Shown: positions 1 through 64,000, numbered from the stretch's first letter. The stretch: 64,000 bases of DNA from Sedimentisphaerales bacterium (GCA_963663965.2 CAXXFK010000028.1:448001-512000), one strand, 5' to 3'. The notes: generated by a model from the letters alone, not told the origin. Numbers and translations: made by a program.

Positions 1-303
1 CGGTATTATCGCGCCTGGATAGCTGATAGTCTGGATGGCGATTGGAAGCCAGTTCCCGGGGCCGCTTCATGGGATAATCCTTTCGCCGGGATCAACAATG
101 TGACCTTTGAAGAGGGTGTGATACCCTGGACCCGTGATATCAGCCATGGCGAGTTGATTCGTGACGGTTATGACGAAACTATGACTATCGATCTCAATAA
201 TCTCCAACTCCTTTATCAAGGCCGCGATCCGGCGATAAACACTCGCTATGACCAGTTGCCCTATCGACTTGGCTTGCTTACAATAAATCGAATTGGTAAT
301 TAG
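1..303 (+). CDS. GH62-family alpha-L-arabinofuranosidase, C-terminal part (5' end outside window)
   Basis: Frame 1 is open from base 1 and reads RYYRAWIADSLDGDW...NPFAG.NNV...WTRDISHGELIRDGYDETMTID..NLQLLYQGRDP...YDQLPYRLGLL, the characteristic GH62 C-terminus. Confidence 0.8.
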   Translation, partial: RYYRAWIADSLDGDWKPVPGAASWDNPFAGINNVTFEEGVIPWTRDISHGELIRDGYDETMTIDLNNLQLLYQGRDPAINTRYDQLPYRLGLLTINRIGN

Positions 304-511
304 ATCTCTAATTCAACCCAGGGCATTACTGAGGTTATGTTAAATCCAGTATTCAGGCTGGACTGAAGATATGGCTCGTTTGTAACCGCTGGAAATTAAT
401 AGATATCATCGATGATTGAATAAACTACTTAGTTGTCAAATATGTTTTTTCAGATTAGAACTTAACGTTCGAACAATCTGTTATTGGCAGATACAAAGTG
501 GTTCAACAAGT

Positions 512-550
512 AAAAAAGCCTTGCAATCCTCTGATTGGCAAGGCTTTACT
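512..550 (-). terminator. Intrinsic terminator downstream of tRNA-Ala (possibly bidirectional)
   Basis: Stem AAAGCCTTGC (515-524) / GCAAGGCTTT (538-547); the plus-strand A-run at 512-517 gives a U-tract on the minus strand. Confidence 0.7.
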
Positions 551-555
551 TTCAA

Positions 556-628
<73 letters not shown>

Positions 629-858
629 AGTACAGGCGTTAACACCTGTAAAACAAGTATTATATTGTCTTTATCGGAGATATCCAGTCTTTTATTGAAA
701 AAAACTTATTGGTTGAAAATGGCGAATTTATTTCATAACTAATTGCAAATATATGTGTTACGTATTTTGAACGAAAATTAGAGAATTTTAGGGATGCTTG
801 ACGCAAGTGGATATTTTTCTAAAATACTATGATTCATAAAGTGTTACTGGAGAAGTAT

Positions 859-2040
859 ATGCCTGACAAAAGAATCTATTTTGATAATGCGGCGACAAGC
901 TTTCCCAAACCAGATGCGGTTTATAAGGCAATGGACTATTATGCCCGTCTGATAGGAGCCTCAGCTGGTCGAGGTGCATATCGAGAGGCCGTTGAGTCGG
1001 GCGAAATCATTACTGATACGCGTCAACGATTAGCCAGGTTAATCAATGCTCCTGTTGCGGAATCAATAATTTTCACGTTTAACTGCACCGATGGATTGTC
1101 AATAGGGATAAAAGGACTGGTTGGGCGTTCTGGAGATCATGTAATTACCACTCGAATGGATCATAATTCAGTTTTAAGACCGTTATATCGATTGGAAAGG
1201 GAAAATGGTATTGAAGTTACCTATGTCTCGGCTGAACATGATGGATTAGTTGATCCGGATAATATCCGAAAGGCCATTCAACCCAATACCCGCCTGATTG
1301 CCGTCGTGCATGGCAGCAATGTCTGTGGCTCTATGCAGGATATCGATGCTATTAGTGGGATTGCACGAGAATATGGGGTGCCTCTATTGGTAGATGCTGC
1401 CCAGACGATTGGCCATATGAATATTGATGTTCAGGCCTTACAGATAGATATGCTGGCATTTCCAGGCCATAAAGGACTTTTAGGACCATTAGGTACTGGC
1501 GGTTTGTATATTCGCCCGGGATTTGAACAGCACCTGACGCCCCTTCGCGAGGGGGGGACCGGGAGTAAAAGCGAAGATCCGTTTCAACCGGAGATTATGC
1601 CGGACTGGTTTGAGTCTGGAAGTCATAATGCACTAGGATTGGCGGGGTTACAAGCATCATTGATCTATCTGCAGAAAAGGGGATTGGATAATATTCGCAA
1701 ACATGAAAAGGAATTAATACAATTATTTCTGGATGGGACCGCCGGGATTGATCGTTTGAAAGTCTATGGTCCGAGAACTTCGGATCGTCAGGCTGGTGCC
1801 ATTTCTGTATCGGTGTTCGGATATCCTCCCAATGCCCTGGCCGCTATTTTGGAAACCCGCTATGGTTTATTGACCCGGCCGGGATTACATTGTGCACCCT
1901 TTGCTCATCAGACTATTGGTTCATTCGATCTTGGTGGTACTGTCCGGTTTAGTATGGGGCCTTTTCTCGAAAAAGAGCATGTGAAACAGGCTGTTGAGGC
2001 TTTATTGGAAATTTCTTACAGTCCTGAGCCGGTATTTTAA
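859..2040 (+). CDS. Class V PLP-dependent aminotransferase / cysteine desulfurase family protein
   Basis: IYFDNAATSFPKP, DAAQT, PGHKGLLGP (PLP lysine), RPGLHCAP (catalytic Cys); start placed at ATG 859 behind a GGAG RBS. Confidence 0.9.
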   Translation: MPDKRIYFDNAATSFPKPDAVYKAMDYYARLIGASAGRGAYREAVESGEIITDTRQRLARLINAPVAESIIFTFNCTDGLSIGIKGLVGRSGDHVITTRMDHNSVLRPLYRLERENGIEVTYVSAEHDGLVDPDNIRKAIQPNTRLIAVVHGSNVCGSMQDIDAISGIAREYGVPLLVDAAQTIGHMNIDVQALQIDMLAFPGHKGLLGPLGTGGLYIRPGFEQHLTPLREGGTGSKSEDPFQPEIMPDWFESGSHNALGLAGLQASLIYLQKRGLDNIRKHEKELIQLFLDGTAGIDRLKVYGPRTSDRQAGAISVSVFGYPPNALAAILETRYGLLTRPGLHCAPFAHQTIGSFDLGGTVRFSMGPFLEKEHVKQAVEALLEISYSPEPVF

Positions 2041-2229
2041 TAATTTTAGGTTTTTATTCTGCCGATCTATGCTAAATATAAGCTTGAAATAGACTTAAAG
2101 TACTTAGGTCCATATAACGTTTCAGGCATGAAATTCAAAATTAAATTGGGATTTTTATGTTGGCTTGCTATGATGTTGCCAGTTAAAACCCGAAGTCATT
2201 GACGTTCGATTTAAATTCGACTGGTTGAA

Positions 2230-4209
2230 TTGTCTGATTGTGAAAATGAAGTATATGCAAAAAAAAGGAATGCTTTGTATCGTTTCTGGCGTTATTTAAG
2301 GATTATATCCGTTCATGTAGTGTTATTTGCGGTTTCGCTTTTTTTGGCGTTTATCGTAAATGATGGCATGCGCCTGGGAGATTGGTTCCCAAAACTGTAT
2401 TTACAGTGGTTTTTGGTCACTCTGGTCGTCAAACTGATTGTTTTTGGCCTGTTTCAACAATATCATGGCTGGTGGCGATATGCGAGTGTGTCAGATTTGC
2501 TTAGCATCATTAAGGCTTCACATGTATGCGTGTTGATCATTGTGCCCGGGTGGTACGTGGCCTTGAATATATTTAAAGAAAATCCATGGCCGTTCAGAAA
2601 CATGGAAGTAGCGGTTATGTTGATGGATTGGGCGGCAATGATCATGGTAGTCTGTGGTGCGCGTCTGATCATGCGTCTATATTATGAAGAGACGCAAACT
2701 TTGGAAAGTGGCCGGCTGACCCGTATTCTGATTGTAGGGGCTGGTAACGCCGGCGAAACGCTCTTACGTGAAATTCAACGCATGCCGGTCATGCAATATG
2801 ATGTGGTCGGCTTTATTGATGATGATCGTTCCAAGCAAGGGGTGCGCATTCATGGCGTACCAGTTATGGGCAAGGTTTCTGAGGTTAGGGAAATCGCTCA
2901 GAGCAAAGATGTCGATGAACTGGTTATCGCCATGCCTTCTGTCAGCCACACGAAGCTGCGCGAAGTCATTAAGTATTGTCAGGGAACCAATTTGCGATTC
3001 AGCACAATCCCGGATCTGGTTTCTATTGCTTCGGGAAAAGTCCGGGTTTCGCAAATGCGCGAAGTCGATATCAACGACCTGTTGGGGCGCGATCCGGTCA
3101 AACTCGAACTGGACCATATTCAGAATTTTTTGAAAGACAAGGTGATTCTGATAACCGGGGCCGGGGGGTCGATCGGATCGGAAATGTGCCGCCAGGTCTG
3201 CCAGTTTGGCCCCAAACAACTCATCTTACTGGAGCAGGCAGAAAACCCGCTTTTTTATATCGAAGGTGAATTACGCCGTAAATTTCCTCAGACCCCATTC
3301 CACGGAATTATTTGCGATATTTTCGATCGTGAACGGGTAAATGTTGTATTTGAAACATGTCATCCAGAGGTGGTTATTCATGCCGCCGCTCATAAGCATG
3401 TACCGCTAATGGAAAACAATCCCGGTGAAGCAGTAAAAAACAATATTTGTGGGACACGTAATATTGCCTATGCTGCCGATAAGTACAACGCGACTAACTT
3501 TGTAATGATCTCAACGGATAAAGCGGTTAATCCAACCAGTATTATGGGATCCACCAAACGGGTGGCAGAAATGGTGATTCAGGGTTTGAATGAGCGCAGT
3601 AGTACCCAGTTTGTTACGGTACGGTTTGGAAATGTTCTGGGTAGCAATGGCAGTGTGATCCCCATATTCCGCGAACAAATTGCTCAAGGCGGGCCGGTAA
3701 CGGTGACTCATCCTGAAATGCAGCGTTATTTCATGACAATCCCTGAAGCATCACAACTGGTTTTGCAGGCAGCCACCATGGGGAAAGGCGGAGAGATCTT
3801 TGTTCTGGATATGGGTGAACCGGTTAAAATTGTCGATTTGGCCCGTGAATTGATTACGTTGAGCGGTTTTCGGCCAGGTGATGATATTGAAATTCGATTT
3901 ACCGGAATGCGACCTGGTGAAAAATTATTCGAAGAACTATCGATCGAAGGCGAAGATATGCAGCCAACTTGTCATCCTAAAATTGGTATCTGGAAGAATG
4001 TCCCTACTGATGAAAAACGTTTGACTGAGGCAATCGAACAATTGGCGACATTGGCAAATCGTTGTAGCAGGGATCAGATTGTCAAATTGATTAAGGCTAT
4101 TGTGCCGGAATACTGTGGTGATGTTGATAGCTTGCAGTTGCATGAACAGCATCAAGCCAGGCGTGCTCAAAATAATGATACGAATGGGAATGGTGCTGGT
4201 CAATCTTGA
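2230..4209 (+). CDS. Membrane-bound nucleoside-diphosphate sugar 4,6-dehydratase (CapD/PglF/WbpM type)
   Basis: N-terminal TM helices, [72 protein letters not shown]. Confidence 0.92.
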
Positions 4210-4282
4210 TATTGGCCGGGACCTGCTGGATCAGGCTGTAAAGTGGTTTTTTATTAAGTTGTGTAAATTGACAGGTAGTGCT

Positions 4283-5254
4283 ATGGTGATCCGTAAACGG
4301 ATATTGATTACAGGAGGAGCGGGTTTTATCGGAAGTCATCTGGCCGAGCGTTTGCTCAATGAAGGCAATAACGTGATTATTATGGATAATTTCCATACCG
4401 GCAGTCGGGATAATATCCGCCATTTACTGGGATGTCCGGAGTTAGAGCTTTGTCGGCATGATGTCACGGAGCGTTACCTGCTGGAAGTGGATCGGATCTA
4501 TAATCTGGCATGTCCCGCATCCCCCATTCATTATCAGAGGAATCCGGTAAAAACGGTTCTGACCAATGTGATGGGAGTCGTTAACGCTTTAAAACTTGCC
4601 CGTGAGATTGGGGCCCGGGTATTGCAGGCGTCTACCTCCGAAGTATATGGCGATCCAACCGTTCATCCACAAAATGAAGCCTACTGGGGTAACGTGAATC
4701 CCATTGGTCCCCGTAGTTGTTATGACGAAGGGAAGCGGACCGCGGAGACCTTGATGTTCGATTATCATCGCGAACACGAGGTCGATATTCGGGTGGCGCG
4801 AATATTCAATACCTATGGCCCGCGAATGAGGCCGGATGATGGCCGGGTGGTCAGTAATTTTGTACTACAGGCATTGCGAGGCGAATCGATAACGATCTAT
4901 GGCGATGGCCGCCAGACACGTAGTTTCTGTTTCGTGGATGATCTGGTTGATGGTTTGATCCGGTTGATGGAGCATGACTGTTTTGTCGGCCCTGTGAATC
5001 TGGGTATGCCCAGTGAACATTCGATTGTAGAAATTGCCGAAACGATTATCAAAGCCTGTCAATCGCAATCGAAACTGGTTAATAAACCGCTGCCTCAGGA
5101 CGATCCCGTTCGACGATGTCCGGATATCTCGTTAGCCCGTGAAAAGCTTGGCTGGGAGCCGAAAGTGGCTTTTGCCGATGGCGTTATACGAACGGTGGAT
5201 TACTTTAAACCCATTGCCCGGGTTTTGGGCGCTCCGGCTAGACAACCCCGATAG
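4283..5254 (+). CDS. UDP-glucuronate decarboxylase (UDP-xylose synthase), extended SDR family
   Basis: [63 protein letters not shown]; the start is more likely ATG 4283 than 4100. Confidence 0.92.
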
Positions 5255-5263
5255 AGTGAGAAT

Positions 5264-6163
5264 ATGCATTTAGAATTACGGACAGTTCCCGACAGCCAAT
5301 CCTATGCCTCCCTGATAGATCTGGCCTGGCAGGAGGATTATCATGGCTGCGATCTGACCTCGGAAGCCACTATAACTAAAGAAAAACTGGGGCGCGCAGC
5401 ACTGGTTGTTCGTGAATCTGGGGTATTGGCCGGAATGCCGATGGTGGTACAGGTGCTGAAACGTTATGATCGACAACTGGCGTTGGATATTAAAGTCAAA
5501 GATGGTGAATTGGTATCGGCCGGGCAGGCTGTTGGTATGATTTCAGGACCGGTTCGGACCCTGTTGGCGGCGGAGCGGGTCGTATTGAATTTCCTGCAAC
5601 GTTTAAGCGGGATCGCGACGCAAACACGGCGTTATGTGGCTGCGGTCTCTGGTTATCCGACACAAATCTGTGATACCCGAAAAACCACACCCGGCTGGCG
5701 GGTTCTGGAAAAATATGCCGTGCGATGTGGCGGTGGATATAATCATCGCCAGGGATTATATGATGCGGCCTTGATCAAGGACAATCATCTGGCCAGCTTG
5801 AACGCTCCGGATCTGGTTAGTGGGTTAAAACAGGCGATTCAACTGCTGAAAGCCGGCGATAAAAAACCCGCATTTATCCAGGTCGAAGTCGATACTCTCG
5901 ATCAATTGAGACAGGTTCTCTGTGTTGAAGGAATCGATATCGTGTTGCTGGATAATATGACAGATAAACAAATGGTCCAGGCAGTGGCGCTGCGGGATCA
6001 GGCTGGACTGAAAGGACGTGTTCAATTGGAAGCGTCAGGTGGAATTACATTAGAGAGATTACCGTCAATTGCCGCCACGGGCGTGGATCGGATTTCGGTC
6101 GGAGCGCTGACTCATTCAGTACGGACTTTGGATATCGGACTGGATATGATTGATGACGACTGA
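5264..6163 (+). CDS. nadC: Nicotinate-nucleotide pyrophosphorylase (quinolinate phosphoribosyltransferase)
   Basis: AERVVLNFLQRLSGIAT, DTRKTTPG, HRQGLYDAALIKDNH, EVD, LLDN, EASGGI, ISVGALTHS. Confidence 0.95.
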   Translation: MHLELRTVPDSQSYASLIDLAWQEDYHGCDLTSEATITKEKLGRAALVVRESGVLAGMPMVVQVLKRYDRQLALDIKVKDGELVSAGQAVGMISGPVRTLLAAERVVLNFLQRLSGIATQTRRYVAAVSGYPTQICDTRKTTPGWRVLEKYAVRCGGGYNHRQGLYDAALIKDNHLASLNAPDLVSGLKQAIQLLKAGDKKPAFIQVEVDTLDQLRQVLCVEGIDIVLLDNMTDKQMVQAVALRDQAGLKGRVQLEASGGITLERLPSIAATGVDRISVGALTHSVRTLDIGLDMIDDD

Positions 6164-7163
6164 GTTGATCAACTTATTGTCTTCTCAATCCGGCCAATGG
6201 TATACCCTGCGTTCCATTCAAAATCTGACCGGCTTGTCGCTGGAGAGTATTCTGAATCAAGTTGAGATCCTCAGAAAAAGCGGATACTGGATTGAAATCT
6301 CACCCGCCTTGGGATATCGATTGCATCCCAATAGTACCGGATTGACTTATGACCGGATTGAGCTGGAATTGACCACCCGTCGAATTGGACGCCGGTTGCT
6401 TGTGTATCAGGAAACCGACAGTACCAATGATGTGGTTTGGAGTTATGCCTCTGAGTTGGCGTATGGCCGTCACGATTATGACGGTCTGGCAGTATTTGCC
6501 GATCATCAGCGAACCGGGCGCGGCCGATTGGGGCGATCCTGGTTTTCCATGCCGGGCGCGGCTTTATTGGGATCGGTATTAATCTATGATGATATAGCTC
6601 GAAGAAAAATCGTATCTCAAGCGTTGTCAATTGCCGCGGGAATCAGCGCGGCTCAGGCTATTGATGAAACAGGCGGGATCGATACTCAAATAAAATGGCC
6701 CAACGATGTGTTATGGCAGTCGATGAAATTGGCCGGCGTCATGGTGGAATCTCGTCAAATAGGCGAAGAATGGGCTTATGTTCTGGGAATCGGTATCAAT
6801 TGTTCTATGGAGAATGAACACTTGCCACCAGATTTGATCGGACGCGCGGTTTCAATTAGGCAAGTTACGGGCCAACCGGTAGATCGGGAAAAATTGGCTC
6901 AAGCCTTGCTCCTGAATCTGGATCACTGGTTATCAGGATTGAGTAGTGACGCCAAGACTCGACGAAACACGATTAAGGAATTGCATGAAATCTGGGTTAA
7001 AAAGTGTATCAATATAGGCAACCGCTTAACGCTGATATGGAATAATAGAGAATTTTGTGGCCGGGTGGTAGATGTTGATATAGAACATGGGTTGCTGATG
7101 CAACTGGACAGCGGTGGCGTACGGCTGTTTGATGCGTCGACAACTACCGTGAAGCCGGAATGA
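6150..7163 (+). CDS. birA: Biotin--protein ligase with N-terminal HTH (BirA)
   Basis: TDSTN, QRTGRGRLGRSW, IKWPND, KLAGV, LGIGIN; N-terminal HTH-like segment; overlaps the nadC stop. Confidence 0.9.
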   Translation: MMTTELINLLSSQSGQWYTLRSIQNLTGLSLESILNQVEILRKSGYWIEISPALGYRLHPNSTGLTYDRIELELTTRRIGRRLLVYQETDSTNDVVWSYASELAYGRHDYDGLAVFADHQRTGRGRLGRSWFSMPGAALLGSVLIYDDIARRKIVSQALSIAAGISAAQAIDETGGIDTQIKWPNDVLWQSMKLAGVMVESRQIGEEWAYVLGIGINCSMENEHLPPDLIGRAVSIRQVTGQPVDREKLAQALLLNLDHWLSGLSSDAKTRRNTIKELHEIWVKKCINIGNRLTLIWNNREFCGRVVDVDIEHGLLMQLDSGGVRLFDASTTTVKPE

Positions 7164-7187
7164 AAAACTGCTGCCAGATAAGTTTTG

Positions 7188-8987
7188 TTACGAGTGGCTG
7201 TTTTTTTTGCCTCGATGCATTAACGGCATGAATAAGAAAAACGCTGACAAAATAGCGGTCGATATGCCGAATAGATCTCCATAAATCGAGTAAAATGAGA
7301 TCGTGGGATTCGTATGAATAGTATCCGTTAAAAAACCGCGTTGAGAACTGCGATGCCAGGGATCTTCAGGCAGGGTGCCGGCCAGTGGTGTCGCTTGGAG
7401 CGAACCATCCGGTTGGATAAAGGCTGAGATACCGCCATTGACAGCCCGGGCAATCCCAATACGATTTTCAATAGCGCGAAAGCGGCAAATGGCAAGGTGC
7501 TGGGGAATTTCCGCCAGCGCTTGAAGAGGTTTGCCATCCAGTCCGCTTTTTAAATACCAGCCGTCATTACTGATGTTGAGCAAAAAGTCGGCCTTTTTTT
7601 CCCCATCCTCAATTTGTATGAGTTTGCGGGGCATGTAAGGGATGACATCTTCATAGCAAATCGCAACGGCAAAACGAAGTTCGAGACCTTTGGGGGTCTT
7701 GAATGTGAATAGGGTGGGTGTCTTTCCGGATTCAACGCTGTAATCATATTCATAAGGAGTAAATCGCATCAATAATCGATACAGCCAGGGAATGGAGTAC
7801 TTGAAAGGAATCGTTTCGCCAAAAGGCACTAAATGCATCTTCCAGTAGGTTTCAGAATAACGGGAACCATCCGGAAGATAAAGCATGGCGGCGTTGGCTT
7901 GTTTTCCCGGTACCAGATAGCCATTATGTATTGCATATTCGAAATGGGGTGTGCCAATAAGCAGGCCTACTCCTTCTTTTGCTGTCTGGCTGAGGAGTTT
8001 GTCATACCTGCGATGAGTATCGATAGTCGCTAATATGTCTGTAATATCATATCCGGGTAAAGTGAAATTCAGGAATTCTTCGTTTAAATAAGGCGCCATG
8101 GTTTCCGGCCAGACAATCAGATCGGGCTTGGTTTCATTTTCCATGGCCATACGGGTGAGTTCAAGATGGCTGTTAAACAGGGTGTCCCATTGGTTGACAG
8201 TCGGGTCGTTGAATTCCGGTTTATTGGACTGTGGCACATTGTCCTGGATCATCGTCAGAGTCGGGCCGGTTTCGTTTGTTTTATGAATTTGATTCAGGCG
8301 AATCTGGCCGTAACCGAATACAACGAGGATGCAAGTGAAGGTGATGGCTGTCAGCCTGAAGGGGGATAGGGGCTTGGATTTGCCATTTTCTTGAGGGGTA
8401 TTGAGGGGCCGTAGCAAAAAATCGCATATCAAACCATTGGTCATGGCAAGGATAAAAGTGATGCCATAGGTTCCGGTCATGTCGGCAATTTGTATAAGAG
8501 GCAAATTATTATGCTGACTGTGAGACAAGAAAAACCAGGGAAAACCCGTCATAACAACTGATCGCAGATATTCCTGCCCGGACCAGAGCACTGGCAATAC
8601 TAAGGTTAAAGGCCAGCGTTTTTTTAGATAGATTTTTCGGATAATAAAACCGCATGCCAGATAATAAACAGCCAGATAAAGGCATAATCCCAGCCAACCG
8701 GCAGAAGTAACGGGTATAAGCCAGCGCAGTATAATCAAAAAATAAATGAGGGCGCTACCATAGAAAAGCAGTGTGCCACGAATACGGGATGCGTAGGTGG
8801 CGGCGGCGATAGCCCAGGGAGCCAGGCAAAACCAGGCCAGCCATCCCAGATTGGCTGGTTCTTGACTCAAGGCCTGCATGATTAAAGAAAATACGACCAG
8901 AATAGCAGCCGTGCGGCCTTTCAGACTGGCTCTGCGAAGGCGATAATTATCGGGTAGATTGATTTCTCGTAATGAAGATTGATTCAT
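7188..8987 (-). CDS. lnt: Apolipoprotein N-acyltransferase
   Basis: Multiple TM segments, TGFPW, VWPET (Glu), KMHLVPFGE (Lys), AICYED (Cys), NISNDGWY, RAIENR. Confidence 0.93.
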   Translation of the reverse strand: MNQSSLREINLPDNYRLRRASLKGRTAAILVVFSLIMQALSQEPANLGWLAWFCLAPWAIAAATYASRIRGTLLFYGSALIYFLIILRWLIPVTSAGWLGLCLYLAVYYLACGFIIRKIYLKKRWPLTLVLPVLWSGQEYLRSVVMTGFPWFFLSHSQHNNLPLIQIADMTGTYGITFILAMTNGLICDFLLRPLNTPQENGKSKPLSPFRLTAITFTCILVVFGYGQIRLNQIHKTNETGPTLTMIQDNVPQSNKPEFNDPTVNQWDTLFNSHLELTRMAMENETKPDLIVWPETMAPYLNEEFLNFTLPGYDITDILATIDTHRRYDKLLSQTAKEGVGLLIGTPHFEYAIHNGYLVPGKQANAAMLYLPDGSRYSETYWKMHLVPFGETIPFKYSIPWLYRLLMRFTPYEYDYSVESGKTPTLFTFKTPKGLELRFAVAICYEDVIPYMPRKLIQIEDGEKKADFLLNISNDGWYLKSGLDGKPLQALAEIPQHLAICRFRAIENRIGIARAVNGGISAFIQPDGSLQATPLAGTLPEDPWHRSSQRGFLTDTIHTNPTISFYSIYGDLFGISTAILSAFFLFMPLMHRGKKNSHS

Positions 8988-9043
8988 GGTATCAGATCAG
9001 GATAAATCCGTATCGGGATTCAGTCTTGGGAATTTTATGAGCT

Positions 9044-9880
9044 TTATTGTGGGTATCCCATTTCCTGTCGCAAGAGAACCCTCAATTGTGAGGCGAGCGG
9101 GGTATGCCCGGATGCCGGAATAATGGGGTGGCGGTCTACTTCTACAATATTAGTTACCTCCGTAGAAGTGCCTGAGAGGAATAACTCGTCAGCTTGCAGC
9201 ATTTGTTCTTTGGTAAATGATTCTTCTCGAACCGCCAGGCCTAGTTGAGGAGCCAGCTTGATGAGGTATGACCGGGTGATCCCCGGTAAGATATTTGCTG
9301 AAAGCGGCGTAGTCCACAACTGATGGTCTTTAATCATAAATACCGTGCTGCTGGTGGATTCTGTAACCAGATCATCGTCGGTAACAAAGATGGCGTCATC
9401 ACATTTGGCATGGGTTGCGGCATGGCGTGCCATAACATTAGCCAGAAGATTAAGCGATTTAATATGACAGCGTTTCCAGCGAATATCTGGATAAGTCATG
9501 ACTTTGGCGGTATGGGCTCTGTCTTTGTGGGGCCGAATCGTCAGGAAAAAATTCGGTTCGAAATCATCTTGATAATCATGGTTCCGGACATATGAACCCC
9601 GGGTTATGTGAAAATATACCAGCGCTTCCGGGATATTGGCTTCAGCCAGTGCCCGGTCTATTCTGCGGCCGATCTGAACCAGGTCAACCCGATGAAGCAT
9701 ATCCATATCTCTCAGGCTGTTTTCCAGGCGGACCATATGTTCAGACCGGGCAAATAACGATCCATTGCAAAAGCGGATAGCCTCATAAACGCCGTCTCCA
9801 AAATAAATTCCCCGGTCATGGGCGCTGATTTGCGCCTGGTTGATTGGAACGATCATGTCGTTGATCATGGCGATTTCCAT
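9044..9880 (-). CDS. Class IV PLP aminotransferase (D-amino-acid aminotransferase-like)
   Basis: DRGIYFGDGVYE, ITRG, RWKRCHIKSLNLL.NV, ILPGITR, ADELF; start at ATG 9880 with GGAG RBS. Confidence 0.88.
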   Translation of the reverse strand: MEIAMINDMIVPINQAQISAHDRGIYFGDGVYEAIRFCNGSLFARSEHMVRLENSLRDMDMLHRVDLVQIGRRIDRALAEANIPEALVYFHITRGSYVRNHDYQDDFEPNFFLTIRPHKDRAHTAKVMTYPDIRWKRCHIKSLNLLANVMARHAATHAKCDDAIFVTDDDLVTESTSSTVFMIKDHQLWTTPLSANILPGITRSYLIKLAPQLGLAVREESFTKEQMLQADELFLSGTSTEVTNIVEVDRHPIIPASGHTPLASQLRVLLRQEMGYPQ

Positions 9881-10066
9881 ACAGTTAACTCCAGTGTTAA
9901 ATGAAAAATCCATTTTTCAATGACGGTTTTTGAACAAAAACCGGCCAGCACAGTATAATAATATCATCTTTATGTGACAAATTAATTGCATGGAAGATTA
10001 TTGGTAACATGGGAAGTTGTATGGATTGTCTTGACATAACATGTTGTAAATGCTATAAATACGATT

Positions 10067-10330
10067 ATGTTTGAACTGTGTGCCATAGTGAGTGGGCTTA
10101 AGAAACATCTCCCCCAGAGTATTCTCTGGATGGCATTGACGATCATCACCCTTTTATTGGGTGGTATCGCGATTATGTATATAAGGAAAAAAATACGGAG
10201 TTCAATAGAGGATAAAAATTCACAAGAGGCCTTTAAACTTGACGATTTAAAGAAAATGAGAGACAATGGCCAGATTAGCGAGGAAGAGTTTAAGACTCTT
10301 CGGGCCAGAATGATACAAAATATGATGTGA
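10067..10330 (+). CDS. Small single-TM protein with SHOCT-like C-terminus
   Basis: One hydrophobic helix, then LKKMRDNGQISEEEFKTLR (SHOCT pattern); lies directly upstream of clpX. Confidence 0.7.
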   Translation: MFELCAIVSGLKKHLPQSILWMALTIITLLLGGIAIMYIRKKIRSSIEDKNSQEAFKLDDLKKMRDNGQISEEEFKTLRARMIQNMM

Positions 10331-10372
10331 ACATAACCTGTTTATTGATAACAGGCTAGATAGGAGAGATAC

Positions 10373-11665
10373 ATGGCTAGTGGCCGTCGTACCAGTAATG
10401 GAACCGGAAACCGTCGTCGCAGCAGCCTCTGTAGTTTTTGTGGTAAAAGCGATAGAGAGGTAGGTCCAATAATCGAGGGGCCAGATTCTGTTTCGATATG
10501 TGGTTATTGTGTAGAACTCTGTAATAATATTATCGAACAGGAAAAGCGTAAAACCAGACGCTTTCAAACGGATATTCCCACGCCTAAAAAAATTAAAGAA
10601 TACCTGGATCAGTATATCATTGGCCAGGATTATGCCAAAAAATGTATTTCGGTTGCGGTCCATAATCACTATAAACGTTTATCCTATACGGATACCAAAG
10701 AAAATGATGATGTTGAAATTGAAAAGAGTAACATATTATTAATTGGCCCAACCGGTAGCGGAAAAACCCTGCTGGCCAGAACCCTGGCGAAATTCTTAAA
10801 TGTACCGTTTGCCATAAGTGATGCAACTACTTTAACCGAAGCGGGTTACGTTGGTGAAGATGTTGAAAATATCCTCTTGCGGCTGTTGCAGGCGGCAGAA
10901 TACGATATCGAGGCGGCTCAGCGCGGAATTATCTATATCGATGAAATTGATAAAATCGGTAAGACTAATCAGAATGTCAGTATTACCCGTGATGTATCAG
11001 GGGAAGGCGTTCAACAATCTTTATTGAAGATATTGGAAGGAACAATTTCGAATATCCCGCCGCAAGGTGGCCGCAAACATCCTGAACAGCAATATATTCA
11101 AATGGATACGACTCAGATCCTGTTCATCTGTGGCGGAACGTTTGCCGGTTTAAAAGATATTATCAAAAAAAGATTGGGACGTCAGCGTATCGGATTTGGC
11201 GCTGAAGAGGCTGAGCAACGCAGCGAAATGGAAATTACCGGCGATGTCTTTCGTTCGGTTATACCGCAGGATCTGGTGCATTTTGGTATGATTCCAGAGT
11301 TAATAGGTCGATTGCCGATTATATCGAACCTGCTGGAATTGGATGAAGATGCCCTGGTTCGTATTATTACTGAACCCAAAAACGCATTAATCAAACAATA
11401 TCAGAAATATTTTGAGATTACTGCTGCTGAACTGGAATTTACCGAAGGTGCTTTAAGAGCGATTGCAAGAAGGGGCATGAAACGCGATGTTGGTGCCCGG
11501 GCATTGAGAGGGGTATTTGAAGAATTAATGCTCGATTTGATGTATGATCTTCCAGACCAGAAATCCGGTCAGAAATTTATCATTACCGAAGACATTGTGG
11601 ATGGTCGGGCTGATGTCGGATCGTCATTACAGAAAGAGCGCGGCACCAAAAAAGAACCTGCCTGA
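10373..11665 (+). CDS. clpX: ATP-dependent Clp protease ATP-binding subunit ClpX
   Basis: CSFCGK zinc finger, [46 protein letters not shown] loop. Confidence 0.97.
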
Positions 11666-11695
11666 GAGATTAGGCATTGATGGCAAATGGATTAG

Positions 11696-11730
11696 CCGAT
11701 CTTGACAAAGAGCAAGATCGGTTTTTTATT
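11696..11730 (+). terminator. Intrinsic terminator after clpX
   Basis: CCGATCTTG / CAAGATCGG stem followed by TTTTTTATTTT. Confidence 0.8.
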
Positions 11731-12044
11731 TTATAGGATCTTAAGAGGTTATCGTCCGATATATCAAAATAGGCGTTAATAGTCTGATAATTATTATGGA
11801 ATAATGACCAAAGGGGTGAAAGTAGCTAAGTTGTTTGTTTGTAGTACGTTATAATTTTTTGTCTGTGTGATTTGGTCCATTTACCGTCTTTTTCAAAACA
11901 GTGTTCAGACAAAACTCGTCTTGGGTTAACGCGTTGTATAATTGCTGACGATATAAACATTGAGTTAAATTATTTGATTTGCCGTTGTTAATACGAAGCA
12001 ACTGAAACTATGATCCATCGGATATATCTGACAATCAAAAAATT

Positions 12045-12254
12045 ATGGCAGTAACTATCATGTGTCCGAATCTACGCTGCCGGAAAGTTCTGGTAGTCCC
12101 CAATGCCTTACGAGGATCGAGGGTTCGTTGCGCTTATTGTAGTACAATTCTATCGGTACCGGCTGCCAACCCATCTCATTCTGTGTCTGAACCGTCTCCT
12201 GCAGGTAAAACAGAAAGCAAATCTGGAATCAAAAAAGGACGTCGCGGCAAATAA
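12045..12254 (+). CDS. Small zinc-ribbon protein with basic tail
   Basis: CPNLRC...CAYC Cys pairs followed by a low-complexity Lys/Arg-rich tail. Confidence 0.7.
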   Translation: MAVTIMCPNLRCRKVLVVPNALRGSRVRCAYCSTILSVPAANPSHSVSEPSPAGKTESKSGIKKGRRGK

Positions 12255-12428
12255 TCCAAGATTTCAATCAGCACTCCCAATCTGGGTTAATTATCGGGAA
12301 ATTTAATGCTACTGACAGGGTAAGACCGATAATTGCTTCAGGAAAAAAGGGTACAATTGAATTTGCTTGAGAGAACCCTAAGAGTCATTGAGGTATCTTG
12401 GCACCTGATATAGTATAACCTTTACGAT

Positions 12429-12503
12429 TGAAAATGCCCGCTTGGCTGTCATGTAAGTCTTTTTGGGGATGATAATTCGCTTGCGAGCGATCAGACATTT
12501 TCA
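12429..12503 (+). repeat. 75-bp dispersed repeat, copy A (most diverged)
   Basis: TGAAAATGCCCGCTTGG...CTTGCGAGCGATCAGACATTTTCA; homologous to 47662-47735 and 60608-60682. Confidence 0.85.
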
Positions 12504-12762
12504 TTCCTGATGATTATATTATGGCGTAAATCGAATAGTTGCTTCTGAGGGAGCAGTTGTTTGAACCCGGTATTCCATTTTTCTTCAAAGGTCATTTTAC
12601 TTGATGATGGTTCTGAAAGGAATAGTGGTCGGGATTTCTATTGGTGTAATCCGTATCATAAAAATATGTCTAGCCATATTACATAAGAAGTATCCAGACA
12701 GACGGATTCATACCGTTTGATATTAGATTTTAATAGTGATATCAGAGTTTTCGAGGTTATTG

Positions 12763-14967
12763 ATGAATACAATTCAAAAGAAGCAAACTGCTGAGCGTGA
12801 GCATTTTACTCGAATGACTCGTCAAATTGAACGGTTGATTTTGAGCCGGCAACCAGAGCGAATTATCGCGGCCAGCCGGCTTTTTCTGGATACCTATGAG
12901 CATAGTGGCAGGGCTTTGTTGGCGTTGGGTTTGAATGCTTATATTGCTGGCCAGCCCAATAAGGCGATAGAATTTTTTAATAAGGCTTCGTCGGAACTGG
13001 AATGGAATGACTATCCCGAGCCTCATTCGGTTTATAGCCAGGCTTATATACAAGCCCAATTAAATAGTGTGAACATGCGAGAAAGGGCTCGCCAGCAGGC
13101 CAGGGATAATTACCTGGCAAATTTGGAGAGTCTGTTTGAGATCGCGCCGGAATTGGCTGAAAAACTGGAAACCGAGGTATTATCCGGTCAATATTGTTTT
13201 TTAGGGTACTGGGGTGGCTTGCATTTGCATGAAAATCAAAATAATAGCTTGCTGATTTTGGATCGTGAAATAAAGGAAAGATTGATTGGGCCGCTGACTC
13301 AGCGGGGACAGGTCAGGCCGATTGGTATTTTTGGATTGAATCATGGGCGGGAATTGCCCTTTTGCTTACAATACCGCAGGGATTTTCTCTATGGCTGGAC
13401 GGTGCCGGTTTATCTGTTCATGCCGGATCTTAGTGATTTACGAATTCAGTTGTGTCTGGGGAACTATCAAGAAGCGATTAAAGAACAAACCTTACTGATA
13501 TTTGCTGGAGAAACCATTCGTGATCAAGTGGCTCGAAGCTTCAGAAGTTTGCGATATGGTATGCCAGATATCATAATTGGAGACCAGGCAAAACTATTGG
13601 AGTATTTTAAAGGCCTTATCACAATAAAAGAAAGTGAAAATATTCAGGATCGGGTCATATCATATTATCGAAGCGCTGAGTTCAGGCAGCGACAGTTGGA
13701 TATTGCCGCTGGGCGAATAAAACCACGTGTCATGATTGAAACCAGCCGTTGGACAACATTTTTAAAATATTGCGCGGACGATTTTCGGCGAGCATTTGAA
13801 CAACTGGGTTGTCAAACCTGTTTTTTGATCGAGGAAAATGATATTCAACGAATATCCAACTGCTTGCAAATTCGCCAAATGGATGAATTTCGTCCGGATG
13901 TTTACTTCATGGTTAGTTTTGCTCGAACGGCGATGTCGGAAATGTTTCCCAGGGAATTGCCCTTTATCGCCTACCTCCAGGACCGATGTGATAAACTTTG
14001 GCAAATGGAGGATCGTTCCATTCGGCGACTGTTCAGTCCGCAGGATTTACTGGTATGTCTGGTAAAAGAGTATCAGGATTATTTGACCGACAAGCAGGTG
14101 CCTGACTGGCAGACGATGATTATGCCGGTACCGGTTGATCCGGAAATGTTTTATCCCGTTCCATCAACTCATCCATTGGCCGCACGCTTAAGTTGCGAAG
14201 TTTCCTATGTGAAACATGGCGGGGGAGATACCGATAAAATAATGGAAAATTGGATCAGGGAGAATCATCTGGATGGAACTATGGAGAATTTGAAACCGTT
14301 GGGTGACTATTTCTGGCAATGGTTTAATCTATTCAGGAATGAGCCTCAACGCCACTGGGCGGAACGGATTTTTCATGAGGAGGTAGATCAGAATTTTGGC
14401 AGACGATTGGATGAAAAGCAATTGAATGTCTTGCATCAGATGGTTACACAATTTGCCACAGTTGTGTACACTGCCTGCCGAAGGCGTTATTATCTGGAAG
14501 GATTTATCGATGCCGGACTGGATTTGAGATTATACGGTCATGGCTGGCAGGATGACCGGATATTTGGGAAATTTTCCGGTGGAATAATTGATCGCAGTCA
14601 GGATCTGTTAGGGGTCTATAATTTCAGTAAGATAAATTTGCATATGCAGCCTTATATCACAATGCATCAACGAGTAGTGGAATGTGCCTTATCGGGCGGG
14701 TTCATGATGATAGCTGATATTCCTCAGGAGGATGATTGGGGGAAAGCGCGGGATTATTTTGATGAAAATCATGAAGTTGTATTTTTCGGTTCTAGCGCCG
14801 ATATGATTGATAAATGCCGTTATTATCTGGAGCATGAATCTCATCGACGCGAAATGGCAGAACGTTTTCGTCAGCGTGCTCTGGCCAACCATACCGTATT
14901 AAAAGCTGCCGATCACATTCTGGCTCGCTGGCGGCAGATTTTAAATGCCAGTTTGCGGGGTGGATAG
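12763..14967 (+). CDS. Large glycosyltransferase with C-terminal CgeB/Glyco_trans_1_2-like domain and TPR-like N-terminus
   Basis: C-terminal LYGHGW...VYNFSKINLH...RVVECALSGGFM...YF...EVVFF....D..DKCRYYLEH...R..MA...RALANHT pattern; start uncertain (12736 or 12763). Confidence 0.7.
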   Translation: MNTIQKKQTAEREHFTRMTRQIERLILSRQPERIIAASRLFLDTYEHSGRALLALGLNAYIAGQPNKAIEFFNKASSELEWNDYPEPHSVYSQAYIQAQLNSVNMRERARQQARDNYLANLESLFEIAPELAEKLETEVLSGQYCFLGYWGGLHLHENQNNSLLILDREIKERLIGPLTQRGQVRPIGIFGLNHGRELPFCLQYRRDFLYGWTVPVYLFMPDLSDLRIQLCLGNYQEAIKEQTLLIFAGETIRDQVARSFRSLRYGMPDIIIGDQAKLLEYFKGLITIKESENIQDRVISYYRSAEFRQRQLDIAAGRIKPRVMIETSRWTTFLKYCADDFRRAFEQLGCQTCFLIEENDIQRISNCLQIRQMDEFRPDVYFMVSFARTAMSEMFPRELPFIAYLQDRCDKLWQMEDRSIRRLFSPQDLLVCLVKEYQDYLTDKQVPDWQTMIMPVPVDPEMFYPVPSTHPLAARLSCEVSYVKHGGGDTDKIMENWIRENHLDGTMENLKPLGDYFWQWFNLFRNEPQRHWAERIFHEEVDQNFGRRLDEKQLNVLHQMVTQFATVVYTACRRRYYLEGFIDAGLDLRLYGHGWQDDRIFGKFSGGIIDRSQDLLGVYNFSKINLHMQPYITMHQRVVECALSGGFMMIADIPQEDDWGKARDYFDENHEVVFFGSSADMIDKCRYYLEHESHRREMAERFRQRALANHTVLKAADHILARWRQILNASLRGG

Positions 14968-15129
14968 AAAAAGCATAAGTTTGTGCGGGGCGGAACAGGG
15001 ATAAAATCGGTGATGCTGATTAATCATCAAGAAGTCGGTTATTATTGAAATTAAAGTTGTTGGTTGATCGTTAAGTGGATCATATAAGGATGATATTATA
15101 TGTAACCATGCAATATATCTGGAGATCTC

Positions 15130-17880
15130 ATGAAGAAAGCTGTTTATCTGATAGTTTTAATGGGTATCGTGAACACAAGTTTTGCAGAAGACGGGCGTTA
15201 TGTGTTGTGGTATGAACAGCCCGCCGGCAAATGGCTCGAAGCGTTGCCGGTTGGAAACGGGCGTTTGGGAGCCATGATATTTGGAGGAACCGCCGTGGAA
15301 CGCATTCAGATGAATGAGGATACTATCTGGGCCGGCCCGCCGGTCCCGGAAGTAACCGGTGATTTTAAAGCTAAAATGGATCAGGCGCGTCAACTCTGGT
15401 TTAAGGGTGAATATGTCGAAGCTCAGCAATTAGTCCAATCGGTGATGGCGCCTCGTATCAGCCCGCGGAGCTATCAGACACTTGGGGATTTGAGAATTGA
15501 ATTATTGAGTCAAGACAGTACGGTGATGGAACCTGTGCTGATTAGCAACTGGAAACAGAGCGCCCCGCTTGATCAGGCGGTTGCGACGATGTTTGAGAAG
15601 GATTATGATGATTCCAACTGGTCCGAAGGAGAGTCCCTTGATGTCGCGGCGGATAAAACAATAGTCTATCGGCAGACGGTGACCTTAAGTGAGCAGCAGG
15701 TGAAAGGAGGGTTAGGAATACTCGAATTATCGCCAATAGATGATCGCAGTGATATCTATATTAATGGTCAAAAAGCCGGTCAGACTCGCAACTGGAGTAT
15801 GGCGCATCAATTGGATGTTCATTCGTTTTTAGTAGCAGGGAAAAATAATATTGCCATCGCAGTGACAAATGTGGGTGGTCAGGGTCACATGGCCCATCAG
15901 GTACAACTGTCCGTTGCGATGGGAGCAAAAGCGGAGTCGTATCGGCGCGAGTTGGATCTGGATACGGCCGTGGCGACAACCCGGTTTAAACTGGATGGCG
16001 TGACCTATACCAGGGAAGTGCTGGCATCGCCGGTAGATAATGTTCTGGTGGTCCGTCTGACCGCGGACAAAGCTGGACAACTGAATTTGAGAGTAGCGAT
16101 GGATCGTCCGGTTGATTTTACAACCCGTCCGGTTGGCATGAATGCTCTGGAAATGACCGGTCAGGCCCAGCATAAGGGCAAACACCTGGGAGTCACATGG
16201 CTATGCCGGATACAGGCAGCTGCATCCGGAGGAAAAATTCGATCAGACAACAATAGCCTGTTGATTGAAGGAGCAACGTCGGCATTGTTTTATGTGGCCG
16301 TGGCTACTGATTATAATTTGAATAATCCGGCTGAACCGTTAAAAAACAATTTAAGCAAACAGGCCCTGAATACTCTCACCAGGGCCATCGAGCGGCCTTA
16401 TGACCGCCTCCGTCAGGAGCACATTGCCGAGCATCGCCGATTATTTCAGCGCTGCGGCCTGGATCTCGGCGGTTGGGATAAAACGGCGATTCCTACGGAT
16501 CAACGTCTGGAAGCAGTCAAAGCCGGGGAATTGGATCCGGCATTATTGGCATTGTATTTTCAGTATGGCCGGTATTTACTGATCTGTTCTTCACGGCCGG
16601 GAGATATGCCGGCTAACCTGCAGGGGCTCTGGTCGGATAAAATCGAAGAAGCCTGGAATGCCGATTATCATGTCAATATCAATATCCAGATGAATTACTG
16701 GCCGGCGGAAGTGACGAATCTATCGGACTGTCATGAGCCGTTCTTCCGGTTTGTTCAGGCATTGATACCCAATGCCCGGCGTACTGCCAGTGAGGTCTAT
16801 GGCTGCCGGGGAGCGGTGGCTCATCACACCACCGACGCCTGGCTGCATTGCCATCCCTTTGGTTCGGTTCAATACGGCATGTGGCCGCACGGAATCGGCT
16901 GGTGCAGCCAGCATTTCATGGAGCGTTTCCGTTATACCGGAGATACCTCTTTCCTGAAAGAGCGTGCCTATCCGATTTTAAAAGATGCGGCCCTGTTTTA
17001 TCTGGATTATCTGGTGGAGCATCCCAAAACCGGGTTGCTGGTATCCGGTCTTGACACCTCGCCTGAAAATACTTATTTGACGCCAGATGGCAAACGCGCC
17101 CATATTTCAATGGGGAGCGCCATGAGCCAGCAGATAATCTGGGATGTCTTTACTAATTTACTGGAAGCGGCTGCGATATTAGACATTGCTGATTCCGTTA
17201 CTCAAGAGGTGCAATCGGCGCGAAGCCGTCTGGCTGAAGCAGAAATTGGTCCGGATGGGCGCTTGATGGAGTGGGCTGAACCATTTAGAGAAGCCGAACC
17301 GGGTCATCGGCATGTCTCACATTTATTTGCATTACATCCCGGCCGGCAATACAACCTGCGCGATAATCCGGATAGGGTGGCGGCGGTTCGTAAATCCATC
17401 GATTATCGTCTGGCCAATGGTGGCGGCCACACCGGCTGGTCGCGCGCATGGATAGTTAATTTCTGGGCCCGGTTTCATGAAGCTCAAAAAGCGCATGATA
17501 ATCTGGTGGCGTTATTGCAGAAATCGACATTGACCAATTTATTTGATAACCATCCACCCTTCCAGATCGATGGCAATTTTGGCGGAACAGCCGGGATCGC
17601 CGAGATGCTGATGCAGTCTCATATCGGAGATTCAAAACAGGGGTATCTGATCGAGTTGCTGCCGGCTTTACCAGCGGCCTGGCCGTCGGGTGAAGTCACC
17701 GGCTTACGGGCGCGCGGCGGATTTGAAGTCTCCATTACATGGGAGAACACCCAGTTAAAGGCGGCAACCATTATGAGTTTGAATGGGATGCCCTGCCAGA
17801 TAGGCTATGGTGATCAGGTAATAACTCTAAAATTATCGAAAGGCAAAACGAAAATGCTGAGTTACAACGACTTTGAATAA
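15130..17880 (+). CDS. Secreted GH95 alpha-L-fucosidase family protein
   Basis: Signal peptide; [80 protein letters not shown]. Confidence 0.93.
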
Positions 17881-18039
17881 CCTAACCCAAGTTCGACACT
17901 CTAAGGTTCGTAAAATAAACAAGTTGCAGATCAAGGGCATCTCAAATAAAAAATATGGGATGCCCTTTGGCTTTTTGGACAGTATTAGAGGAAATGCCCT
18001 AATCTGCCGGACGCGGCTGATTGGATACCTGATTCAGTT

Positions 18040-18879
18040 TTATACCGGAATGGCAGAATGGCAGGGAATTTGTTCTTTCAAGCCGGGAAAGCTGGCCAGG
18101 GTATGGAAACCGGCGTCAACATGGATCACTTCACCCGTAATTGCTGAGGCCCAGGGTGACAACAGGAAAAGAGCCGTCTTGCCAACTTCGTCGCCAGTGA
18201 TATTACGCTGCATGGGTGAGTATTTTTCCTGACAGTCGAGCATTCGATCGAAATTGGCGACTCCCATGGCCGACAGGGTACGCAACGGTCCGCCGGAAAT
18301 ACAATTAACACGGATATTGCGATAACCCAGACTACCGGCCAGATAGCGGCTGGCAGTCTCGAGAGCGGCTTTGGCGACTCCCATGACATTATAGCCGGGA
18401 ACTACTTTTTCAGCGCCCAGATAACTCATTGCGACAATGCTTCCGCCTTCAGTCATCAGATCGGCCGCACGTTGCGCAATGGCGACCAGACTGTAAGCGC
18501 TGATATCCATGGCTTCAGCCCAGACTTGTCGTGGCGTAGTGTGAAAATTGCCGATTTGCAGGTATTCTTTGTTGGCATAGGCGACAGAATGAACGATAAA
18601 GTCCAACTGGGGCATGATCATGGCCGTTTTGTTGAACAAGTCATCCAACTGTTCATCGCTGGTCACATCACAGGGAATACAGGTGGCATCTTCCATCTCA
18701 AGCTCTTTGAGAGCGGACATTAACCGGCGCAGATTTTTATCGCCGGGCAGATAACTGAAGATGATGTTGGCCCCGGCATCGCGCAGCGATTGAGTAATAT
18801 ACCAGGCGTAACTTCGTTCATTGGCCAGGCCAAAGACGATTCCGTTTTTGTTATTCATGATTTGATTCTCGTTTTTCAT
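18040..18879 (-). CDS. fabI: Enoyl-ACP reductase FabI
   Basis: G.ANERS.AW, HSVAYA, ISAYSL, YNVMGVAKAALE, IRVN.ISGGPLRTL, ITGEVIHVDAG; start 18879 or 18858. Confidence 0.92.
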   Translation of the reverse strand: MKNENQIMNNKNGIVFGLANERSYAWYITQSLRDAGANIIFSYLPGDKNLRRLMSALKELEMEDATCIPCDVTSDEQLDDLFNKTAMIMPQLDFIVHSVAYANKEYLQIGNFHTTPRQVWAEAMDISAYSLVAIAQRAADLMTEGGSIVAMSYLGAEKVVPGYNVMGVAKAALETASRYLAGSLGYRNIRVNCISGGPLRTLSAMGVANFDRMLDCQEKYSPMQRNITGDEVGKTALFLLSPWASAITGEVIHVDAGFHTLASFPGLKEQIPCHSAIPV

Positions 18880-19159
18880 AATGCAAATTATAGGCAATGA
18901 CTCTTCTATTAGGCAAAAATAAGACGCATTTTTTAAATTATATGCCTGATAAAACTATAAAATCCCAGCCAATCACCACGAATAGGGTAGGTTGGGTTGG
19001 CATATAAAATTGGGCAGACCAATAGTGATTTTACAAAACAGGAAGTGGAAAAACATCTGTAACACTTGTTTTACGAGCAATTTACAGGATATTAACTGTG
19101 ATGGAGGGCATAATGAAATAAGTAAGGTTATTGATACTATTTTATGAAAGGGCTGCTAA

Positions 19160-20989
19160 ATGAAAATTCACAGGTTTTTTATCGGTGTGATCGTTTGTTC
19201 GTTGGTTATATCGGTTCAGTTTTCAAACGCTGAACCAATAAGTTCCACCGGCCGGATTCGTGAGGTAACAGTGTATCGTGGTCAGGCGATGGTAACCCGT
19301 GTTATGGAGATTGATCTGACAGCCGGAAATAATGAAATCGTTGTAACGGGGTTACCGCATAATATTCTTTCTGAAAGTTTATTTGCTCGGGCGGAAGCTG
19401 GAGTAAAAATTCTTAGTGTGCGTTATCAGGAACGGGCTGTTCGCGAGGATACCCGGGATGAGATCCGTGTTATAGACGCCCGTCTGGAAGAGATACTGGT
19501 GGAAATGGGGCATTTGGAAAAACATTTGCAGCGAGTCATGGCGCAATGGGAGTTGTTACAGAAATTTAATGAGTTTATGGTTGTACGTGCCAGGCAGGAT
19601 CTGGAACAGTCCGTGATGCAGTTTGAGCCGGTGTCACAATTAATCGACCTGTTTGAGGAACGCAGCCAGGCTTATACCGAGCAGGAACTCGAACTGAAAG
19701 ATTCGATCGCGCAACTCAAAAAGGAACAGGAACTTCAGAATCGTAAACGCAATGAATTATCCGGAGGGCGTTCACAAACCGTGCGAGAAGCTACCGTTTA
19801 TCTAAACAGTGCAAAACAACAAAAAGCTCCAATCGAACTGAGTTATCTGGTTCAAGGCGCTACCTGGGAACCGCAATATAATCTGCGAGCCCAACCGGGC
19901 CAGGCGCACGTTCAGGTTGAATATAATGCCATTATCAACCAGGGTAGCGGCGAAGATTGGAATGGGGTGGCCATTACCCTCTCCACTGCCCAACCATCCA
20001 TGGTCGCTTCAGCGCCTGTCCTGGATCCTATGGAAGTCATATTAGCCGGAACAAACGCTAATATGATGGAAAAAATGCAGCAGGAAGTACAGATGATGGG
20101 AACGCAGCAAAGGGGGATGAATGTGCCTATGGTCCCGCAAATGGCACAGAGTCAGAGCGGGCGAATGGATGATAAATCTTTGGTCCAGTTTATGAACCAG
20201 TATCGGCGCAGTCAGGCTATCGCCGGGAAAAAAGCCGAAGGTATTTTGAATGATCTGGCGCGTAACAACCAGACAATCGAATTTAACTTCGATAACCGTC
20301 TGATTCAGGAATATCAGCAGCAGGCGGAAGAAGCCACCCGAACTGAAAGCGTAAGTGTCAGCTACCAGTTGCCGGGAGAATTATCACTGCCCAGCCGCAA
20401 CGATCAGCAACTGGTCAGCATCGCTACCGTCGAATGTCAGGCTGATTTTACCTTGCTGGCATCCCCATTGCTGACCGATTATGTCTATCTGCAGGGCGAT
20501 TTAGTCAATACCAGTGAGACCGTATTGTTACCCGGCCCGGCCAGTATGTACCGCAATGGCGAATTCGCCGGCAAAGGCCAGCTGCCGCTGGTGACCATCA
20601 ATGAATCGTTTACCGCTGGTTTCGGCATCGATTCGCAAGTGCAGGTTTCTCGTGAACTGGCCGATAAACAAACCCGGATTCAGGGCGGTAATAAGATCGA
20701 TACCTATCGATATCGCATAGAACTGAGCAATTATAAAAAAGTTCCGGTTGCTGTAAGATTGCTGGATCGCCTCCCTTATTCTACCAACAGTTCAATTAAG
20801 ATCGAACTGGTTAAGACCTCGCCGGAATTATCGCAAAACAAAGACTATCGCCGCTTGGAATACAAGAAGGGCATTTTACGCTGGGATATGGAGTTGGCTC
20901 CGGGAACAACGGGGGAAAAAGCCACTGTTGCAAACTATGAATTAATGATGGAATATGACCGTAACATGCAGATGGTTCCCAAGGAATAA
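19160..20989 (+). CDS. Secreted MuiA-like (DUF4140/DUF4139) protein
   Basis: Signal peptide; I.EVTVY.GQA.VTR, coiled coil, SYLV.GATWEPQY.LR, Q.SGEDW.GV..TLSTAQP, LLPGP.S.Y.NGEF.G, GFGID. Confidence 0.85.
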   Translation: MKIHRFFIGVIVCSLVISVQFSNAEPISSTGRIREVTVYRGQAMVTRVMEIDLTAGNNEIVVTGLPHNILSESLFARAEAGVKILSVRYQERAVREDTRDEIRVIDARLEEILVEMGHLEKHLQRVMAQWELLQKFNEFMVVRARQDLEQSVMQFEPVSQLIDLFEERSQAYTEQELELKDSIAQLKKEQELQNRKRNELSGGRSQTVREATVYLNSAKQQKAPIELSYLVQGATWEPQYNLRAQPGQAHVQVEYNAIINQGSGEDWNGVAITLSTAQPSMVASAPVLDPMEVILAGTNANMMEKMQQEVQMMGTQQRGMNVPMVPQMAQSQSGRMDDKSLVQFMNQYRRSQAIAGKKAEGILNDLARNNQTIEFNFDNRLIQEYQQQAEEATRTESVSVSYQLPGELSLPSRNDQQLVSIATVECQADFTLLASPLLTDYVYLQGDLVNTSETVLLPGPASMYRNGEFAGKGQLPLVTINESFTAGFGIDSQVQVSRELADKQTRIQGGNKIDTYRYRIELSNYKKVPVAVRLLDRLPYSTNSSIKIELVKTSPELSQNKDYRRLEYKKGILRWDMELAPGTTGEKATVANYELMMEYDRNMQMVPKE

Positions 20990-21010
20990 ATTCCGACCCG
21001 ATACCTGAAT

Positions 21011-21052
21011 AAAAAAAAGCGCCTGCCTTTTACAGGTTGGCGCTTTTCTTTT
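21011..21052. terminator. Bidirectional terminator between the convergent DUF4139 gene and glmS
   Basis: AAAAAAAAGCGCC...GGCGCTTTTCTTTT. Confidence 0.75.
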
Positions 21053-21067
21053 CTGATGAATCGGATA

Positions 21068-22930
21068 TTATTCGACCGTAACGCTCTTGGCCAGGTTGCG
21101 AGGTTTGTCAACATCGTGACCGCGCAGGACTGCGGCGTGATAGGCCAGTATCTGCAACGGAATCACCGTCAGCATCGGTTGCAGCTCTTCCAGGGTATCT
21201 GGCACGTAAAATACATGGTCGGCATATTTCGATATGGTCTTATCGCCTTCGGTGGCAACTGCGATAATCACGCCGCCGCGTGCCCGGACTTCCTCAACGT
21301 TGCCGATGATCTTTTCATATTGACTGCAACGCGGCGCGATAAACACGACGGGCATCTCGGGCGTGATCAGGGCGATGGGGCCATGCTTCATTTCCGCCGC
21401 CGGAAGCCCCTCAGCGTGGATATATGAGATTTCTTTTAATTTAAGGGCTCCTTCCAGCGCCACCGGGAATTGATAGCCTCGTCCCAGAAACAGCCAGTTT
21501 TCCCGGTCGCAAAATTGCGATACGGTTTCTTTGATCTGGTCATTTTGCTTAAGAATGGTTTGTATCTGATTGGGAATCTTATGTAGCGCCTGAATATAGT
21601 CATTAAGGGTTTGCTGAGACATATGGCGGCGACGGGCGATATAAAGCGCCATCATTGTCATAACCGCCAGTTGTCCGGTAAAGGCCTTGGTGGAAGCCAC
21701 TCCAATTTCCGGCCCCACGTGCAGATAAACACCACAATCGGTTTCGCGAGCAATCGTACTACCCACTGCGTTGACAATCCCCAGGCACAGGGCGCCCCGG
21801 TCCCGGGCTTCGCGCAATGCGGCCAGCGTATCAATGGTTTCTCCCGATTGACTGATCACGATTTGTACGGTATTTTGTTCAACAATAGGATTCCGATATC
21901 GGAATTCAGAAGCGTAATCCACTTCAGTCGGAAGCATGGCCAATTCTTCAAAAATATATTCGGCGACCAGCCCGGCATGCCACGCAGTCCCGCAGGCGGT
22001 AATATTCAATTTGCGAGCCTGGACCAGTTCCCGGGTATGATCAACAATCCCGCCCAGTTTTATCGCGCCGTTGGTCAGATCGAGCCGCCCGCTCAAACAC
22101 GCCGCCAGCGTATCGGGTTGCTCAAAGATTTCCTTTTGCATATAATGCTGATAACCCGCCAGTTCAATTTCATCCAGCGAATATTCAATCTGCTCAACTT
22201 TAGCGTCAATAGGAATATTGTCGATTGTCGAAGTGCGATAACCATCGCGGGTGATAACGGCCATTTCATTGTCGCCCAGATAGATCGCCTGGGTGGTATG
22301 CTTAATAATGGCAGCCGCATCGGAAGAAATAATATACTCACCATCGCCCACCCCGAGTACCAATGGACTGCCCCGGCGGGCTGCCAGAATCATGTCCGGA
22401 ACCTCATCGCATATAATGGTAAGGCCATAGGTGCCCACCAACTCCTGCAGGGCCAGCCGGACCGATGTTTCAAACCGTTCGGCCTTGTTGATGTCTGGAT
22501 CAAACTGGGAGTCTTGATGATAAAAATGGCTGATCAGATTAGCCACGACCTCAGAGTCGGTATCACTGCTGAAAGTACACCCTTTCTGAGAAAGCCATTT
22601 TTTCAAAGTGGCATAATTCTCTATGATCCCATTATGCACGATAGCGATTTTCCCCGTATGATCTTTATGGGGATGAGCATTTTCGGTTGTGGCTGGCCCA
22701 TGAGTCGCCCAGCGAGTATGAGCAATACCCATTGTGCCGGCCAGATGTTTTTTGTTTAGAAGACCCTGTAAATCTGCGATTCGCCCGGCTGAACGGGTTA
22801 TGTTTAGGTGCCCGGCATTGTATATGGCGACCCCTGCAGAATCGTATCCTCTGTATTCTAAGCGTTTTAGGCCTTCAACCAGAATCTCTTCACATTGTTT
22901 ATTACCAATATAGGCTACAATTCCGCACAT
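21068..22930 (-). CDS. glmS: Glutamine--fructose-6-phosphate aminotransferase (isomerizing)
   Basis: MCGIV N-terminal nucleophile, LEYRGYDSAG, HTRWATHG, HNGIIEN, SQSGET, ASTKAF, EGALKLKE, PRNLAKSVTVE. Confidence 0.98.
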   Translation of the reverse strand: MCGIVAYIGNKQCEEILVEGLKRLEYRGYDSAGVAIYNAGHLNITRSAGRIADLQGLLNKKHLAGTMGIAHTRWATHGPATTENAHPHKDHTGKIAIVHNGIIENYATLKKWLSQKGCTFSSDTDSEVVANLISHFYHQDSQFDPDINKAERFETSVRLALQELVGTYGLTIICDEVPDMILAARRGSPLVLGVGDGEYIISSDAAAIIKHTTQAIYLGDNEMAVITRDGYRTSTIDNIPIDAKVEQIEYSLDEIELAGYQHYMQKEIFEQPDTLAACLSGRLDLTNGAIKLGGIVDHTRELVQARKLNITACGTAWHAGLVAEYIFEELAMLPTEVDYASEFRYRNPIVEQNTVQIVISQSGETIDTLAALREARDRGALCLGIVNAVGSTIARETDCGVYLHVGPEIGVASTKAFTGQLAVMTMMALYIARRRHMSQQTLNDYIQALHKIPNQIQTILKQNDQIKETVSQFCDRENWLFLGRGYQFPVALEGALKLKEISYIHAEGLPAAEMKHGPIALITPEMPVVFIAPRCSQYEKIIGNVEEVRARGGVIIAVATEGDKTISKYADHVFYVPDTLEELQPMLTVIPLQILAYHAAVLRGHDVDKPRNLAKSVTVE

Positions 22931-23223
22931 AATATCAACTCCAAAATGACAAAATTGTAAATTAATAAGATATAATAACTTATCGAATAATATTTATTAT
23001 AACTTCATCAAAATTAGTTGTTAAATTCTAGGCAAAGCGATTAAGGATTTCATGATAAAAATTATCGGACATTCTACCGGGTTTTCGGAGTTTTTACCAA
23101 TCGCGGTAGACTCAGAGGGATAAATGTCTTATGATGCCCAATTCTTATCTGAATACTGATTTCAGATGCTTGTTTAATGATAATTTTGGATATGGAATTA
23201 TCGGCAAAGGAGTCTAGTTACTT

Positions 23224-26178
23224 ATGGATAAACAATTAAAATTGGCAATGGTAATCCTGTTAGGATGCTTGGCCATACTGGCATTAACCCTTGAACTATT
23301 CGCAGAAGATGCCATTGAACCACGGCAAAAGCTAAATTTAGATTATGACTGGCGGTTTCAATTGGGTGATCAGGATGGACTGCAAGGACCAACATATGAC
23401 GATGCAGATTGGCTTTTACTGGATCTGCCTCATGACTGGAGTATCGAAGGGGAGTATTCGCCCGATAACACCCCTCAAAACGCATGGTTACCGGGTGGGA
23501 TTGGGTGGTATCGCAAACATTTTACCGTACCGGAAAGCTGGATAAATCAAAAGGTATTGATTCAGTTTGAAGGCGTTTATATGAATAGTGATGTTTGGCT
23601 TAACGGTCATCATCTGGGTAATCGCCCTTATGGATATATCAGTTTTCAGTATGATTTGACGCCATATTTGAAAAAAGGGGATAATATTCTGGCGGTGCGT
23701 TGTGATAATTCTTTGCAGCCCAGTAGCCGCTGGTATTCCGGCAGCGGAATCTACGGCCATGTTCGATTGCTGCTGTTGCCAAAGCTTTATGTGATTCCCT
23801 GGGGAGGGGTATTTGTCAGGCCCGCCAGTCAATCTGACTCAAATATGACGGAATTAAAGGTTAGTATTGAGTTATTTAACGAAGCCCAGATGAATGAAAT
23901 TGAAATAGCTAACCGCCTGTTTTCTCAAGATGGCGACTTGGTTGCCGAAACGATAAATACGATTCAAGCCCAAAGTCAGACCCTCTCTACCATCGATATG
24001 ACTATGAAGGTAAAGGATCCAGTATTCTGGTCACCGGATAATCCATATCTATATCGATTTGAAACGATACTCAGCAATCATGGCCGTATCGTCGACAGGG
24101 ATTCATTCGCCTATGGCATTCGGATCTTGAAATGGGACAGCGAATCGGGTTTCTGGCTTAATGGGATCAATACCAAATTACATGGTGTTTGTGAACATCA
24201 TGATGGCGGCCCGGTTGGAGCGGCCATCCCCGACAAGTTGTTGGAATGGCGCTTGCGTCTCCTGAAAGAAATGGGTTGTAATGCGATTCGTACCGCTCAT
24301 AATCCACGTACTCCGACATTTTATGATATGTGTGACCGGATAGGATTGCTGGTCATGGATGAAGTCTTTGACGGATGGCGTCAAAAGGCAACCTATGATT
24401 ATGGGGCTCGTTTCTTTAATGAGTGGTGGCAGCGGGATGTCACAGACTGGGTTCGACGTGACCGCAATTATGCCTGTGTTTTTCTATACAGTATCGGTAA
24501 TGAAACGGGGCATACCGATGTGAATCATATTACAGATTTCATTCATAAATTGGATGACAGTCGACAGGTTACCGGCGGAACCTGTTTCTATGGGGTCGAT
24601 GTGGCTGGATTTAACGGCCCCGGCGGCACCCCGGGTACCATGGAAAAGTTTCGAAAGGATAATCCTGGCGTTCCTGTTATTTTAACCGAAGAACCTCATA
24701 CCCTGCAAACTCGCGGGTTCTACCGGGTGCCTACCTGGTGGCGGGATAAAAACAATCCCCGGTTTGACTTTGAACCCTATGGCGCCACACAGATCTTTTT
24801 CGATGGGCATGAACGCTACCATTCATCTTATGACAATGCCTTGGTCCGAATGAATAGCCGCTATTCTCTGAAACGGACAGAATCAACCCCGTGGCTGAGT
24901 GGCGAGTTTCGCTGGACAGGCTTCGATTGCCTGGGAGAAGCGCAGTTTATGGGAGCGGAGTTCTGTAAACGGATTTATAATCCTGGTATAATCGATCTGG
25001 CGGGGTTTCCTAAAGATAGCTATTACTTATATCAGAGCCAGTGGACGGATAAACCCATGGTGCATGTTCTGCCCCATTGGACCCATCGGCATCTGAAAGA
25101 AGCGACAGTTATTCCAGTCGTAGCATATTCCAATTGCCAGGAAGTGGAACTTTGGTTGAACCATAAGAGCCTGGGGCGGAAAGAAAGGGGAGAATTACTG
25201 GATTTTGTCTGGAATGTGCCCTATGAACCCGGTGAAATGAAAGCGGTTGGTTATCAAAATAATACGCCCCAGGTAACGAAAATTATCCGGACTGCCGGCG
25301 ATCCGGTCGCCATCCGGTTGCAGACGAATAGTAACAACCTCTTGGCTGACCGACGTGACATGGCGTTGGTCACCTTTGATGTGGTTGACGCGGAAGATAA
25401 CAGGGTTCCATGGGCTTCCAATCGGATAGATTTTTCCTGGGCCGGCCCCGTTAAGCGCCTTGGATTTGAAAACGGTGACCCAATGGATCCCACCCCTCAT
25501 CGAAAGGCTTATCGAAGAACCTTTTATGGCATGGGAAGAGGCTTCTTTCAGGCAACGGATGAATCCGGCCCGATTGAAATGACTGCGGCTGCCATTCTGG
25601 GTGATACGTTGTTTCAAGATCACACACAGGTTGCGATTGATATTCAACGTTTGAGTTTGCGTGATGGCTTGCAGCCGGTGTCTTTCAGTATCCATTATAC
25701 CATTGATGATTCAGAACCGACGGTTGACTCCCCCTTATATAACGGTCCTTTTGTATTGACAGAAAAAACAACGGTTAAGGCCTTAATTCTCAGAGATGGC
25801 CAACCATTTCTGTGCTTGAAATCCGATTTCATTAAGGGGGCCGAACCACGAGTCACGGACGTACGTTTCCAACAAGCTATAGAAAATACGCCAGATCCTT
25901 ATTTGGGGCCATATGATGAGGAAATTGTTGGGCAATGGTTTGAAAATAACCGGATATTCGAATTTAGGGCGGATGGTACGGTGCATCGGCTGAGACCGGC
26001 TCCCCAAATGATAGGATGGTGGTGGTATGATTATCCCAACGATGTTTTTGAAGCCGAAAATGATACCGGTTCGGGAGAATTGCATTGGAAAGATTCAGGA
26101 CGCAGAAGTAAGCTCAAACTGACAACAGATAAAAAAATATTGAAGGTAGACAATCGAACCTGGAACAAATCTATATAA
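23224..26178 (+). CDS. Secreted GH2 glycoside hydrolase (beta-galactosidase-like) with C-terminal extension
   Basis: LPHDWSIEG, GGIGWYRK.F, FEGVYMNS.VW.NG, SRWYSGSGIY, MGCNAIRTAHNP, RDRN, SIGNE; C-terminal IHYT.D.SEPT..SPLY FN3-associated repeat. Confidence 0.92.
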   Translation: MDKQLKLAMVILLGCLAILALTLELFAEDAIEPRQKLNLDYDWRFQLGDQDGLQGPTYDDADWLLLDLPHDWSIEGEYSPDNTPQNAWLPGGIGWYRKHFTVPESWINQKVLIQFEGVYMNSDVWLNGHHLGNRPYGYISFQYDLTPYLKKGDNILAVRCDNSLQPSSRWYSGSGIYGHVRLLLLPKLYVIPWGGVFVRPASQSDSNMTELKVSIELFNEAQMNEIEIANRLFSQDGDLVAETINTIQAQSQTLSTIDMTMKVKDPVFWSPDNPYLYRFETILSNHGRIVDRDSFAYGIRILKWDSESGFWLNGINTKLHGVCEHHDGGPVGAAIPDKLLEWRLRLLKEMGCNAIRTAHNPRTPTFYDMCDRIGLLVMDEVFDGWRQKATYDYGARFFNEWWQRDVTDWVRRDRNYACVFLYSIGNETGHTDVNHITDFIHKLDDSRQVTGGTCFYGVDVAGFNGPGGTPGTMEKFRKDNPGVPVILTEEPHTLQTRGFYRVPTWWRDKNNPRFDFEPYGATQIFFDGHERYHSSYDNALVRMNSRYSLKRTESTPWLSGEFRWTGFDCLGEAQFMGAEFCKRIYNPGIIDLAGFPKDSYYLYQSQWTDKPMVHVLPHWTHRHLKEATVIPVVAYSNCQEVELWLNHKSLGRKERGELLDFVWNVPYEPGEMKAVGYQNNTPQVTKIIRTAGDPVAIRLQTNSNNLLADRRDMALVTFDVVDAEDNRVPWASNRIDFSWAGPVKRLGFENGDPMDPTPHRKAYRRTFYGMGRGFFQATDESGPIEMTAAAILGDTLFQDHTQVAIDIQRLSLRDGLQPVSFSIHYTIDDSEPTVDSPLYNGPFVLTEKTTVKALILRDGQPFLCLKSDFIKGAEPRVTDVRFQQAIENTPDPYLGPYDEEIVGQWFENNRIFEFRADGTVHRLRPAPQMIGWWWYDYPNDVFEAENDTGSGELHWKDSGRRSKLKLTTDKKILKVDNRTWNKSI

Positions 26179-26275
26179 AACTACCTGACAAAACTCATTT
26201 CGTTAGGGCTCTTAGCCTAAATAGACTATGTGATTCTAAAGGACAATAAACCGACAACTAGATTGGATTAACTGC

Positions 26276-28855
26276 ATGAGATTAACTACAGCGAAAGCGA
26301 CTCTATATTGGAATATCATGTTCCTGTGGGCTTTAATGCCTTTATGCTTCTGTCAGGCTGAACAATTAATTGATGGTTCCCGGTTAACTCAGTTAACGGA
26401 TGATGGGTTGTCATCGGCGCTTAGCTGGGCCTGGCATGGCGACTGGATTGCGATTCGGCGCTCGCTACCTACCGGCAGTCAAAGCCAGTTGGTCATTTTA
26501 AATACTGCCAATGGCGACGAACGGATCATTTCACCTATCGGTAGCCCATTTTTCCTGCAATGGTCCTGGGGGAGTGACCAGATCGCGTTCGAAATGTCCA
26601 ATGAATCCAACTCCGAAAGCCAGGGGGCAGTATATCTATATTCTATGGCGGATAATCGTTATAGCAGTATATCACAGCCCTGTTTACGGAAAGGGCTCGA
26701 TCCGGATGATGGCCCGTTCTGGTCTGCAGATGACAATATGCTGATCTATGAAATGACCCCGGCTTCTACCGGTAAGCGTCAGACCTGGCTGACAGATGTG
26801 ACTACTGGTAAAAGCTGGCAGCTATTACCTGAACGAGGGCAGGCGCGGGAACAGCGATGGAATTACGCTAATCCTGGACGTATCTGCCTGCAGGTCGAAG
26901 CGCCCGGCGGCTGGGATGTCGCTACTGTTAATCCGGATGGCCGCAACTTTGTTCAGTTAACGGATATTGGTGTGGAAACGATTCTTACGGGCAACCCCCG
27001 CTGGTCGCCAATAGGTGATTGGATCGCGTTTACCTATGCTAAAGACATGACTCAAACCGAGCGGCTGGGAGGGGCGCGTGATTGCTGGATTGCCCGCCCG
27101 GATGGCAGTGATTTAAGAAATCTGACCAATGCGACGACTCCGGTTACGGAAAAGCGCTTGATTCTGGAAAAACCGTTCTGGTCATGGGATAGTCGCTGGT
27201 TGCTTTTTGAAGGAGATCGTCTGGATATTCAAGGCATGGTGATTCCATGTGTCTATTTAATCGATCCGGTTAATGGCGGCTATGAAATGCTGTTGACAAC
27301 TTATCCGCGTGAAAATAGTACCATGGAAACGATAAGAGCACTGAAATGGGCTTATAACAGTAAACAGATTGCGGTCATGGGAAATCGATGGATTGTGCGC
27401 AACTGGGGGCCCGAAGTTCAATATGAACGAAAAAAGACGTTTATAGCTATTTTTGATTTGAAAACTCGTCAGAGAACAGACTTGCTGGTGTTAGATGATG
27501 AGCAGGACCGCAAAACAATCATGGGGGACGATGACCGGGATGTTTTTGAAGATATCTGGTGGTCCCCGGATAGCCGTTCGCTTATTTTCACGATCGGTGA
27601 GATCATTAGCGTCTCTGACAACCTTTATCGGAATAATGTATATCGACTGGATTTGCCGGCGGCGTTTATCGGCCCCGAAACCGATGGTCCGGTTTTGGGG
27701 CGTGAAGACGCCTTGACTGTGATTAATGATAAAAAGGATGGTGATGATGGCGCTGTGGATGATACCCTTGTTCCAATCGATACCAAAACGGAAACACTCC
27801 CAGATAAAACCAGTGCCGAAGTCACAGAAGTGATTCAGCCCATGCACATGACAGTTGACGAGGCGGTTACGTCTCTGGATAATAAGTACAGTAGTTATTT
27901 TACGACCAATACGACTCGTAATGTCTTGCTATTTAAAGGACCACGTTCTGTATTGGCGGAATTGAAGGCTGATTTGCAGCAGATTGACACCGAACCCCCG
28001 CAAATCATGGTGGATTTGCTGGCGGTGGAATTAACTGATGAAGCGAATCGCAGCCTGGGGTTGGACTGGACCTATTCCAAAGGACGCATAGGATTGTTTC
28101 AGCCGGCCGGCAACGCCATTCGTGATCTGACGCCCTATTCCGGTCTGAATGGCCTGACGACCTATCCCGGTGTTGGCCAGATGTTTTATCAAGGTGTTGG
28201 CCGGTTGCCGGAGGAATTTTTTGTCAGGGTCAATAGCTTTGTGCAGGATGGCAAAGGGACAATCCTGGCCAATCCTCGTACGGTTTCCATTAGCGGGCAG
28301 GAATCCCGTATCCAGATCCGCAAAACTCTGAATTACTTCTTTAATGAAGGATATGACACTGCCGGCCGACCGATTGTCAAAAAAAGCGATATTTCCGCCG
28401 ATACTGAGGGCCGGATTACCCCTATTCTCCTGGGGGATGGCCGGATTCATATGACTGTCGATATCAAAGTGGGGAGTTTTACTTTCACGCCCGAAGCCGG
28501 TCTGCCCGAACAGACCAACCGCGAATCGACGGCAGTCGTCACGGTCAGTGAAGGAGAAACTCTGGTACTGGGGGGCTTAAGGCAGCAGGAAATGAACAAA
28601 TCGACGGTTAAGGTTCCGATTCTGGGAGATATCCCGCTATTGGGTTTATTGTTTAAAAAGGAAGAAAAACAGGTTAAACACAGCGTCCTGACCTTATTTA
28701 TTACGCCGCATATTTTAAAAGAGGGCGAACCCACCCCGGATTGGCAGCAATTAAAGAAAATGAATGGTGACGATGATATCTTTACCGAGTCCCTGACCAA
28801 ATGGTTGCGGCTGGCCGGGCATGAAAATCTATTGGAATCAGTCGAAATGGAATAA
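26276..28855 (+). CDS. TolB/PD40-like beta-propeller fused to a C-terminal secretin domain
   Basis: Signal peptide; repeated W(S/A)P/WS.DG..IAF blades; C-terminal QIMVD..AVE.......LGLDW, ILANPR, V.V..GETLVLGGL, KVPILGDIPLLG.LFK, L.LFITP.I secretin motifs. Confidence 0.85.
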   Translation: MRLTTAKATLYWNIMFLWALMPLCFCQAEQLIDGSRLTQLTDDGLSSALSWAWHGDWIAIRRSLPTGSQSQLVILNTANGDERIISPIGSPFFLQWSWGSDQIAFEMSNESNSESQGAVYLYSMADNRYSSISQPCLRKGLDPDDGPFWSADDNMLIYEMTPASTGKRQTWLTDVTTGKSWQLLPERGQAREQRWNYANPGRICLQVEAPGGWDVATVNPDGRNFVQLTDIGVETILTGNPRWSPIGDWIAFTYAKDMTQTERLGGARDCWIARPDGSDLRNLTNATTPVTEKRLILEKPFWSWDSRWLLFEGDRLDIQGMVIPCVYLIDPVNGGYEMLLTTYPRENSTMETIRALKWAYNSKQIAVMGNRWIVRNWGPEVQYERKKTFIAIFDLKTRQRTDLLVLDDEQDRKTIMGDDDRDVFEDIWWSPDSRSLIFTIGEIISVSDNLYRNNVYRLDLPAAFIGPETDGPVLGREDALTVINDKKDGDDGAVDDTLVPIDTKTETLPDKTSAEVTEVIQPMHMTVDEAVTSLDNKYSSYFTTNTTRNVLLFKGPRSVLAELKADLQQIDTEPPQIMVDLLAVELTDEANRSLGLDWTYSKGRIGLFQPAGNAIRDLTPYSGLNGLTTYPGVGQMFYQGVGRLPEEFFVRVNSFVQDGKGTILANPRTVSISGQESRIQIRKTLNYFFNEGYDTAGRPIVKKSDISADTEGRITPILLGDGRIHMTVDIKVGSFTFTPEAGLPEQTNRESTAVVTVSEGETLVLGGLRQQEMNKSTVKVPILGDIPLLGLLFKKEEKQVKHSVLTLFITPHILKEGEPTPDWQQLKKMNGDDDIFTESLTKWLRLAGHENLLESVEME

Positions 28856-28901
28856 AAATAATGGGGATTTCATGAATCGTTGATACATCCTGTCATAGGA
28901 T

Positions 28902-28937
28902 AAAAAAAGCCGGATCTGTTTAATGATCCGGCTTTTC
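28902..28937. terminator. Bidirectional terminator between the secretin gene and gpmI
   Basis: AAAAGCCGGATC (28905-28916) / GATCCGGCTTTT (28925-28936). Confidence 0.8.
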
Positions 28938-28959
28938 AGGTCTCATGTTTTGTTGGATT

Positions 28960-30537
28960 TTAATGAATAATGATCGTTTTTCCGGTCATTTCTTCTGGCT
29001 GGGAAACTCCCATGATATCCAGGCAGGTTGGAATGACATCTGCCAGCCGGCCGTCTTCACGAAGTTTACAGACTTTAAGTTCTTTATCTACCACGATAAA
29101 CGGTACTGGGTAGGTCGTGTGAGCGGTATGAGGTCCATTGGTCGTGACATCCCACATGAGTTCAAGGTTGCCATGATCCGCCAGTACGACTGCGGAACCC
29201 CCCATCGCTTCAATTTTTTCGATGATTCGTCCAACACAGGTATCTACCGTTTCAGCAGCCTTGATAGCCGCTTGCATGTCCCCGGTATGTCCGACCATGT
29301 CGGGATTGGCAAAATTAATCACCATGACATCATATTCGTTAGAATCCAGACGTTTTAGTACTTGATCGCAGACTTCATATGCGGACATTTCGGGCTTTTC
29401 ATCGTATGTCCTCACCTTGGGAGATGGGACAATCTGGCGGTCTTCACCCGGGAAGGGGGGTTCGGTATAATCGTTAAAGAAAAAGGTGACGTGGGCGTAT
29501 TTTTCGGTTTCGGCGCAGCGAAACTGTTTCAAACCCAGTTTCGACCAGTATTCGCCGACGATATTTTTCATTTTTGGCGGTTTTTTAAAGGCCACCGGCG
29601 CCGGGATCGTCTTATCGTATTCGGTCAGGCAGACATAATACAGTTGGGGTAACGCGCCTCGATCGAAAGCGGAAAATTCAGGATCGACGAATGCCCGGGT
29701 AATTTCCCGTGGTCGATCACCCCGAAAATTGAAAAATACTACCGAATCGCCATCTTCTACCAATGCGATCGGATTGCCATTGGCATCGGTTATATTGGTT
29801 GGCTCGACAAATTCATCCGTAATTTGATGGTCATAACTGGCCTGAATCGCTTCGATGGCGTTACTCGCGCGCTCGCCCTTACCATTTCGCATACATTGAT
29901 AAGCTTTTTCAACACGGTCCCAGCGCTGATCACGATCCATACCATAGAAGCGTCCCATGACTGAGGCAAACTGACCGACGCCCATTTCGTCCATTTTGCT
30001 TTGGATGTCAGTTAAGTATCCTTTGCCGCTGGTGGGTGGGGAATCACGACCATCCATTAAAGGGTGGACGAAGACACGGTCTAAATCATTACGCTTACAC
30101 ATTTCCAACAGCCCATACAGATGCCCAAGCAGGGAATGTACTCCGATATCGCTGGCCAGGCCGATAAAATGGATTTTGGACTGGTTTTTCTTGGCATTGT
30201 CAATCGCCTTCAGCAACTCTTCATTTTCAAAAAAGGTGCCTTGACGGATTTCATTGGTGAGGCGCATCGATTCCTGAAAAACAATCCGGCCGGCTCCAAT
30301 ATTCTGATGGCCCACTTCACTATTACCCATAGTTCCCGGTGGAAGGCCCACATCTTCCCCGCTGGTTCGAATCAGAGTCCAGCTATATTCACGATTGAGC
30401 CGGTCTGCGGTAGGCGTATTGGCTACACGCGTTGCGTCATAAGCATGCATGGCGGGGTCTTCGTTGTATCCCCACCCATCACGGATGATTATCGCAAACG
30501 GGCGTGTACGTAATTTGGGTTTTATGGCTTCTGGCAT
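28960..30537 (-). CDS. gpmI: 2,3-bisphosphoglycerate-independent phosphoglycerate mutase
   Basis: DGWG, MGNSEVGH, DGRD, MDRD.RW, NFRGDR, AETEKYAHVTFF, NPDMVGHTG, ADHGN, HTAHT. Confidence 0.97.
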   Translation of the reverse strand: MPEAIKPKLRTRPFAIIIRDGWGYNEDPAMHAYDATRVANTPTADRLNREYSWTLIRTSGEDVGLPPGTMGNSEVGHQNIGAGRIVFQESMRLTNEIRQGTFFENEELLKAIDNAKKNQSKIHFIGLASDIGVHSLLGHLYGLLEMCKRNDLDRVFVHPLMDGRDSPPTSGKGYLTDIQSKMDEMGVGQFASVMGRFYGMDRDQRWDRVEKAYQCMRNGKGERASNAIEAIQASYDHQITDEFVEPTNITDANGNPIALVEDGDSVVFFNFRGDRPREITRAFVDPEFSAFDRGALPQLYYVCLTEYDKTIPAPVAFKKPPKMKNIVGEYWSKLGLKQFRCAETEKYAHVTFFFNDYTEPPFPGEDRQIVPSPKVRTYDEKPEMSAYEVCDQVLKRLDSNEYDVMVINFANPDMVGHTGDMQAAIKAAETVDTCVGRIIEKIEAMGGSAVVLADHGNLELMWDVTTNGPHTAHTTYPVPFIVVDKELKVCKLREDGRLADVIPTCLDIMGVSQPEEMTGKTIIIH

Positions 30538-30838
30538 ATTGAATCCTCTCTGTTTTTGTTTTTTACTTGGGTTTATTCAGTTTCGTGGTGAGTGTGCATT
30601 GAGAGCGCTGGATTCCAGAATCCTGTCATCAGTTGGAAGCAGAGAGACTGGAGGATAATATGAAAATGCCCCTGTTGGATTTCTCTCTCAGGTTTGCACG
30701 GTCTCTCACTCATGAACATTTTTTCAAGCGCTCGGTTAATTTTAGTGCGACAAAACGAATATTGACTGGTATTTTGGGAAAACTATCTGTTTTGTTTCGT
30801 ATTGTAGCGTTTATCCAACACTAGAAATAGCAAAAAGA

Positions 30839-31002
30839 TGCCGGTCCTGATGGTTGTGGCTTGGTTTGCCTGTGCCCAACAGGTATACTGGACGGAGTAG
30901 TAAAGATAGCTTTAACGAGGTGAATAATCAAGGACATTGTCTCTGAAATGTCGCAACAGACCCTGGCGGGGAAAATGTCATTTCCGCTTATCAGGATCGG
31001 CA
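30839..31002 (+). ncRNA. Candidate structured non-coding RNA (family unassigned)
   Basis: A 13-bp closing stem TGCCGGTCCTGAT / ATCAGGATCGGCA (one G-U) encloses several small hairpins in an intergenic region. Confidence 0.35.
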
Positions 31003-31077
31003 GCACAGAGCGACTTGAATTGTAACTTTTGTTTTAATAGTGAGTTAAAGCGCAGTTGAAGAGACTGGAACTGGATA

Positions 31078-32727
31078 ATGATTAAATCCATGCATAAAAT
31101 GTCTATTCGGATTGTATCGATTATCGTGATTATATCGATGATCGGAATCGTATCGGTTTTATCGGTATCGGCGCAGACGTCGAATGACACGACTGTTTAC
31201 GAGACGTTATTGCGTCAGGCAGAGCATGCTTCTAACGGTTCGATGTGGGAAAATGCCTGCGAATTTTATGAAGAAGCCCTCAAGTTTACTCAGGTTGAAC
31301 AACGTGAGGATGTTGAATTAAAACTGGAGATGTGTCGAGCTCATTGGGCGGTAGATAAACGTTATGGGGATGGTTCGGTTGCCAAACATATCCGGTCTCT
31401 TAGCTTTGAACAGGGTTGCGATATCGTCAAGCGTATCTGGATGACCATTCGAGAGCAATTTTATCAGCCGCTTGATACGGATAGAATCATTCATAAAGCA
31501 TTAATGCAAATGATAATGGTGCTTGAAAAAAAACTCGAGAGTGATTTGGACCGATTAAATCGTGAAACCATAGAACGATTGAGTAAGGATCTTCAGGAAA
31601 TTCTAAATGAGGTTAAACGGACTAGTGATTATGGCTTTGACCGGCTCTATTATCGCTTGTCCGGACTGAGTATACAAAGTGAAAAGGCTGGTTTGGGTGA
31701 TGCCTGGCCCATGGTTGAGCTGGCTTATGCCCTGGCCGCCTCACTGGACCGTTATAGTTACCTCTTAAGCCCGGAACAATATGATCGCATGTATGATCAA
31801 CTATTGGGGCATTATAGCGGCATTGGAGTCGATTTGATCTTTACCGACCAATATCCTTTCGTTTTTGATGTGGTCCCCGGTGGATCAGCGCAACAGAGCG
31901 GAATTAAACCAGGAGATCGGCTGCATAAGGTGGATGGCAAGGATTTGAATGGTAAAAATTCTGAGGAAGTTCGCAAACTTTTAACTGGTGAGCAGAACTC
32001 CGAGACCATTTTGACGGTCTTGAGGAATGAAAATTCCCGGGAAAATGCCAGATTATTGACCTTGGCGGTCCGCCGAGGGACCATTGAGGCGCAAACAGTT
32101 CGTGATTGCCGCATTTTATCCGGAAAGACGGGGTATTTTCGGGTTACTTCCTTTGATTTTGATACGGCTTGGCAGATGCGCTCAGCTATCGAACAGTTAA
32201 AAAGGGATCATGTCGAGTCTTTAATGATCGATTTACGCAATAATGGCGGCGGTGTATTGGATGCGGCTGTCGATGCCGCCCGATTATTCCTTGGCAGTGG
32301 AATGATTGTCACAGTCAAATCAAATCATGAAAGTGTTAAATACCGCGCAGGGGGCGATAACTTTGCCTGTTTTGATATGCCGGTTATATTGTTGACAAAT
32401 AAAAATACTGCCAGTGCCGCCGAATTGTTCGCCGCTGCTTTACGCGATCATCAACGCGCAATATTGGTCGGAGATAAGACCTTTGGGAAGGGAGTTGTGC
32501 AAACGATCTATCCCATTACCGGTTTTGATTGTGGTTTGTGTATTACCACGGCCAATTATATTCCTCCCGATGGCAATGCATTTGATGGCATTGGATTGGA
32601 ACCCGACCGCAAGGTAAAAAGCAACGATAATAACCCTGAAATAACGTTTTCTGCCCTGGATATGATTTCATTAAATGATCCGTTTATTCAATCCGCATTA
32701 GCGCGCGTGAGCGCAGGATCATCTTAA
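31078..32727 (+). CDS. S41 family carboxyl-terminal processing peptidase with PDZ domain
   Basis: LDRYSY, YSGIGV, PDZ (GIKPGDR...VDG), IDLRNNGGG, TASAAE (Ser), TFGKG.VQ (Lys), G.GLEPD. Confidence 0.9.
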   Translation: MIKSMHKMSIRIVSIIVIISMIGIVSVLSVSAQTSNDTTVYETLLRQAEHASNGSMWENACEFYEEALKFTQVEQREDVELKLEMCRAHWAVDKRYGDGSVAKHIRSLSFEQGCDIVKRIWMTIREQFYQPLDTDRIIHKALMQMIMVLEKKLESDLDRLNRETIERLSKDLQEILNEVKRTSDYGFDRLYYRLSGLSIQSEKAGLGDAWPMVELAYALAASLDRYSYLLSPEQYDRMYDQLLGHYSGIGVDLIFTDQYPFVFDVVPGGSAQQSGIKPGDRLHKVDGKDLNGKNSEEVRKLLTGEQNSETILTVLRNENSRENARLLTLAVRRGTIEAQTVRDCRILSGKTGYFRVTSFDFDTAWQMRSAIEQLKRDHVESLMIDLRNNGGGVLDAAVDAARLFLGSGMIVTVKSNHESVKYRAGGDNFACFDMPVILLTNKNTASAAELFAAALRDHQRAILVGDKTFGKGVVQTIYPITGFDCGLCITTANYIPPDGNAFDGIGLEPDRKVKSNDNNPEITFSALDMISLNDPFIQSALARVSAGSS

Positions 32728-33111
32728 TTGTCATACTGAAGTATTAGTAATCGGCACATTTTTCAACAAGCAAACTGTTGTAAGTTCTTCGAGACTGCAA
32801 CAGTTTTTTTATGGTAAGCGAATACCGATTGAAGAAGATGAATACGAATTTTTTGAAAAAAAATTAAAGAATAAGGTTGCAATTCAAGTGAAAAAGTTAA
32901 AAACTATGAAGTAAATAGATAATTATTGACGATAGTTTGAACAAATCGAATAGTTTTTATTTTGAAAAGTGAATAGAGTACGCTATAAAGAGAAATAGTA
33001 AAGCGTTTAAAATTTCAAGTGAACGCTATTTGACAACTGAATCTTAAATTGTAATCGTGTGTTGTGTTTTAAGTTTTATTATTCCACCTAGCCGAAGGGA
33101 GGTGACACTCT

Positions 33112-33321
33112 ATGGCTAAAAAAGTAGCGAAGAAAGCTGTCAAGAAAACCGCAAAGAAACCTGCTGCTAAAAAACCCGCAGCTAAGAAACCCGCAGCCAA
33201 GAAACCGGCCGCTAAAAAGACAGCGAAAAAAGTTGTAAAGAAAGCAACCAAAAAGGTCGCAAAAAAGGCAACTAAAAAAGTAGTCAAGAAAGCAACCAAA
33301 AAAGCAGCTAAGAAAAAATAA
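33112..33321 (+). CDS. Histone H1-like, Lys/Ala-rich basic protein
   Basis: Strong GGGAGGTGA RBS; only K/A/P/T/V after Met; (KKPAA)4 and KKA(T/V)KK repeats; followed by its own terminator. Confidence 0.85.
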   Translation: MAKKVAKKAVKKTAKKPAAKKPAAKKPAAKKPAAKKTAKKVVKKATKKVAKKATKKVVKKATKKAAKKK

Positions 33322-33378
33322 GTATTAGCTGTATGGTTTGCGATTTCTACTGTGGATTTCCGCAGTACAAATCGATGA

Positions 33379-33419
33379 TGGAAGATCACACCGAAAGGCT
33401 GGATCTTCCATTTTTTTTT
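33379..33419 (+). terminator. Intrinsic terminator after the histone-like gene
   Basis: TGGAAGATC / GATCTTCCA stem followed by a T9 run. Confidence 0.85.
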
Positions 33420-33712
33420 GGTATTTTAATGTTATTTGCCGGCATAGAAGCTGGTGTTTGTGTTGTTATCATTCTGTAAATAATAAAGTTACGGAAATTT
33501 GATTATATAGTGCCATCCTTTTTTGATTTGCCAGTTTGCCTGTGGCGGATTATACTGATCACTCAATCGTGTTGCTCGAATTTGACCCAGGTTGTTGCCT
33601 GATTCTATGCGATTGAGATTCCGTGACAGACTGAACTATAGCTCAAAGTTCCGGATGTTTTGTCTCTGGACTGTCACAGAGGTGATTCTACCGGTTACGA
33701 CAGGTGATATTC

Positions 33713-34729
33713 ATGAGAATTATTGCGTTTACCAACCAGAAAGGTGGCGTCGGCAAGACAACAACGACGGTTAACCTCGCCGGAATTTTGGCGAGTCGAG
33801 GGGAAAAAACTTTACTGATCGATCTGGATCCCCAGGCTCACCTGACTACTTTTATTGGAATTGATCCGCGTGAGGTTGAATTAACTGCTCATGATGTACT
33901 CACCCGCTCGGTAAATCTGGATCAGGCCCTGGTTGAAGTACGTGAGAATATCTCATTATTAAGTAGCGGATTGGATTTGGCGGCCAGCGAACAGGAATTG
34001 GTCTCAGTGGTGGGTCGCGAAACGATTTTACGCGATGCTCTCAGGGATTATCATCAACCCTGTGACTATGTGCTGATCGATTGCCCGCCTTCGTTGGGAT
34101 TACTGACCTTGAATGCCCTGGGGGCCGCTCGTGAACTGATTATCCCGTTACAACCCCATTTTTTGTCGTTACAGGGGCTCAGCCAGCTACTGGAGTCCAT
34201 TTTACTGGTTCATAAACGGATCAATCCAGAATTACTGGTGGCCGGCCTGGTTTTTTGTATGTTCGACTCCCGGTTATCGCTGACCAATGAAATTGTGGCT
34301 GATATTGAAACATTTTTCGACCATCAGCGCGAGCAGGACACCCCCTGGCGGAACGCCCGCATTTTCCAGACCCGTATTCGCCGCAATGTGAAATTGGCGG
34401 AATCCCCCAGTTATGGTCAGACGATCACGGAGTATGATCTCAGCAGCAATGGTGCGGCGGATTATATGGCGCTGGCGGATGAAATTCAGGCCATGAACGG
34501 CGAAATGATGCTTCCCTGGGATAATGATAAGGACACGAAAATAGTCCCTCAACAGGCGGTCAGTCAGCATGATGCTACTCCCCCTCCTGATGGCATAACC
34601 GGTCCGGAAAACACCCCTGCCAATGCGAATCCCCCGCAATCAGCCTCATTAACCCATGATGCAACTTCCCCAAACTCGTATCATCAATCGGTAAACGTTG
34701 AAGATAAATTACCAGATACGGCATGTTAA
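33713..34729 (+). CDS. ParA/Soj family ATPase with disordered C-terminal tail
   Basis: NQKGGVGKTTT deviant Walker A, IDLDPQA, LIDCPPSLGLLT.NAL, IRRNVKLAESPSYG. Confidence 0.9.
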   Translation: MRIIAFTNQKGGVGKTTTTVNLAGILASRGEKTLLIDLDPQAHLTTFIGIDPREVELTAHDVLTRSVNLDQALVEVRENISLLSSGLDLAASEQELVSVVGRETILRDALRDYHQPCDYVLIDCPPSLGLLTLNALGAARELIIPLQPHFLSLQGLSQLLESILLVHKRINPELLVAGLVFCMFDSRLSLTNEIVADIETFFDHQREQDTPWRNARIFQTRIRRNVKLAESPSYGQTITEYDLSSNGAADYMALADEIQAMNGEMMLPWDNDKDTKIVPQQAVSQHDATPPPDGITGPENTPANANPPQSASLTHDATSPNSYHQSVNVEDKLPDTAC

Positions 34730-34738
34730 TCGCACTGG

Positions 34739-35542
34739 ATGTGTAAGGTACTCAATATGGTCGGTAGAAAAAAAATTATAACGCGTTTTTTGCCCTGGCT
34801 GGTATTGGTATGTTATTGGGTTTTGCTGTTTATTTGTACTCATATCCCCCGGATTCCCAGTGGCATGACAATCCATGTCAGTGATAAATTTATTCATTTT
34901 ATGGCTTTTTTATGCCTGACTCTGCTGTTCTGGCTGGCCGAATACGGTTCACATCGGCCATCAATTCGCAGTCGCATGACCTGGTTAACAGTGATTATGC
35001 TGGCCGCTTATGGCGTGGTCGATGAACTGACGCAGCATTTTGTCCACCGAACGGTCAGTTTTGCCGACTGGTTAAGCGATCTCTCCGGTGTACTGGCCGC
35101 TTTGTTCATGTTATTTCTCATGCGACGCTGGTCTTACTGGCTGGCAGTCTATTGGTTGGGTCTGTTTATTATCACCCACTGGCCGCAACCGGAACCTTTA
35201 TTGAAATTGCCCGATTTCTTACAAAAATATCACTTGGTATATTATTTGGTTGGTTATACGGCTTTGACCATATTATGGTGGCGCAGTTGGTGCCGCCAGC
35301 CACGGTTCATGTTTTCCACAGGATTGATGTGGAGTACGACTCTGGTAGTGGGGGGGTATGCCCTGATTGATCAAGGATTAAAATATCGGATGCACCGTGG
35401 TTTTAATGAAAAGGAACTTGCCGTCGCGTTATTAGGACTCGCTTTAGGGATTGGATTTTCCGTTTTAATGGCTCGTCACCATGAAATTGGCCAGCCTGAT
35501 GAAATGTCTCAGAATCACAATCCTGAGGAAATATCGGATTGA
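34739..35542 (+). CDS. VanZ-like membrane protein (two VanZ-like halves)
   Basis: SDKFIHFMAF, YGVVDELTQHFV.RT.S..DWLSDL.G; a second degenerate repeat (YWLGLFIITHWP...YALID); start 34739 or 34757. Confidence 0.75.
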   Translation: MCKVLNMVGRKKIITRFLPWLVLVCYWVLLFICTHIPRIPSGMTIHVSDKFIHFMAFLCLTLLFWLAEYGSHRPSIRSRMTWLTVIMLAAYGVVDELTQHFVHRTVSFADWLSDLSGVLAALFMLFLMRRWSYWLAVYWLGLFIITHWPQPEPLLKLPDFLQKYHLVYYLVGYTALTILWWRSWCRQPRFMFSTGLMWSTTLVVGGYALIDQGLKYRMHRGFNEKELAVALLGLALGIGFSVLMARHHEIGQPDEMSQNHNPEEISD

Positions 35543-36075
35543 CTTGTAGTTTTTGCGGTTTGATCGATGGTATTATTTATAATTTGGTTGATTTCAAGCG
35601 GTTGTTGGATAGTGATCCAGTATAGTTCGATATTCCCGGTTCCGGCAGTAGCTATACCAATGGATCCAAGTCCTAAAATCCGTTCTGCCAGCGGAAAATA
35701 CAGTTGAGTGTGCTGAATACGGTTAAGGTCACATTGCAAAATATCAATGTTAAAGACTCCGCGAGTGCGAATAATTCGTCTTTCTGTCAGTACATAGCTC
35801 AAACCGGTCCACTGTAACACCGCTAATCCAAAACGAAATCCCGCCAATAGCCATATTCCAATAATGAAGATCTCAGATCGAATTTTTAGGTTGGGGCCCC
35901 ATACCGCCAGTATCAGTGAAGCGATGCCAACCCAGAAAAACCAGCGCCAGGTAAGAAAATATATCAGCCAGCCGGATGGTTTAAGGGATAAAATCACTTT
36001 TTCCCCATCATTCAGCAGGCCATCAGGTAATATTGATTTGCTCCGGTCGTTTTTATTCAGTATGGATTCTTCCAT
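35515..36075 (-). CDS. Membrane protein with bacterial PH (bPH_2) domain
   Basis: LL.DGEKVI, two TM segments, Y.LTERRII...G........L.RIQ.......ERILGLGSI.IATAG. Confidence 0.8.
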   Translation of the reverse strand: MEESILNKNDRSKSILPDGLLNDGEKVILSLKPSGWLIYFLTWRWFFWVGIASLILAVWGPNLKIRSEIFIIGIWLLAGFRFGLAVLQWTGLSYVLTERRIIRTRGVFNIDILQCDLNRIQHTQLYFPLAERILGLGSIGIATAGTGNIELYWITIQQPLEINQIINNTIDQTAKTTSQSDISSGL

Positions 36076-36114
36076 AGTTCTATTATAACAAATATTTCGT
36101 CAGGATTAAATAGC

Positions 36115-37668
36115 ATGATATCTAAAAGTATAATGGCAGTCGTATTATTAACCTGTACGCTATCTTCTTTTGGTACAACTTATTATGTCGATAGCACACG
36201 CGGCCATGATTCCAGTAACGGCTTAACTCCGGATACTGCCTGGAAAACTCTCGAAAAAGTCAATCAAACTTCCCTGTCGGGTGGGGATCAACTCCTTTTC
36301 GTAGCTGGCACCGTCTATTACGGCCAGTTATGCCCTCAGGGCGGCGGTTCATTACAGGACGATAACCCCTTATTAGCTCGGATTGGCGTCTATGGCGAGG
36401 GACCGCGTCCCCGCATTGACGCTCAGGGCCGTTTCAAGTCTGCATTATACCTTCATAACACGCAATATTGGTCCATTAGCGGTCTGGAACTGACTAATAC
36501 CGGTCCAGAACGCCAATCGGGGCGGTGTGGTGTTCATATCCATATCCGGGAGTATGGCACAGCCCGCTCTATTCATCTGAAGGACTTATACATTCATGAT
36601 GTCAACGGCAGTCTGGTCAAAAAAGACGGGGGCGGATTTGGCATTCTCTGGCAAAATGAAGGCCGCCGGATTCCCAGTCGGTTTGATGGCCTCACTATCG
36701 AAAAATGTCATCTGGTCCGTTGTGAGCGGGATGGAATCAAAGGCCGGGGCTATACCAACCGGGATGCCGGCTGGTTTCCCAGCTTGAATGTGATTATACG
36801 TGACAATCTGCTCGAAGAAATCCCCGGTGATGGCATTGTTCCGCTGGCCTGTGATGGCGCCCTGGTCGAATACAATCGCATGCGCAATTGCACCCGTTTA
36901 CTACCCCAGGGCGATGCCGCCGCCGGGATCTGGCCCTGGGCCTGCGATAACACCATCATCCAGTTTAACGAGGTCTCGGATCACAAGGCCCCCTGGGACG
37001 CGCAAGGCTTCGATTCTGACTGGAACTGCCGGGGTACCATCATCCAGTACAACTACAGCCACGATAACGAAGGCGGGTTCCTCCTGGTCTGCTGCAATGG
37101 CCAGGCTGCCCCCGCGACGCGGCTCTGTGCCGATACGATCGTACGTTATAATATCAGTGTCAATGACGGCCTGAGAACCACCGGCAAAAGCGCCGGTTTC
37201 TCGCCAACCTTCCATATCAGCGGCCCTGTAACCAATACCAAAATATACAATAATGTCATTTATGTCCCGACCAAACCCAAAGGTGCCGATCAGACATTAA
37301 TCAAAATGGACAACTGGGGCGGCCCCTGGCCGGTCGATACCTGGTTTGCCAATAATATTTTCTATGTTATCGGTGAAACCCGTTATGATTGGGGTAAAAG
37401 CATCAACCATCGCTTTGAAAACAACCTGTTTTACGGTACCCATAAAAACGAACCCCAAGACAAGACTCGATTAACCGCCGATCCCCAATTCGCCGGTCCA
37501 TTCGGATCGGATAACCTGCCCCAAACCATCAAAAGCCTGATACTCCGCCCCGATTCCCCCTGTATCGACGCAGGCAAAACCATCCCCAATAACGGAAAAC
37601 GTGACTATTGGGGCAATCCAGTCACAGGCCAGGTCGATATCGGCGCTTACGAAGCGCCCAATCCCTAG
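36115..37668 (+). CDS. Secreted right-handed parallel beta-helix protein (putative carbohydrate-active enzyme)
   Basis: Signal peptide; TYYVDS..G.D...G..P..AWKTL..VN; repeated IIQ.N / NN.. parallel beta-helix turns; C-terminal L.PDSPCIDAG...DYWGNP....DIGAYE. Confidence 0.8.
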   Translation: MISKSIMAVVLLTCTLSSFGTTYYVDSTRGHDSSNGLTPDTAWKTLEKVNQTSLSGGDQLLFVAGTVYYGQLCPQGGGSLQDDNPLLARIGVYGEGPRPRIDAQGRFKSALYLHNTQYWSISGLELTNTGPERQSGRCGVHIHIREYGTARSIHLKDLYIHDVNGSLVKKDGGGFGILWQNEGRRIPSRFDGLTIEKCHLVRCERDGIKGRGYTNRDAGWFPSLNVIIRDNLLEEIPGDGIVPLACDGALVEYNRMRNCTRLLPQGDAAAGIWPWACDNTIIQFNEVSDHKAPWDAQGFDSDWNCRGTIIQYNYSHDNEGGFLLVCCNGQAAPATRLCADTIVRYNISVNDGLRTTGKSAGFSPTFHISGPVTNTKIYNNVIYVPTKPKGADQTLIKMDNWGGPWPVDTWFANNIFYVIGETRYDWGKSINHRFENNLFYGTHKNEPQDKTRLTADPQFAGPFGSDNLPQTIKSLILRPDSPCIDAGKTIPNNGKRDYWGNPVTGQVDIGAYEAPNP

Positions 37669-38057
37669 TTTGATTTGGGCGTCAATTTGGCCGTATATTC
37701 CGTCGATTCATCGGCTTTCATGGCAATCGTGGCGCGATGCGGCTCATAGCCTTCCTTCTGGATCAGGATGACCAGATTATTCCCATGATTCATGAGTTCC
37801 TGTCCATCATGAAATGGCATGTTTTTCATGGTGATTGTGGTTAGCACCATCACAGGCCGGTTTTCCAGTGGTGTGACTCCCAGGTCCATGGAAGCCTGGT
37901 TCAACGGCCGTAACTGGATGACCTGGGCCCCTTCCGGCTCCGTATGAATCGTCACCAGGCGCTGAGACAGTTTAAAATTGCACCTTGGTTTGGAAGAACA
38001 GCCGTAAACCAGGGCCAGAACAACAAGAACAGATAATAACGTAGTAATTTTTCTCAT
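37665..38057 (-). CDS. Lipoprotein with PEGA-like domain
   Basis: Lipobox VYGC; TIHTEPEGAQV...LGVTPL...IQKEGYEP; start at ATG 38057 behind GAGGT. Confidence 0.65.
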   Translation of the reverse strand: MRKITTLLSVLVVLALVYGCSSKPRCNFKLSQRLVTIHTEPEGAQVIQLRPLNQASMDLGVTPLENRPVMVLTTITMKNMPFHDGQELMNHGNNLVILIQKEGYEPHRATIAMKADESTEYTAKLTPKSN

Positions 38058-38101
38058 AGATGTTACCTCATGAAGCATTGTATCGGCCCTTAACATTCAT
38101 T

Positions 38102-41100
38102 TCAATCGTTATTCCAGCCGTCGATCACTTCATAAACCTGACCACCCATATTTTGCAAGGCGTTCCCCAGTTGAGTGGCGCTTTTTTTGTCGCGCTTTTC
38201 AATGGCCGCTTGCCACAGATTGAACTGGTTGACCACCGCCTGCCATAACGGCGCCGCATCGGTCTTCTGGGCAATCGGATGGTTGGACTCAATCGTCGCC
38301 TGAACCTGCTGACACAGCGCGTCAGCCGTCTCCCATTGCTCAGCCTCCACGGCATGTTGTAAACTCTCACATAGCGCGCCACAGGCCATAAAGACATGAT
38401 AAAGCTGTGACTGGGCCTGTTTGGATATCGCGGATGAACCAGATGTTGGCCCGGGTGTTTTTTTCAGGCGATCGATATCCATGCCCAGTCGTGTGCCCAG
38501 TTCCATCATCATCTCGCCCATCTGAATGGCACGCGCTTTATTGCGGGTCTTGATAATATCCTGCCAGATATTAAATTGCTTTGCGGCCTCTGACCAGGTG
38601 GCTCCGAATTCGGTAGTCTTGATGCCAGGCAGAATTTTATCGATTTCCAGCTGAATTTCTTCACAAAGTTGATCGGCCCGTTCCCAGTCATCCGCTTTTA
38701 CCGCATTTAAGGCGCTTTCGCTCCGGGTGCCGCAGGCGATAAAAGCCGCAAATAGCTTCTGGTAAAGTTGCTGCGGATCCGGAATCTTGGAAGTGGATGT
38801 CGGTTCAGCGGTCTTGAAGTCAGTATAAGCCCTGAGACCGGCTTTATGTAACTCACTGGAGATGGCGTTGATCAATTTATAAGGTTCCGGCCCTTCACAG
38901 GTCAGCAAAATCGTGGTCGGCTGACCTGGAATATGGATAAATTCACATTGGTATAAATGCCCTTCTTTATCTTTGTTCTGGATATAGGACCGGCTGCTTT
39001 CAACCGTGCCTTCCTGATTCTTCCAGCTGCGCACCCCTTCCGACATATAGGGGTAAGAGGTTGTCCGCGGTTCTTTGGATTCACTGTAACCGATCGTCTG
39101 GATAACTTTGCGACAGGCATTGCTCACCTCCTTATCTAGTTTGGAATCGTAGAGGATTATTTCAGTCCCTTTCACAAGATAGCCGCCGCTCAGAGCATTG
39201 GTTGCGGATGAGGTGGCGTTGCCAGGCTGACTGGTTCCCGTTGAAGAGGGGCCATTCGAAAGTTCCTTGAGCCGGGCCTGAAATTGAGGGGCTATTTCCT
39301 CCACCAGATCAAATAAGGATTCACTGATCGTTAACGCTTTGGCCATATCTCGTTTCTCAATAACACCCAGCCAGAGCCGCAGTTGGGTAGCTAACGTGTC
39401 GAATAGCGGCATATAACGGCTGTTCTCTGCGAGCGGCTTGTTGTCTTCCAGCAGGGTGATGAGTTGTTGACAGAGTTCGCCCGCCAGTTCCATCTCTCCC
39501 GCTTCCAGCGCCGCATGAATCGTTTTGCCTTTGAGCCGGCCGGCCATGAAAAGTTCGCAGATCTGGCGCTCTCCGGCGATTTCCGAAGCGGTGATACCCG
39601 AAGAGGGGGGAACATTTTGATTGCCGGTACGCTGTTCGATTACCTGCCGCAATTGAGTGCCGGCACTCTGCATGGCTTTGATCAGGGCCAGGGCCTGTTC
39701 TTTTTTCCCGGCGTTGATCAGGCCTGACACATCATCCATTTGTTCGGCCAGATTTTGGGCCATAGTCTCGATCGGTGTGCCTTTCACGGCGGCCAGCGCG
39801 GCGGGTACCCGTTTCTGGATCTGGCCCACCAGCATTAGCGCCGTTTCCATATCGCCCCGCTCCAGCCATTCATAAGCAGCTTGCGACAGCTCACCCACGA
39901 TTTCAAGGATACCGACTAATTCCGCAACATTAGAATAAGTGCTGCCGGCCGGATTCTGTGGTTTGCTGGTCATAGGATCATAATAAAACTCCCTGTCGGG
40001 ATATTGGCTCATAAACGCGCTGATATATTTACCCTGGTTAGCTACGCTAAACATGCTGGTATTCTCGACCAGCCAGCGATCATTGCCGGGTTTTAATGTC
40101 CAGCACATCGCGAACGGACTCTCGGCGCCGGGCTCCGTTACCTCAAACGGTTTGGATAAGACAAACGCTGCTTCATCATTCCAGTAGAGCTTGTCAAATC
40201 CGGGTAAACCCGTTAAGACAAACAACTTGGCGGCCATGTTCATCTCTTTGATATTGCTTTCGATATCATCGTATCCCGGCACACACCAACGGGCCAATTC
40301 CTCGGTGTTCGACTGCATACAGTTGTGGTACCAGGCTTTGATCGTGTTTTTCAACGCCGCCAGCACAGCCTCTCGTTGCGGCAGTTGAACAGGTCCGGAT
40401 TCCATTGGCCGCGTAGCATCAGCCGCAGCAGCTTTTTTTGCCGCGTCCTTTATCATCATTTCGAAGCCCGGACCAGTTTGGTCGAACATTTTGATGATCC
40501 GATGGGCCTTGTCATAATCGCCCTGCTTGAGGGCGGTGTCCATTTGGCGCACCATGCCGATGGCCGCTTCGATGGGCTGTTCGATCAGCGAGCCTTTGAT
40601 CTTCTGTGATAACTGCTCGACCGTGGGCATAAACGACTGCATGGTCATCTTCGCCATCTCGTAATCTTTGGCTTCCATCTGTTCATAGACCGCGCCAAAC
40701 AGAACCTTGAGCGGCTCGATCAGGTCAGCGGCATTCTTCAAATCGGGGCGGGTAACACTGACCGGTATGGTGGGGGGCTCAGGATTATCCAGTTCATTGA
40801 TCCAGGTCAGGCCATTCGGTTGTTGCCGGTTAAAACGATGGATCTCATCCAGGATGCCCTGGGGAGTTTCCAGATCGATGTCAACAATTTTCCAGCCGTT
40901 CAGCCGTTTCTCCAGTGTCCATACCATCATAACCGGCCCACCGTCTTTGGGATCGCCTTTGGGTATTTCCACAGAGAATGCCTGGGCATGAGCAGGAGTA
41001 TGCAAAATAGTATGAATTCCAAATCCCCAGTGTTTATTTTCCGGTTGGCCGAATAATTTCCGGAAATCATTCAAATCTCTGGATACCTGTGAATAATCGT

Positions 41101-44100
41101 TCGGATAAAACGCATTCAACCCCGATTCCTCATTCTTCTGACAAAGATCATACCATTGTTTCAATAGACTGTTAATAGCCTCAATATCCTGATCATCTGC
41201 CTGATTCATGCCAACCGGATAGTTGCCGGGAATTTCCCCAACGAAAGGATGGTCCTTTTCGAAACGCTCTATCCAACTTTCAATTTTATCTGGTGGCAGC
41301 CAGTCAATATCCCGTAGCAGCCATTGCTGACCGTCATATCGAAAACTCAAGCCCAGTTGCCATTCCCGGCCATCCTTTTCACGCAAGCCTTGCGTGACCG
41401 TGATGGCATTCTCATCATCCGCAATGACTTTACCGAGGGTGATATTATCTACAAAAGCAACGTCAAAAAGCTTGCCTAACGACATATCTCCAATCTGGTC
41501 GGGCCTGATGTATTGGCTGATGGCATTCAGATCTTTGGACTTGATGGCGTCAATCAGTGCCTTGGCTGTTTTTTGGGCCGCAACCGCTTTCTCACTGACA
41601 CGCTGCCCGGCGGAAATTTCACCCCGCATGATCGACTCCACCGTGCGGTCCGAAAGCGGTACGCTTACCTGGCTTTGCAGACTGTCGGCAATACCTTGAG
41701 CTTCCGCCGCAGTAAAATTGCCGCTGATTGAGATCGCATCTTCGATCCGTGTCATAATCATCGGAGCCGTTACCACTTTGCCATCGATAACCGCCGCCAG
41801 ATTCCGCCGGATATGACCGGCTGTCAGTTCAGAAAAGAGTTGTTTGCCCACGGCATCCAGCCCGCATCGAATACAGGGCGGCTGGGTGCGGGCATCAACT
41901 CTGGCATAGGTCAGGTGCCAGCCCTGCTCTTTTCGCATAACACCTTTGCCCGAGGTAAATAGTAGCACATAACGTTTTTCCTCATTGTCGATGGTGACTG
42001 CCTCTGATCCAATGGTCACTTTATCAGACACTTCAAACCAGCCCATCGGCGGCTGATGGTAATCCCGGTAAGCATCAAAATCGGCTTTAAATCGTTCGAT
42101 GGCTTCGGATGCGATATGGTCTTTCGCCGGATCCACTACCAGCAAAAAGGCCAGGCCCGACAGATCGCCCGAGCGGGCGATATCTGGTTTTTCTTCAAAG
42201 ACCATTCCTTTGATCAGCGACAGGGCCATTTTCTCGATATCATCCCGTGAGAATCGGCCGGTGATCATCGCCCGCTGACCGATACGAGCCTGTACGATCG
42301 GGGTGGAAACCACTTTATCGTCAATGAGTATCGCCATGGCGCGCCCGATATTCGATCCGCTCAAATCCCCCAGCAATTGAGCGCCTTTTTCATTCATCTC
42401 GATCAGTATCGCCGGCATGCTGCGCTGATCCTGGGTAACATTCACATTTGTCAGCGACCAGCCTTGTTCAGGAATCATACTTTTATTGGGGGTCGCCCAG
42501 AGTAATGCGTAGAGTTTGCCGTTACTTTCATGGATAATGAGGTTGGGGGCATTGAGTGTTTTTTCCGCGACCTCAAACCAACCCATCCTGCCATCCCCTG
42601 AGTAGGGTTTAAACTGATCATTCAGATGATTGATTTCCTCATCTGTCAGTTCATTCGAGTGAACGGCCGCTCGAAAGGCCAGTTGACCTGTTTTGAGAGC
42701 TAATGCATTGTCATGTTCTGATGGTTTTAGTTGGGTAATTAATACCTGGGCCATCTCCGCTACCTGATCCAGTGAATCCACACGTTCCTGGCCGGCATTG
42801 AGCCACCGTCCGTCTATCATCTCCAGCCGGCGTACATCGATCGGCCGTTCAATCGGTTGAGAGGAATTCTCAGGTAGTAGTCGGGCGGCCACCAGCGCCT
42901 GATGACTATCGATAATATAGACTCGCAGGATGCGGGCGTTCTGCAGGGTTTGGGCCCAACTCGGATCGATGGTTTGGTCGATCTGGGGCATAGAATCGGC
43001 CAGTTTCGGGATGCTGACACGTTTTAGTGACTCAGCCTTACCCGATGCGCAGACGGCATTAATTACCGCGTAGGCAGCTTGGGGAGTTTTTAAGTTTTCC
43101 TGTTTAAATTGAGACACATTTCGATTGACGTCGTATATCGTCAATTGCTCGGTTTCCAGAATCACCTGTTTCTTTGCCTGCGCCATCGGCAGAACGCATG
43201 CGAACATCACCAGCGCCGCGATCAGGGCCGAAGCCACCTGTAAAGGACGCCATTTCCAGGTCTTCTTCTCCAGCCATTGCAAGCGTACCAGCAACCGGTT
43301 GGAATCTTCAAACAATCCCAGCAAGCCCATTCCCGGCTCCACTGGCTGGGCCAGCAGTCTTCGGGCCGTTTCCAGCAGGGTTTCGCGATATTGTGGGGTT
43401 TTATCCTTAAGGACCCGCGCTACCGTGGCGTCACAGCAGACTTCTCGCAGATGTTGCAGTTGACGGCCTACCATCCAAACCAGCGGATTAAACCAGTAAC
43501 ACAACTGCACCAGCATATAGCCGGCATGAATCAGCAAATCGCCCCGTTTGATATGGGCCAGCTCATGCAAAAGATGATGACGCAGATCGCTGTCGGACAG
43601 ATCCTTTAAACTGCTCGCCGGCATCACCAGCACCGGCCGGAAAATCCCGAATACTGCCGGACAGACCACACTATCCGACAAAATAATCTTAACCGGTCTC
43701 CGTAATCCCAGTTGGGCGGCACAGGCGGCCACTGTCTGCCGGAAATTGTCGGGTAACACATCCGGTTCCTGGCGGGCCATCCCTGTTTGTAAGCGATGAA
43801 CGCGTATCAATAACCAAAAACCCAATCCGATAATGCCGGCCAGCCAACCGGCCATTGTCCAGGATTGCCAGTTCAACTGGGTCGTAATAACTGGTTTTAC
43901 GGAATTAGTTTTAACTTGTGGTTGAATAGGTTCCTGAACAGGCCCGGAATTTATCGGGGCGGGCGCTGTTGCCGGAATAATCGGCTCATTAGAGGGAATG
44001 ACTGAGGTTGGCGATTCTGAAATGGATTGGGTATCTGGTTGGGATTCCGGCTGAATAAACTGCATGACCAGCGGTTCCAGCTTTGCTGTCATGCTGGTAT

Positions 44101-44305
44101 TCAATGAAAATGCCGGGGTTAAAACCAGTTTTAATAATATCGCCAGCCAGATGACGTATCGGATCTGGGGCCAGGCCCATTTACGTAGCAATGCGTCCAG
44201 CGCCGATACAATGATCACCAGTGCGATCAGTTGCCACAACATCGCCGTTTGCCAGATCCACCAGTTTTCCGCGATGTGATTGATACGATCTATTATATTT
44301 CCCAT
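38102..44305 (-). CDS. Giant BlaR1/MecR1-type M56 metallopeptidase sensor (~2067 aa) with multidomain extracytoplasmic region
   Basis: RY.IWL..LLKL, PAVFGIFRP.L..P, HELAHIKRGD, WFNPLVW, RE.CCD; lies downstream of a blaI-like gene; start at ATG 44305 with GGAG RBS. Confidence 0.9.
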   Translation of the reverse strand: MGNIIDRINHIAENWWIWQTAMLWQLIALVIIVSALDALLRKWAWPQIRYVIWLAILLKLVLTPAFSLNTSMTAKLEPLVMQFIQPESQPDTQSISESPTSVIPSNEPIIPATAPAPINSGPVQEPIQPQVKTNSVKPVITTQLNWQSWTMAGWLAGIIGLGFWLLIRVHRLQTGMARQEPDVLPDNFRQTVAACAAQLGLRRPVKIILSDSVVCPAVFGIFRPVLVMPASSLKDLSDSDLRHHLLHELAHIKRGDLLIHAGYMLVQLCYWFNPLVWMVGRQLQHLREVCCDATVARVLKDKTPQYRETLLETARRLLAQPVEPGMGLLGLFEDSNRLLVRLQWLEKKTWKWRPLQVASALIAALVMFACVLPMAQAKKQVILETEQLTIYDVNRNVSQFKQENLKTPQAAYAVINAVCASGKAESLKRVSIPKLADSMPQIDQTIDPSWAQTLQNARILRVYIIDSHQALVAARLLPENSSQPIERPIDVRRLEMIDGRWLNAGQERVDSLDQVAEMAQVLITQLKPSEHDNALALKTGQLAFRAAVHSNELTDEEINHLNDQFKPYSGDGRMGWFEVAEKTLNAPNLIIHESNGKLYALLWATPNKSMIPEQGWSLTNVNVTQDQRSMPAILIEMNEKGAQLLGDLSGSNIGRAMAILIDDKVVSTPIVQARIGQRAMITGRFSRDDIEKMALSLIKGMVFEEKPDIARSGDLSGLAFLLVVDPAKDHIASEAIERFKADFDAYRDYHQPPMGWFEVSDKVTIGSEAVTIDNEEKRYVLLFTSGKGVMRKEQGWHLTYARVDARTQPPCIRCGLDAVGKQLFSELTAGHIRRNLAAVIDGKVVTAPMIMTRIEDAISISGNFTAAEAQGIADSLQSQVSVPLSDRTVESIMRGEISAGQRVSEKAVAAQKTAKALIDAIKSKDLNAISQYIRPDQIGDMSLGKLFDVAFVDNITLGKVIADDENAITVTQGLREKDGREWQLGLSFRYDGQQWLLRDIDWLPPDKIESWIERFEKDHPFVGEIPGNYPVGMNQADDQDIEAINSLLKQWYDLCQKNEESGLNAFYPNDYSQVSRDLNDFRKLFGQPENKHWGFGIHTILHTPAHAQAFSVEIPKGDPKDGGPVMMVWTLEKRLNGWKIVDIDLETPQGILDEIHRFNRQQPNGLTWINELDNPEPPTIPVSVTRPDLKNAADLIEPLKVLFGAVYEQMEAKDYEMAKMTMQSFMPTVEQLSQKIKGSLIEQPIEAAIGMVRQMDTALKQGDYDKAHRIIKMFDQTGPGFEMMIKDAAKKAAAADATRPMESGPVQLPQREAVLAALKNTIKAWYHNCMQSNTEELARWCVPGYDDIESNIKEMNMAAKLFVLTGLPGFDKLYWNDEAAFVLSKPFEVTEPGAESPFAMCWTLKPGNDRWLVENTSMFSVANQGKYISAFMSQYPDREFYYDPMTSKPQNPAGSTYSNVAELVGILEIVGELSQAAYEWLERGDMETALMLVGQIQKRVPAALAAVKGTPIETMAQNLAEQMDDVSGLINAGKKEQALALIKAMQSAGTQLRQVIEQRTGNQNVPPSSGITASEIAGERQICELFMAGRLKGKTIHAALEAGEMELAGELCQQLITLLEDNKPLAENSRYMPLFDTLATQLRLWLGVIEKRDMAKALTISESLFDLVEEIAPQFQARLKELSNGPSSTGTSQPGNATSSATNALSGGYLVKGTEIILYDSKLDKEVSNACRKVIQTIGYSESKEPRTTSYPYMSEGVRSWKNQEGTVESSRSYIQNKDKEGHLYQCEFIHIPGQPTTILLTCEGPEPYKLINAISSELHKAGLRAYTDFKTAEPTSTSKIPDPQQLYQKLFAAFIACGTRSESALNAVKADDWERADQLCEEIQLEIDKILPGIKTTEFGATWSEAAKQFNIWQDIIKTRNKARAIQMGEMMMELGTRLGMDIDRLKKTPGPTSGSSAISKQAQSQLYHVFMACGALCESLQHAVEAEQWETADALCQQVQATIESNHPIAQKTDAAPLWQAVVNQFNLWQAAIEKRDKKSATQLGNALQNMGGQVYEVIDGWNND

Positions 44306-44425
44306 GATGAGCTCCAATTTTTATTAAGTTGTTATTTTCCTGTTTTATTATTGCTTGATAATATCTTGTTTATTATTAGCGTTTATTCGTCCCGATCAAT
44401 CGGGAGTCGTGGTTCGCTTCCGTGC

Positions 44426-44508
44426 TCCGGTGCTGCCGGTTTGTCTATTTTTCTTTGTGGCTTGGTGGCTTTGTGTGAAATTCTTTTCTTTGGTTCCGGT
44501 ACTGCCGG
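44426..44508 (-). repeat. 8-bp-period triple repeat flanked by 14-bp direct repeats
   Basis: CTTTGTGG-CTTGGTGG-CTTTGTGT at 44453-44476, between TCCGGTGCTGCCGG (44426-44439) and TCCGGTACTGCCGG (44495-44508). Confidence 0.7.
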
Positions 44509-44509
44509 C

Positions 44510-44896
44510 TCAGGTTTCCGTTTCCTTTTTGTCCTCATTCCGGGCCAGAATTTCGCTTAATACTTTTCGGTCTGCCTTTGACAGAGACCGGTCTTCCACC
44601 ATGAAGTTTAACATCGGTTCCAGTGCGCCCTGAAACACCTGGTCGATCAGCGTCTTTAAGGCGCTGCGGCGTGCCTGATGTTGTTCCAGCACCGGGGCAT
44701 AGACACTGGTATTGCCCCGCTTGCGCTCTGTCAACGCTCCCTTATCTACCAGCCGTGTCAACATCGTTTTAATCGTGGTATAGGCCCATTCATTTTCTTC
44801 CGGTAGATTCTCCTGGATCTCCCGGGCCGTGGCCGGATGTTTATCCCACAAGGCGTTCATGATTTGCCATTCCGAATCCGATAGTTTCATATTCAT
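44510..44896 (-). CDS. BlaI/MecI/CopY family transcriptional repressor
   Basis: LSDSEWQIMNALW, WAYTTIKTMLTRLVDKG.L, Y.P, LIDQVFQG; start at ATG 44896 behind AGGAG. Confidence 0.93.
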   Translation of the reverse strand: MNMKLSDSEWQIMNALWDKHPATAREIQENLPEENEWAYTTIKTMLTRLVDKGALTERKRGNTSVYAPVLEQHQARRSALKTLIDQVFQGALEPMLNFMVEDRSLSKADRKVLSEILARNEDKKETET

Positions 44897-44927
44897 GATC
44901 TTGCTCCTGGTTTCAGGGTCACCATCT

Positions 44928-44971
44928 ACTACATCTGTAATAAATAATACTACAAATGTAGAATTTGTCAA
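44928..44971 (-). promoter_or_regulatory. Two BlaI-type operators overlapping a sigma70-like promoter
   Basis: TACA-TC-TGTA (44930-44939) and TACA-AA-TGTA (44951-44960) match the BlaI/MecI/CopY TACAnnTGTA palindrome; minus-strand TTGACA (44971-44966), 16-nt spacer, TATTAT. Confidence 0.85.
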
Positions 44972-45412
44972 GCTGAAATCGTTATTTTTTTGTTATTGCG
45001 TATATCATGAATGATAAAATGCCCGGCCTGACCTGCCGGTTCAAAAGTATGCCAACATATCCCGACACAATGGACTTAACGATTCGGCTTCCTGGCTTTT
45101 TCCGCCGGTCGTAGGTGAAAACTCATTGTGTTAGGGACTTCAATTAGTATGTCTAAATGCCTGTTAAGTGTTTACAAAATAAACGCATTAGAACATCATA
45201 ATAATTTACACAATAATGACATAGGGTGGATTCTGGATGAATCAAATTTGACTTGGATCTATGGATTGTCTAAAAAAAGTAGAAATAATCTATTCTTTTA
45301 GCCGTACTTGCCGTTATAATTTATTAGAAGCAAATAGCATTTTGATTTAATATCGTTAACAACTCAATTATCTTTTGCCCGTGTCGAACGCCAGTATCTG
45401 GAGGCTATTATC

Positions 45413-46225
45413 ATGAAAAAGCGTTTTGGTTTTACCTTGATAGAATTGTTGGTGGTTATTTCCATTATAGCATTGTTGGTTGCCGTTCTCATGCCGGCGT
45501 TAGCTAATGCCCGGCGACAGGCCACTGGTGCGGTTTGTATGACGAATGTAAAAGCTTTGTCATTGGCATGGGCAATGTACGCCGATGACAATGAAGGCAG
45601 AATTGTTGGCGGAAATACTTATCTGGTTACGACGACAGGGGCGTCTACCGTGGATTGGAATAATGGTAAACCTTCAGAGGCTTGGGTATTGCCTCCGGTA
45701 AATAATGATGCGACGTTAGATCCCCTGCATAGAGAACAGGAAGGGCTTCGCCGGGGTAGGCTTTATAAATATGTGAATAGTTTTGATGTCTATCATTGTC
45801 CGGGAGATAAACGGGAATTATCCGGTTCCATCACGACCAGAAACCCCAATGGATATGTCAGTTTCCGCAGTTATGGCATTGTTGGAACAATGAATGGAGA
45901 AAATACCAGTCAGTCTGTGAAACGGATTAATGAAATTCGCCCGCCATCTGAAAAACTGGTTTTTCTGGAAGAAATGGATGACCGTGGCTGGAATATGGGA
46001 TCCTGGATTATGTATACGACCCCTAATTCCTATCAGTGGATTGATCCTTTGACTATCTGGCATAATAAGCAGGGAACTTTGGGTTTTGCTGATGGACATT
46101 CCGAAATGCATCGCTGGGAAGATCAACGTACCTTGGATGCGGCAGAACAGCGCCTCTTTAATCAGACACATCCCGGTAGTGTTGATTGGATGTACATGTG
46201 GCGGGCCTATCCCGTAAAGAAATAG
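45413..46225 (+). CDS. Prepilin-type N-terminal cleavage/methylation protein with H-X9-DG motif (planctomycete type)
   Basis: GFTLIELLVVISIIALLVAVLMPALANAR..A....C..N, MYADD, CPGD, HNKQGTLGFADGH. Confidence 0.9.
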   Translation: MKKRFGFTLIELLVVISIIALLVAVLMPALANARRQATGAVCMTNVKALSLAWAMYADDNEGRIVGGNTYLVTTTGASTVDWNNGKPSEAWVLPPVNNDATLDPLHREQEGLRRGRLYKYVNSFDVYHCPGDKRELSGSITTRNPNGYVSFRSYGIVGTMNGENTSQSVKRINEIRPPSEKLVFLEEMDDRGWNMGSWIMYTTPNSYQWIDPLTIWHNKQGTLGFADGHSEMHRWEDQRTLDAAEQRLFNQTHPGSVDWMYMWRAYPVKK

Positions 46226-46281
46226 AATTAAAAATAGAGCTTTAATCTCGAAAGTATATTTAAGATAAAATTGAACTAAGA

Positions 46282-46312
46282 GCCCCGGGTTACCATCAAG
46301 GGAACTCGGGGC
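46282..46312. terminator. Hairpin after the prepilin gene (possible terminator)
   Basis: GCCCCGGGTT / AACTCGGGGC stem; weak U-tract. Confidence 0.5.
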
Positions 46313-46402
46313 AATTGTTTAAATTTACAGAATGTTTCTTTATTTAAATACTATTTGCTCGGTCGAATGGATTATCAAGACATAGTCCCAAATGAATATT
46401 AA

Positions 46403-46586
46403 AGGGTACCTCTAAAAATTGCTTTAGAGGCGAAAGTGAGGATGGTTTTTCTCTGGCAAGGAACAAAGAACCGGGCATATTTGACGATATTCACGGTTTT
46501 TTGTGACGCAGGCCAGAGGAGAACGCTTGTTTCGCTGCACGCGGAGTGCCCGCTTGCAGCCCTGAATGAATTATTAGAGGTTCCCT
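46403..46586. mobile_element. MITE-like non-autonomous element (~184 bp)
   Basis: 18-bp terminal inverted repeats AGGGTACCTCTAAAAATT / AATTATTAGAGGTTCCCT (2 mismatches); long internal imperfect palindrome; no transposase. Confidence 0.75.
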
Positions 46587-46590
46587 GAAG

Positions 46591-47169
46591 TTATTCGCAC
46601 TGCAAATTTTTTAGATTCGTTACCTGAGAGGTGTTATCTGGCAATTCACCGACCATCAGACATAATGCCTGAGAGAGATACTTGTCAAAAACGGGTGCAT
46701 CTGCTGATAAAAAACATTCCCATGCGGAAGGTGATGTGGCTGTTTCAACATGAGACGGCGTGGCGATGAGGTGAATAGTACGTATTGTTTTGTCTTCTTC
46801 ATAGGGAAGATATTCCGTAGAGGTTGATGTACCAAAATAATGCCTGCCGTTTAGTTGACCGGAATAATGATCGGTTGTCGTGTAAGGTCGATAATCCTGG
46901 ATGCGGGAAGTCTGGCTGCTCAATTCATAGTTAATGATAAAATCGGCCTGCGATTCCTCGACCAGAGTCAATCCCTGGCGTGTGAATTCTTCTGAAAGAA
47001 TCTGGTGGAGTTGGCGATGTTCGATGGATTGATCGGACTCATACCGAATGGCAAAACGGCTCTGCCGATCGATCTCAATCTTTGGATCACGATACGCTTC
47101 CAACCGGGCATTCGTATTCATACATCCCACTGTCAGCGTTAACAATAACAACAAGCATCCACGTATCAT
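46591..47169 (-). CDS. Lipoprotein, DUF4136-like
   Basis: MIRGCLLLLLTLTVGC lipobox; ...F..QGL.......ADFIINY...WE; start at ATG 47169. Confidence 0.6.
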   Translation of the reverse strand: MIRGCLLLLLTLTVGCMNTNARLEAYRDPKIEIDRQSRFAIRYESDQSIEHRQLHQILSEEFTRQGLTLVEESQADFIINYELSSQTSRIQDYRPYTTTDHYSGQLNGRHYFGTSTSTEYLPYEEDKTIRTIHLIATPSHVETATSPSAWECFLSADAPVFDKYLSQALCLMVGELPDNTSQVTNLKNLQCE

Positions 47170-47498
47170 TATCAATCCCTTTATAAATGAATATGGGGTG
47201 ATCTGGTAAAGAATAAGCGGTACTGATAATATTATACACGAAATGGCACAGAAAGTAAAAAAAAGAAATGGAAGGCCCAAAGTGTTTTGTTAATAAAATC
47301 ATGTAATTAATTTGAAAGTTATATGCTTGTCTGATATAATATGATAATCAGCTTGATTCGGCCGTATTTTTAAGCGTACCTCAAAATATTCAAAATTGAG
47401 TTCTGATAAAAACTCTATCGTTCTTTGAAAATTAAAGAAGCGAAACCTGATTCGGGATCCATATCTGAAGGGAAGAATTGGGAAAAATAAAAATTACA

Positions 47499-47863
47499 AA
47501 ACAAACCCACTTTATGGTATGCCGCGAATGACTCCTGCTGATAAGCCGGCTTACCCCCAGATCGAAACGAACCCAATTTTTAAAAAAACGTCGTTAAGAT
47601 ATTTGTAAGCAATCAGTTATATCACGTTATTAATATCAATACTAATGATACAGTTTCCAACTGAAAATGCCCGCTTGGCCGTAATATAAGTTCTACACGG
47701 TAAACATTGATCTTGCGAGCGATCAGGAATTTTCAAACCCACAGGGTTTAGTGTATAGATACTTCAATAGGTGCTCCTCATTGTATAACGGTTGCTGACT
47801 CATGGTCTAAACGAACCCAATCTAAAAAAAAGTCCACTTAACTTATTTGTTTAATTATGGTTA
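47499..47863 (+). repeat. Three copies of a 55-bp fixed-spacing element (47499-47553, 47565-47619, 47809-47863)
   Basis: AAAC(G/A)AACCCA(A/C)-N18-T(A/G)A-N19-TTA; spacing counted by hand in each copy. Confidence 0.85.
47662..47735 (+). repeat. 75-bp dispersed repeat, copy B (74 bp)
   Basis: TGAAAATGCCCGCTTGGCCGTAATATAAGTTCTACACGGTAAACATTGATCTTGCGAGCGATCAGGAATTTTCA. Confidence 0.9.
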
Positions 47864-47992
47864 TGATCGAAATCCGATTCTATATTATTCATGATATCTA
47901 TTACATTGATCATACCCGTCCTGTATCTTAAGGACTGTCCAGATGGGGCCATAATGACAATTTGAATCTGATTACCCGCCAGAAAATATCTT

Positions 47993-49399
47993 CTATTCGT
48001 ACCTTTCACCAAACAAAGTCAGCGATGATGCTTTGCGTATCTTTACTTCAACCAGTTTCCCCGTCAGCCATTCCGGGCCATCGAAGACAACGATCTGGTC
48101 CCCCTGGGTGCGGCCTGTAAGCTGTGGGTATGCCGTCTCGGTATCACTGGTTGAGCGGTCACTGTCCAAGTGTGGATTCTTGCTAAATCCCTCAACCAGG
48201 ATTTCAACCGATTGGCCAATAAGTCCTTGATTGTCTTCATAGCCAATTTCATGCTGTAAGGCCAGCAGTTCTTCCAACCGTCCCTGTTTCACATCATCCG
48301 GCACATCGTCAGCCATCTTCTGCCAGGCTTTGGTGTTAGGGCGGGGCGAATATTTAAATACAAAACAGTTCTTGTAACGGATACGCCGCATTAACTCAAG
48401 AGTGGCCTGATGGTCACTTTCCTGCTCTCCCGGAAAACCGCAAATAAAGTCACCGGCGACAGTTAGCTCAGGAACGATCGCTTTGCCTCGCTCAATCAAT
48501 TCGATATAGTCACTGACCGTATAGCGACGGTTCATGGCCTTTAATATCCGATCAGAACCGGATTGGGCGGGTAAATGCAGATAGGAACAGACTTTGGGAA
48601 GTGATGCCATGAGATGAAAGATACGTTCTTCAAAATGACGTGGATAGCTGGTGACAAATCGGATCCGGTCCAGACCTTCGATGGCATGAACAGATTCCAG
48701 AATATCCGCCAGACCATAGATCGTATCATGATCTTCATATCGGTAAGAGTTAATTGTTTGACCCAGCAGGGTGATTTCTTTAACGCCTTTATCTGTCAAT
48801 TGCTTGCATTCATCAATAATATGCTTAATCGGTCGTGATCGTTCCCGCCCCCGTACATACGGAACGATGCAATAACTGCAAAAATAATTACATCCGCGCA
48901 TAACTCGAACAAAAGCCATAAAGGGCAATCGTTCATCCCGATGCTGATGCCGGCTATCGAGTTCTTCCAGCAGATCATCCTGTTCCGGATCATTTAAAGA
49001 TAAGTATCGGGCCTGACGTGGTTTGGTGCCCTGATCCCGTTCGGTTCTGACTTTTTCGATCAGATCCACCAATTCATGAATCTGATTCGGACCGCAAACA
49101 ATAGCTGCCTGGTCCCAGCCATCCAGTAAATCCTGTCCCAATCGCTGGGCCATACAACCGATAACTGCCAGAACAAAGTCTTTTTTCTGCATGTAGCGCT
49201 TACGAAGTTGTCCGATTTTACTCAGTACCTTCTCTTCAGCGTGCTGACGGACGGAACAGGTATTAAAAATGATAATCCCGGCATTATTAATATGATCGCA
49301 GGGCTGATATCCTGCCCGCTCCAATTCGTTGGTTACCAGCTCTGAATCCAGTTTATTCATCTGGCAACCCATCGTTTCAATATAATAAGTGGCATTCAT
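47993..49399 (-). CDS. miaB: tRNA-2-methylthio-N6-dimethylallyladenosine synthase MiaB
   Basis: TMGCQMN..DSE, NTCSVR..AE.K, GCMAQ, GCNYFCSYCIVPYVRGRE radical-SAM motif, HLPAQSGSD, FKYSPRP.T, TRAM domain; start at ATG 49399 (or 49444). Confidence 0.93.
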   Translation of the reverse strand: MNATYYIETMGCQMNKLDSELVTNELERAGYQPCDHINNAGIIIFNTCSVRQHAEEKVLSKIGQLRKRYMQKKDFVLAVIGCMAQRLGQDLLDGWDQAAIVCGPNQIHELVDLIEKVRTERDQGTKPRQARYLSLNDPEQDDLLEELDSRHQHRDERLPFMAFVRVMRGCNYFCSYCIVPYVRGRERSRPIKHIIDECKQLTDKGVKEITLLGQTINSYRYEDHDTIYGLADILESVHAIEGLDRIRFVTSYPRHFEERIFHLMASLPKVCSYLHLPAQSGSDRILKAMNRRYTVSDYIELIERGKAIVPELTVAGDFICGFPGEQESDHQATLELMRRIRYKNCFVFKYSPRPNTKAWQKMADDVPDDVKQGRLEELLALQHEIGYEDNQGLIGQSVEILVEGFSKNPHLDSDRSTSDTETAYPQLTGRTQGDQIVVFDGPEWLTGKLVEVKIRKASSLTLFGERYE

Positions 49400-49642
49400 G
49401 TTTTGATTCTTATTTTTGTGGGGCTCTTGAATATAAAATGACATATTATAAGGATTGAAGTCGTCAATGTGAAACAAAACTATGGTTATTATCTTGTAAC
49501 TGTCTGTTATATAATATGATATGAAAATATTTCGTTGATTGTTCTGTAGATATTGTCTTGTCAAAAAAATGATTTTGGGCTAAGGTATTAAGGTCTCCTT
49601 CAGGCTGATTACGACAAGAATATAAAAGGAAATCAAGAACCG

Positions 49643-51217
49643 ATGTTTTCAACCTTCCTGGCATATAAACGCGTCATTGGACCGGACCAGTTCTTTTATC
49701 TGGCAGGTTCATCTTTGCGGCGTATGGGATTAAAATATACCACGGCTTCTGCTGGATTGGCTGGTTTATTAATATTAGCCGGCCTGATTGGTAACCATCT
49801 GGCCAGTTGGAACCTGACACCACCCAAAATGGGGATAAAAGCGCTCTGGTTGCCGGCTATTACTGCGATTGCGACTTTTGGAGTTGGAAATCTGTTTATT
49901 GCGATATCGCATCTGTTTTCTTCTTCTCGATTGATGACTGCGGATGCCAATAGTTTAAATCTGATGGAAGACCGCAAAAAATCCGATATGGTGCATCACC
50001 TTGAAATTCTTTGGGATCGTGTGTTCCAGTATGAAGCGCAGTTAGTCAATAATCCGGCGGTAGCTCAGTTTGAAAAAAATCGCCTGGATGGCTGTCGTGC
50101 CCATCTGGAAAAATGTATCGAAACCTGGCCTCAGGAAATCAAGGACCATCTTGATATTAGAGAAGATACCCTCGATGAATTTTGCCGCCATATCGAACAT
50201 TTTCGCCCTTTATCGAATCGCCTGGAAGCCACCGGTGAAGGATTTATGATTACCGCCAGCTATGGTTTGGAAAAATCCCTGCCCCAGAAATTACAACGCC
50301 AGAAAATTGGATTCGATCTCTCCTTATTGGAAGACTGGTATGACGGAGCTTTTTTTTCTGCGAATGATTGTAAACTGAAAGAACAATATGCCGCCCATTC
50401 AGCTATCAGGGCAATCAGACGTTTGGTCGGCATTTCGTTTTTAGAACGGTTTCATGAAATGATGACTGGTGTTTCGGATCCCATCTGGTTCACGTTGACA
50501 ATGAAGAAAATCGGAACCTCGACAGGAATATTGATTGATCGCTTTAACCGTAAATATACCCGGGATAATCAACCGGATTTCTTTGATGCTCAGGATTTTC
50601 TCTGGAAACATCCGGAAAACGAAAACGTGATTTGTGACTTTTTTGGCGGCCATGGCGATGGAGTTTTACGGGATTTGCAGCAGTCGCGCCGTAAAATGTT
50701 CCAGGATATATTTTCCTCTCGAAAAAGCCATGCTCACCGACAGGTGTTTCGTATGTTTGGACGGGATTTCAGCAATGCGTTGCAGTTGCGTTTAAAATAT
50801 GATGTTGAGTTCGCGGCTGGTTTGCTGGATTATGGGCCTCTTGACGATTGTGATGAAATGAGCGATCTCACTTGCGGTTCGGTTTATCCTGCAAACCGTA
50901 TTGAAAAAGCTGTGGTGGATGCGCAAAAAAGTATAAGGCAATGTGATATTTTTTTGGAAAAAGAAAAGCCAGAGTTATTGGATCAGCCTGAAAGCCTGCG
51001 TACAGTTCGTATTGGATGGCATGTGGATGAATACCAAGTTCAAACTCTGGCTGCAGTCAATCCCAATGAAGCGCTGGCCGTGATTCAAGGCCATACGATC
51101 GCATCGGTCCGAAAGACCACGAATCGCTTATGCACGTTGCGAGTTCATTATGAACTGACGCGAATTCAATTATTTTCATATTGTCTGATGATTGACTTAT
51201 TAGGGCAGTACGATTAA
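49643..51217 (+). CDS. Hypothetical protein with two N-terminal TM helices
   Basis: 524-aa open frame with normal composition; no recognised motif. Confidence 0.7.
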   Translation: MFSTFLAYKRVIGPDQFFYLAGSSLRRMGLKYTTASAGLAGLLILAGLIGNHLASWNLTPPKMGIKALWLPAITAIATFGVGNLFIAISHLFSSSRLMTADANSLNLMEDRKKSDMVHHLEILWDRVFQYEAQLVNNPAVAQFEKNRLDGCRAHLEKCIETWPQEIKDHLDIREDTLDEFCRHIEHFRPLSNRLEATGEGFMITASYGLEKSLPQKLQRQKIGFDLSLLEDWYDGAFFSANDCKLKEQYAAHSAIRAIRRLVGISFLERFHEMMTGVSDPIWFTLTMKKIGTSTGILIDRFNRKYTRDNQPDFFDAQDFLWKHPENENVICDFFGGHGDGVLRDLQQSRRKMFQDIFSSRKSHAHRQVFRMFGRDFSNALQLRLKYDVEFAAGLLDYGPLDDCDEMSDLTCGSVYPANRIEKAVVDAQKSIRQCDIFLEKEKPELLDQPESLRTVRIGWHVDEYQVQTLAAVNPNEALAVIQGHTIASVRKTTNRLCTLRVHYELTRIQLFSYCLMIDLLGQYD

Positions 51218-51417
51218 TAGGATTGAGTCCGATAAATTCTTGATTATGAGCGCTACTGATATTTGGTAATCAGTTTTAACCTTGATATTGCCAATTTAAT
51301 GTTTTAGAAGAAAAAACTGCTGATTCGGCGTTTAATTTGCTATGGGTTATGGTCGATAAACTAACTGAGTTTTCTGATATGGCATGCCATTAGCATTGTA
51401 TAAGAAAGGATGAGACC

Positions 51418-52338
51418 ATGCAGGAAGTTTTAAATCAGCAGGGAGAAATCGAACAACAGCGTGATCCACGTGAGATCATTCAAATTTTTGAAAAAGCTGA
51501 AGATTTGCCGACATTGCCCGAAGTGGCCATCAGCTTACAGCGGACCGTGGATGATCCCTACAGTAGCGCCAAGGATGTTGCCAGAATAATCAGTGATGAT
51601 CCGGCCATTTCAACTCGGGTATTGCGGATGGTTAATTCGGTCTTCTATGCTCCCGCTCATGGCGAAGAGATCACAGAACTGCAACCGGCGATTGCCCGGT
51701 TGGGGTTTATAACGGTGACCAATATCGCACTTAGTACCAGTGTGTTCCATGCATTTGCCAAATCGCAATTGCCGATTTTTGATCGTCGTGAATTCTGGCG
51801 CCATTCAATTAGCGTTGGTATTATCACCTCAGTGTTATATGATTTTTGCACCAATAGTATTAACCAGCATATTACACGTGACATGGCGCATCTTGCTGGC
51901 ATTGTTCACGATATGGGAAAAATTCTGTTTGAGCGGTATGCGAACAAGGAATTTCACAAGGCGATCGAAAATTCCGCCCGGCTCGATATTCCGGTGGTAA
52001 AAGAAGAAAAACGCCTGATTGGTATGAGTCATGATGAGGCGGGCGCCTGGTTGGCCGAAAAATGGAATCTGGGCAAAGAAATTCAGGCAGTCGTCAGTTA
52101 TCATCATGATCCCTTGTCCTGTCCCGAATCGGAACTTCAGGGTTTGGTTAAATTGGTTCATATGGCCGATTATATCTGTCATAATCAGAAACTTGGCGAT
52201 AGTGGCAATCCCTGCGCAATCTATGATAAGCGTATTCGGGAAGAATTAAACCTGACCCCTGATAAAATCGGTGAGATTATGGATGTGGTTGAAGTTGAGG
52301 CGGCCAATTCCGAAGTATTACTGTCTTTGACCGATTAA
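51418..52338 (+). CDS. HDOD domain signalling protein
   Basis: LPTLPEVA, ISDDPAISTRVLRMVNS.FY, AIARLG, FWRHS, AGIVHDMGK, H.EAGAWLAEKWNL, HHDP. Confidence 0.93.
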   Translation: MQEVLNQQGEIEQQRDPREIIQIFEKAEDLPTLPEVAISLQRTVDDPYSSAKDVARIISDDPAISTRVLRMVNSVFYAPAHGEEITELQPAIARLGFITVTNIALSTSVFHAFAKSQLPIFDRREFWRHSISVGIITSVLYDFCTNSINQHITRDMAHLAGIVHDMGKILFERYANKEFHKAIENSARLDIPVVKEEKRLIGMSHDEAGAWLAEKWNLGKEIQAVVSYHHDPLSCPESELQGLVKLVHMADYICHNQKLGDSGNPCAIYDKRIREELNLTPDKIGEIMDVVEVEAANSEVLLSLTD

Positions 52339-52728
52339 AAACAAGATTTTGTTTTTCGCTGAGGAGAAAACGAATGCAAGAGTCGGAAATATTTTTCCGG
52401 CTCTTGTAAATTATACGGTTGGGCGGCAAAATTATGAAATTCAAGGGGAACTGAAACGTTTATACAGATAACTTGTTTTGAAACAGGCCCTTGTGATGTG
52501 ATTTTTCGATCTTTCTCAATTATACGGGTTTTAACGATCAGATAAAATTTATTCGGTTTCGGCTTGAAGAAGACTCAATTTTTGTTTGTCGATTCGTAAC
52601 TTTCAGGTCTTATGTATTGTATAATATAACGTCAATAAATGGTAATGCCGGGTGTAATACATCCCAGCAACCTGCGACTAATGATTAGTTTGCTGTTGAA
52701 TGGACTGTAAATATATTTTCAGGGACAT

Positions 52729-53163
52729 ATGGAAAGAAAGGTTTGTAAGATGTCTGTTTACAGTGTATTAGAATTAACTCCCCAACAAGAGGCCGCATCC
52801 AGAGACGCCGCTATGCCGGCGTTACGCGGGTTGGCGTTTTTGTTTATTATTGCGGTTTGTTGTGATACTTTGAGTACCATCCATTTCATGACAATTCTTG
52901 GCCCGATGGGGCCCAGTTTTGAAATCAATCCGCTGTTTCGGCTGGCTGCGGTGGGTTATGGCAGCGTGGTGGGCCCTTTGCTATGTTGTTTATTTAAAAT
53001 TATCGCAGGTTTTTATGTGGCCTGGCGCCTGGGACGCTGGGCGCCTTATATGTTTATCACCGGAATCATTATTTCATTCTGGGCTGCGTGGTATAATATG
53101 TGGGGATGTTATATTGAGGAATATATTCCTGGTATATTGACGTGGAATTTCTGGGGTGTGTAA
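52729..53163 (+). CDS. Small membrane protein (DUF5658-like)
   Basis: D..ST.........EINPL...K motif within hydrophobic helices. Confidence 0.6.
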   Translation: MERKVCKMSVYSVLELTPQQEAASRDAAMPALRGLAFLFIIAVCCDTLSTIHFMTILGPMGPSFEINPLFRLAAVGYGSVVGPLLCCLFKIIAGFYVAWRLGRWAPYMFITGIIISFWAAWYNMWGCYIEEYIPGILTWNFWGV

Positions 53164-53344
53164 CGAATTTCTTATGGTCTTGAGAATGAATGCGGAAACC
53201 TGAAAAAGCCTTTTTTTTCAGGTTTTCTTTTTGGGGTTTCTTTTCGGTCGGCGATATAATTCTTTTGAATAAAAAACCTGCCTGGATTTATTCCTTTAGG
53301 GTGGGTATCGAAAGAAATTTTATCCGCCATGAAAGGAGCCTGTT

Positions 53345-54502
53345 ATGTTGAATTTTGAATATCAAAATCCAGTACATATTATCTTTGGTCGAGATACAAT
53401 TGCCCGCCTGAACGATTTGATCGATGCCGAAAAAAAAGTAATGGTGGTTTATGGGGGAGGATCGATTAAACGCAATGGGGTCTATGATCAGGTGGTAAAG
53501 GCATTGGCCGGCCGATCCGTCGTTGAATTTGGTGGGATTGAGCCTAATCCTCAGTTTGCGACTTGCATGAAGGCAGTGAAGCAGGCTCAGGAAAGCGGAG
53601 TGGATTTTTTACTGGCAGTAGGGGGTGGGAGTGTGTTGGACGCGACGAAATTTATCGCGGCCGCGATGGTATATGAAGGGGCTGATCCGTGGGATATTTT
53701 AAGAACACATGGGCAGGAAGTCACCAGCGCGATCCCGATGGGCACGGTATTGACGTTACCAGCAACGGGTTCTGAGATGAACGCAAATTCGGTTATTTCA
53801 CGGGCCGAAACGGAAGAGAAATTGCATTTTACCAGTTCGGCAGTGTATCCGGAATTTTCGATTATGGATCCGCAAACGATTGCGAGTTTGCCGGAAAATC
53901 AGATACGGAATGGGATTGTTGACGCGTTTGTTCATGTGGTCGAGCAGTCGATTACGTATGAGGTAAATACACCTCTGCAGGATCGGCAGGCGATGGCAGT
54001 CCTTGCGACATTGGTACAGGTGGCGCCAGATTTGATGGCGGGCAGCAAGGATTACGATCTGCTGGCCAATTTTATGTGGGCGGCAACTCACGCGTTAAAC
54101 GGTGTGATTTCGTGTGGCGTGGTGGAAGACTGGTCAATCCATATGATCGGGCATGAGTTGACAGCATTTTATGGGGTGGCGCATGCCGAATCGTTGGCGA
54201 TTGTATTGCCGGGGGTGTGGGAACGTTGTTTTGAGAAGAAGAAAGAGAAACTTGCCAATCTGGCTGAGGCGTTATGGGGGGTTACGTCCGGCAGTGTGGA
54301 TGATAAAGCACAGGCGGCGATAGAAAAGACGGAAGCGTTTTTCCATGCTATCAAGATGCCGACCCGGTTGGGAGATTATGGGGTGAAGGCGGCCGATCTG
54401 GATAAATTGAAGGCCCGGTTTAATGAGCGTGGATTAACTTATGGAGAACAAGGCGATCTGGGACCGGAAGCCTGTGGGGAGATTGTGGCCGGCAGGCTGT
54501 AA
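53345..54502 (+). CDS. Iron-containing alcohol dehydrogenase (YqhD/BdhA-like)
   Basis: F.YQNP..I.FG, YGGGSIKRNGVYDQV, GIEPNP, AVGGGSVLD..K, TLPATGSEMN, D...H..E, H.IGHELTA.YG..H. Confidence 0.93.
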   Translation: MLNFEYQNPVHIIFGRDTIARLNDLIDAEKKVMVVYGGGSIKRNGVYDQVVKALAGRSVVEFGGIEPNPQFATCMKAVKQAQESGVDFLLAVGGGSVLDATKFIAAAMVYEGADPWDILRTHGQEVTSAIPMGTVLTLPATGSEMNANSVISRAETEEKLHFTSSAVYPEFSIMDPQTIASLPENQIRNGIVDAFVHVVEQSITYEVNTPLQDRQAMAVLATLVQVAPDLMAGSKDYDLLANFMWAATHALNGVISCGVVEDWSIHMIGHELTAFYGVAHAESLAIVLPGVWERCFEKKKEKLANLAEALWGVTSGSVDDKAQAAIEKTEAFFHAIKMPTRLGDYGVKAADLDKLKARFNERGLTYGEQGDLGPEACGEIVAGRL

Positions 54503-54530
54503 CACTTTAATTGTCAACATGTTAGAATAA

Positions 54531-54562
54531 AAGGCTCCTGGAGATCATCTCCGGGAGCCTTC
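54531..54562. terminator. Hairpin terminator between convergent genes
   Basis: AAGGCTCCTGGAGA / TCTCCGGGAGCCTT. Confidence 0.75.
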
Positions 54563-54589
54563 TTATTGGGGGAGCGTTCTAGATCTCGT

Positions 54590-55909
54590 TCAGCCGCGGA
54601 TGCGGTTTTTGATACGGTTTTGAATATTCGATTTCAGCTCATCGAGTTTGGTTTTCTGTTCTTCAGTAAGCAGATCGAGGATGGCAGTTCGTGCCCGCTG
54701 GAGGAGTTGCCTTTTGGCTTCGGGGGTGTCGGCATTGGCCAGGGCTGCTTTGACGCGTTGCTGGAGATTCTGGATTTGCTGCTGTTGTGTTTCAGTGAGA
54801 TCAAGGCGTTTGAGTAACTGGAGAATATCCAGTCCGGCGGAGTTATCCTGGATACCCTGACGGATCCGGTCTTTGATCTGGTTTTCGATGCGGGCTTTCA
54901 TTGTTTCCAATTTTTGTTTTTGTTCTTCGGTTAGAATTGCCAGGATTTTTTCGTAGACCATTTCTTTGATAGCTTGTTTTTCTTCGGGGGTTTGAGCATC
55001 AGCGGCGGCGGTTCTGGCTTCCTGATGGATTTTGCCGATTTGAGTTTTCTGGTCATCGCTTAAAGCGAGTTTGTCTAACAATTGCCGAAGAGCTTCGCGA
55101 CGATCCGGCGGCGTCTGGGTATCTGGTTTATCCTGATCGGCTTTGAGTTCTTCGAGTCTGGCTTTTTGCTCTTCGGTTAAGAGCGCAAGGATGGCGTTAA
55201 AGGCTTTGGTCATCAGATCTTGCTTCGCTTCGGGAGTTTCGGCATTTGCGAGGGCGTTGCGCACACGTTGATGGATATTATGGATTTTTTCTTTCTGCTC
55301 ATCTGTCAGATCGAGTTGGCTGAGCAGGCGATGTAATCTGGCGATATCAGGGCGGTCCTGATGGGCGAGGCCGCGCAGTTCTTTGAGTTTTTGGATTTGT
55401 TCTGGGGTGAGGACGCCGATGGCTTCGGTTTTCATTCTTTCGAAAAGGTTCTGGATTTCTTCGCGAGTTTCGGCGGCGGCCATTTTATCGCGGTAATATA
55501 GTTTGATTTCTTCTAGTTTTTCGATCTGGTCGGTGGTGAGGTTGAGTTGTTCCAGTTGCTGCCAGTGGGCCTGGGCCAGCCGTTTGATTATCTGGAGGCG
55601 GTCCAGATTGGGGCGATCTGTGGTGTCGGGTTGGCCGTCGGGATTGATGATGGCGGCGATTTTCTGTTTCATTTCCTGAGAGAGGGCTCGTTTGGCCTGG
55701 GGTGTTTCGGCGGTCTGGATCTGGGGAAGGTATTCCGCTTTAATGGCTTCGATTTTCGCTTTTTGTTCGTCGGTCAGTTCGGGTAAGACGCGGGCACGAA
55801 TTGGATCCGTGTTGGTCTGGGCGGTTCTACGCGGGCGGACCTGGGCGGTAGCCAGGCTGGTGATGGCGAGGGATAAGATGAGGGTTAGAATGATGCGATT
55901 CGTTTTCAT
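54590..55909 (-). CDS. Secreted multi-repeat Spy/CpxP-like (LTxxQ) protein
   Basis: Signal peptide; nine L(T/S)xxQ motifs arranged in about five helical units. Confidence 0.8.
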   Translation of the reverse strand: MKTNRIILTLILSLAITSLATAQVRPRRTAQTNTDPIRARVLPELTDEQKAKIEAIKAEYLPQIQTAETPQAKRALSQEMKQKIAAIINPDGQPDTTDRPNLDRLQIIKRLAQAHWQQLEQLNLTTDQIEKLEEIKLYYRDKMAAAETREEIQNLFERMKTEAIGVLTPEQIQKLKELRGLAHQDRPDIARLHRLLSQLDLTDEQKEKIHNIHQRVRNALANAETPEAKQDLMTKAFNAILALLTEEQKARLEELKADQDKPDTQTPPDRREALRQLLDKLALSDDQKTQIGKIHQEARTAAADAQTPEEKQAIKEMVYEKILAILTEEQKQKLETMKARIENQIKDRIRQGIQDNSAGLDILQLLKRLDLTETQQQQIQNLQQRVKAALANADTPEAKRQLLQRARTAILDLLTEEQKTKLDELKSNIQNRIKNRIRG

Positions 55910-56043
55910 TTTTTTCTCCTGTGATGGAGGGTGATTTTTGTTGTCCGGTTACCAAGATTACTGATTATTACAATTATAACGATGGCGGGTGGTGGCTCCT
56001 TCGGAAAATATCCAGGATTGGTTTGGGTGTTAAGTTTTATCAG

Positions 56044-56064
56044 CGTGGGCGATGCCCACCCTAC
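56044..56064 (-). repeat. GTAG-type REP element
   Basis: Minus strand GTAG-G-GTGGGC-ATC-GCCCAC: a GTAG tetranucleotide followed by a short palindrome. Confidence 0.7.
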
Positions 56065-56073
56065 CGTGATAAG

Positions 56074-56859
56074 TTAGTAGTGGCGGCATTGGAGGGTGGT
56101 GTCGGTTGGGGTGATTTGGGATGGTTTCGTTTGGGTTAATGGTGATAAGTCGTTGCTATAATTGGTTTTATAGTCGAAATTGTTGGTGTTGGGTTCGTTT
56201 GGCGTTGAGGGGTAGTTTCGATCATATTGGTTGGGAGTTGGGTTCCATGGATCGGGTTGGGATTCGCAGGGCTGGGAGTTGGGATTGCGGTGGTTATCAG
56301 TAGAAAACCTGGTTGAGTTGTTTATTGGTAAGTTGTTGTTATTGTTTGTGTTATGGTCGAATTTGCCGACTTTGGGTTCGTTTGGCATTGGTGGGGTTTC
56401 GGGTTGTTGGTCTGGTTCGGGGGTGGCGTTGGGGTCGCACTGAATGGCGGGGGTGATCTGGTAGCCGGCGTCGAAGAGGATGTTTTTGCAATTGTCGATA
56501 ATCTGCTGGTATTCTTTGTCATTGGGCGGGCCTTCGGGGATGAGGTCTTTGATGGGATCGGTGATTTTTATGAATTGCTGGATGAGTTGGGTGGTAGCGC
56601 GGCGGGCGGTGATGGTGTTGTCGGAGCGGGACTGGACGACGAGGCGTTGGAGGGCCTGGTGGCCGGCGCGGGTGGCGCGGAGTTTGAAGTCGCGGCGGTC
56701 GTAGGCCATGAGGCCGGCCAGTTCGCAATGGTAGGGGTAGGTGTCGATGATGTATTGGTGTTGGCGGCGGGTGGTGTTGATGGTGGCGAGGAAAATGTCA
56801 TCGATTTCGGGGCGGTGGTAGTATTGGGCACGGGCGAGAATTTGCATGGAACGATTCAT
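56074..56859 (-). CDS. Hypothetical protein; low-complexity tail contains PNEP(K/N) repeats encoded by the 55-bp element
   Basis: GAGGTG RBS before ATG 56859; ~135-aa plausibly folded N-terminus, then a Pro/Asn/Thr-rich tail. Confidence 0.55.
   Translation of the reverse strand: MNRSMQILARAQYYHRPEIDDIFLATINTTRRQHQYIIDTYPYHCELAGLMAYDRRDFKLRATRAGHQALQRLVVQSRSDNTITARRATTQLIQQFIKITDPIKDLIPEGPPNDKEYQQIIDNCKNILFDAGYQITPAIQCDPNATPEPDQQPETPPMPNEPKVGKFDHNTNNNNNLPINNSTRFSTDNHRNPNSQPCESQPDPWNPTPNQYDRNYPSTPNEPNTNNFDYKTNYSNDLSPLTQTKPSQITPTDTTLQCRHY
56146..56383 (-). repeat. Two copies of the 55-bp fixed-spacing element (56146-56200, 56329-56383)
   Basis: Plus strand TAA-N19-TTA-N18-TTGGGTTCGTTT in both copies. 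Confidence 0.85.
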
Positions 56860-57012
56860 GGTTTCACCTCTTTTTCTGGAGACCTAATTAATAAAAAAAC
56901 CATTCTGAGTTTGACCGTTGGTGGCCGACTGTTGGGATTATAGGTTTTTGTTTGTTAAAAGTCAAAATAAAAATAATATTAAATACAAAAAATACATAAT
57001 ATAAGAAATTTT

Positions 57013-57620
57013 CACCATGAAGATACCATGAAGGGAAGAGGAAGAATTAACGGCCGGTTTATCCGCAGATGGACGCAGATAAAAATAAGTTAAGATATTG
57101 AAATATAAGAAGATATAACCACGGAAAAACGCGGAAAGACACGGAAGAAAAGCAGGTGGCTGCGCCACGATTTAAATGGGTTATTACCACAGAGGTCAGG
57201 AGGGCACAGAGGATGAGGAGCAGGGAAGAATCAAAGCTTTTTAGACAGGATCACAGGATCAACAGGATTTAAGAAAAAGGGAATTCAAATAAAATATAAC
57301 GGGTGGTTTAACCGTGGATAAACGCAGATAAAAATTGAGTTAAATCATTAAAATAAAATAAGATAGAACCACGGAATACACGGAACACACGGAAGAAATC
57401 AGGGATAAGTTCAAGAAATATATCAAAAAGGTGAAAAAGAGTGGCTGGGACACGGGGTAATTTTTTTAAAGGCGGGGGTTTACCACAGAGGTTAGGAGGA
57501 CACAGAGGATCATGGCAGGGGGCTATTAAGGATAAGAGAAGAAAAATGCTTTTTAGACAGGATCACAGGATTGACAGGATTAAGAGAGAGGATTTGGGAT
57601 TTAATATAACGGCCGGATTA
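57013..57620 (+). repeat. Higher-order array of short repeat cassettes
   Basis: CGCAGAT x2, CACGGAA x3, CACAGAG x2(+1 degenerate), ACAGGAT x3, in the same order twice. Confidence 0.9.
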
Positions 57621-58060
57621 GCTATTGATGTTAAATACATGTAACAATCTTGATATGCTTAAAATCAAACGAGTGTGGGTTGCCAGGTCCAATGAAAAAC
57701 AAAGAGCACTAGATTACAATTTTCCAGCACAATCACACCTATTTCCATTGCCAATTCCATGATAATCAGTTAGAATTACTTATATGGTCCCATAGAGGCG
57801 TGGACTAAAGTTACGTCTTAAAAAACAGTAACCATTTGTGTGGTCTGTAGATAGCGGCAATTTCGGTTATTTTGACAAGGTTGATTAAATAAAGATGAAT
57901 CGGTACCCGGTTACCAGTAAAGGGATTGTCGTTCCGGTGAGCTAAAAACGTTAGCTTCTGCTGAGATTTTTGGATAAAATCGCGTGAATACGGTCTATCC
58001 AGGCCGTTTAAGTTTTAAAGGTTCTGAGTATCAATTCAATCCAGAATTGCGAGGAAAACG

Positions 58061-59647
58061 ATGAAAAAGCTATTGGTTTTCGCTTTCGGTGTGTCGTTAC
58101 TTGTTACCAACATTCTTCAAGCTGAATTGCAGGGTTTGTGGGAGTTTGTTCCCGCGAGCGATCCGAATCTTATGCTCACGGCAACTATTGGTAATGATCT
58201 GGAACTGAGTACTGGAGGTACTCATACTTCTGTTGCCGGATTCGATCAGACCGATGGTGCGGTCCAGATTGGAGTGGGCAGCTACTTCATTTGTGACCAT
58301 GACATTGCGCCCAACGGCGGCAGCACTGGTTATGTCAACGAGTATTCATTACTGCTCGATATCATGTATCCGTTATCCAGTGCGGGTAAATGGATCTGTC
58401 TCTTTCAAACCAATTCGAACAATACCAACGATGGCGATTGTTTTATACGGTCAAGCGGCGGTGGCGTAACCGGCTCGGTGGGAGTGGCCGCGACTGGATA
58501 TTCCACTCAGGCAACCCAGGCCGGAAGATGGTATCGAGTGATCGTTTCGGTCGATAACGGCAGTTTCTACCGGATTTATGTTAATGGCGAGCTTTGGTTG
58601 GAAGGAGTGATCCAGAATATTAACGGACGCTTTGCGCTTGATCCGACGATATTGTTTTTCGCGGATGAAGATGGCGAGGACAACGACATCTGTGTCTCAA
58701 CACTGGCGATCTGGGACGAACCGCTCGATGAAACTATGGTTAGCACCCTGGGTGAGGCGGGTACGCCAGTGGGTGAAGTAGTGGGTTCGACGAGCGCGGC
58801 TTCGGTCACGCTGTTCGAAAAAAGCACAACACCGCAAACATTCAATCTGCAATTGACCGGTGACGCAGCGCCCACCGCTCCTGTGATCGTCACGGTCGAT
58901 CCCAATACCATACTGGGCAACGAAGGGGATTTTCAGTTGATCGCTCCGGGCCAGACCCAACCCGCACAACCCGGCGAACCGATTACCGTAACCTTTACTC
59001 CTGAAAACTGGCAGACACCGCAAATAATCGGGGTAGTGCCGGTTGACGATACCGAACTGGAAGGTATCGAGGAGGCAGGGGTCCGGTTTGTCGCAAGCAG
59101 CGCCGACAGTCACTTTGACGGAGGAATCGTACCCTTTGTCAAGGTTGTCATATATGATGACGAAAGCTCGGGATTTTTTGTGGCTCCTGTGGCAATCGAT
59201 GCAATCGAAAACGGTCCAGCCGCGACCTATTCGGTCGTGCTGACCGGAGTTCCATCGAGTTCAGTAACCATTTCAATCCAGGAATCGTCCACGCCGAATC
59301 GCGTCACGGTCGATCCGGCCACGCTGATCTTTAGCCCGGCCAATGCGGCGATCCCCCAGATTGTCAGTGTAACGGTCCCTGACGATACTGTCTATCAGGG
59401 CAAGACCTACACCACCGCCCTGGTGCACCAGGCCGCGTCGACCGATGAAAATTACGCCTTGCTGCCGGAGATCAACCTGCCGGTGACAATTTTCGACAAC
59501 GATTGCGGCGCCTGGGGATTCCTGCCTGCTGACCTGAATCACGATTGCCGGATCGATCTGGATGACATCGCCCTGTTGGCCGGCTCCTGGTTACATTGTA
59601 CCCAGCCGTTTGTCGCCGGATGCGACGAAGTATCCCTCACCGAATAA
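58061..59647 (+). CDS. Secreted LamG-like jelly-roll + Calx-beta-like repeats + dockerin-like tail
   Basis: Signal peptide; LamG-like domain (WYRV.VSVDNG...IYVNG); TFTPENWQTPQ...V..VDD repeats; ADLNHDCRIDLDD...LA.SWL. Confidence 0.8.
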   Translation: MKKLLVFAFGVSLLVTNILQAELQGLWEFVPASDPNLMLTATIGNDLELSTGGTHTSVAGFDQTDGAVQIGVGSYFICDHDIAPNGGSTGYVNEYSLLLDIMYPLSSAGKWICLFQTNSNNTNDGDCFIRSSGGGVTGSVGVAATGYSTQATQAGRWYRVIVSVDNGSFYRIYVNGELWLEGVIQNINGRFALDPTILFFADEDGEDNDICVSTLAIWDEPLDETMVSTLGEAGTPVGEVVGSTSAASVTLFEKSTTPQTFNLQLTGDAAPTAPVIVTVDPNTILGNEGDFQLIAPGQTQPAQPGEPITVTFTPENWQTPQIIGVVPVDDTELEGIEEAGVRFVASSADSHFDGGIVPFVKVVIYDDESSGFFVAPVAIDAIENGPAATYSVVLTGVPSSSVTISIQESSTPNRVTVDPATLIFSPANAAIPQIVSVTVPDDTVYQGKTYTTALVHQAASTDENYALLPEINLPVTIFDNDCGAWGFLPADLNHDCRIDLDDIALLAGSWLHCTQPFVAGCDEVSLTE

Positions 59648-59661
59648 AACTTGTCAAAACG

Positions 59662-59697
59662 GGGTAACCTTTCCACTATGTTGTGGAAAGGTTGCCC
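59662..59697 (+). promoter_or_regulatory. Intercistronic stem-loop without U-tract
   Basis: GGGTAACCTTTCCAC / GTGGAAAGGTTGCCC, a 15-bp stem with one U-G pair, between two co-oriented genes. Confidence 0.55.
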
Positions 59698-59723
59698 TCA
59701 GTCCAATTACAGGAGAAACGAAA

Positions 59724-60479
59724 ATGCAACGCAAAACCGTATTTATGCTTGTATTGCTGACTTTGCCTCTCACTATTTCAGCAACCACCCTGCCAGTCGC
59801 TCTCTGGCAATTCGACAATGCCGATCAGTTGGGCCAGGCTACCCTGGGCGAGGATCTAGTTCTCACCGGAACGGCCGATGCCGTGGCAGGAATAGCTGAT
59901 GGCGATGGCGCCGCGCGAATTGGTGTGGGTAGTTATTTCACCGCCGCTAATACCGTTGGCCCCAATGGTGGCGACGGTTCAGCGGAATACACCAACCAAT
60001 GGACCCTGCTCTATGATATCAAATTTCCCCTGTCCGAAAGTTATAGCAGCTTGTTTCAGACCCAGCCGGCTAACTCCAACGATGGCGACCTGTTCACGCG
60101 ATCCAGTGGCGCTCTGGGTGTTGGCGCCACCGGTTATGCCGCGGCAGGCACACTCCAGGCCGACACCTGGTATCGGCTGATTGTGCGGGCTGATAACGGC
60201 AACCTCTTCCAACTCTGGCTGGATGGTCAGAAAGTACTGGAAGGAACTTCACAGGGAGTCGATGGCCGGTTTGGTCTGGAAGACACCTTTCTGCTGTTTG
60301 CTGACAATGATGGCGAAGAGGAGCCGGTCGATGTGTCCCTGATCGCTTTTTGGGGTGAAACCCTCACCGAAAACCAGATAAGCGAACTGGGTACTGCCGG
60401 TGTTCCGGTCCCCGAACCGGCCTCACTCAGTTTGTTGATCCTGGGCGCCGCCAGTTGTCTGCGCCGGGGCAAACGTTAA
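59724..60479 (+). CDS. PEP-CTERM sorted protein with LamG-like domain
   Basis: Start at ATG 59724 behind AGGAG; signal peptide; C-terminus VPEPASLSLLILGAASCLRRGKR. Confidence 0.9.
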   Translation: MQRKTVFMLVLLTLPLTISATTLPVALWQFDNADQLGQATLGEDLVLTGTADAVAGIADGDGAARIGVGSYFTAANTVGPNGGDGSAEYTNQWTLLYDIKFPLSESYSSLFQTQPANSNDGDLFTRSSGALGVGATGYAAAGTLQADTWYRLIVRADNGNLFQLWLDGQKVLEGTSQGVDGRFGLEDTFLLFADNDGEEEPVDVSLIAFWGETLTENQISELGTAGVPVPEPASLSLLILGAASCLRRGKR

Positions 60480-60557
60480 TCTGTAAGAGCATACATTGAT
60501 TGGACATTTAACGCTAATTGATTAATATCTCAGATCTGAGTTGATGACATTTTTTAA

Positions 60558-60585
60558 GCCGGCTGCCAATAACGTGGCAGCCGGC
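60558..60585. terminator. Hairpin after the PEP-CTERM gene
   Basis: GCCGGCTGCCA / TGGCAGCCGGC perfect 11-bp stem. Confidence 0.6.
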
Positions 60586-60607
60586 CTGAATTTATACCCA
60601 ATGGGTA

Positions 60608-60682
60608 TGAAAATTCCTGATCGCTCGCAAGATAAGTTTTTACTCGTGTAGAACTTATATCACGACCCAGCGGGCATTTTCA
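60608..60682 (-). repeat. 75-bp dispersed repeat, copy C
   Basis: Reverse complement TGAAAATGCCCGCTGGGTCGTGATATAAGTTCTACACGAGTAAAAACTTATCTTGCGAGCGATCAGGAATTTTCA. Confidence 0.9.
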
Positions 60683-60716
60683 ATGGTAAGCAGTACCTAT
60701 ATGGAGAAGAAATAGA

Positions 60717-62646
60717 ATGCGCCGATTTTATCTTTCCGGATGCCTCTCACTCACCTTGTCGTATTTAATTGTCTTGCTCGCGTCTTTCTGTCCGGGGGGC
60801 CGATATCGAAACTGGCCTGGCCGGGCTTTGGCGTTTTGATGATCCGGCCAATCTGACCAAGGCCGATCAGGGCCAGCCTCTGGTTTTGACCGGCAGCCAC
60901 CAGGCCGTGTCGGGCATCGATGATGAGGATGGAGCCGCACGCATCGGTATCGGCAGCTACTACCGTTGCGCACACGGCATCTCCCCCAATGGTTCGGGTC
61001 AATATGTCAATGAGTGGTCATTGGTAATCGATTTCCGTTATCCCGCTACCAGCGCCGGCCAGTGGATGTGCTTTTATCAGACCAGTCCATCCAATGGTAA
61101 CGATGGCGATTGTTTTATCCGGTCCGGCAGCGGCACCCTGGGGGTTTCGGCTACCGGTTATAGCGCGTTGAGCACGCAATCCGATACCTGGTATCGCATG
61201 GTCGTTTCGGTCGATAACGGCTCGTTTTACCGGATTTATATCAACGGAATCCAATGGCTGGAGGGATCCGCCCAGGCGGTCGATGGCCGGTTTTCACTGG
61301 ATCCGGAGTTGTTGCTGTTTGCCGATGAAAATGGCGAAGATTATCCCATCGATGTCTCGCTGGTGGCCCTTTACGACCGCTCGTTGACTGCCGACGATGC
61401 GGCGGCTTTGCGGGGGCCGGGCGGCAACGAGGTCGTGCCACCCGACACCATGCTTCTTACCAAACCCTATCTGCAGAATGTGCAACCGGACGGGATAACT
61501 GTTATGTGGGAACTTACCGCTGAGGAGGTCTGCCGGTTTGACTATGGCCTGGATGGAAATTATGGCATGGAGGGGCAAATCGTTTCGCTTCTCTCTGGAG
61601 CCGGTACACTGATTTATAAAACAGCGCTGACGGATTTGAACCCGGCGACGGTTTATCAATATCGCTTGACTGTGGCGGATCAGTCGTATGATGGTTCCTT
61701 TGTTACGGCCCCGCTCGGCCGCGCCGCTTTTACTTTTGGCGTCTGGAGTGACAGTCAGGGCACCAATCACGACCAGTATCCCGTTGACCCTTATGAGCCA
61801 ACCAGGAAAATGATGGCCCATATGGCCGACCGGGTCGATTTTGGCGTAACAGTGGGCGATCTGGCTGAAAATGGCGCCTCGTATGGTGATACCCGCGTCT
61901 ACTATCTGGATCGTGTCGCCGCTTACCTGGGTCAAAAAATCCCCTGGTTTGTCGCCTGGGGCAATCACGACCAGGGTTCCACGGCCGTTATCCGTCAGTT
62001 TCACGACTTGCCCAGCCAACTGCGCGGCGGCGAATTCACTGCCGGTTATGGCAGCTATTCCTTTGAATACGCCGGCTGCCACTTTCTTTGTATCGACGAT
62101 GCCGACAGATCTGATATGGCCTGGGTTGAAAGCGACTTGCGGCGTGCCTGGACCGGCGGAGCGCGTTTTATTTTTGTTTTTGTCCATCGTCCGCCCTTCC
62201 TGGAACGCTGGTACGAGGGTGAGGAGTTCTTCCGGGAAAACCTGGTGCCATTGCTGGAAAAATATGGCGTCGATGTCTGCTTCAGCGGCCACATGCACGG
62301 TTATGAACGGGGGCACCTTAACGGGGTTTATTATTGCGTGACCGGCGGGGGCAGTTGGCTCGATTTGCCTGAACCGCTGGTGCGGGACTGGCCCCACATG
62401 ACTGTTGGCGGCTATAACGATCTCGCCCCCGGTATTGATGGCGGATTGGTTAACGAATATGTTACGGTTACGGTCGACGCACTCGGTTTCGTGGCAACCA
62501 TGATCCCGTTTTATCCCGATGGCTCGGTCATGCCGGGTGTAACCGACACCTTTGGCAAAACCGACCTGCAAGCCGATATCAACCGGGATGGCAAAGTCGA
62601 TCTGGACGATTTGATTATCCTGACCAACAGTTGGTTACGCGAATAA
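60717..62646 (+). CDS. LamG-like + FN3 + purple-acid-phosphatase-type metallophosphoesterase + dockerin-like tail; frameshifted at G6 (60794-60799)
   Basis: SDSQ, GDL, GNHD, HRPP, SGHMHGYER metal-binding motifs; ADINRDGKVDLDD tail; the signal peptide from ATG 60717 is in a different frame from the body. Confidence 0.85.
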
Positions 62647-62813
62647 CGAAGCTTTTCTTGTTGCCGCCATTGGCCAGCGAAATCAAAACCAATGTCCTGT
62701 GGTTACCATTGAAAAGGCCCTTATGGTCTTGATATAACCGGCAGGTATCTGGAGTACTTTTTCGAGCGCTCAGTTTTTTTATGTACGAAGAGTATCAACA
62801 GTGCCGCAAAACA

Positions 62814-64000
62814 TTATACCTGGGTCAGGATGGTCCATTTTTTGATGGCGTTGAGGAGGGTTTCGACTTCGAAGGGTTTGCTGACGAAGTCGTCCATGCC
62901 GACGCTGAGGCAGTGTTCGAGGTCGCCTTTGATGGCGTTGGCGGTGAGTGCGATGATGGGGATGCGCGCGGGCGGCAGGCCGGGCCGGGCGTTTTGTTTT
63001 TCCATTTTTCGGATGGCCTGGGTGGCCTGGTAGCCGTCCATGACGGGCATGGCGCAGTCCATTAAGATCAGGTCGTAGGTCTGATTTAAGACGGCGTCGA
63101 GGGCGGCCTGGCCATGGTCGACGATGTGGCATTCGATGCCGTGCTGGCGGAGGATCTCGGCGGCGATTTCCTGGTTGATTTCGTTGTCTTCGGCGATCAA
63201 TACCGTAAGGTGGTACTGGGACAGATCTTCAATATTATCGATTTCGCTGGACGCGCCGGTGGTGATTGACGGGTTGGCCGGCCGGCCGTTCTGATGGTCG
63301 AAGATGGATAGAATCATGTCATAGAGCGAGGATTGCATGATGGGTTTGATGAGGACGTATTCAAAGCCGGCCTGTTTGAGGGTGTCGAACATTTCGTGGC
63401 GGTGATAGGAGATCAAGGTAATCACGGCCATCTGTTGGTATTCAGGCAGTTCTTTGATCTGCCGGATGAGTTTGAGATGGAGGCTGTCGATCGATTCGAT
63501 GTCGATAATGGCCAGGTTGTAGGGGGGGGCGTCCTGCTGCCGGGCGATTTTGAGGCATTCAGTGGCCTGGAGGGCGTTGGCGGCGATATCGGCGGTGCAG
63601 CCCCAATGGTCGATGAGTTGAGCGAAGACGGTGCGATAGGTTTCGCTGGGATCGAGAATCAGGACGCGCAATTGTTTGAACGATTCGGTGATCTGGTATT
63701 TTTCGGCGAGGGCGGGGGATTGGGTTTGTTTTTTGAGACGGGCGGTGAACCAGAAGGTGGAGCCTTTGCCGGTTTCGCTGTCGACGTCGATCTGGCCGCC
63801 CATGAGTTCAACCAGTTGACGGCTGATGGCCAGACCGAGGCCGGTACCGCCGAATCGGCGGGTCATGGAGGAATCGACCTGGCTGAAGAGACGGAAGAGT
63901 TTGTCGCGCCGGTCGGGTGAGATGCCGATGCCGGAATCCTGGACTTCGACGCGAATGATGACGTCGTCGGTCAGGTCCTGGTCCAGGACGATGCGAAGAA
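62814..64000 (-). CDS. Hybrid sensor histidine kinase / response regulator, C-terminal part (5' end outside window)
   Basis: HATPase (VQDSGIG, FSQVDSSMTRRFGGTGLGLAI, GKGSTFWF), a degenerate REC domain, and a REC domain with AEDNEINQ, LMDCAMPVMDGY, ALTANA, SKP. Confidence 0.93.
   Translation of the reverse strand, partial: LRIVLDQDLTDDVIIRVEVQDSGIGISPDRRDKLFRLFSQVDSSMTRRFGGTGLGLAISRQLVELMGGQIDVDSETGKGSTFWFTARLKKQTQSPALAEKYQITESFKQLRVLILDPSETYRTVFAQLIDHWGCTADIAANALQATECLKIARQQDAPPYNLAIIDIESIDSLHLKLIRQIKELPEYQQMAVITLISYHRHEMFDTLKQAGFEYVLIKPIMQSSLYDMILSIFDHQNGRPANPSITTGASSEIDNIEDLSQYHLTVLIAEDNEINQEIAAEILRQHGIECHIVDHGQAALDAVLNQTYDLILMDCAMPVMDGYQATQAIRKMEKQNARPGLPPARIPIIALTANAIKGDLEHCLSVGMDDFVSKPFEVETLLNAIKKWTILTQV

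Follow-up and report, generated by a model that had tools for sequence, protein, structure and literature searches.

A 55-bp unit that recurs across a planctomycete genome, consisting of a 12-bp asymmetric box followed at set distances by TAA and TTA, may be the repeated cosB- or pac-like cis site of a selfish element that has no transposase and exploits a packaging motor, a reading to which we give about an even chance (roughly 0.5). The window, a stretch of 64,000 nucleotides from a Sedimentisphaerales bacterium, holds two clusters of such units, and one of them lies inside a small-terminase-like gene. The element is real and apparently undescribed, and the mechanism proposed for it is a likely one; no description of it was found in a literature search that covered listings and the beginnings of abstracts, with subscription journals and supplements outside its range.

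A directional box and a dyad of constant length

The full unit, AAACGAACCCAA-N18-TAA-N19-TTA, is exact at 47565-47619 and 47809-47863 on the plus strand and at 56329-56383 and 56146-56200 on the minus strand, and a degenerate unit at 47499-47553 (plus) has two mismatches in its box and TGA for TAA before the TTA. These are the five copies listed in the preliminary description, and all their coordinates were reproduced. The further boxes it saw after a TTA are present as well, one being the box at 47565 and the other a degenerate box without a dyad at 56121-56132 (minus, two mismatches). Both right-hand units lie within the same open reading frame (ORF), the one at 56329-56383 in its 3' part and the other 183 bp after it, a distance that is also found in sister copies of this gene. 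The earlier reading had not noticed that terminase-like genes are involved, nor that one of them holds both right-hand copies.

In the whole genome (G000, 7.24 Mb in 42 contigs) the exact box occurs 136 times as compared to 1.3 expected from a fifth-order Markov model, and the eight variants AAAC[GA]AA[CG]CCA[AT] together 287 times against about 15. TAA follows at +18 in 147 of the 287 boxes, TTA at +40 in 135, and both in 119. The runner-up spacing pair is found at 12 boxes, so the genome-wide preference on which the preliminary description had let its case stand or fall is there. Neighbouring boxes point the same way in 149 cases and opposite ways in 2, and a reversed control pattern had no match. 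The spacers, earlier taken to be unrelated, turn out to be related, because many of the units sit in multicopy elements: their mean pairwise identity is 47.5%, 98 of the 119 are distinct, and they have in common an A-rich tract, a C after TAA (81%) and a C two bases before the box (98%).

The spacing had also been called invariant, and this holds for N19, which is kept in other genomes, and not for N18, which is confined to the present one. In other planctomycetes the TAA-N19-TTA follows the box after 21–25 bases, and in genome G021 after 14–28. Since the distance from box to dyad varies between genomes while N19 is kept, the gap of 19 appears to be the constant part; a strict dyad was not seen after the boxes of Acidobacteria. 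The N18 form is absent from all 40 relatives searched, and the box is expanded patchily, so that it is not a host-conserved signal for the nucleoid, one of the roles first proposed, or for the replichores. A search of 200 genomes of the phylum gave one single match to the full pattern, and viral collections gave 23 loci that resemble chance singletons. The distance between units is irregular (27–436 bp), in agreement with the earlier view that this is not a CRISPR. We also keep the suggestion of a directional box and dyad maintained as a protein-DNA architecture of an undescribed system, given the co-orientation of the boxes (149:2), the linkage to a gene across phyla and the polar footprint described below.

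TAA-N19-TTA is as long as two copies of the IHF consensus that share their central base, and AAGCAATCAGTTA, the right half of the unit at 47565-47619, is one mismatch from that consensus. The core of the IHF site is WATCAANNNNTTR. The dyad has TTR at both ends and is 66% AT; its right half shows 3.09 mismatches of 6 to this core, as compared to 3.55 ± 0.12 when shuffled, and comes within one mismatch in 19 of 87 distinct units, and its left half is at background. The sole HU/IHF gene found in the genome encodes, in an alignment made by eye, RLEFR at the positions that determine IHF-beta specificity (Arg42, Glu44 and Arg46, as given in the available text of bioRxiv 2024.06.24.600358), which makes a homodimer reading TTR on both sides plausible. 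Taken together, the dyad fits an IHF-type bend weakly, and we infer that it could be an IHF site.

Promoter-headed clusters and two terminase-linked gene families

The 119 units form 70 clusters. A sigma70-type promoter is found at most 1.5 kb upstream on the box strand in 52 of the 70, as compared to 10 of the 70 on the other strand. The left trio in the window (47499-47863) is without a gene and is headed by its own promoter, TTGAAA-N17-TATAAT at 47312-47340 (plus), and the right cluster has TTGACT-N17-TATAAT at 56937-56965 (minus), after which comes the start module. This promoter module is common to the two multicopy gene families that neighbour the clusters, here called family A (14 clusters) and family B (25); at the remaining 31 there is neither. 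Behind some family A copies come units of the family B type or the family B right end. What the element copies share is promoter, arrays and one ORF only. No transposase, integrase or target duplication that would explain their dispersal was found: there was no match to a transposase family and no ground for classing the copies as insertion sequences or MITEs, the flanks of 18 copies gave only 5–8 nt matches at chance level (short duplications may have been missed, as the left ends are ill-defined), and the integrase and replication module of phage satellites of the PICI type are absent from the copies. Neither packaging nor replication, the two main readings weighed below, accounts for the route by which the copies reach new loci.

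The ORF that holds the right-hand units, 56074-56859 (minus), encodes 261 residues with a repeat-derived C-terminal tail and belongs to family A, which has about 15 copies in the genome. It is a dispersed and diverged copy of the gene for the host small terminase (TerS). A profile of the genes directly before the large terminase gene (TerL) in 11 relatives matches it with E 9e-6, and the only ORFs among 59,355 that score above the threshold are 12 family A copies and two genes borne on satellites, a thirteenth copy falling below. Six of nine proteins tested from these pre-TerL genes match the TerS family phrog_2538 (best E 1e-13); the window ORF has no direct PHROG match. One box-bearing family A copy, C30, stands directly before the only TerL-query match of the genome (phrog_2, E 3e-12) and about 4 kb after a GNAT gene, and a GNAT gene also precedes the TerS-TerL pair in the relatives. 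There is no TerL beside the copy in the window. The profile matches and this gene order identify family A as homologous to the host TerS. Ten full-length copies have a pN/pS of 0.029/0.16 in their first 90 codons, and weaker constraint is seen beyond; 5 of 16 starts are broken. By these codon counts the family is under purifying selection. The two satellite-borne genes place the same TerS family in two satellite-like loci of this genome.

The host keeps more of the packaging machinery: genes for portal, scaffold and capsid are found on the same contig as the TerS-TerL pair, about 72 kb from it; TerL is found in 32 of the 40 relatives and a capsid gene in 31. Searches of the genome with PF04860, PF05065 and PF06074, the last run with no positive control, gave no match. 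None of 19 TerS-TerL loci in relatives carries a box, which argues that the box is not the ancestral site of the host motor.

Family B, an ORF of 279 residues (ANRRNAQKSTGP...HGL), has 26 copies in the genome. All 26 are intact and 840 nt long, with 89–96% identity and a pN/pS of 0.08, and this family, too, is under purifying selection as far as substitutions tell. Each copy is preceded by an array of units, variable to the left of the gene, and has a bare box inside the gene. The right end is fixed: a variable hairpin is followed by a TGCGC-like word, 72–76 nt past the stop in 20 of the 26. Ends of the dif/Xer and attC types were considered for it and dropped, as the inner arms are missing.

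Outside this genome the family is large, 35,877 clusters at E≤1e-10, and five other genomes have 3–104 matches each. It has no match in Pfam, NCBIfam, PHROG or PDB, falls into unnamed clusters in the Atlas, and in viral collections was found at 2 loci only, with one weak phage match besides. Of 80 loci drawn from Acidobacteriota, Planctomycetota, Alphaproteobacteria, Actinomycetota and Verrucomicrobiota, many of which come from a few genomes, 58 have a box within the gene or next to it (forward in 32, reversed in 27, in both orientations in one). Among the 40 relatives, which are mostly draft genomes and as kin not independent, 8 have family B, and the box is expanded in 4 of these 8 as compared to none of the 32 without it. 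The expanded four have 85, 176, 36 and 17 boxes, the other four 1–5, and the 32 at most 13. By these counts the gene with which the box travels across genomes is family B rather than the host TerS. The four expanded relatives have one or two family B genes each, which implies that the protein would act in trans.

Several observations suggest that family B is itself of the TerS type. Its 40 N-terminal columns match the pre-TerL gene of Bacillus phage BboS-125 (hhalign 96%, E 2e-9), a gene with a weak match to the TerS family phrog_9231 (E 6e-7), and PHROG TerS profiles give weak matches in 5 of 120 family B members. The predicted structure (pLDDT 83) consists of helices throughout and has a long hairpin and a variable tail, two features also described for TerS cores in the available text of PMC9611059. 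Structure searches gave no significant fold match, the best (Z 7.7) being to generic hairpins; the N-terminal helix-turn-helix said to be common to TerS is missing, and no similarity to family A was seen. A TerL of the Phycisphaerae type was found within 2.5–4 kb of family B in none of 82 loci, other TerL types being looked for only by eye among the ORFs downstream. In our reading family B would be a TerS-type protein that binds the box, acting in trans at gene-less clusters such as 47499-47863.

A one-sided skew upstream of the clusters

GC skew was fitted at the four-fold sites of 3,653 genes from a crude gene call, in a model with terms for contig and gene strand, and 40 random placements gave a null standard deviation of 0.03–0.04. 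Upstream of the clusters, in successive intervals from 0–5 to 90–130 kb, the skew is -0.15, -0.20, -0.18, -0.15, -0.11, -0.08, -0.04 and +0.02; on the downstream side a value of -0.17 in the first 5 kb gives way to values near zero. The box strand is in other words depleted of G upstream, and the depletion fades over about 90 kb. It is present in all three types of cluster, with family A, with family B and with neither. Taken locus by locus, the skew increases away from the cluster in 36 of 45 upstream flanks and in 19 of 39 downstream ones, a gradient that argues against steps caused by rearrangements. The skew is present at 43 sites with a box only and absent at 235 promoters without a box and at 18 GTAG repeats; 22 REP-like clusters also show a short-range dip, on both sides.

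The right cluster of the window has four-fold-site skews of -0.16, -0.40 and -0.16 upstream as compared to +0.06 and -0.08 downstream, and its G-poor upstream flank (57000-64000, read on the minus strand) extends past the window. The left cluster is weak in this respect, -0.05 upstream as compared to +0.23 downstream. Of two Acidobacteria genomes with ten elements each, G240 has a lower skew upstream than downstream in 10 of 10 (p 0.001), the effect being small and two-sided, and in G242 the skew was not reproduced (p 0.6). The element genes themselves are extremely rich in C at third positions (176 C, 34 G and 14 T of 280), and G is less frequent than C in 83 of 88 loci. Read as a deamination bias, the sign of the skew would mean that it is the strand opposite the box that spends time single-stranded.

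Packaging and its alternatives

The packaging reading would work as follows. A dispersed, promoter-headed element carries small-terminase-like genes and the 55-bp unit as their cis site; the terminase-like protein would bind the 12-bp box, and an IHF/HU-type protein would bend the TAA-N19-TTA dyad. From there a large terminase would package the chromosome in the upstream direction only, and each cluster would be a starting point from which host DNA is filled into virus-like particles in that one direction. Packaged DNA is ejected far end first and enters with its 3' end first. Should this DNA come back into cells in single-stranded form, always as the same strand and by the ComEC route that RcGTA uses, it is the strand opposite the box that would be exposed, and the skew would follow; the element would gain by over-transfer. 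Entry of gene transfer agent (GTA) DNA via ComEC and DprA is described in the available part of PMC12378983; comEC is in pieces in the present assembly. Packaging of double-stranded DNA by itself causes no strand bias, which counts against this reading.

The same sign and gradient of the skew would follow directly, with no uptake step, if the unit were a polar initiation site for strand displacement or one-way replication of a rolling-circle, one-ended or run-off kind. Family B would load a nickase or helicase, and synthesis running upstream through the element into the flank would both copy the element and deaminate one strand. We regard this as unlikely, although it is the most probable of the alternatives: the C-rich third positions of the element genes and the excess of C over G in 83 of 88 loci fit it, and so does the fixed right end of family B with its variable left array, as rolling-circle elements have a fixed right end and a variable left side. 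On the other hand, family B shows neither an HUH nor a recombinase or polymerase signature, some of its members have another residue in place of the near-invariant Tyr, and the 3' hairpin, taken as DNA, is a weak one (z +0.2 to -2.2). The conjugative coupling protein that an oriT would call for was not found either (PF02534, in a genome 94.6% complete), and the amplification of the host TerS gene with the same modules is left unexplained. The strand argument does not separate the two routes. We favour packaging because one and the same cassette carries two genes that are linked to terminase and unrelated to each other, and because the unit resembles lambda cosB and the intragenic pac of P22.

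An improbable variant is that the sites are domesticated and useful to the host, either steering a GTA-like particle to many starts or serving as decoys that jam phage packaging. Intact family B copies under purifying selection (26 of 26), head and terminase genes kept vertically and strong promoters at 52 of 70 clusters would suit this, but the bursts are patchy, from 0 to more than 100 matches per genome, the mosaic arrays and broken family A copies look selfish, and 32 of the 40 relatives searched have neither a family B gene nor a box expansion. Even less probable is that the box serves an autoregulated DNA-binding protein as operator or organising site, in transcription or in nucleoid looping with IHF, and has no role in packaging or replication. 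Such a regulator could well have its boxes past a strong promoter, in leader regions and within its own genes, and a basic N-terminal motif, but it would leave unexplained why family A is homologous to TerS, and why a mutational gradient extends to one side over tens of kilobases and is missing at 235 other promoters. That the units act in RNA, as a protein-bound repeat-array transcript or a retro-mobile element, is very improbable: promoter, arrays and gene are co-oriented and a cDNA stage could give a G-to-A bias on the sense strand, but in 27 of 80 loci the box runs opposite to the gene, Rfam has no match in 46000-58500, spacing is kept rather than pairing, and cDNA cannot mark untranscribed upstream flanks.

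Returning to packaging, it is conceivable, with somewhat less than even confidence, that these elements, found in several phyla, form a new class of selfish DNA, in which nothing more than a promoter, a terminase-like adaptor gene and arrays of box plus bend commandeer the domesticated packaging motor of a host, or that of a phage, drive one-way transfer over up to about 90 kb, can recruit the host TerS and reshape GC skew. If true, one of the largest unannotated bacterial protein families would have a function, a mobile element could do without its own transposase, integrase or polymerase, and the bias that such elements impose on gene transfer and on mutation would reach over tens of kilobases and be strong enough to distort GC skew. 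The 12-bp site with its predicted direction would also be a direct handle on the phage particle that this group of planctomycetes appears to have domesticated.

Each known system resembles the element in part. Phage satellites of the PICI/SaPI kind encode their own TerS, which likewise redirects the packaging motor of another, but the element here lacks genes for integrase, primase and replication origin, is 1–2 kb long and has tens of copies. The fixed hairpin end, many copies and one-sided flank effect recall IS91/ISCR, Helitron and REP/RAYT elements, which have a hairpin-bearing fixed end, many non-autonomous copies, a one-sided flank effect and no target duplication; in contrast to these, there is no HUH transposase here and the unit is asymmetric and not a hairpin.

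In lambda cosB the repeated TerS sites R3, R2 and R1 are placed around the IHF site I1 (PMC4856287, available part). Common to both are several sites associated with TerS and, at a fixed distance from them, a site for an IHF-type bend, next to a TerS-like gene or within it. The element differs in that there are at least 70 chromosomal clusters here with all boxes direct and no surrounding prophage, no cosN-like site was identified, and family B is not winged-helix. The pac site of P22 lies within the TerS gene (PMC9611059 and PMC11226127, as far as the available text goes), and headful phages thus share with the element a short asymmetric site inside a TerS gene and a one-sided, decaying effect on the chromosome. 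Their pseudo-pac sites are chance look-alikes, whereas the units here are selected, clustered, headed by promoters and travel with their own gene, and the one-sided effect is a mutational skew and not a coverage of particles. RcGTA is similar in that TerL, portal and capsid genes are, as here, kept by the host in single copy, and its ComEC-dependent entry would supply the single-strand stage; according to the available text of PMC7947584 it has no discrete packaging starts, whereas discrete, polar and lineage-specific sites are proposed here.

A minor feature of the right cluster is a REP-like, GTAG-headed hairpin at 56043-56064 (minus), just past the family A stop, which most sister copies lack and which is probably a passenger.

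Satellite-like islands and head genes

Two satellite-like islands with integrase were observed in the genome (L148:2982-8852 and L149:2074-7366), one of them also with primase/helicase-like genes. Both carry a small terminase (TerS) that belongs to the host TerS family. The integrase of the L149 island is in pieces. Portal, scaffold and capsid genes, together with six more co-oriented genes, form a run at L162:7450-17174 from which terminase is absent; its capsid gene is conserved in 31 of the 40 relatives. The portal gene adjoins one of two mutually similar small membrane proteins (window 52729-53163 (+) and L162:6570-6998), neither of which has a match in Pfam.

Repeats at the TerS and 279-aa ORF copies

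Three types of short motif, each repeated internally and with 10-20 matches in the genome, are clustered at window 57060-57581 (-), upstream of the promoter of the dispersed TerS copy, and resemble repeats next to GxxExxY genes. In the 279-aa ORF copies the stop is followed by a putative hairpin whose sequence varies (L034:2618-2700 and sister copies), and in 20/26 a TGCGC-like word lies 72-76 nt downstream.

Other neighbouring features

By eye, window 38102-44971 (-) encodes a BlaI-like repressor and then a BlaR1/M56-like protein of 2071 aa that contains SecD-like repeats, and about 15 box clusters are flanked by similar proteins. The one-mismatch box within a long ORF at window 63720-63731 (-) lacks the dyad and is probably a chance match. 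At L163 (G000:C30:208369-211565) a two-ORF unit is repeated in tandem, with three copies that are apparently frameshifted. Another dispersed TerS copy lies about 1 kb from a comEC broken across several frames (G000:C2:2134-4141), which may reflect an assembly error or a pseudogene.
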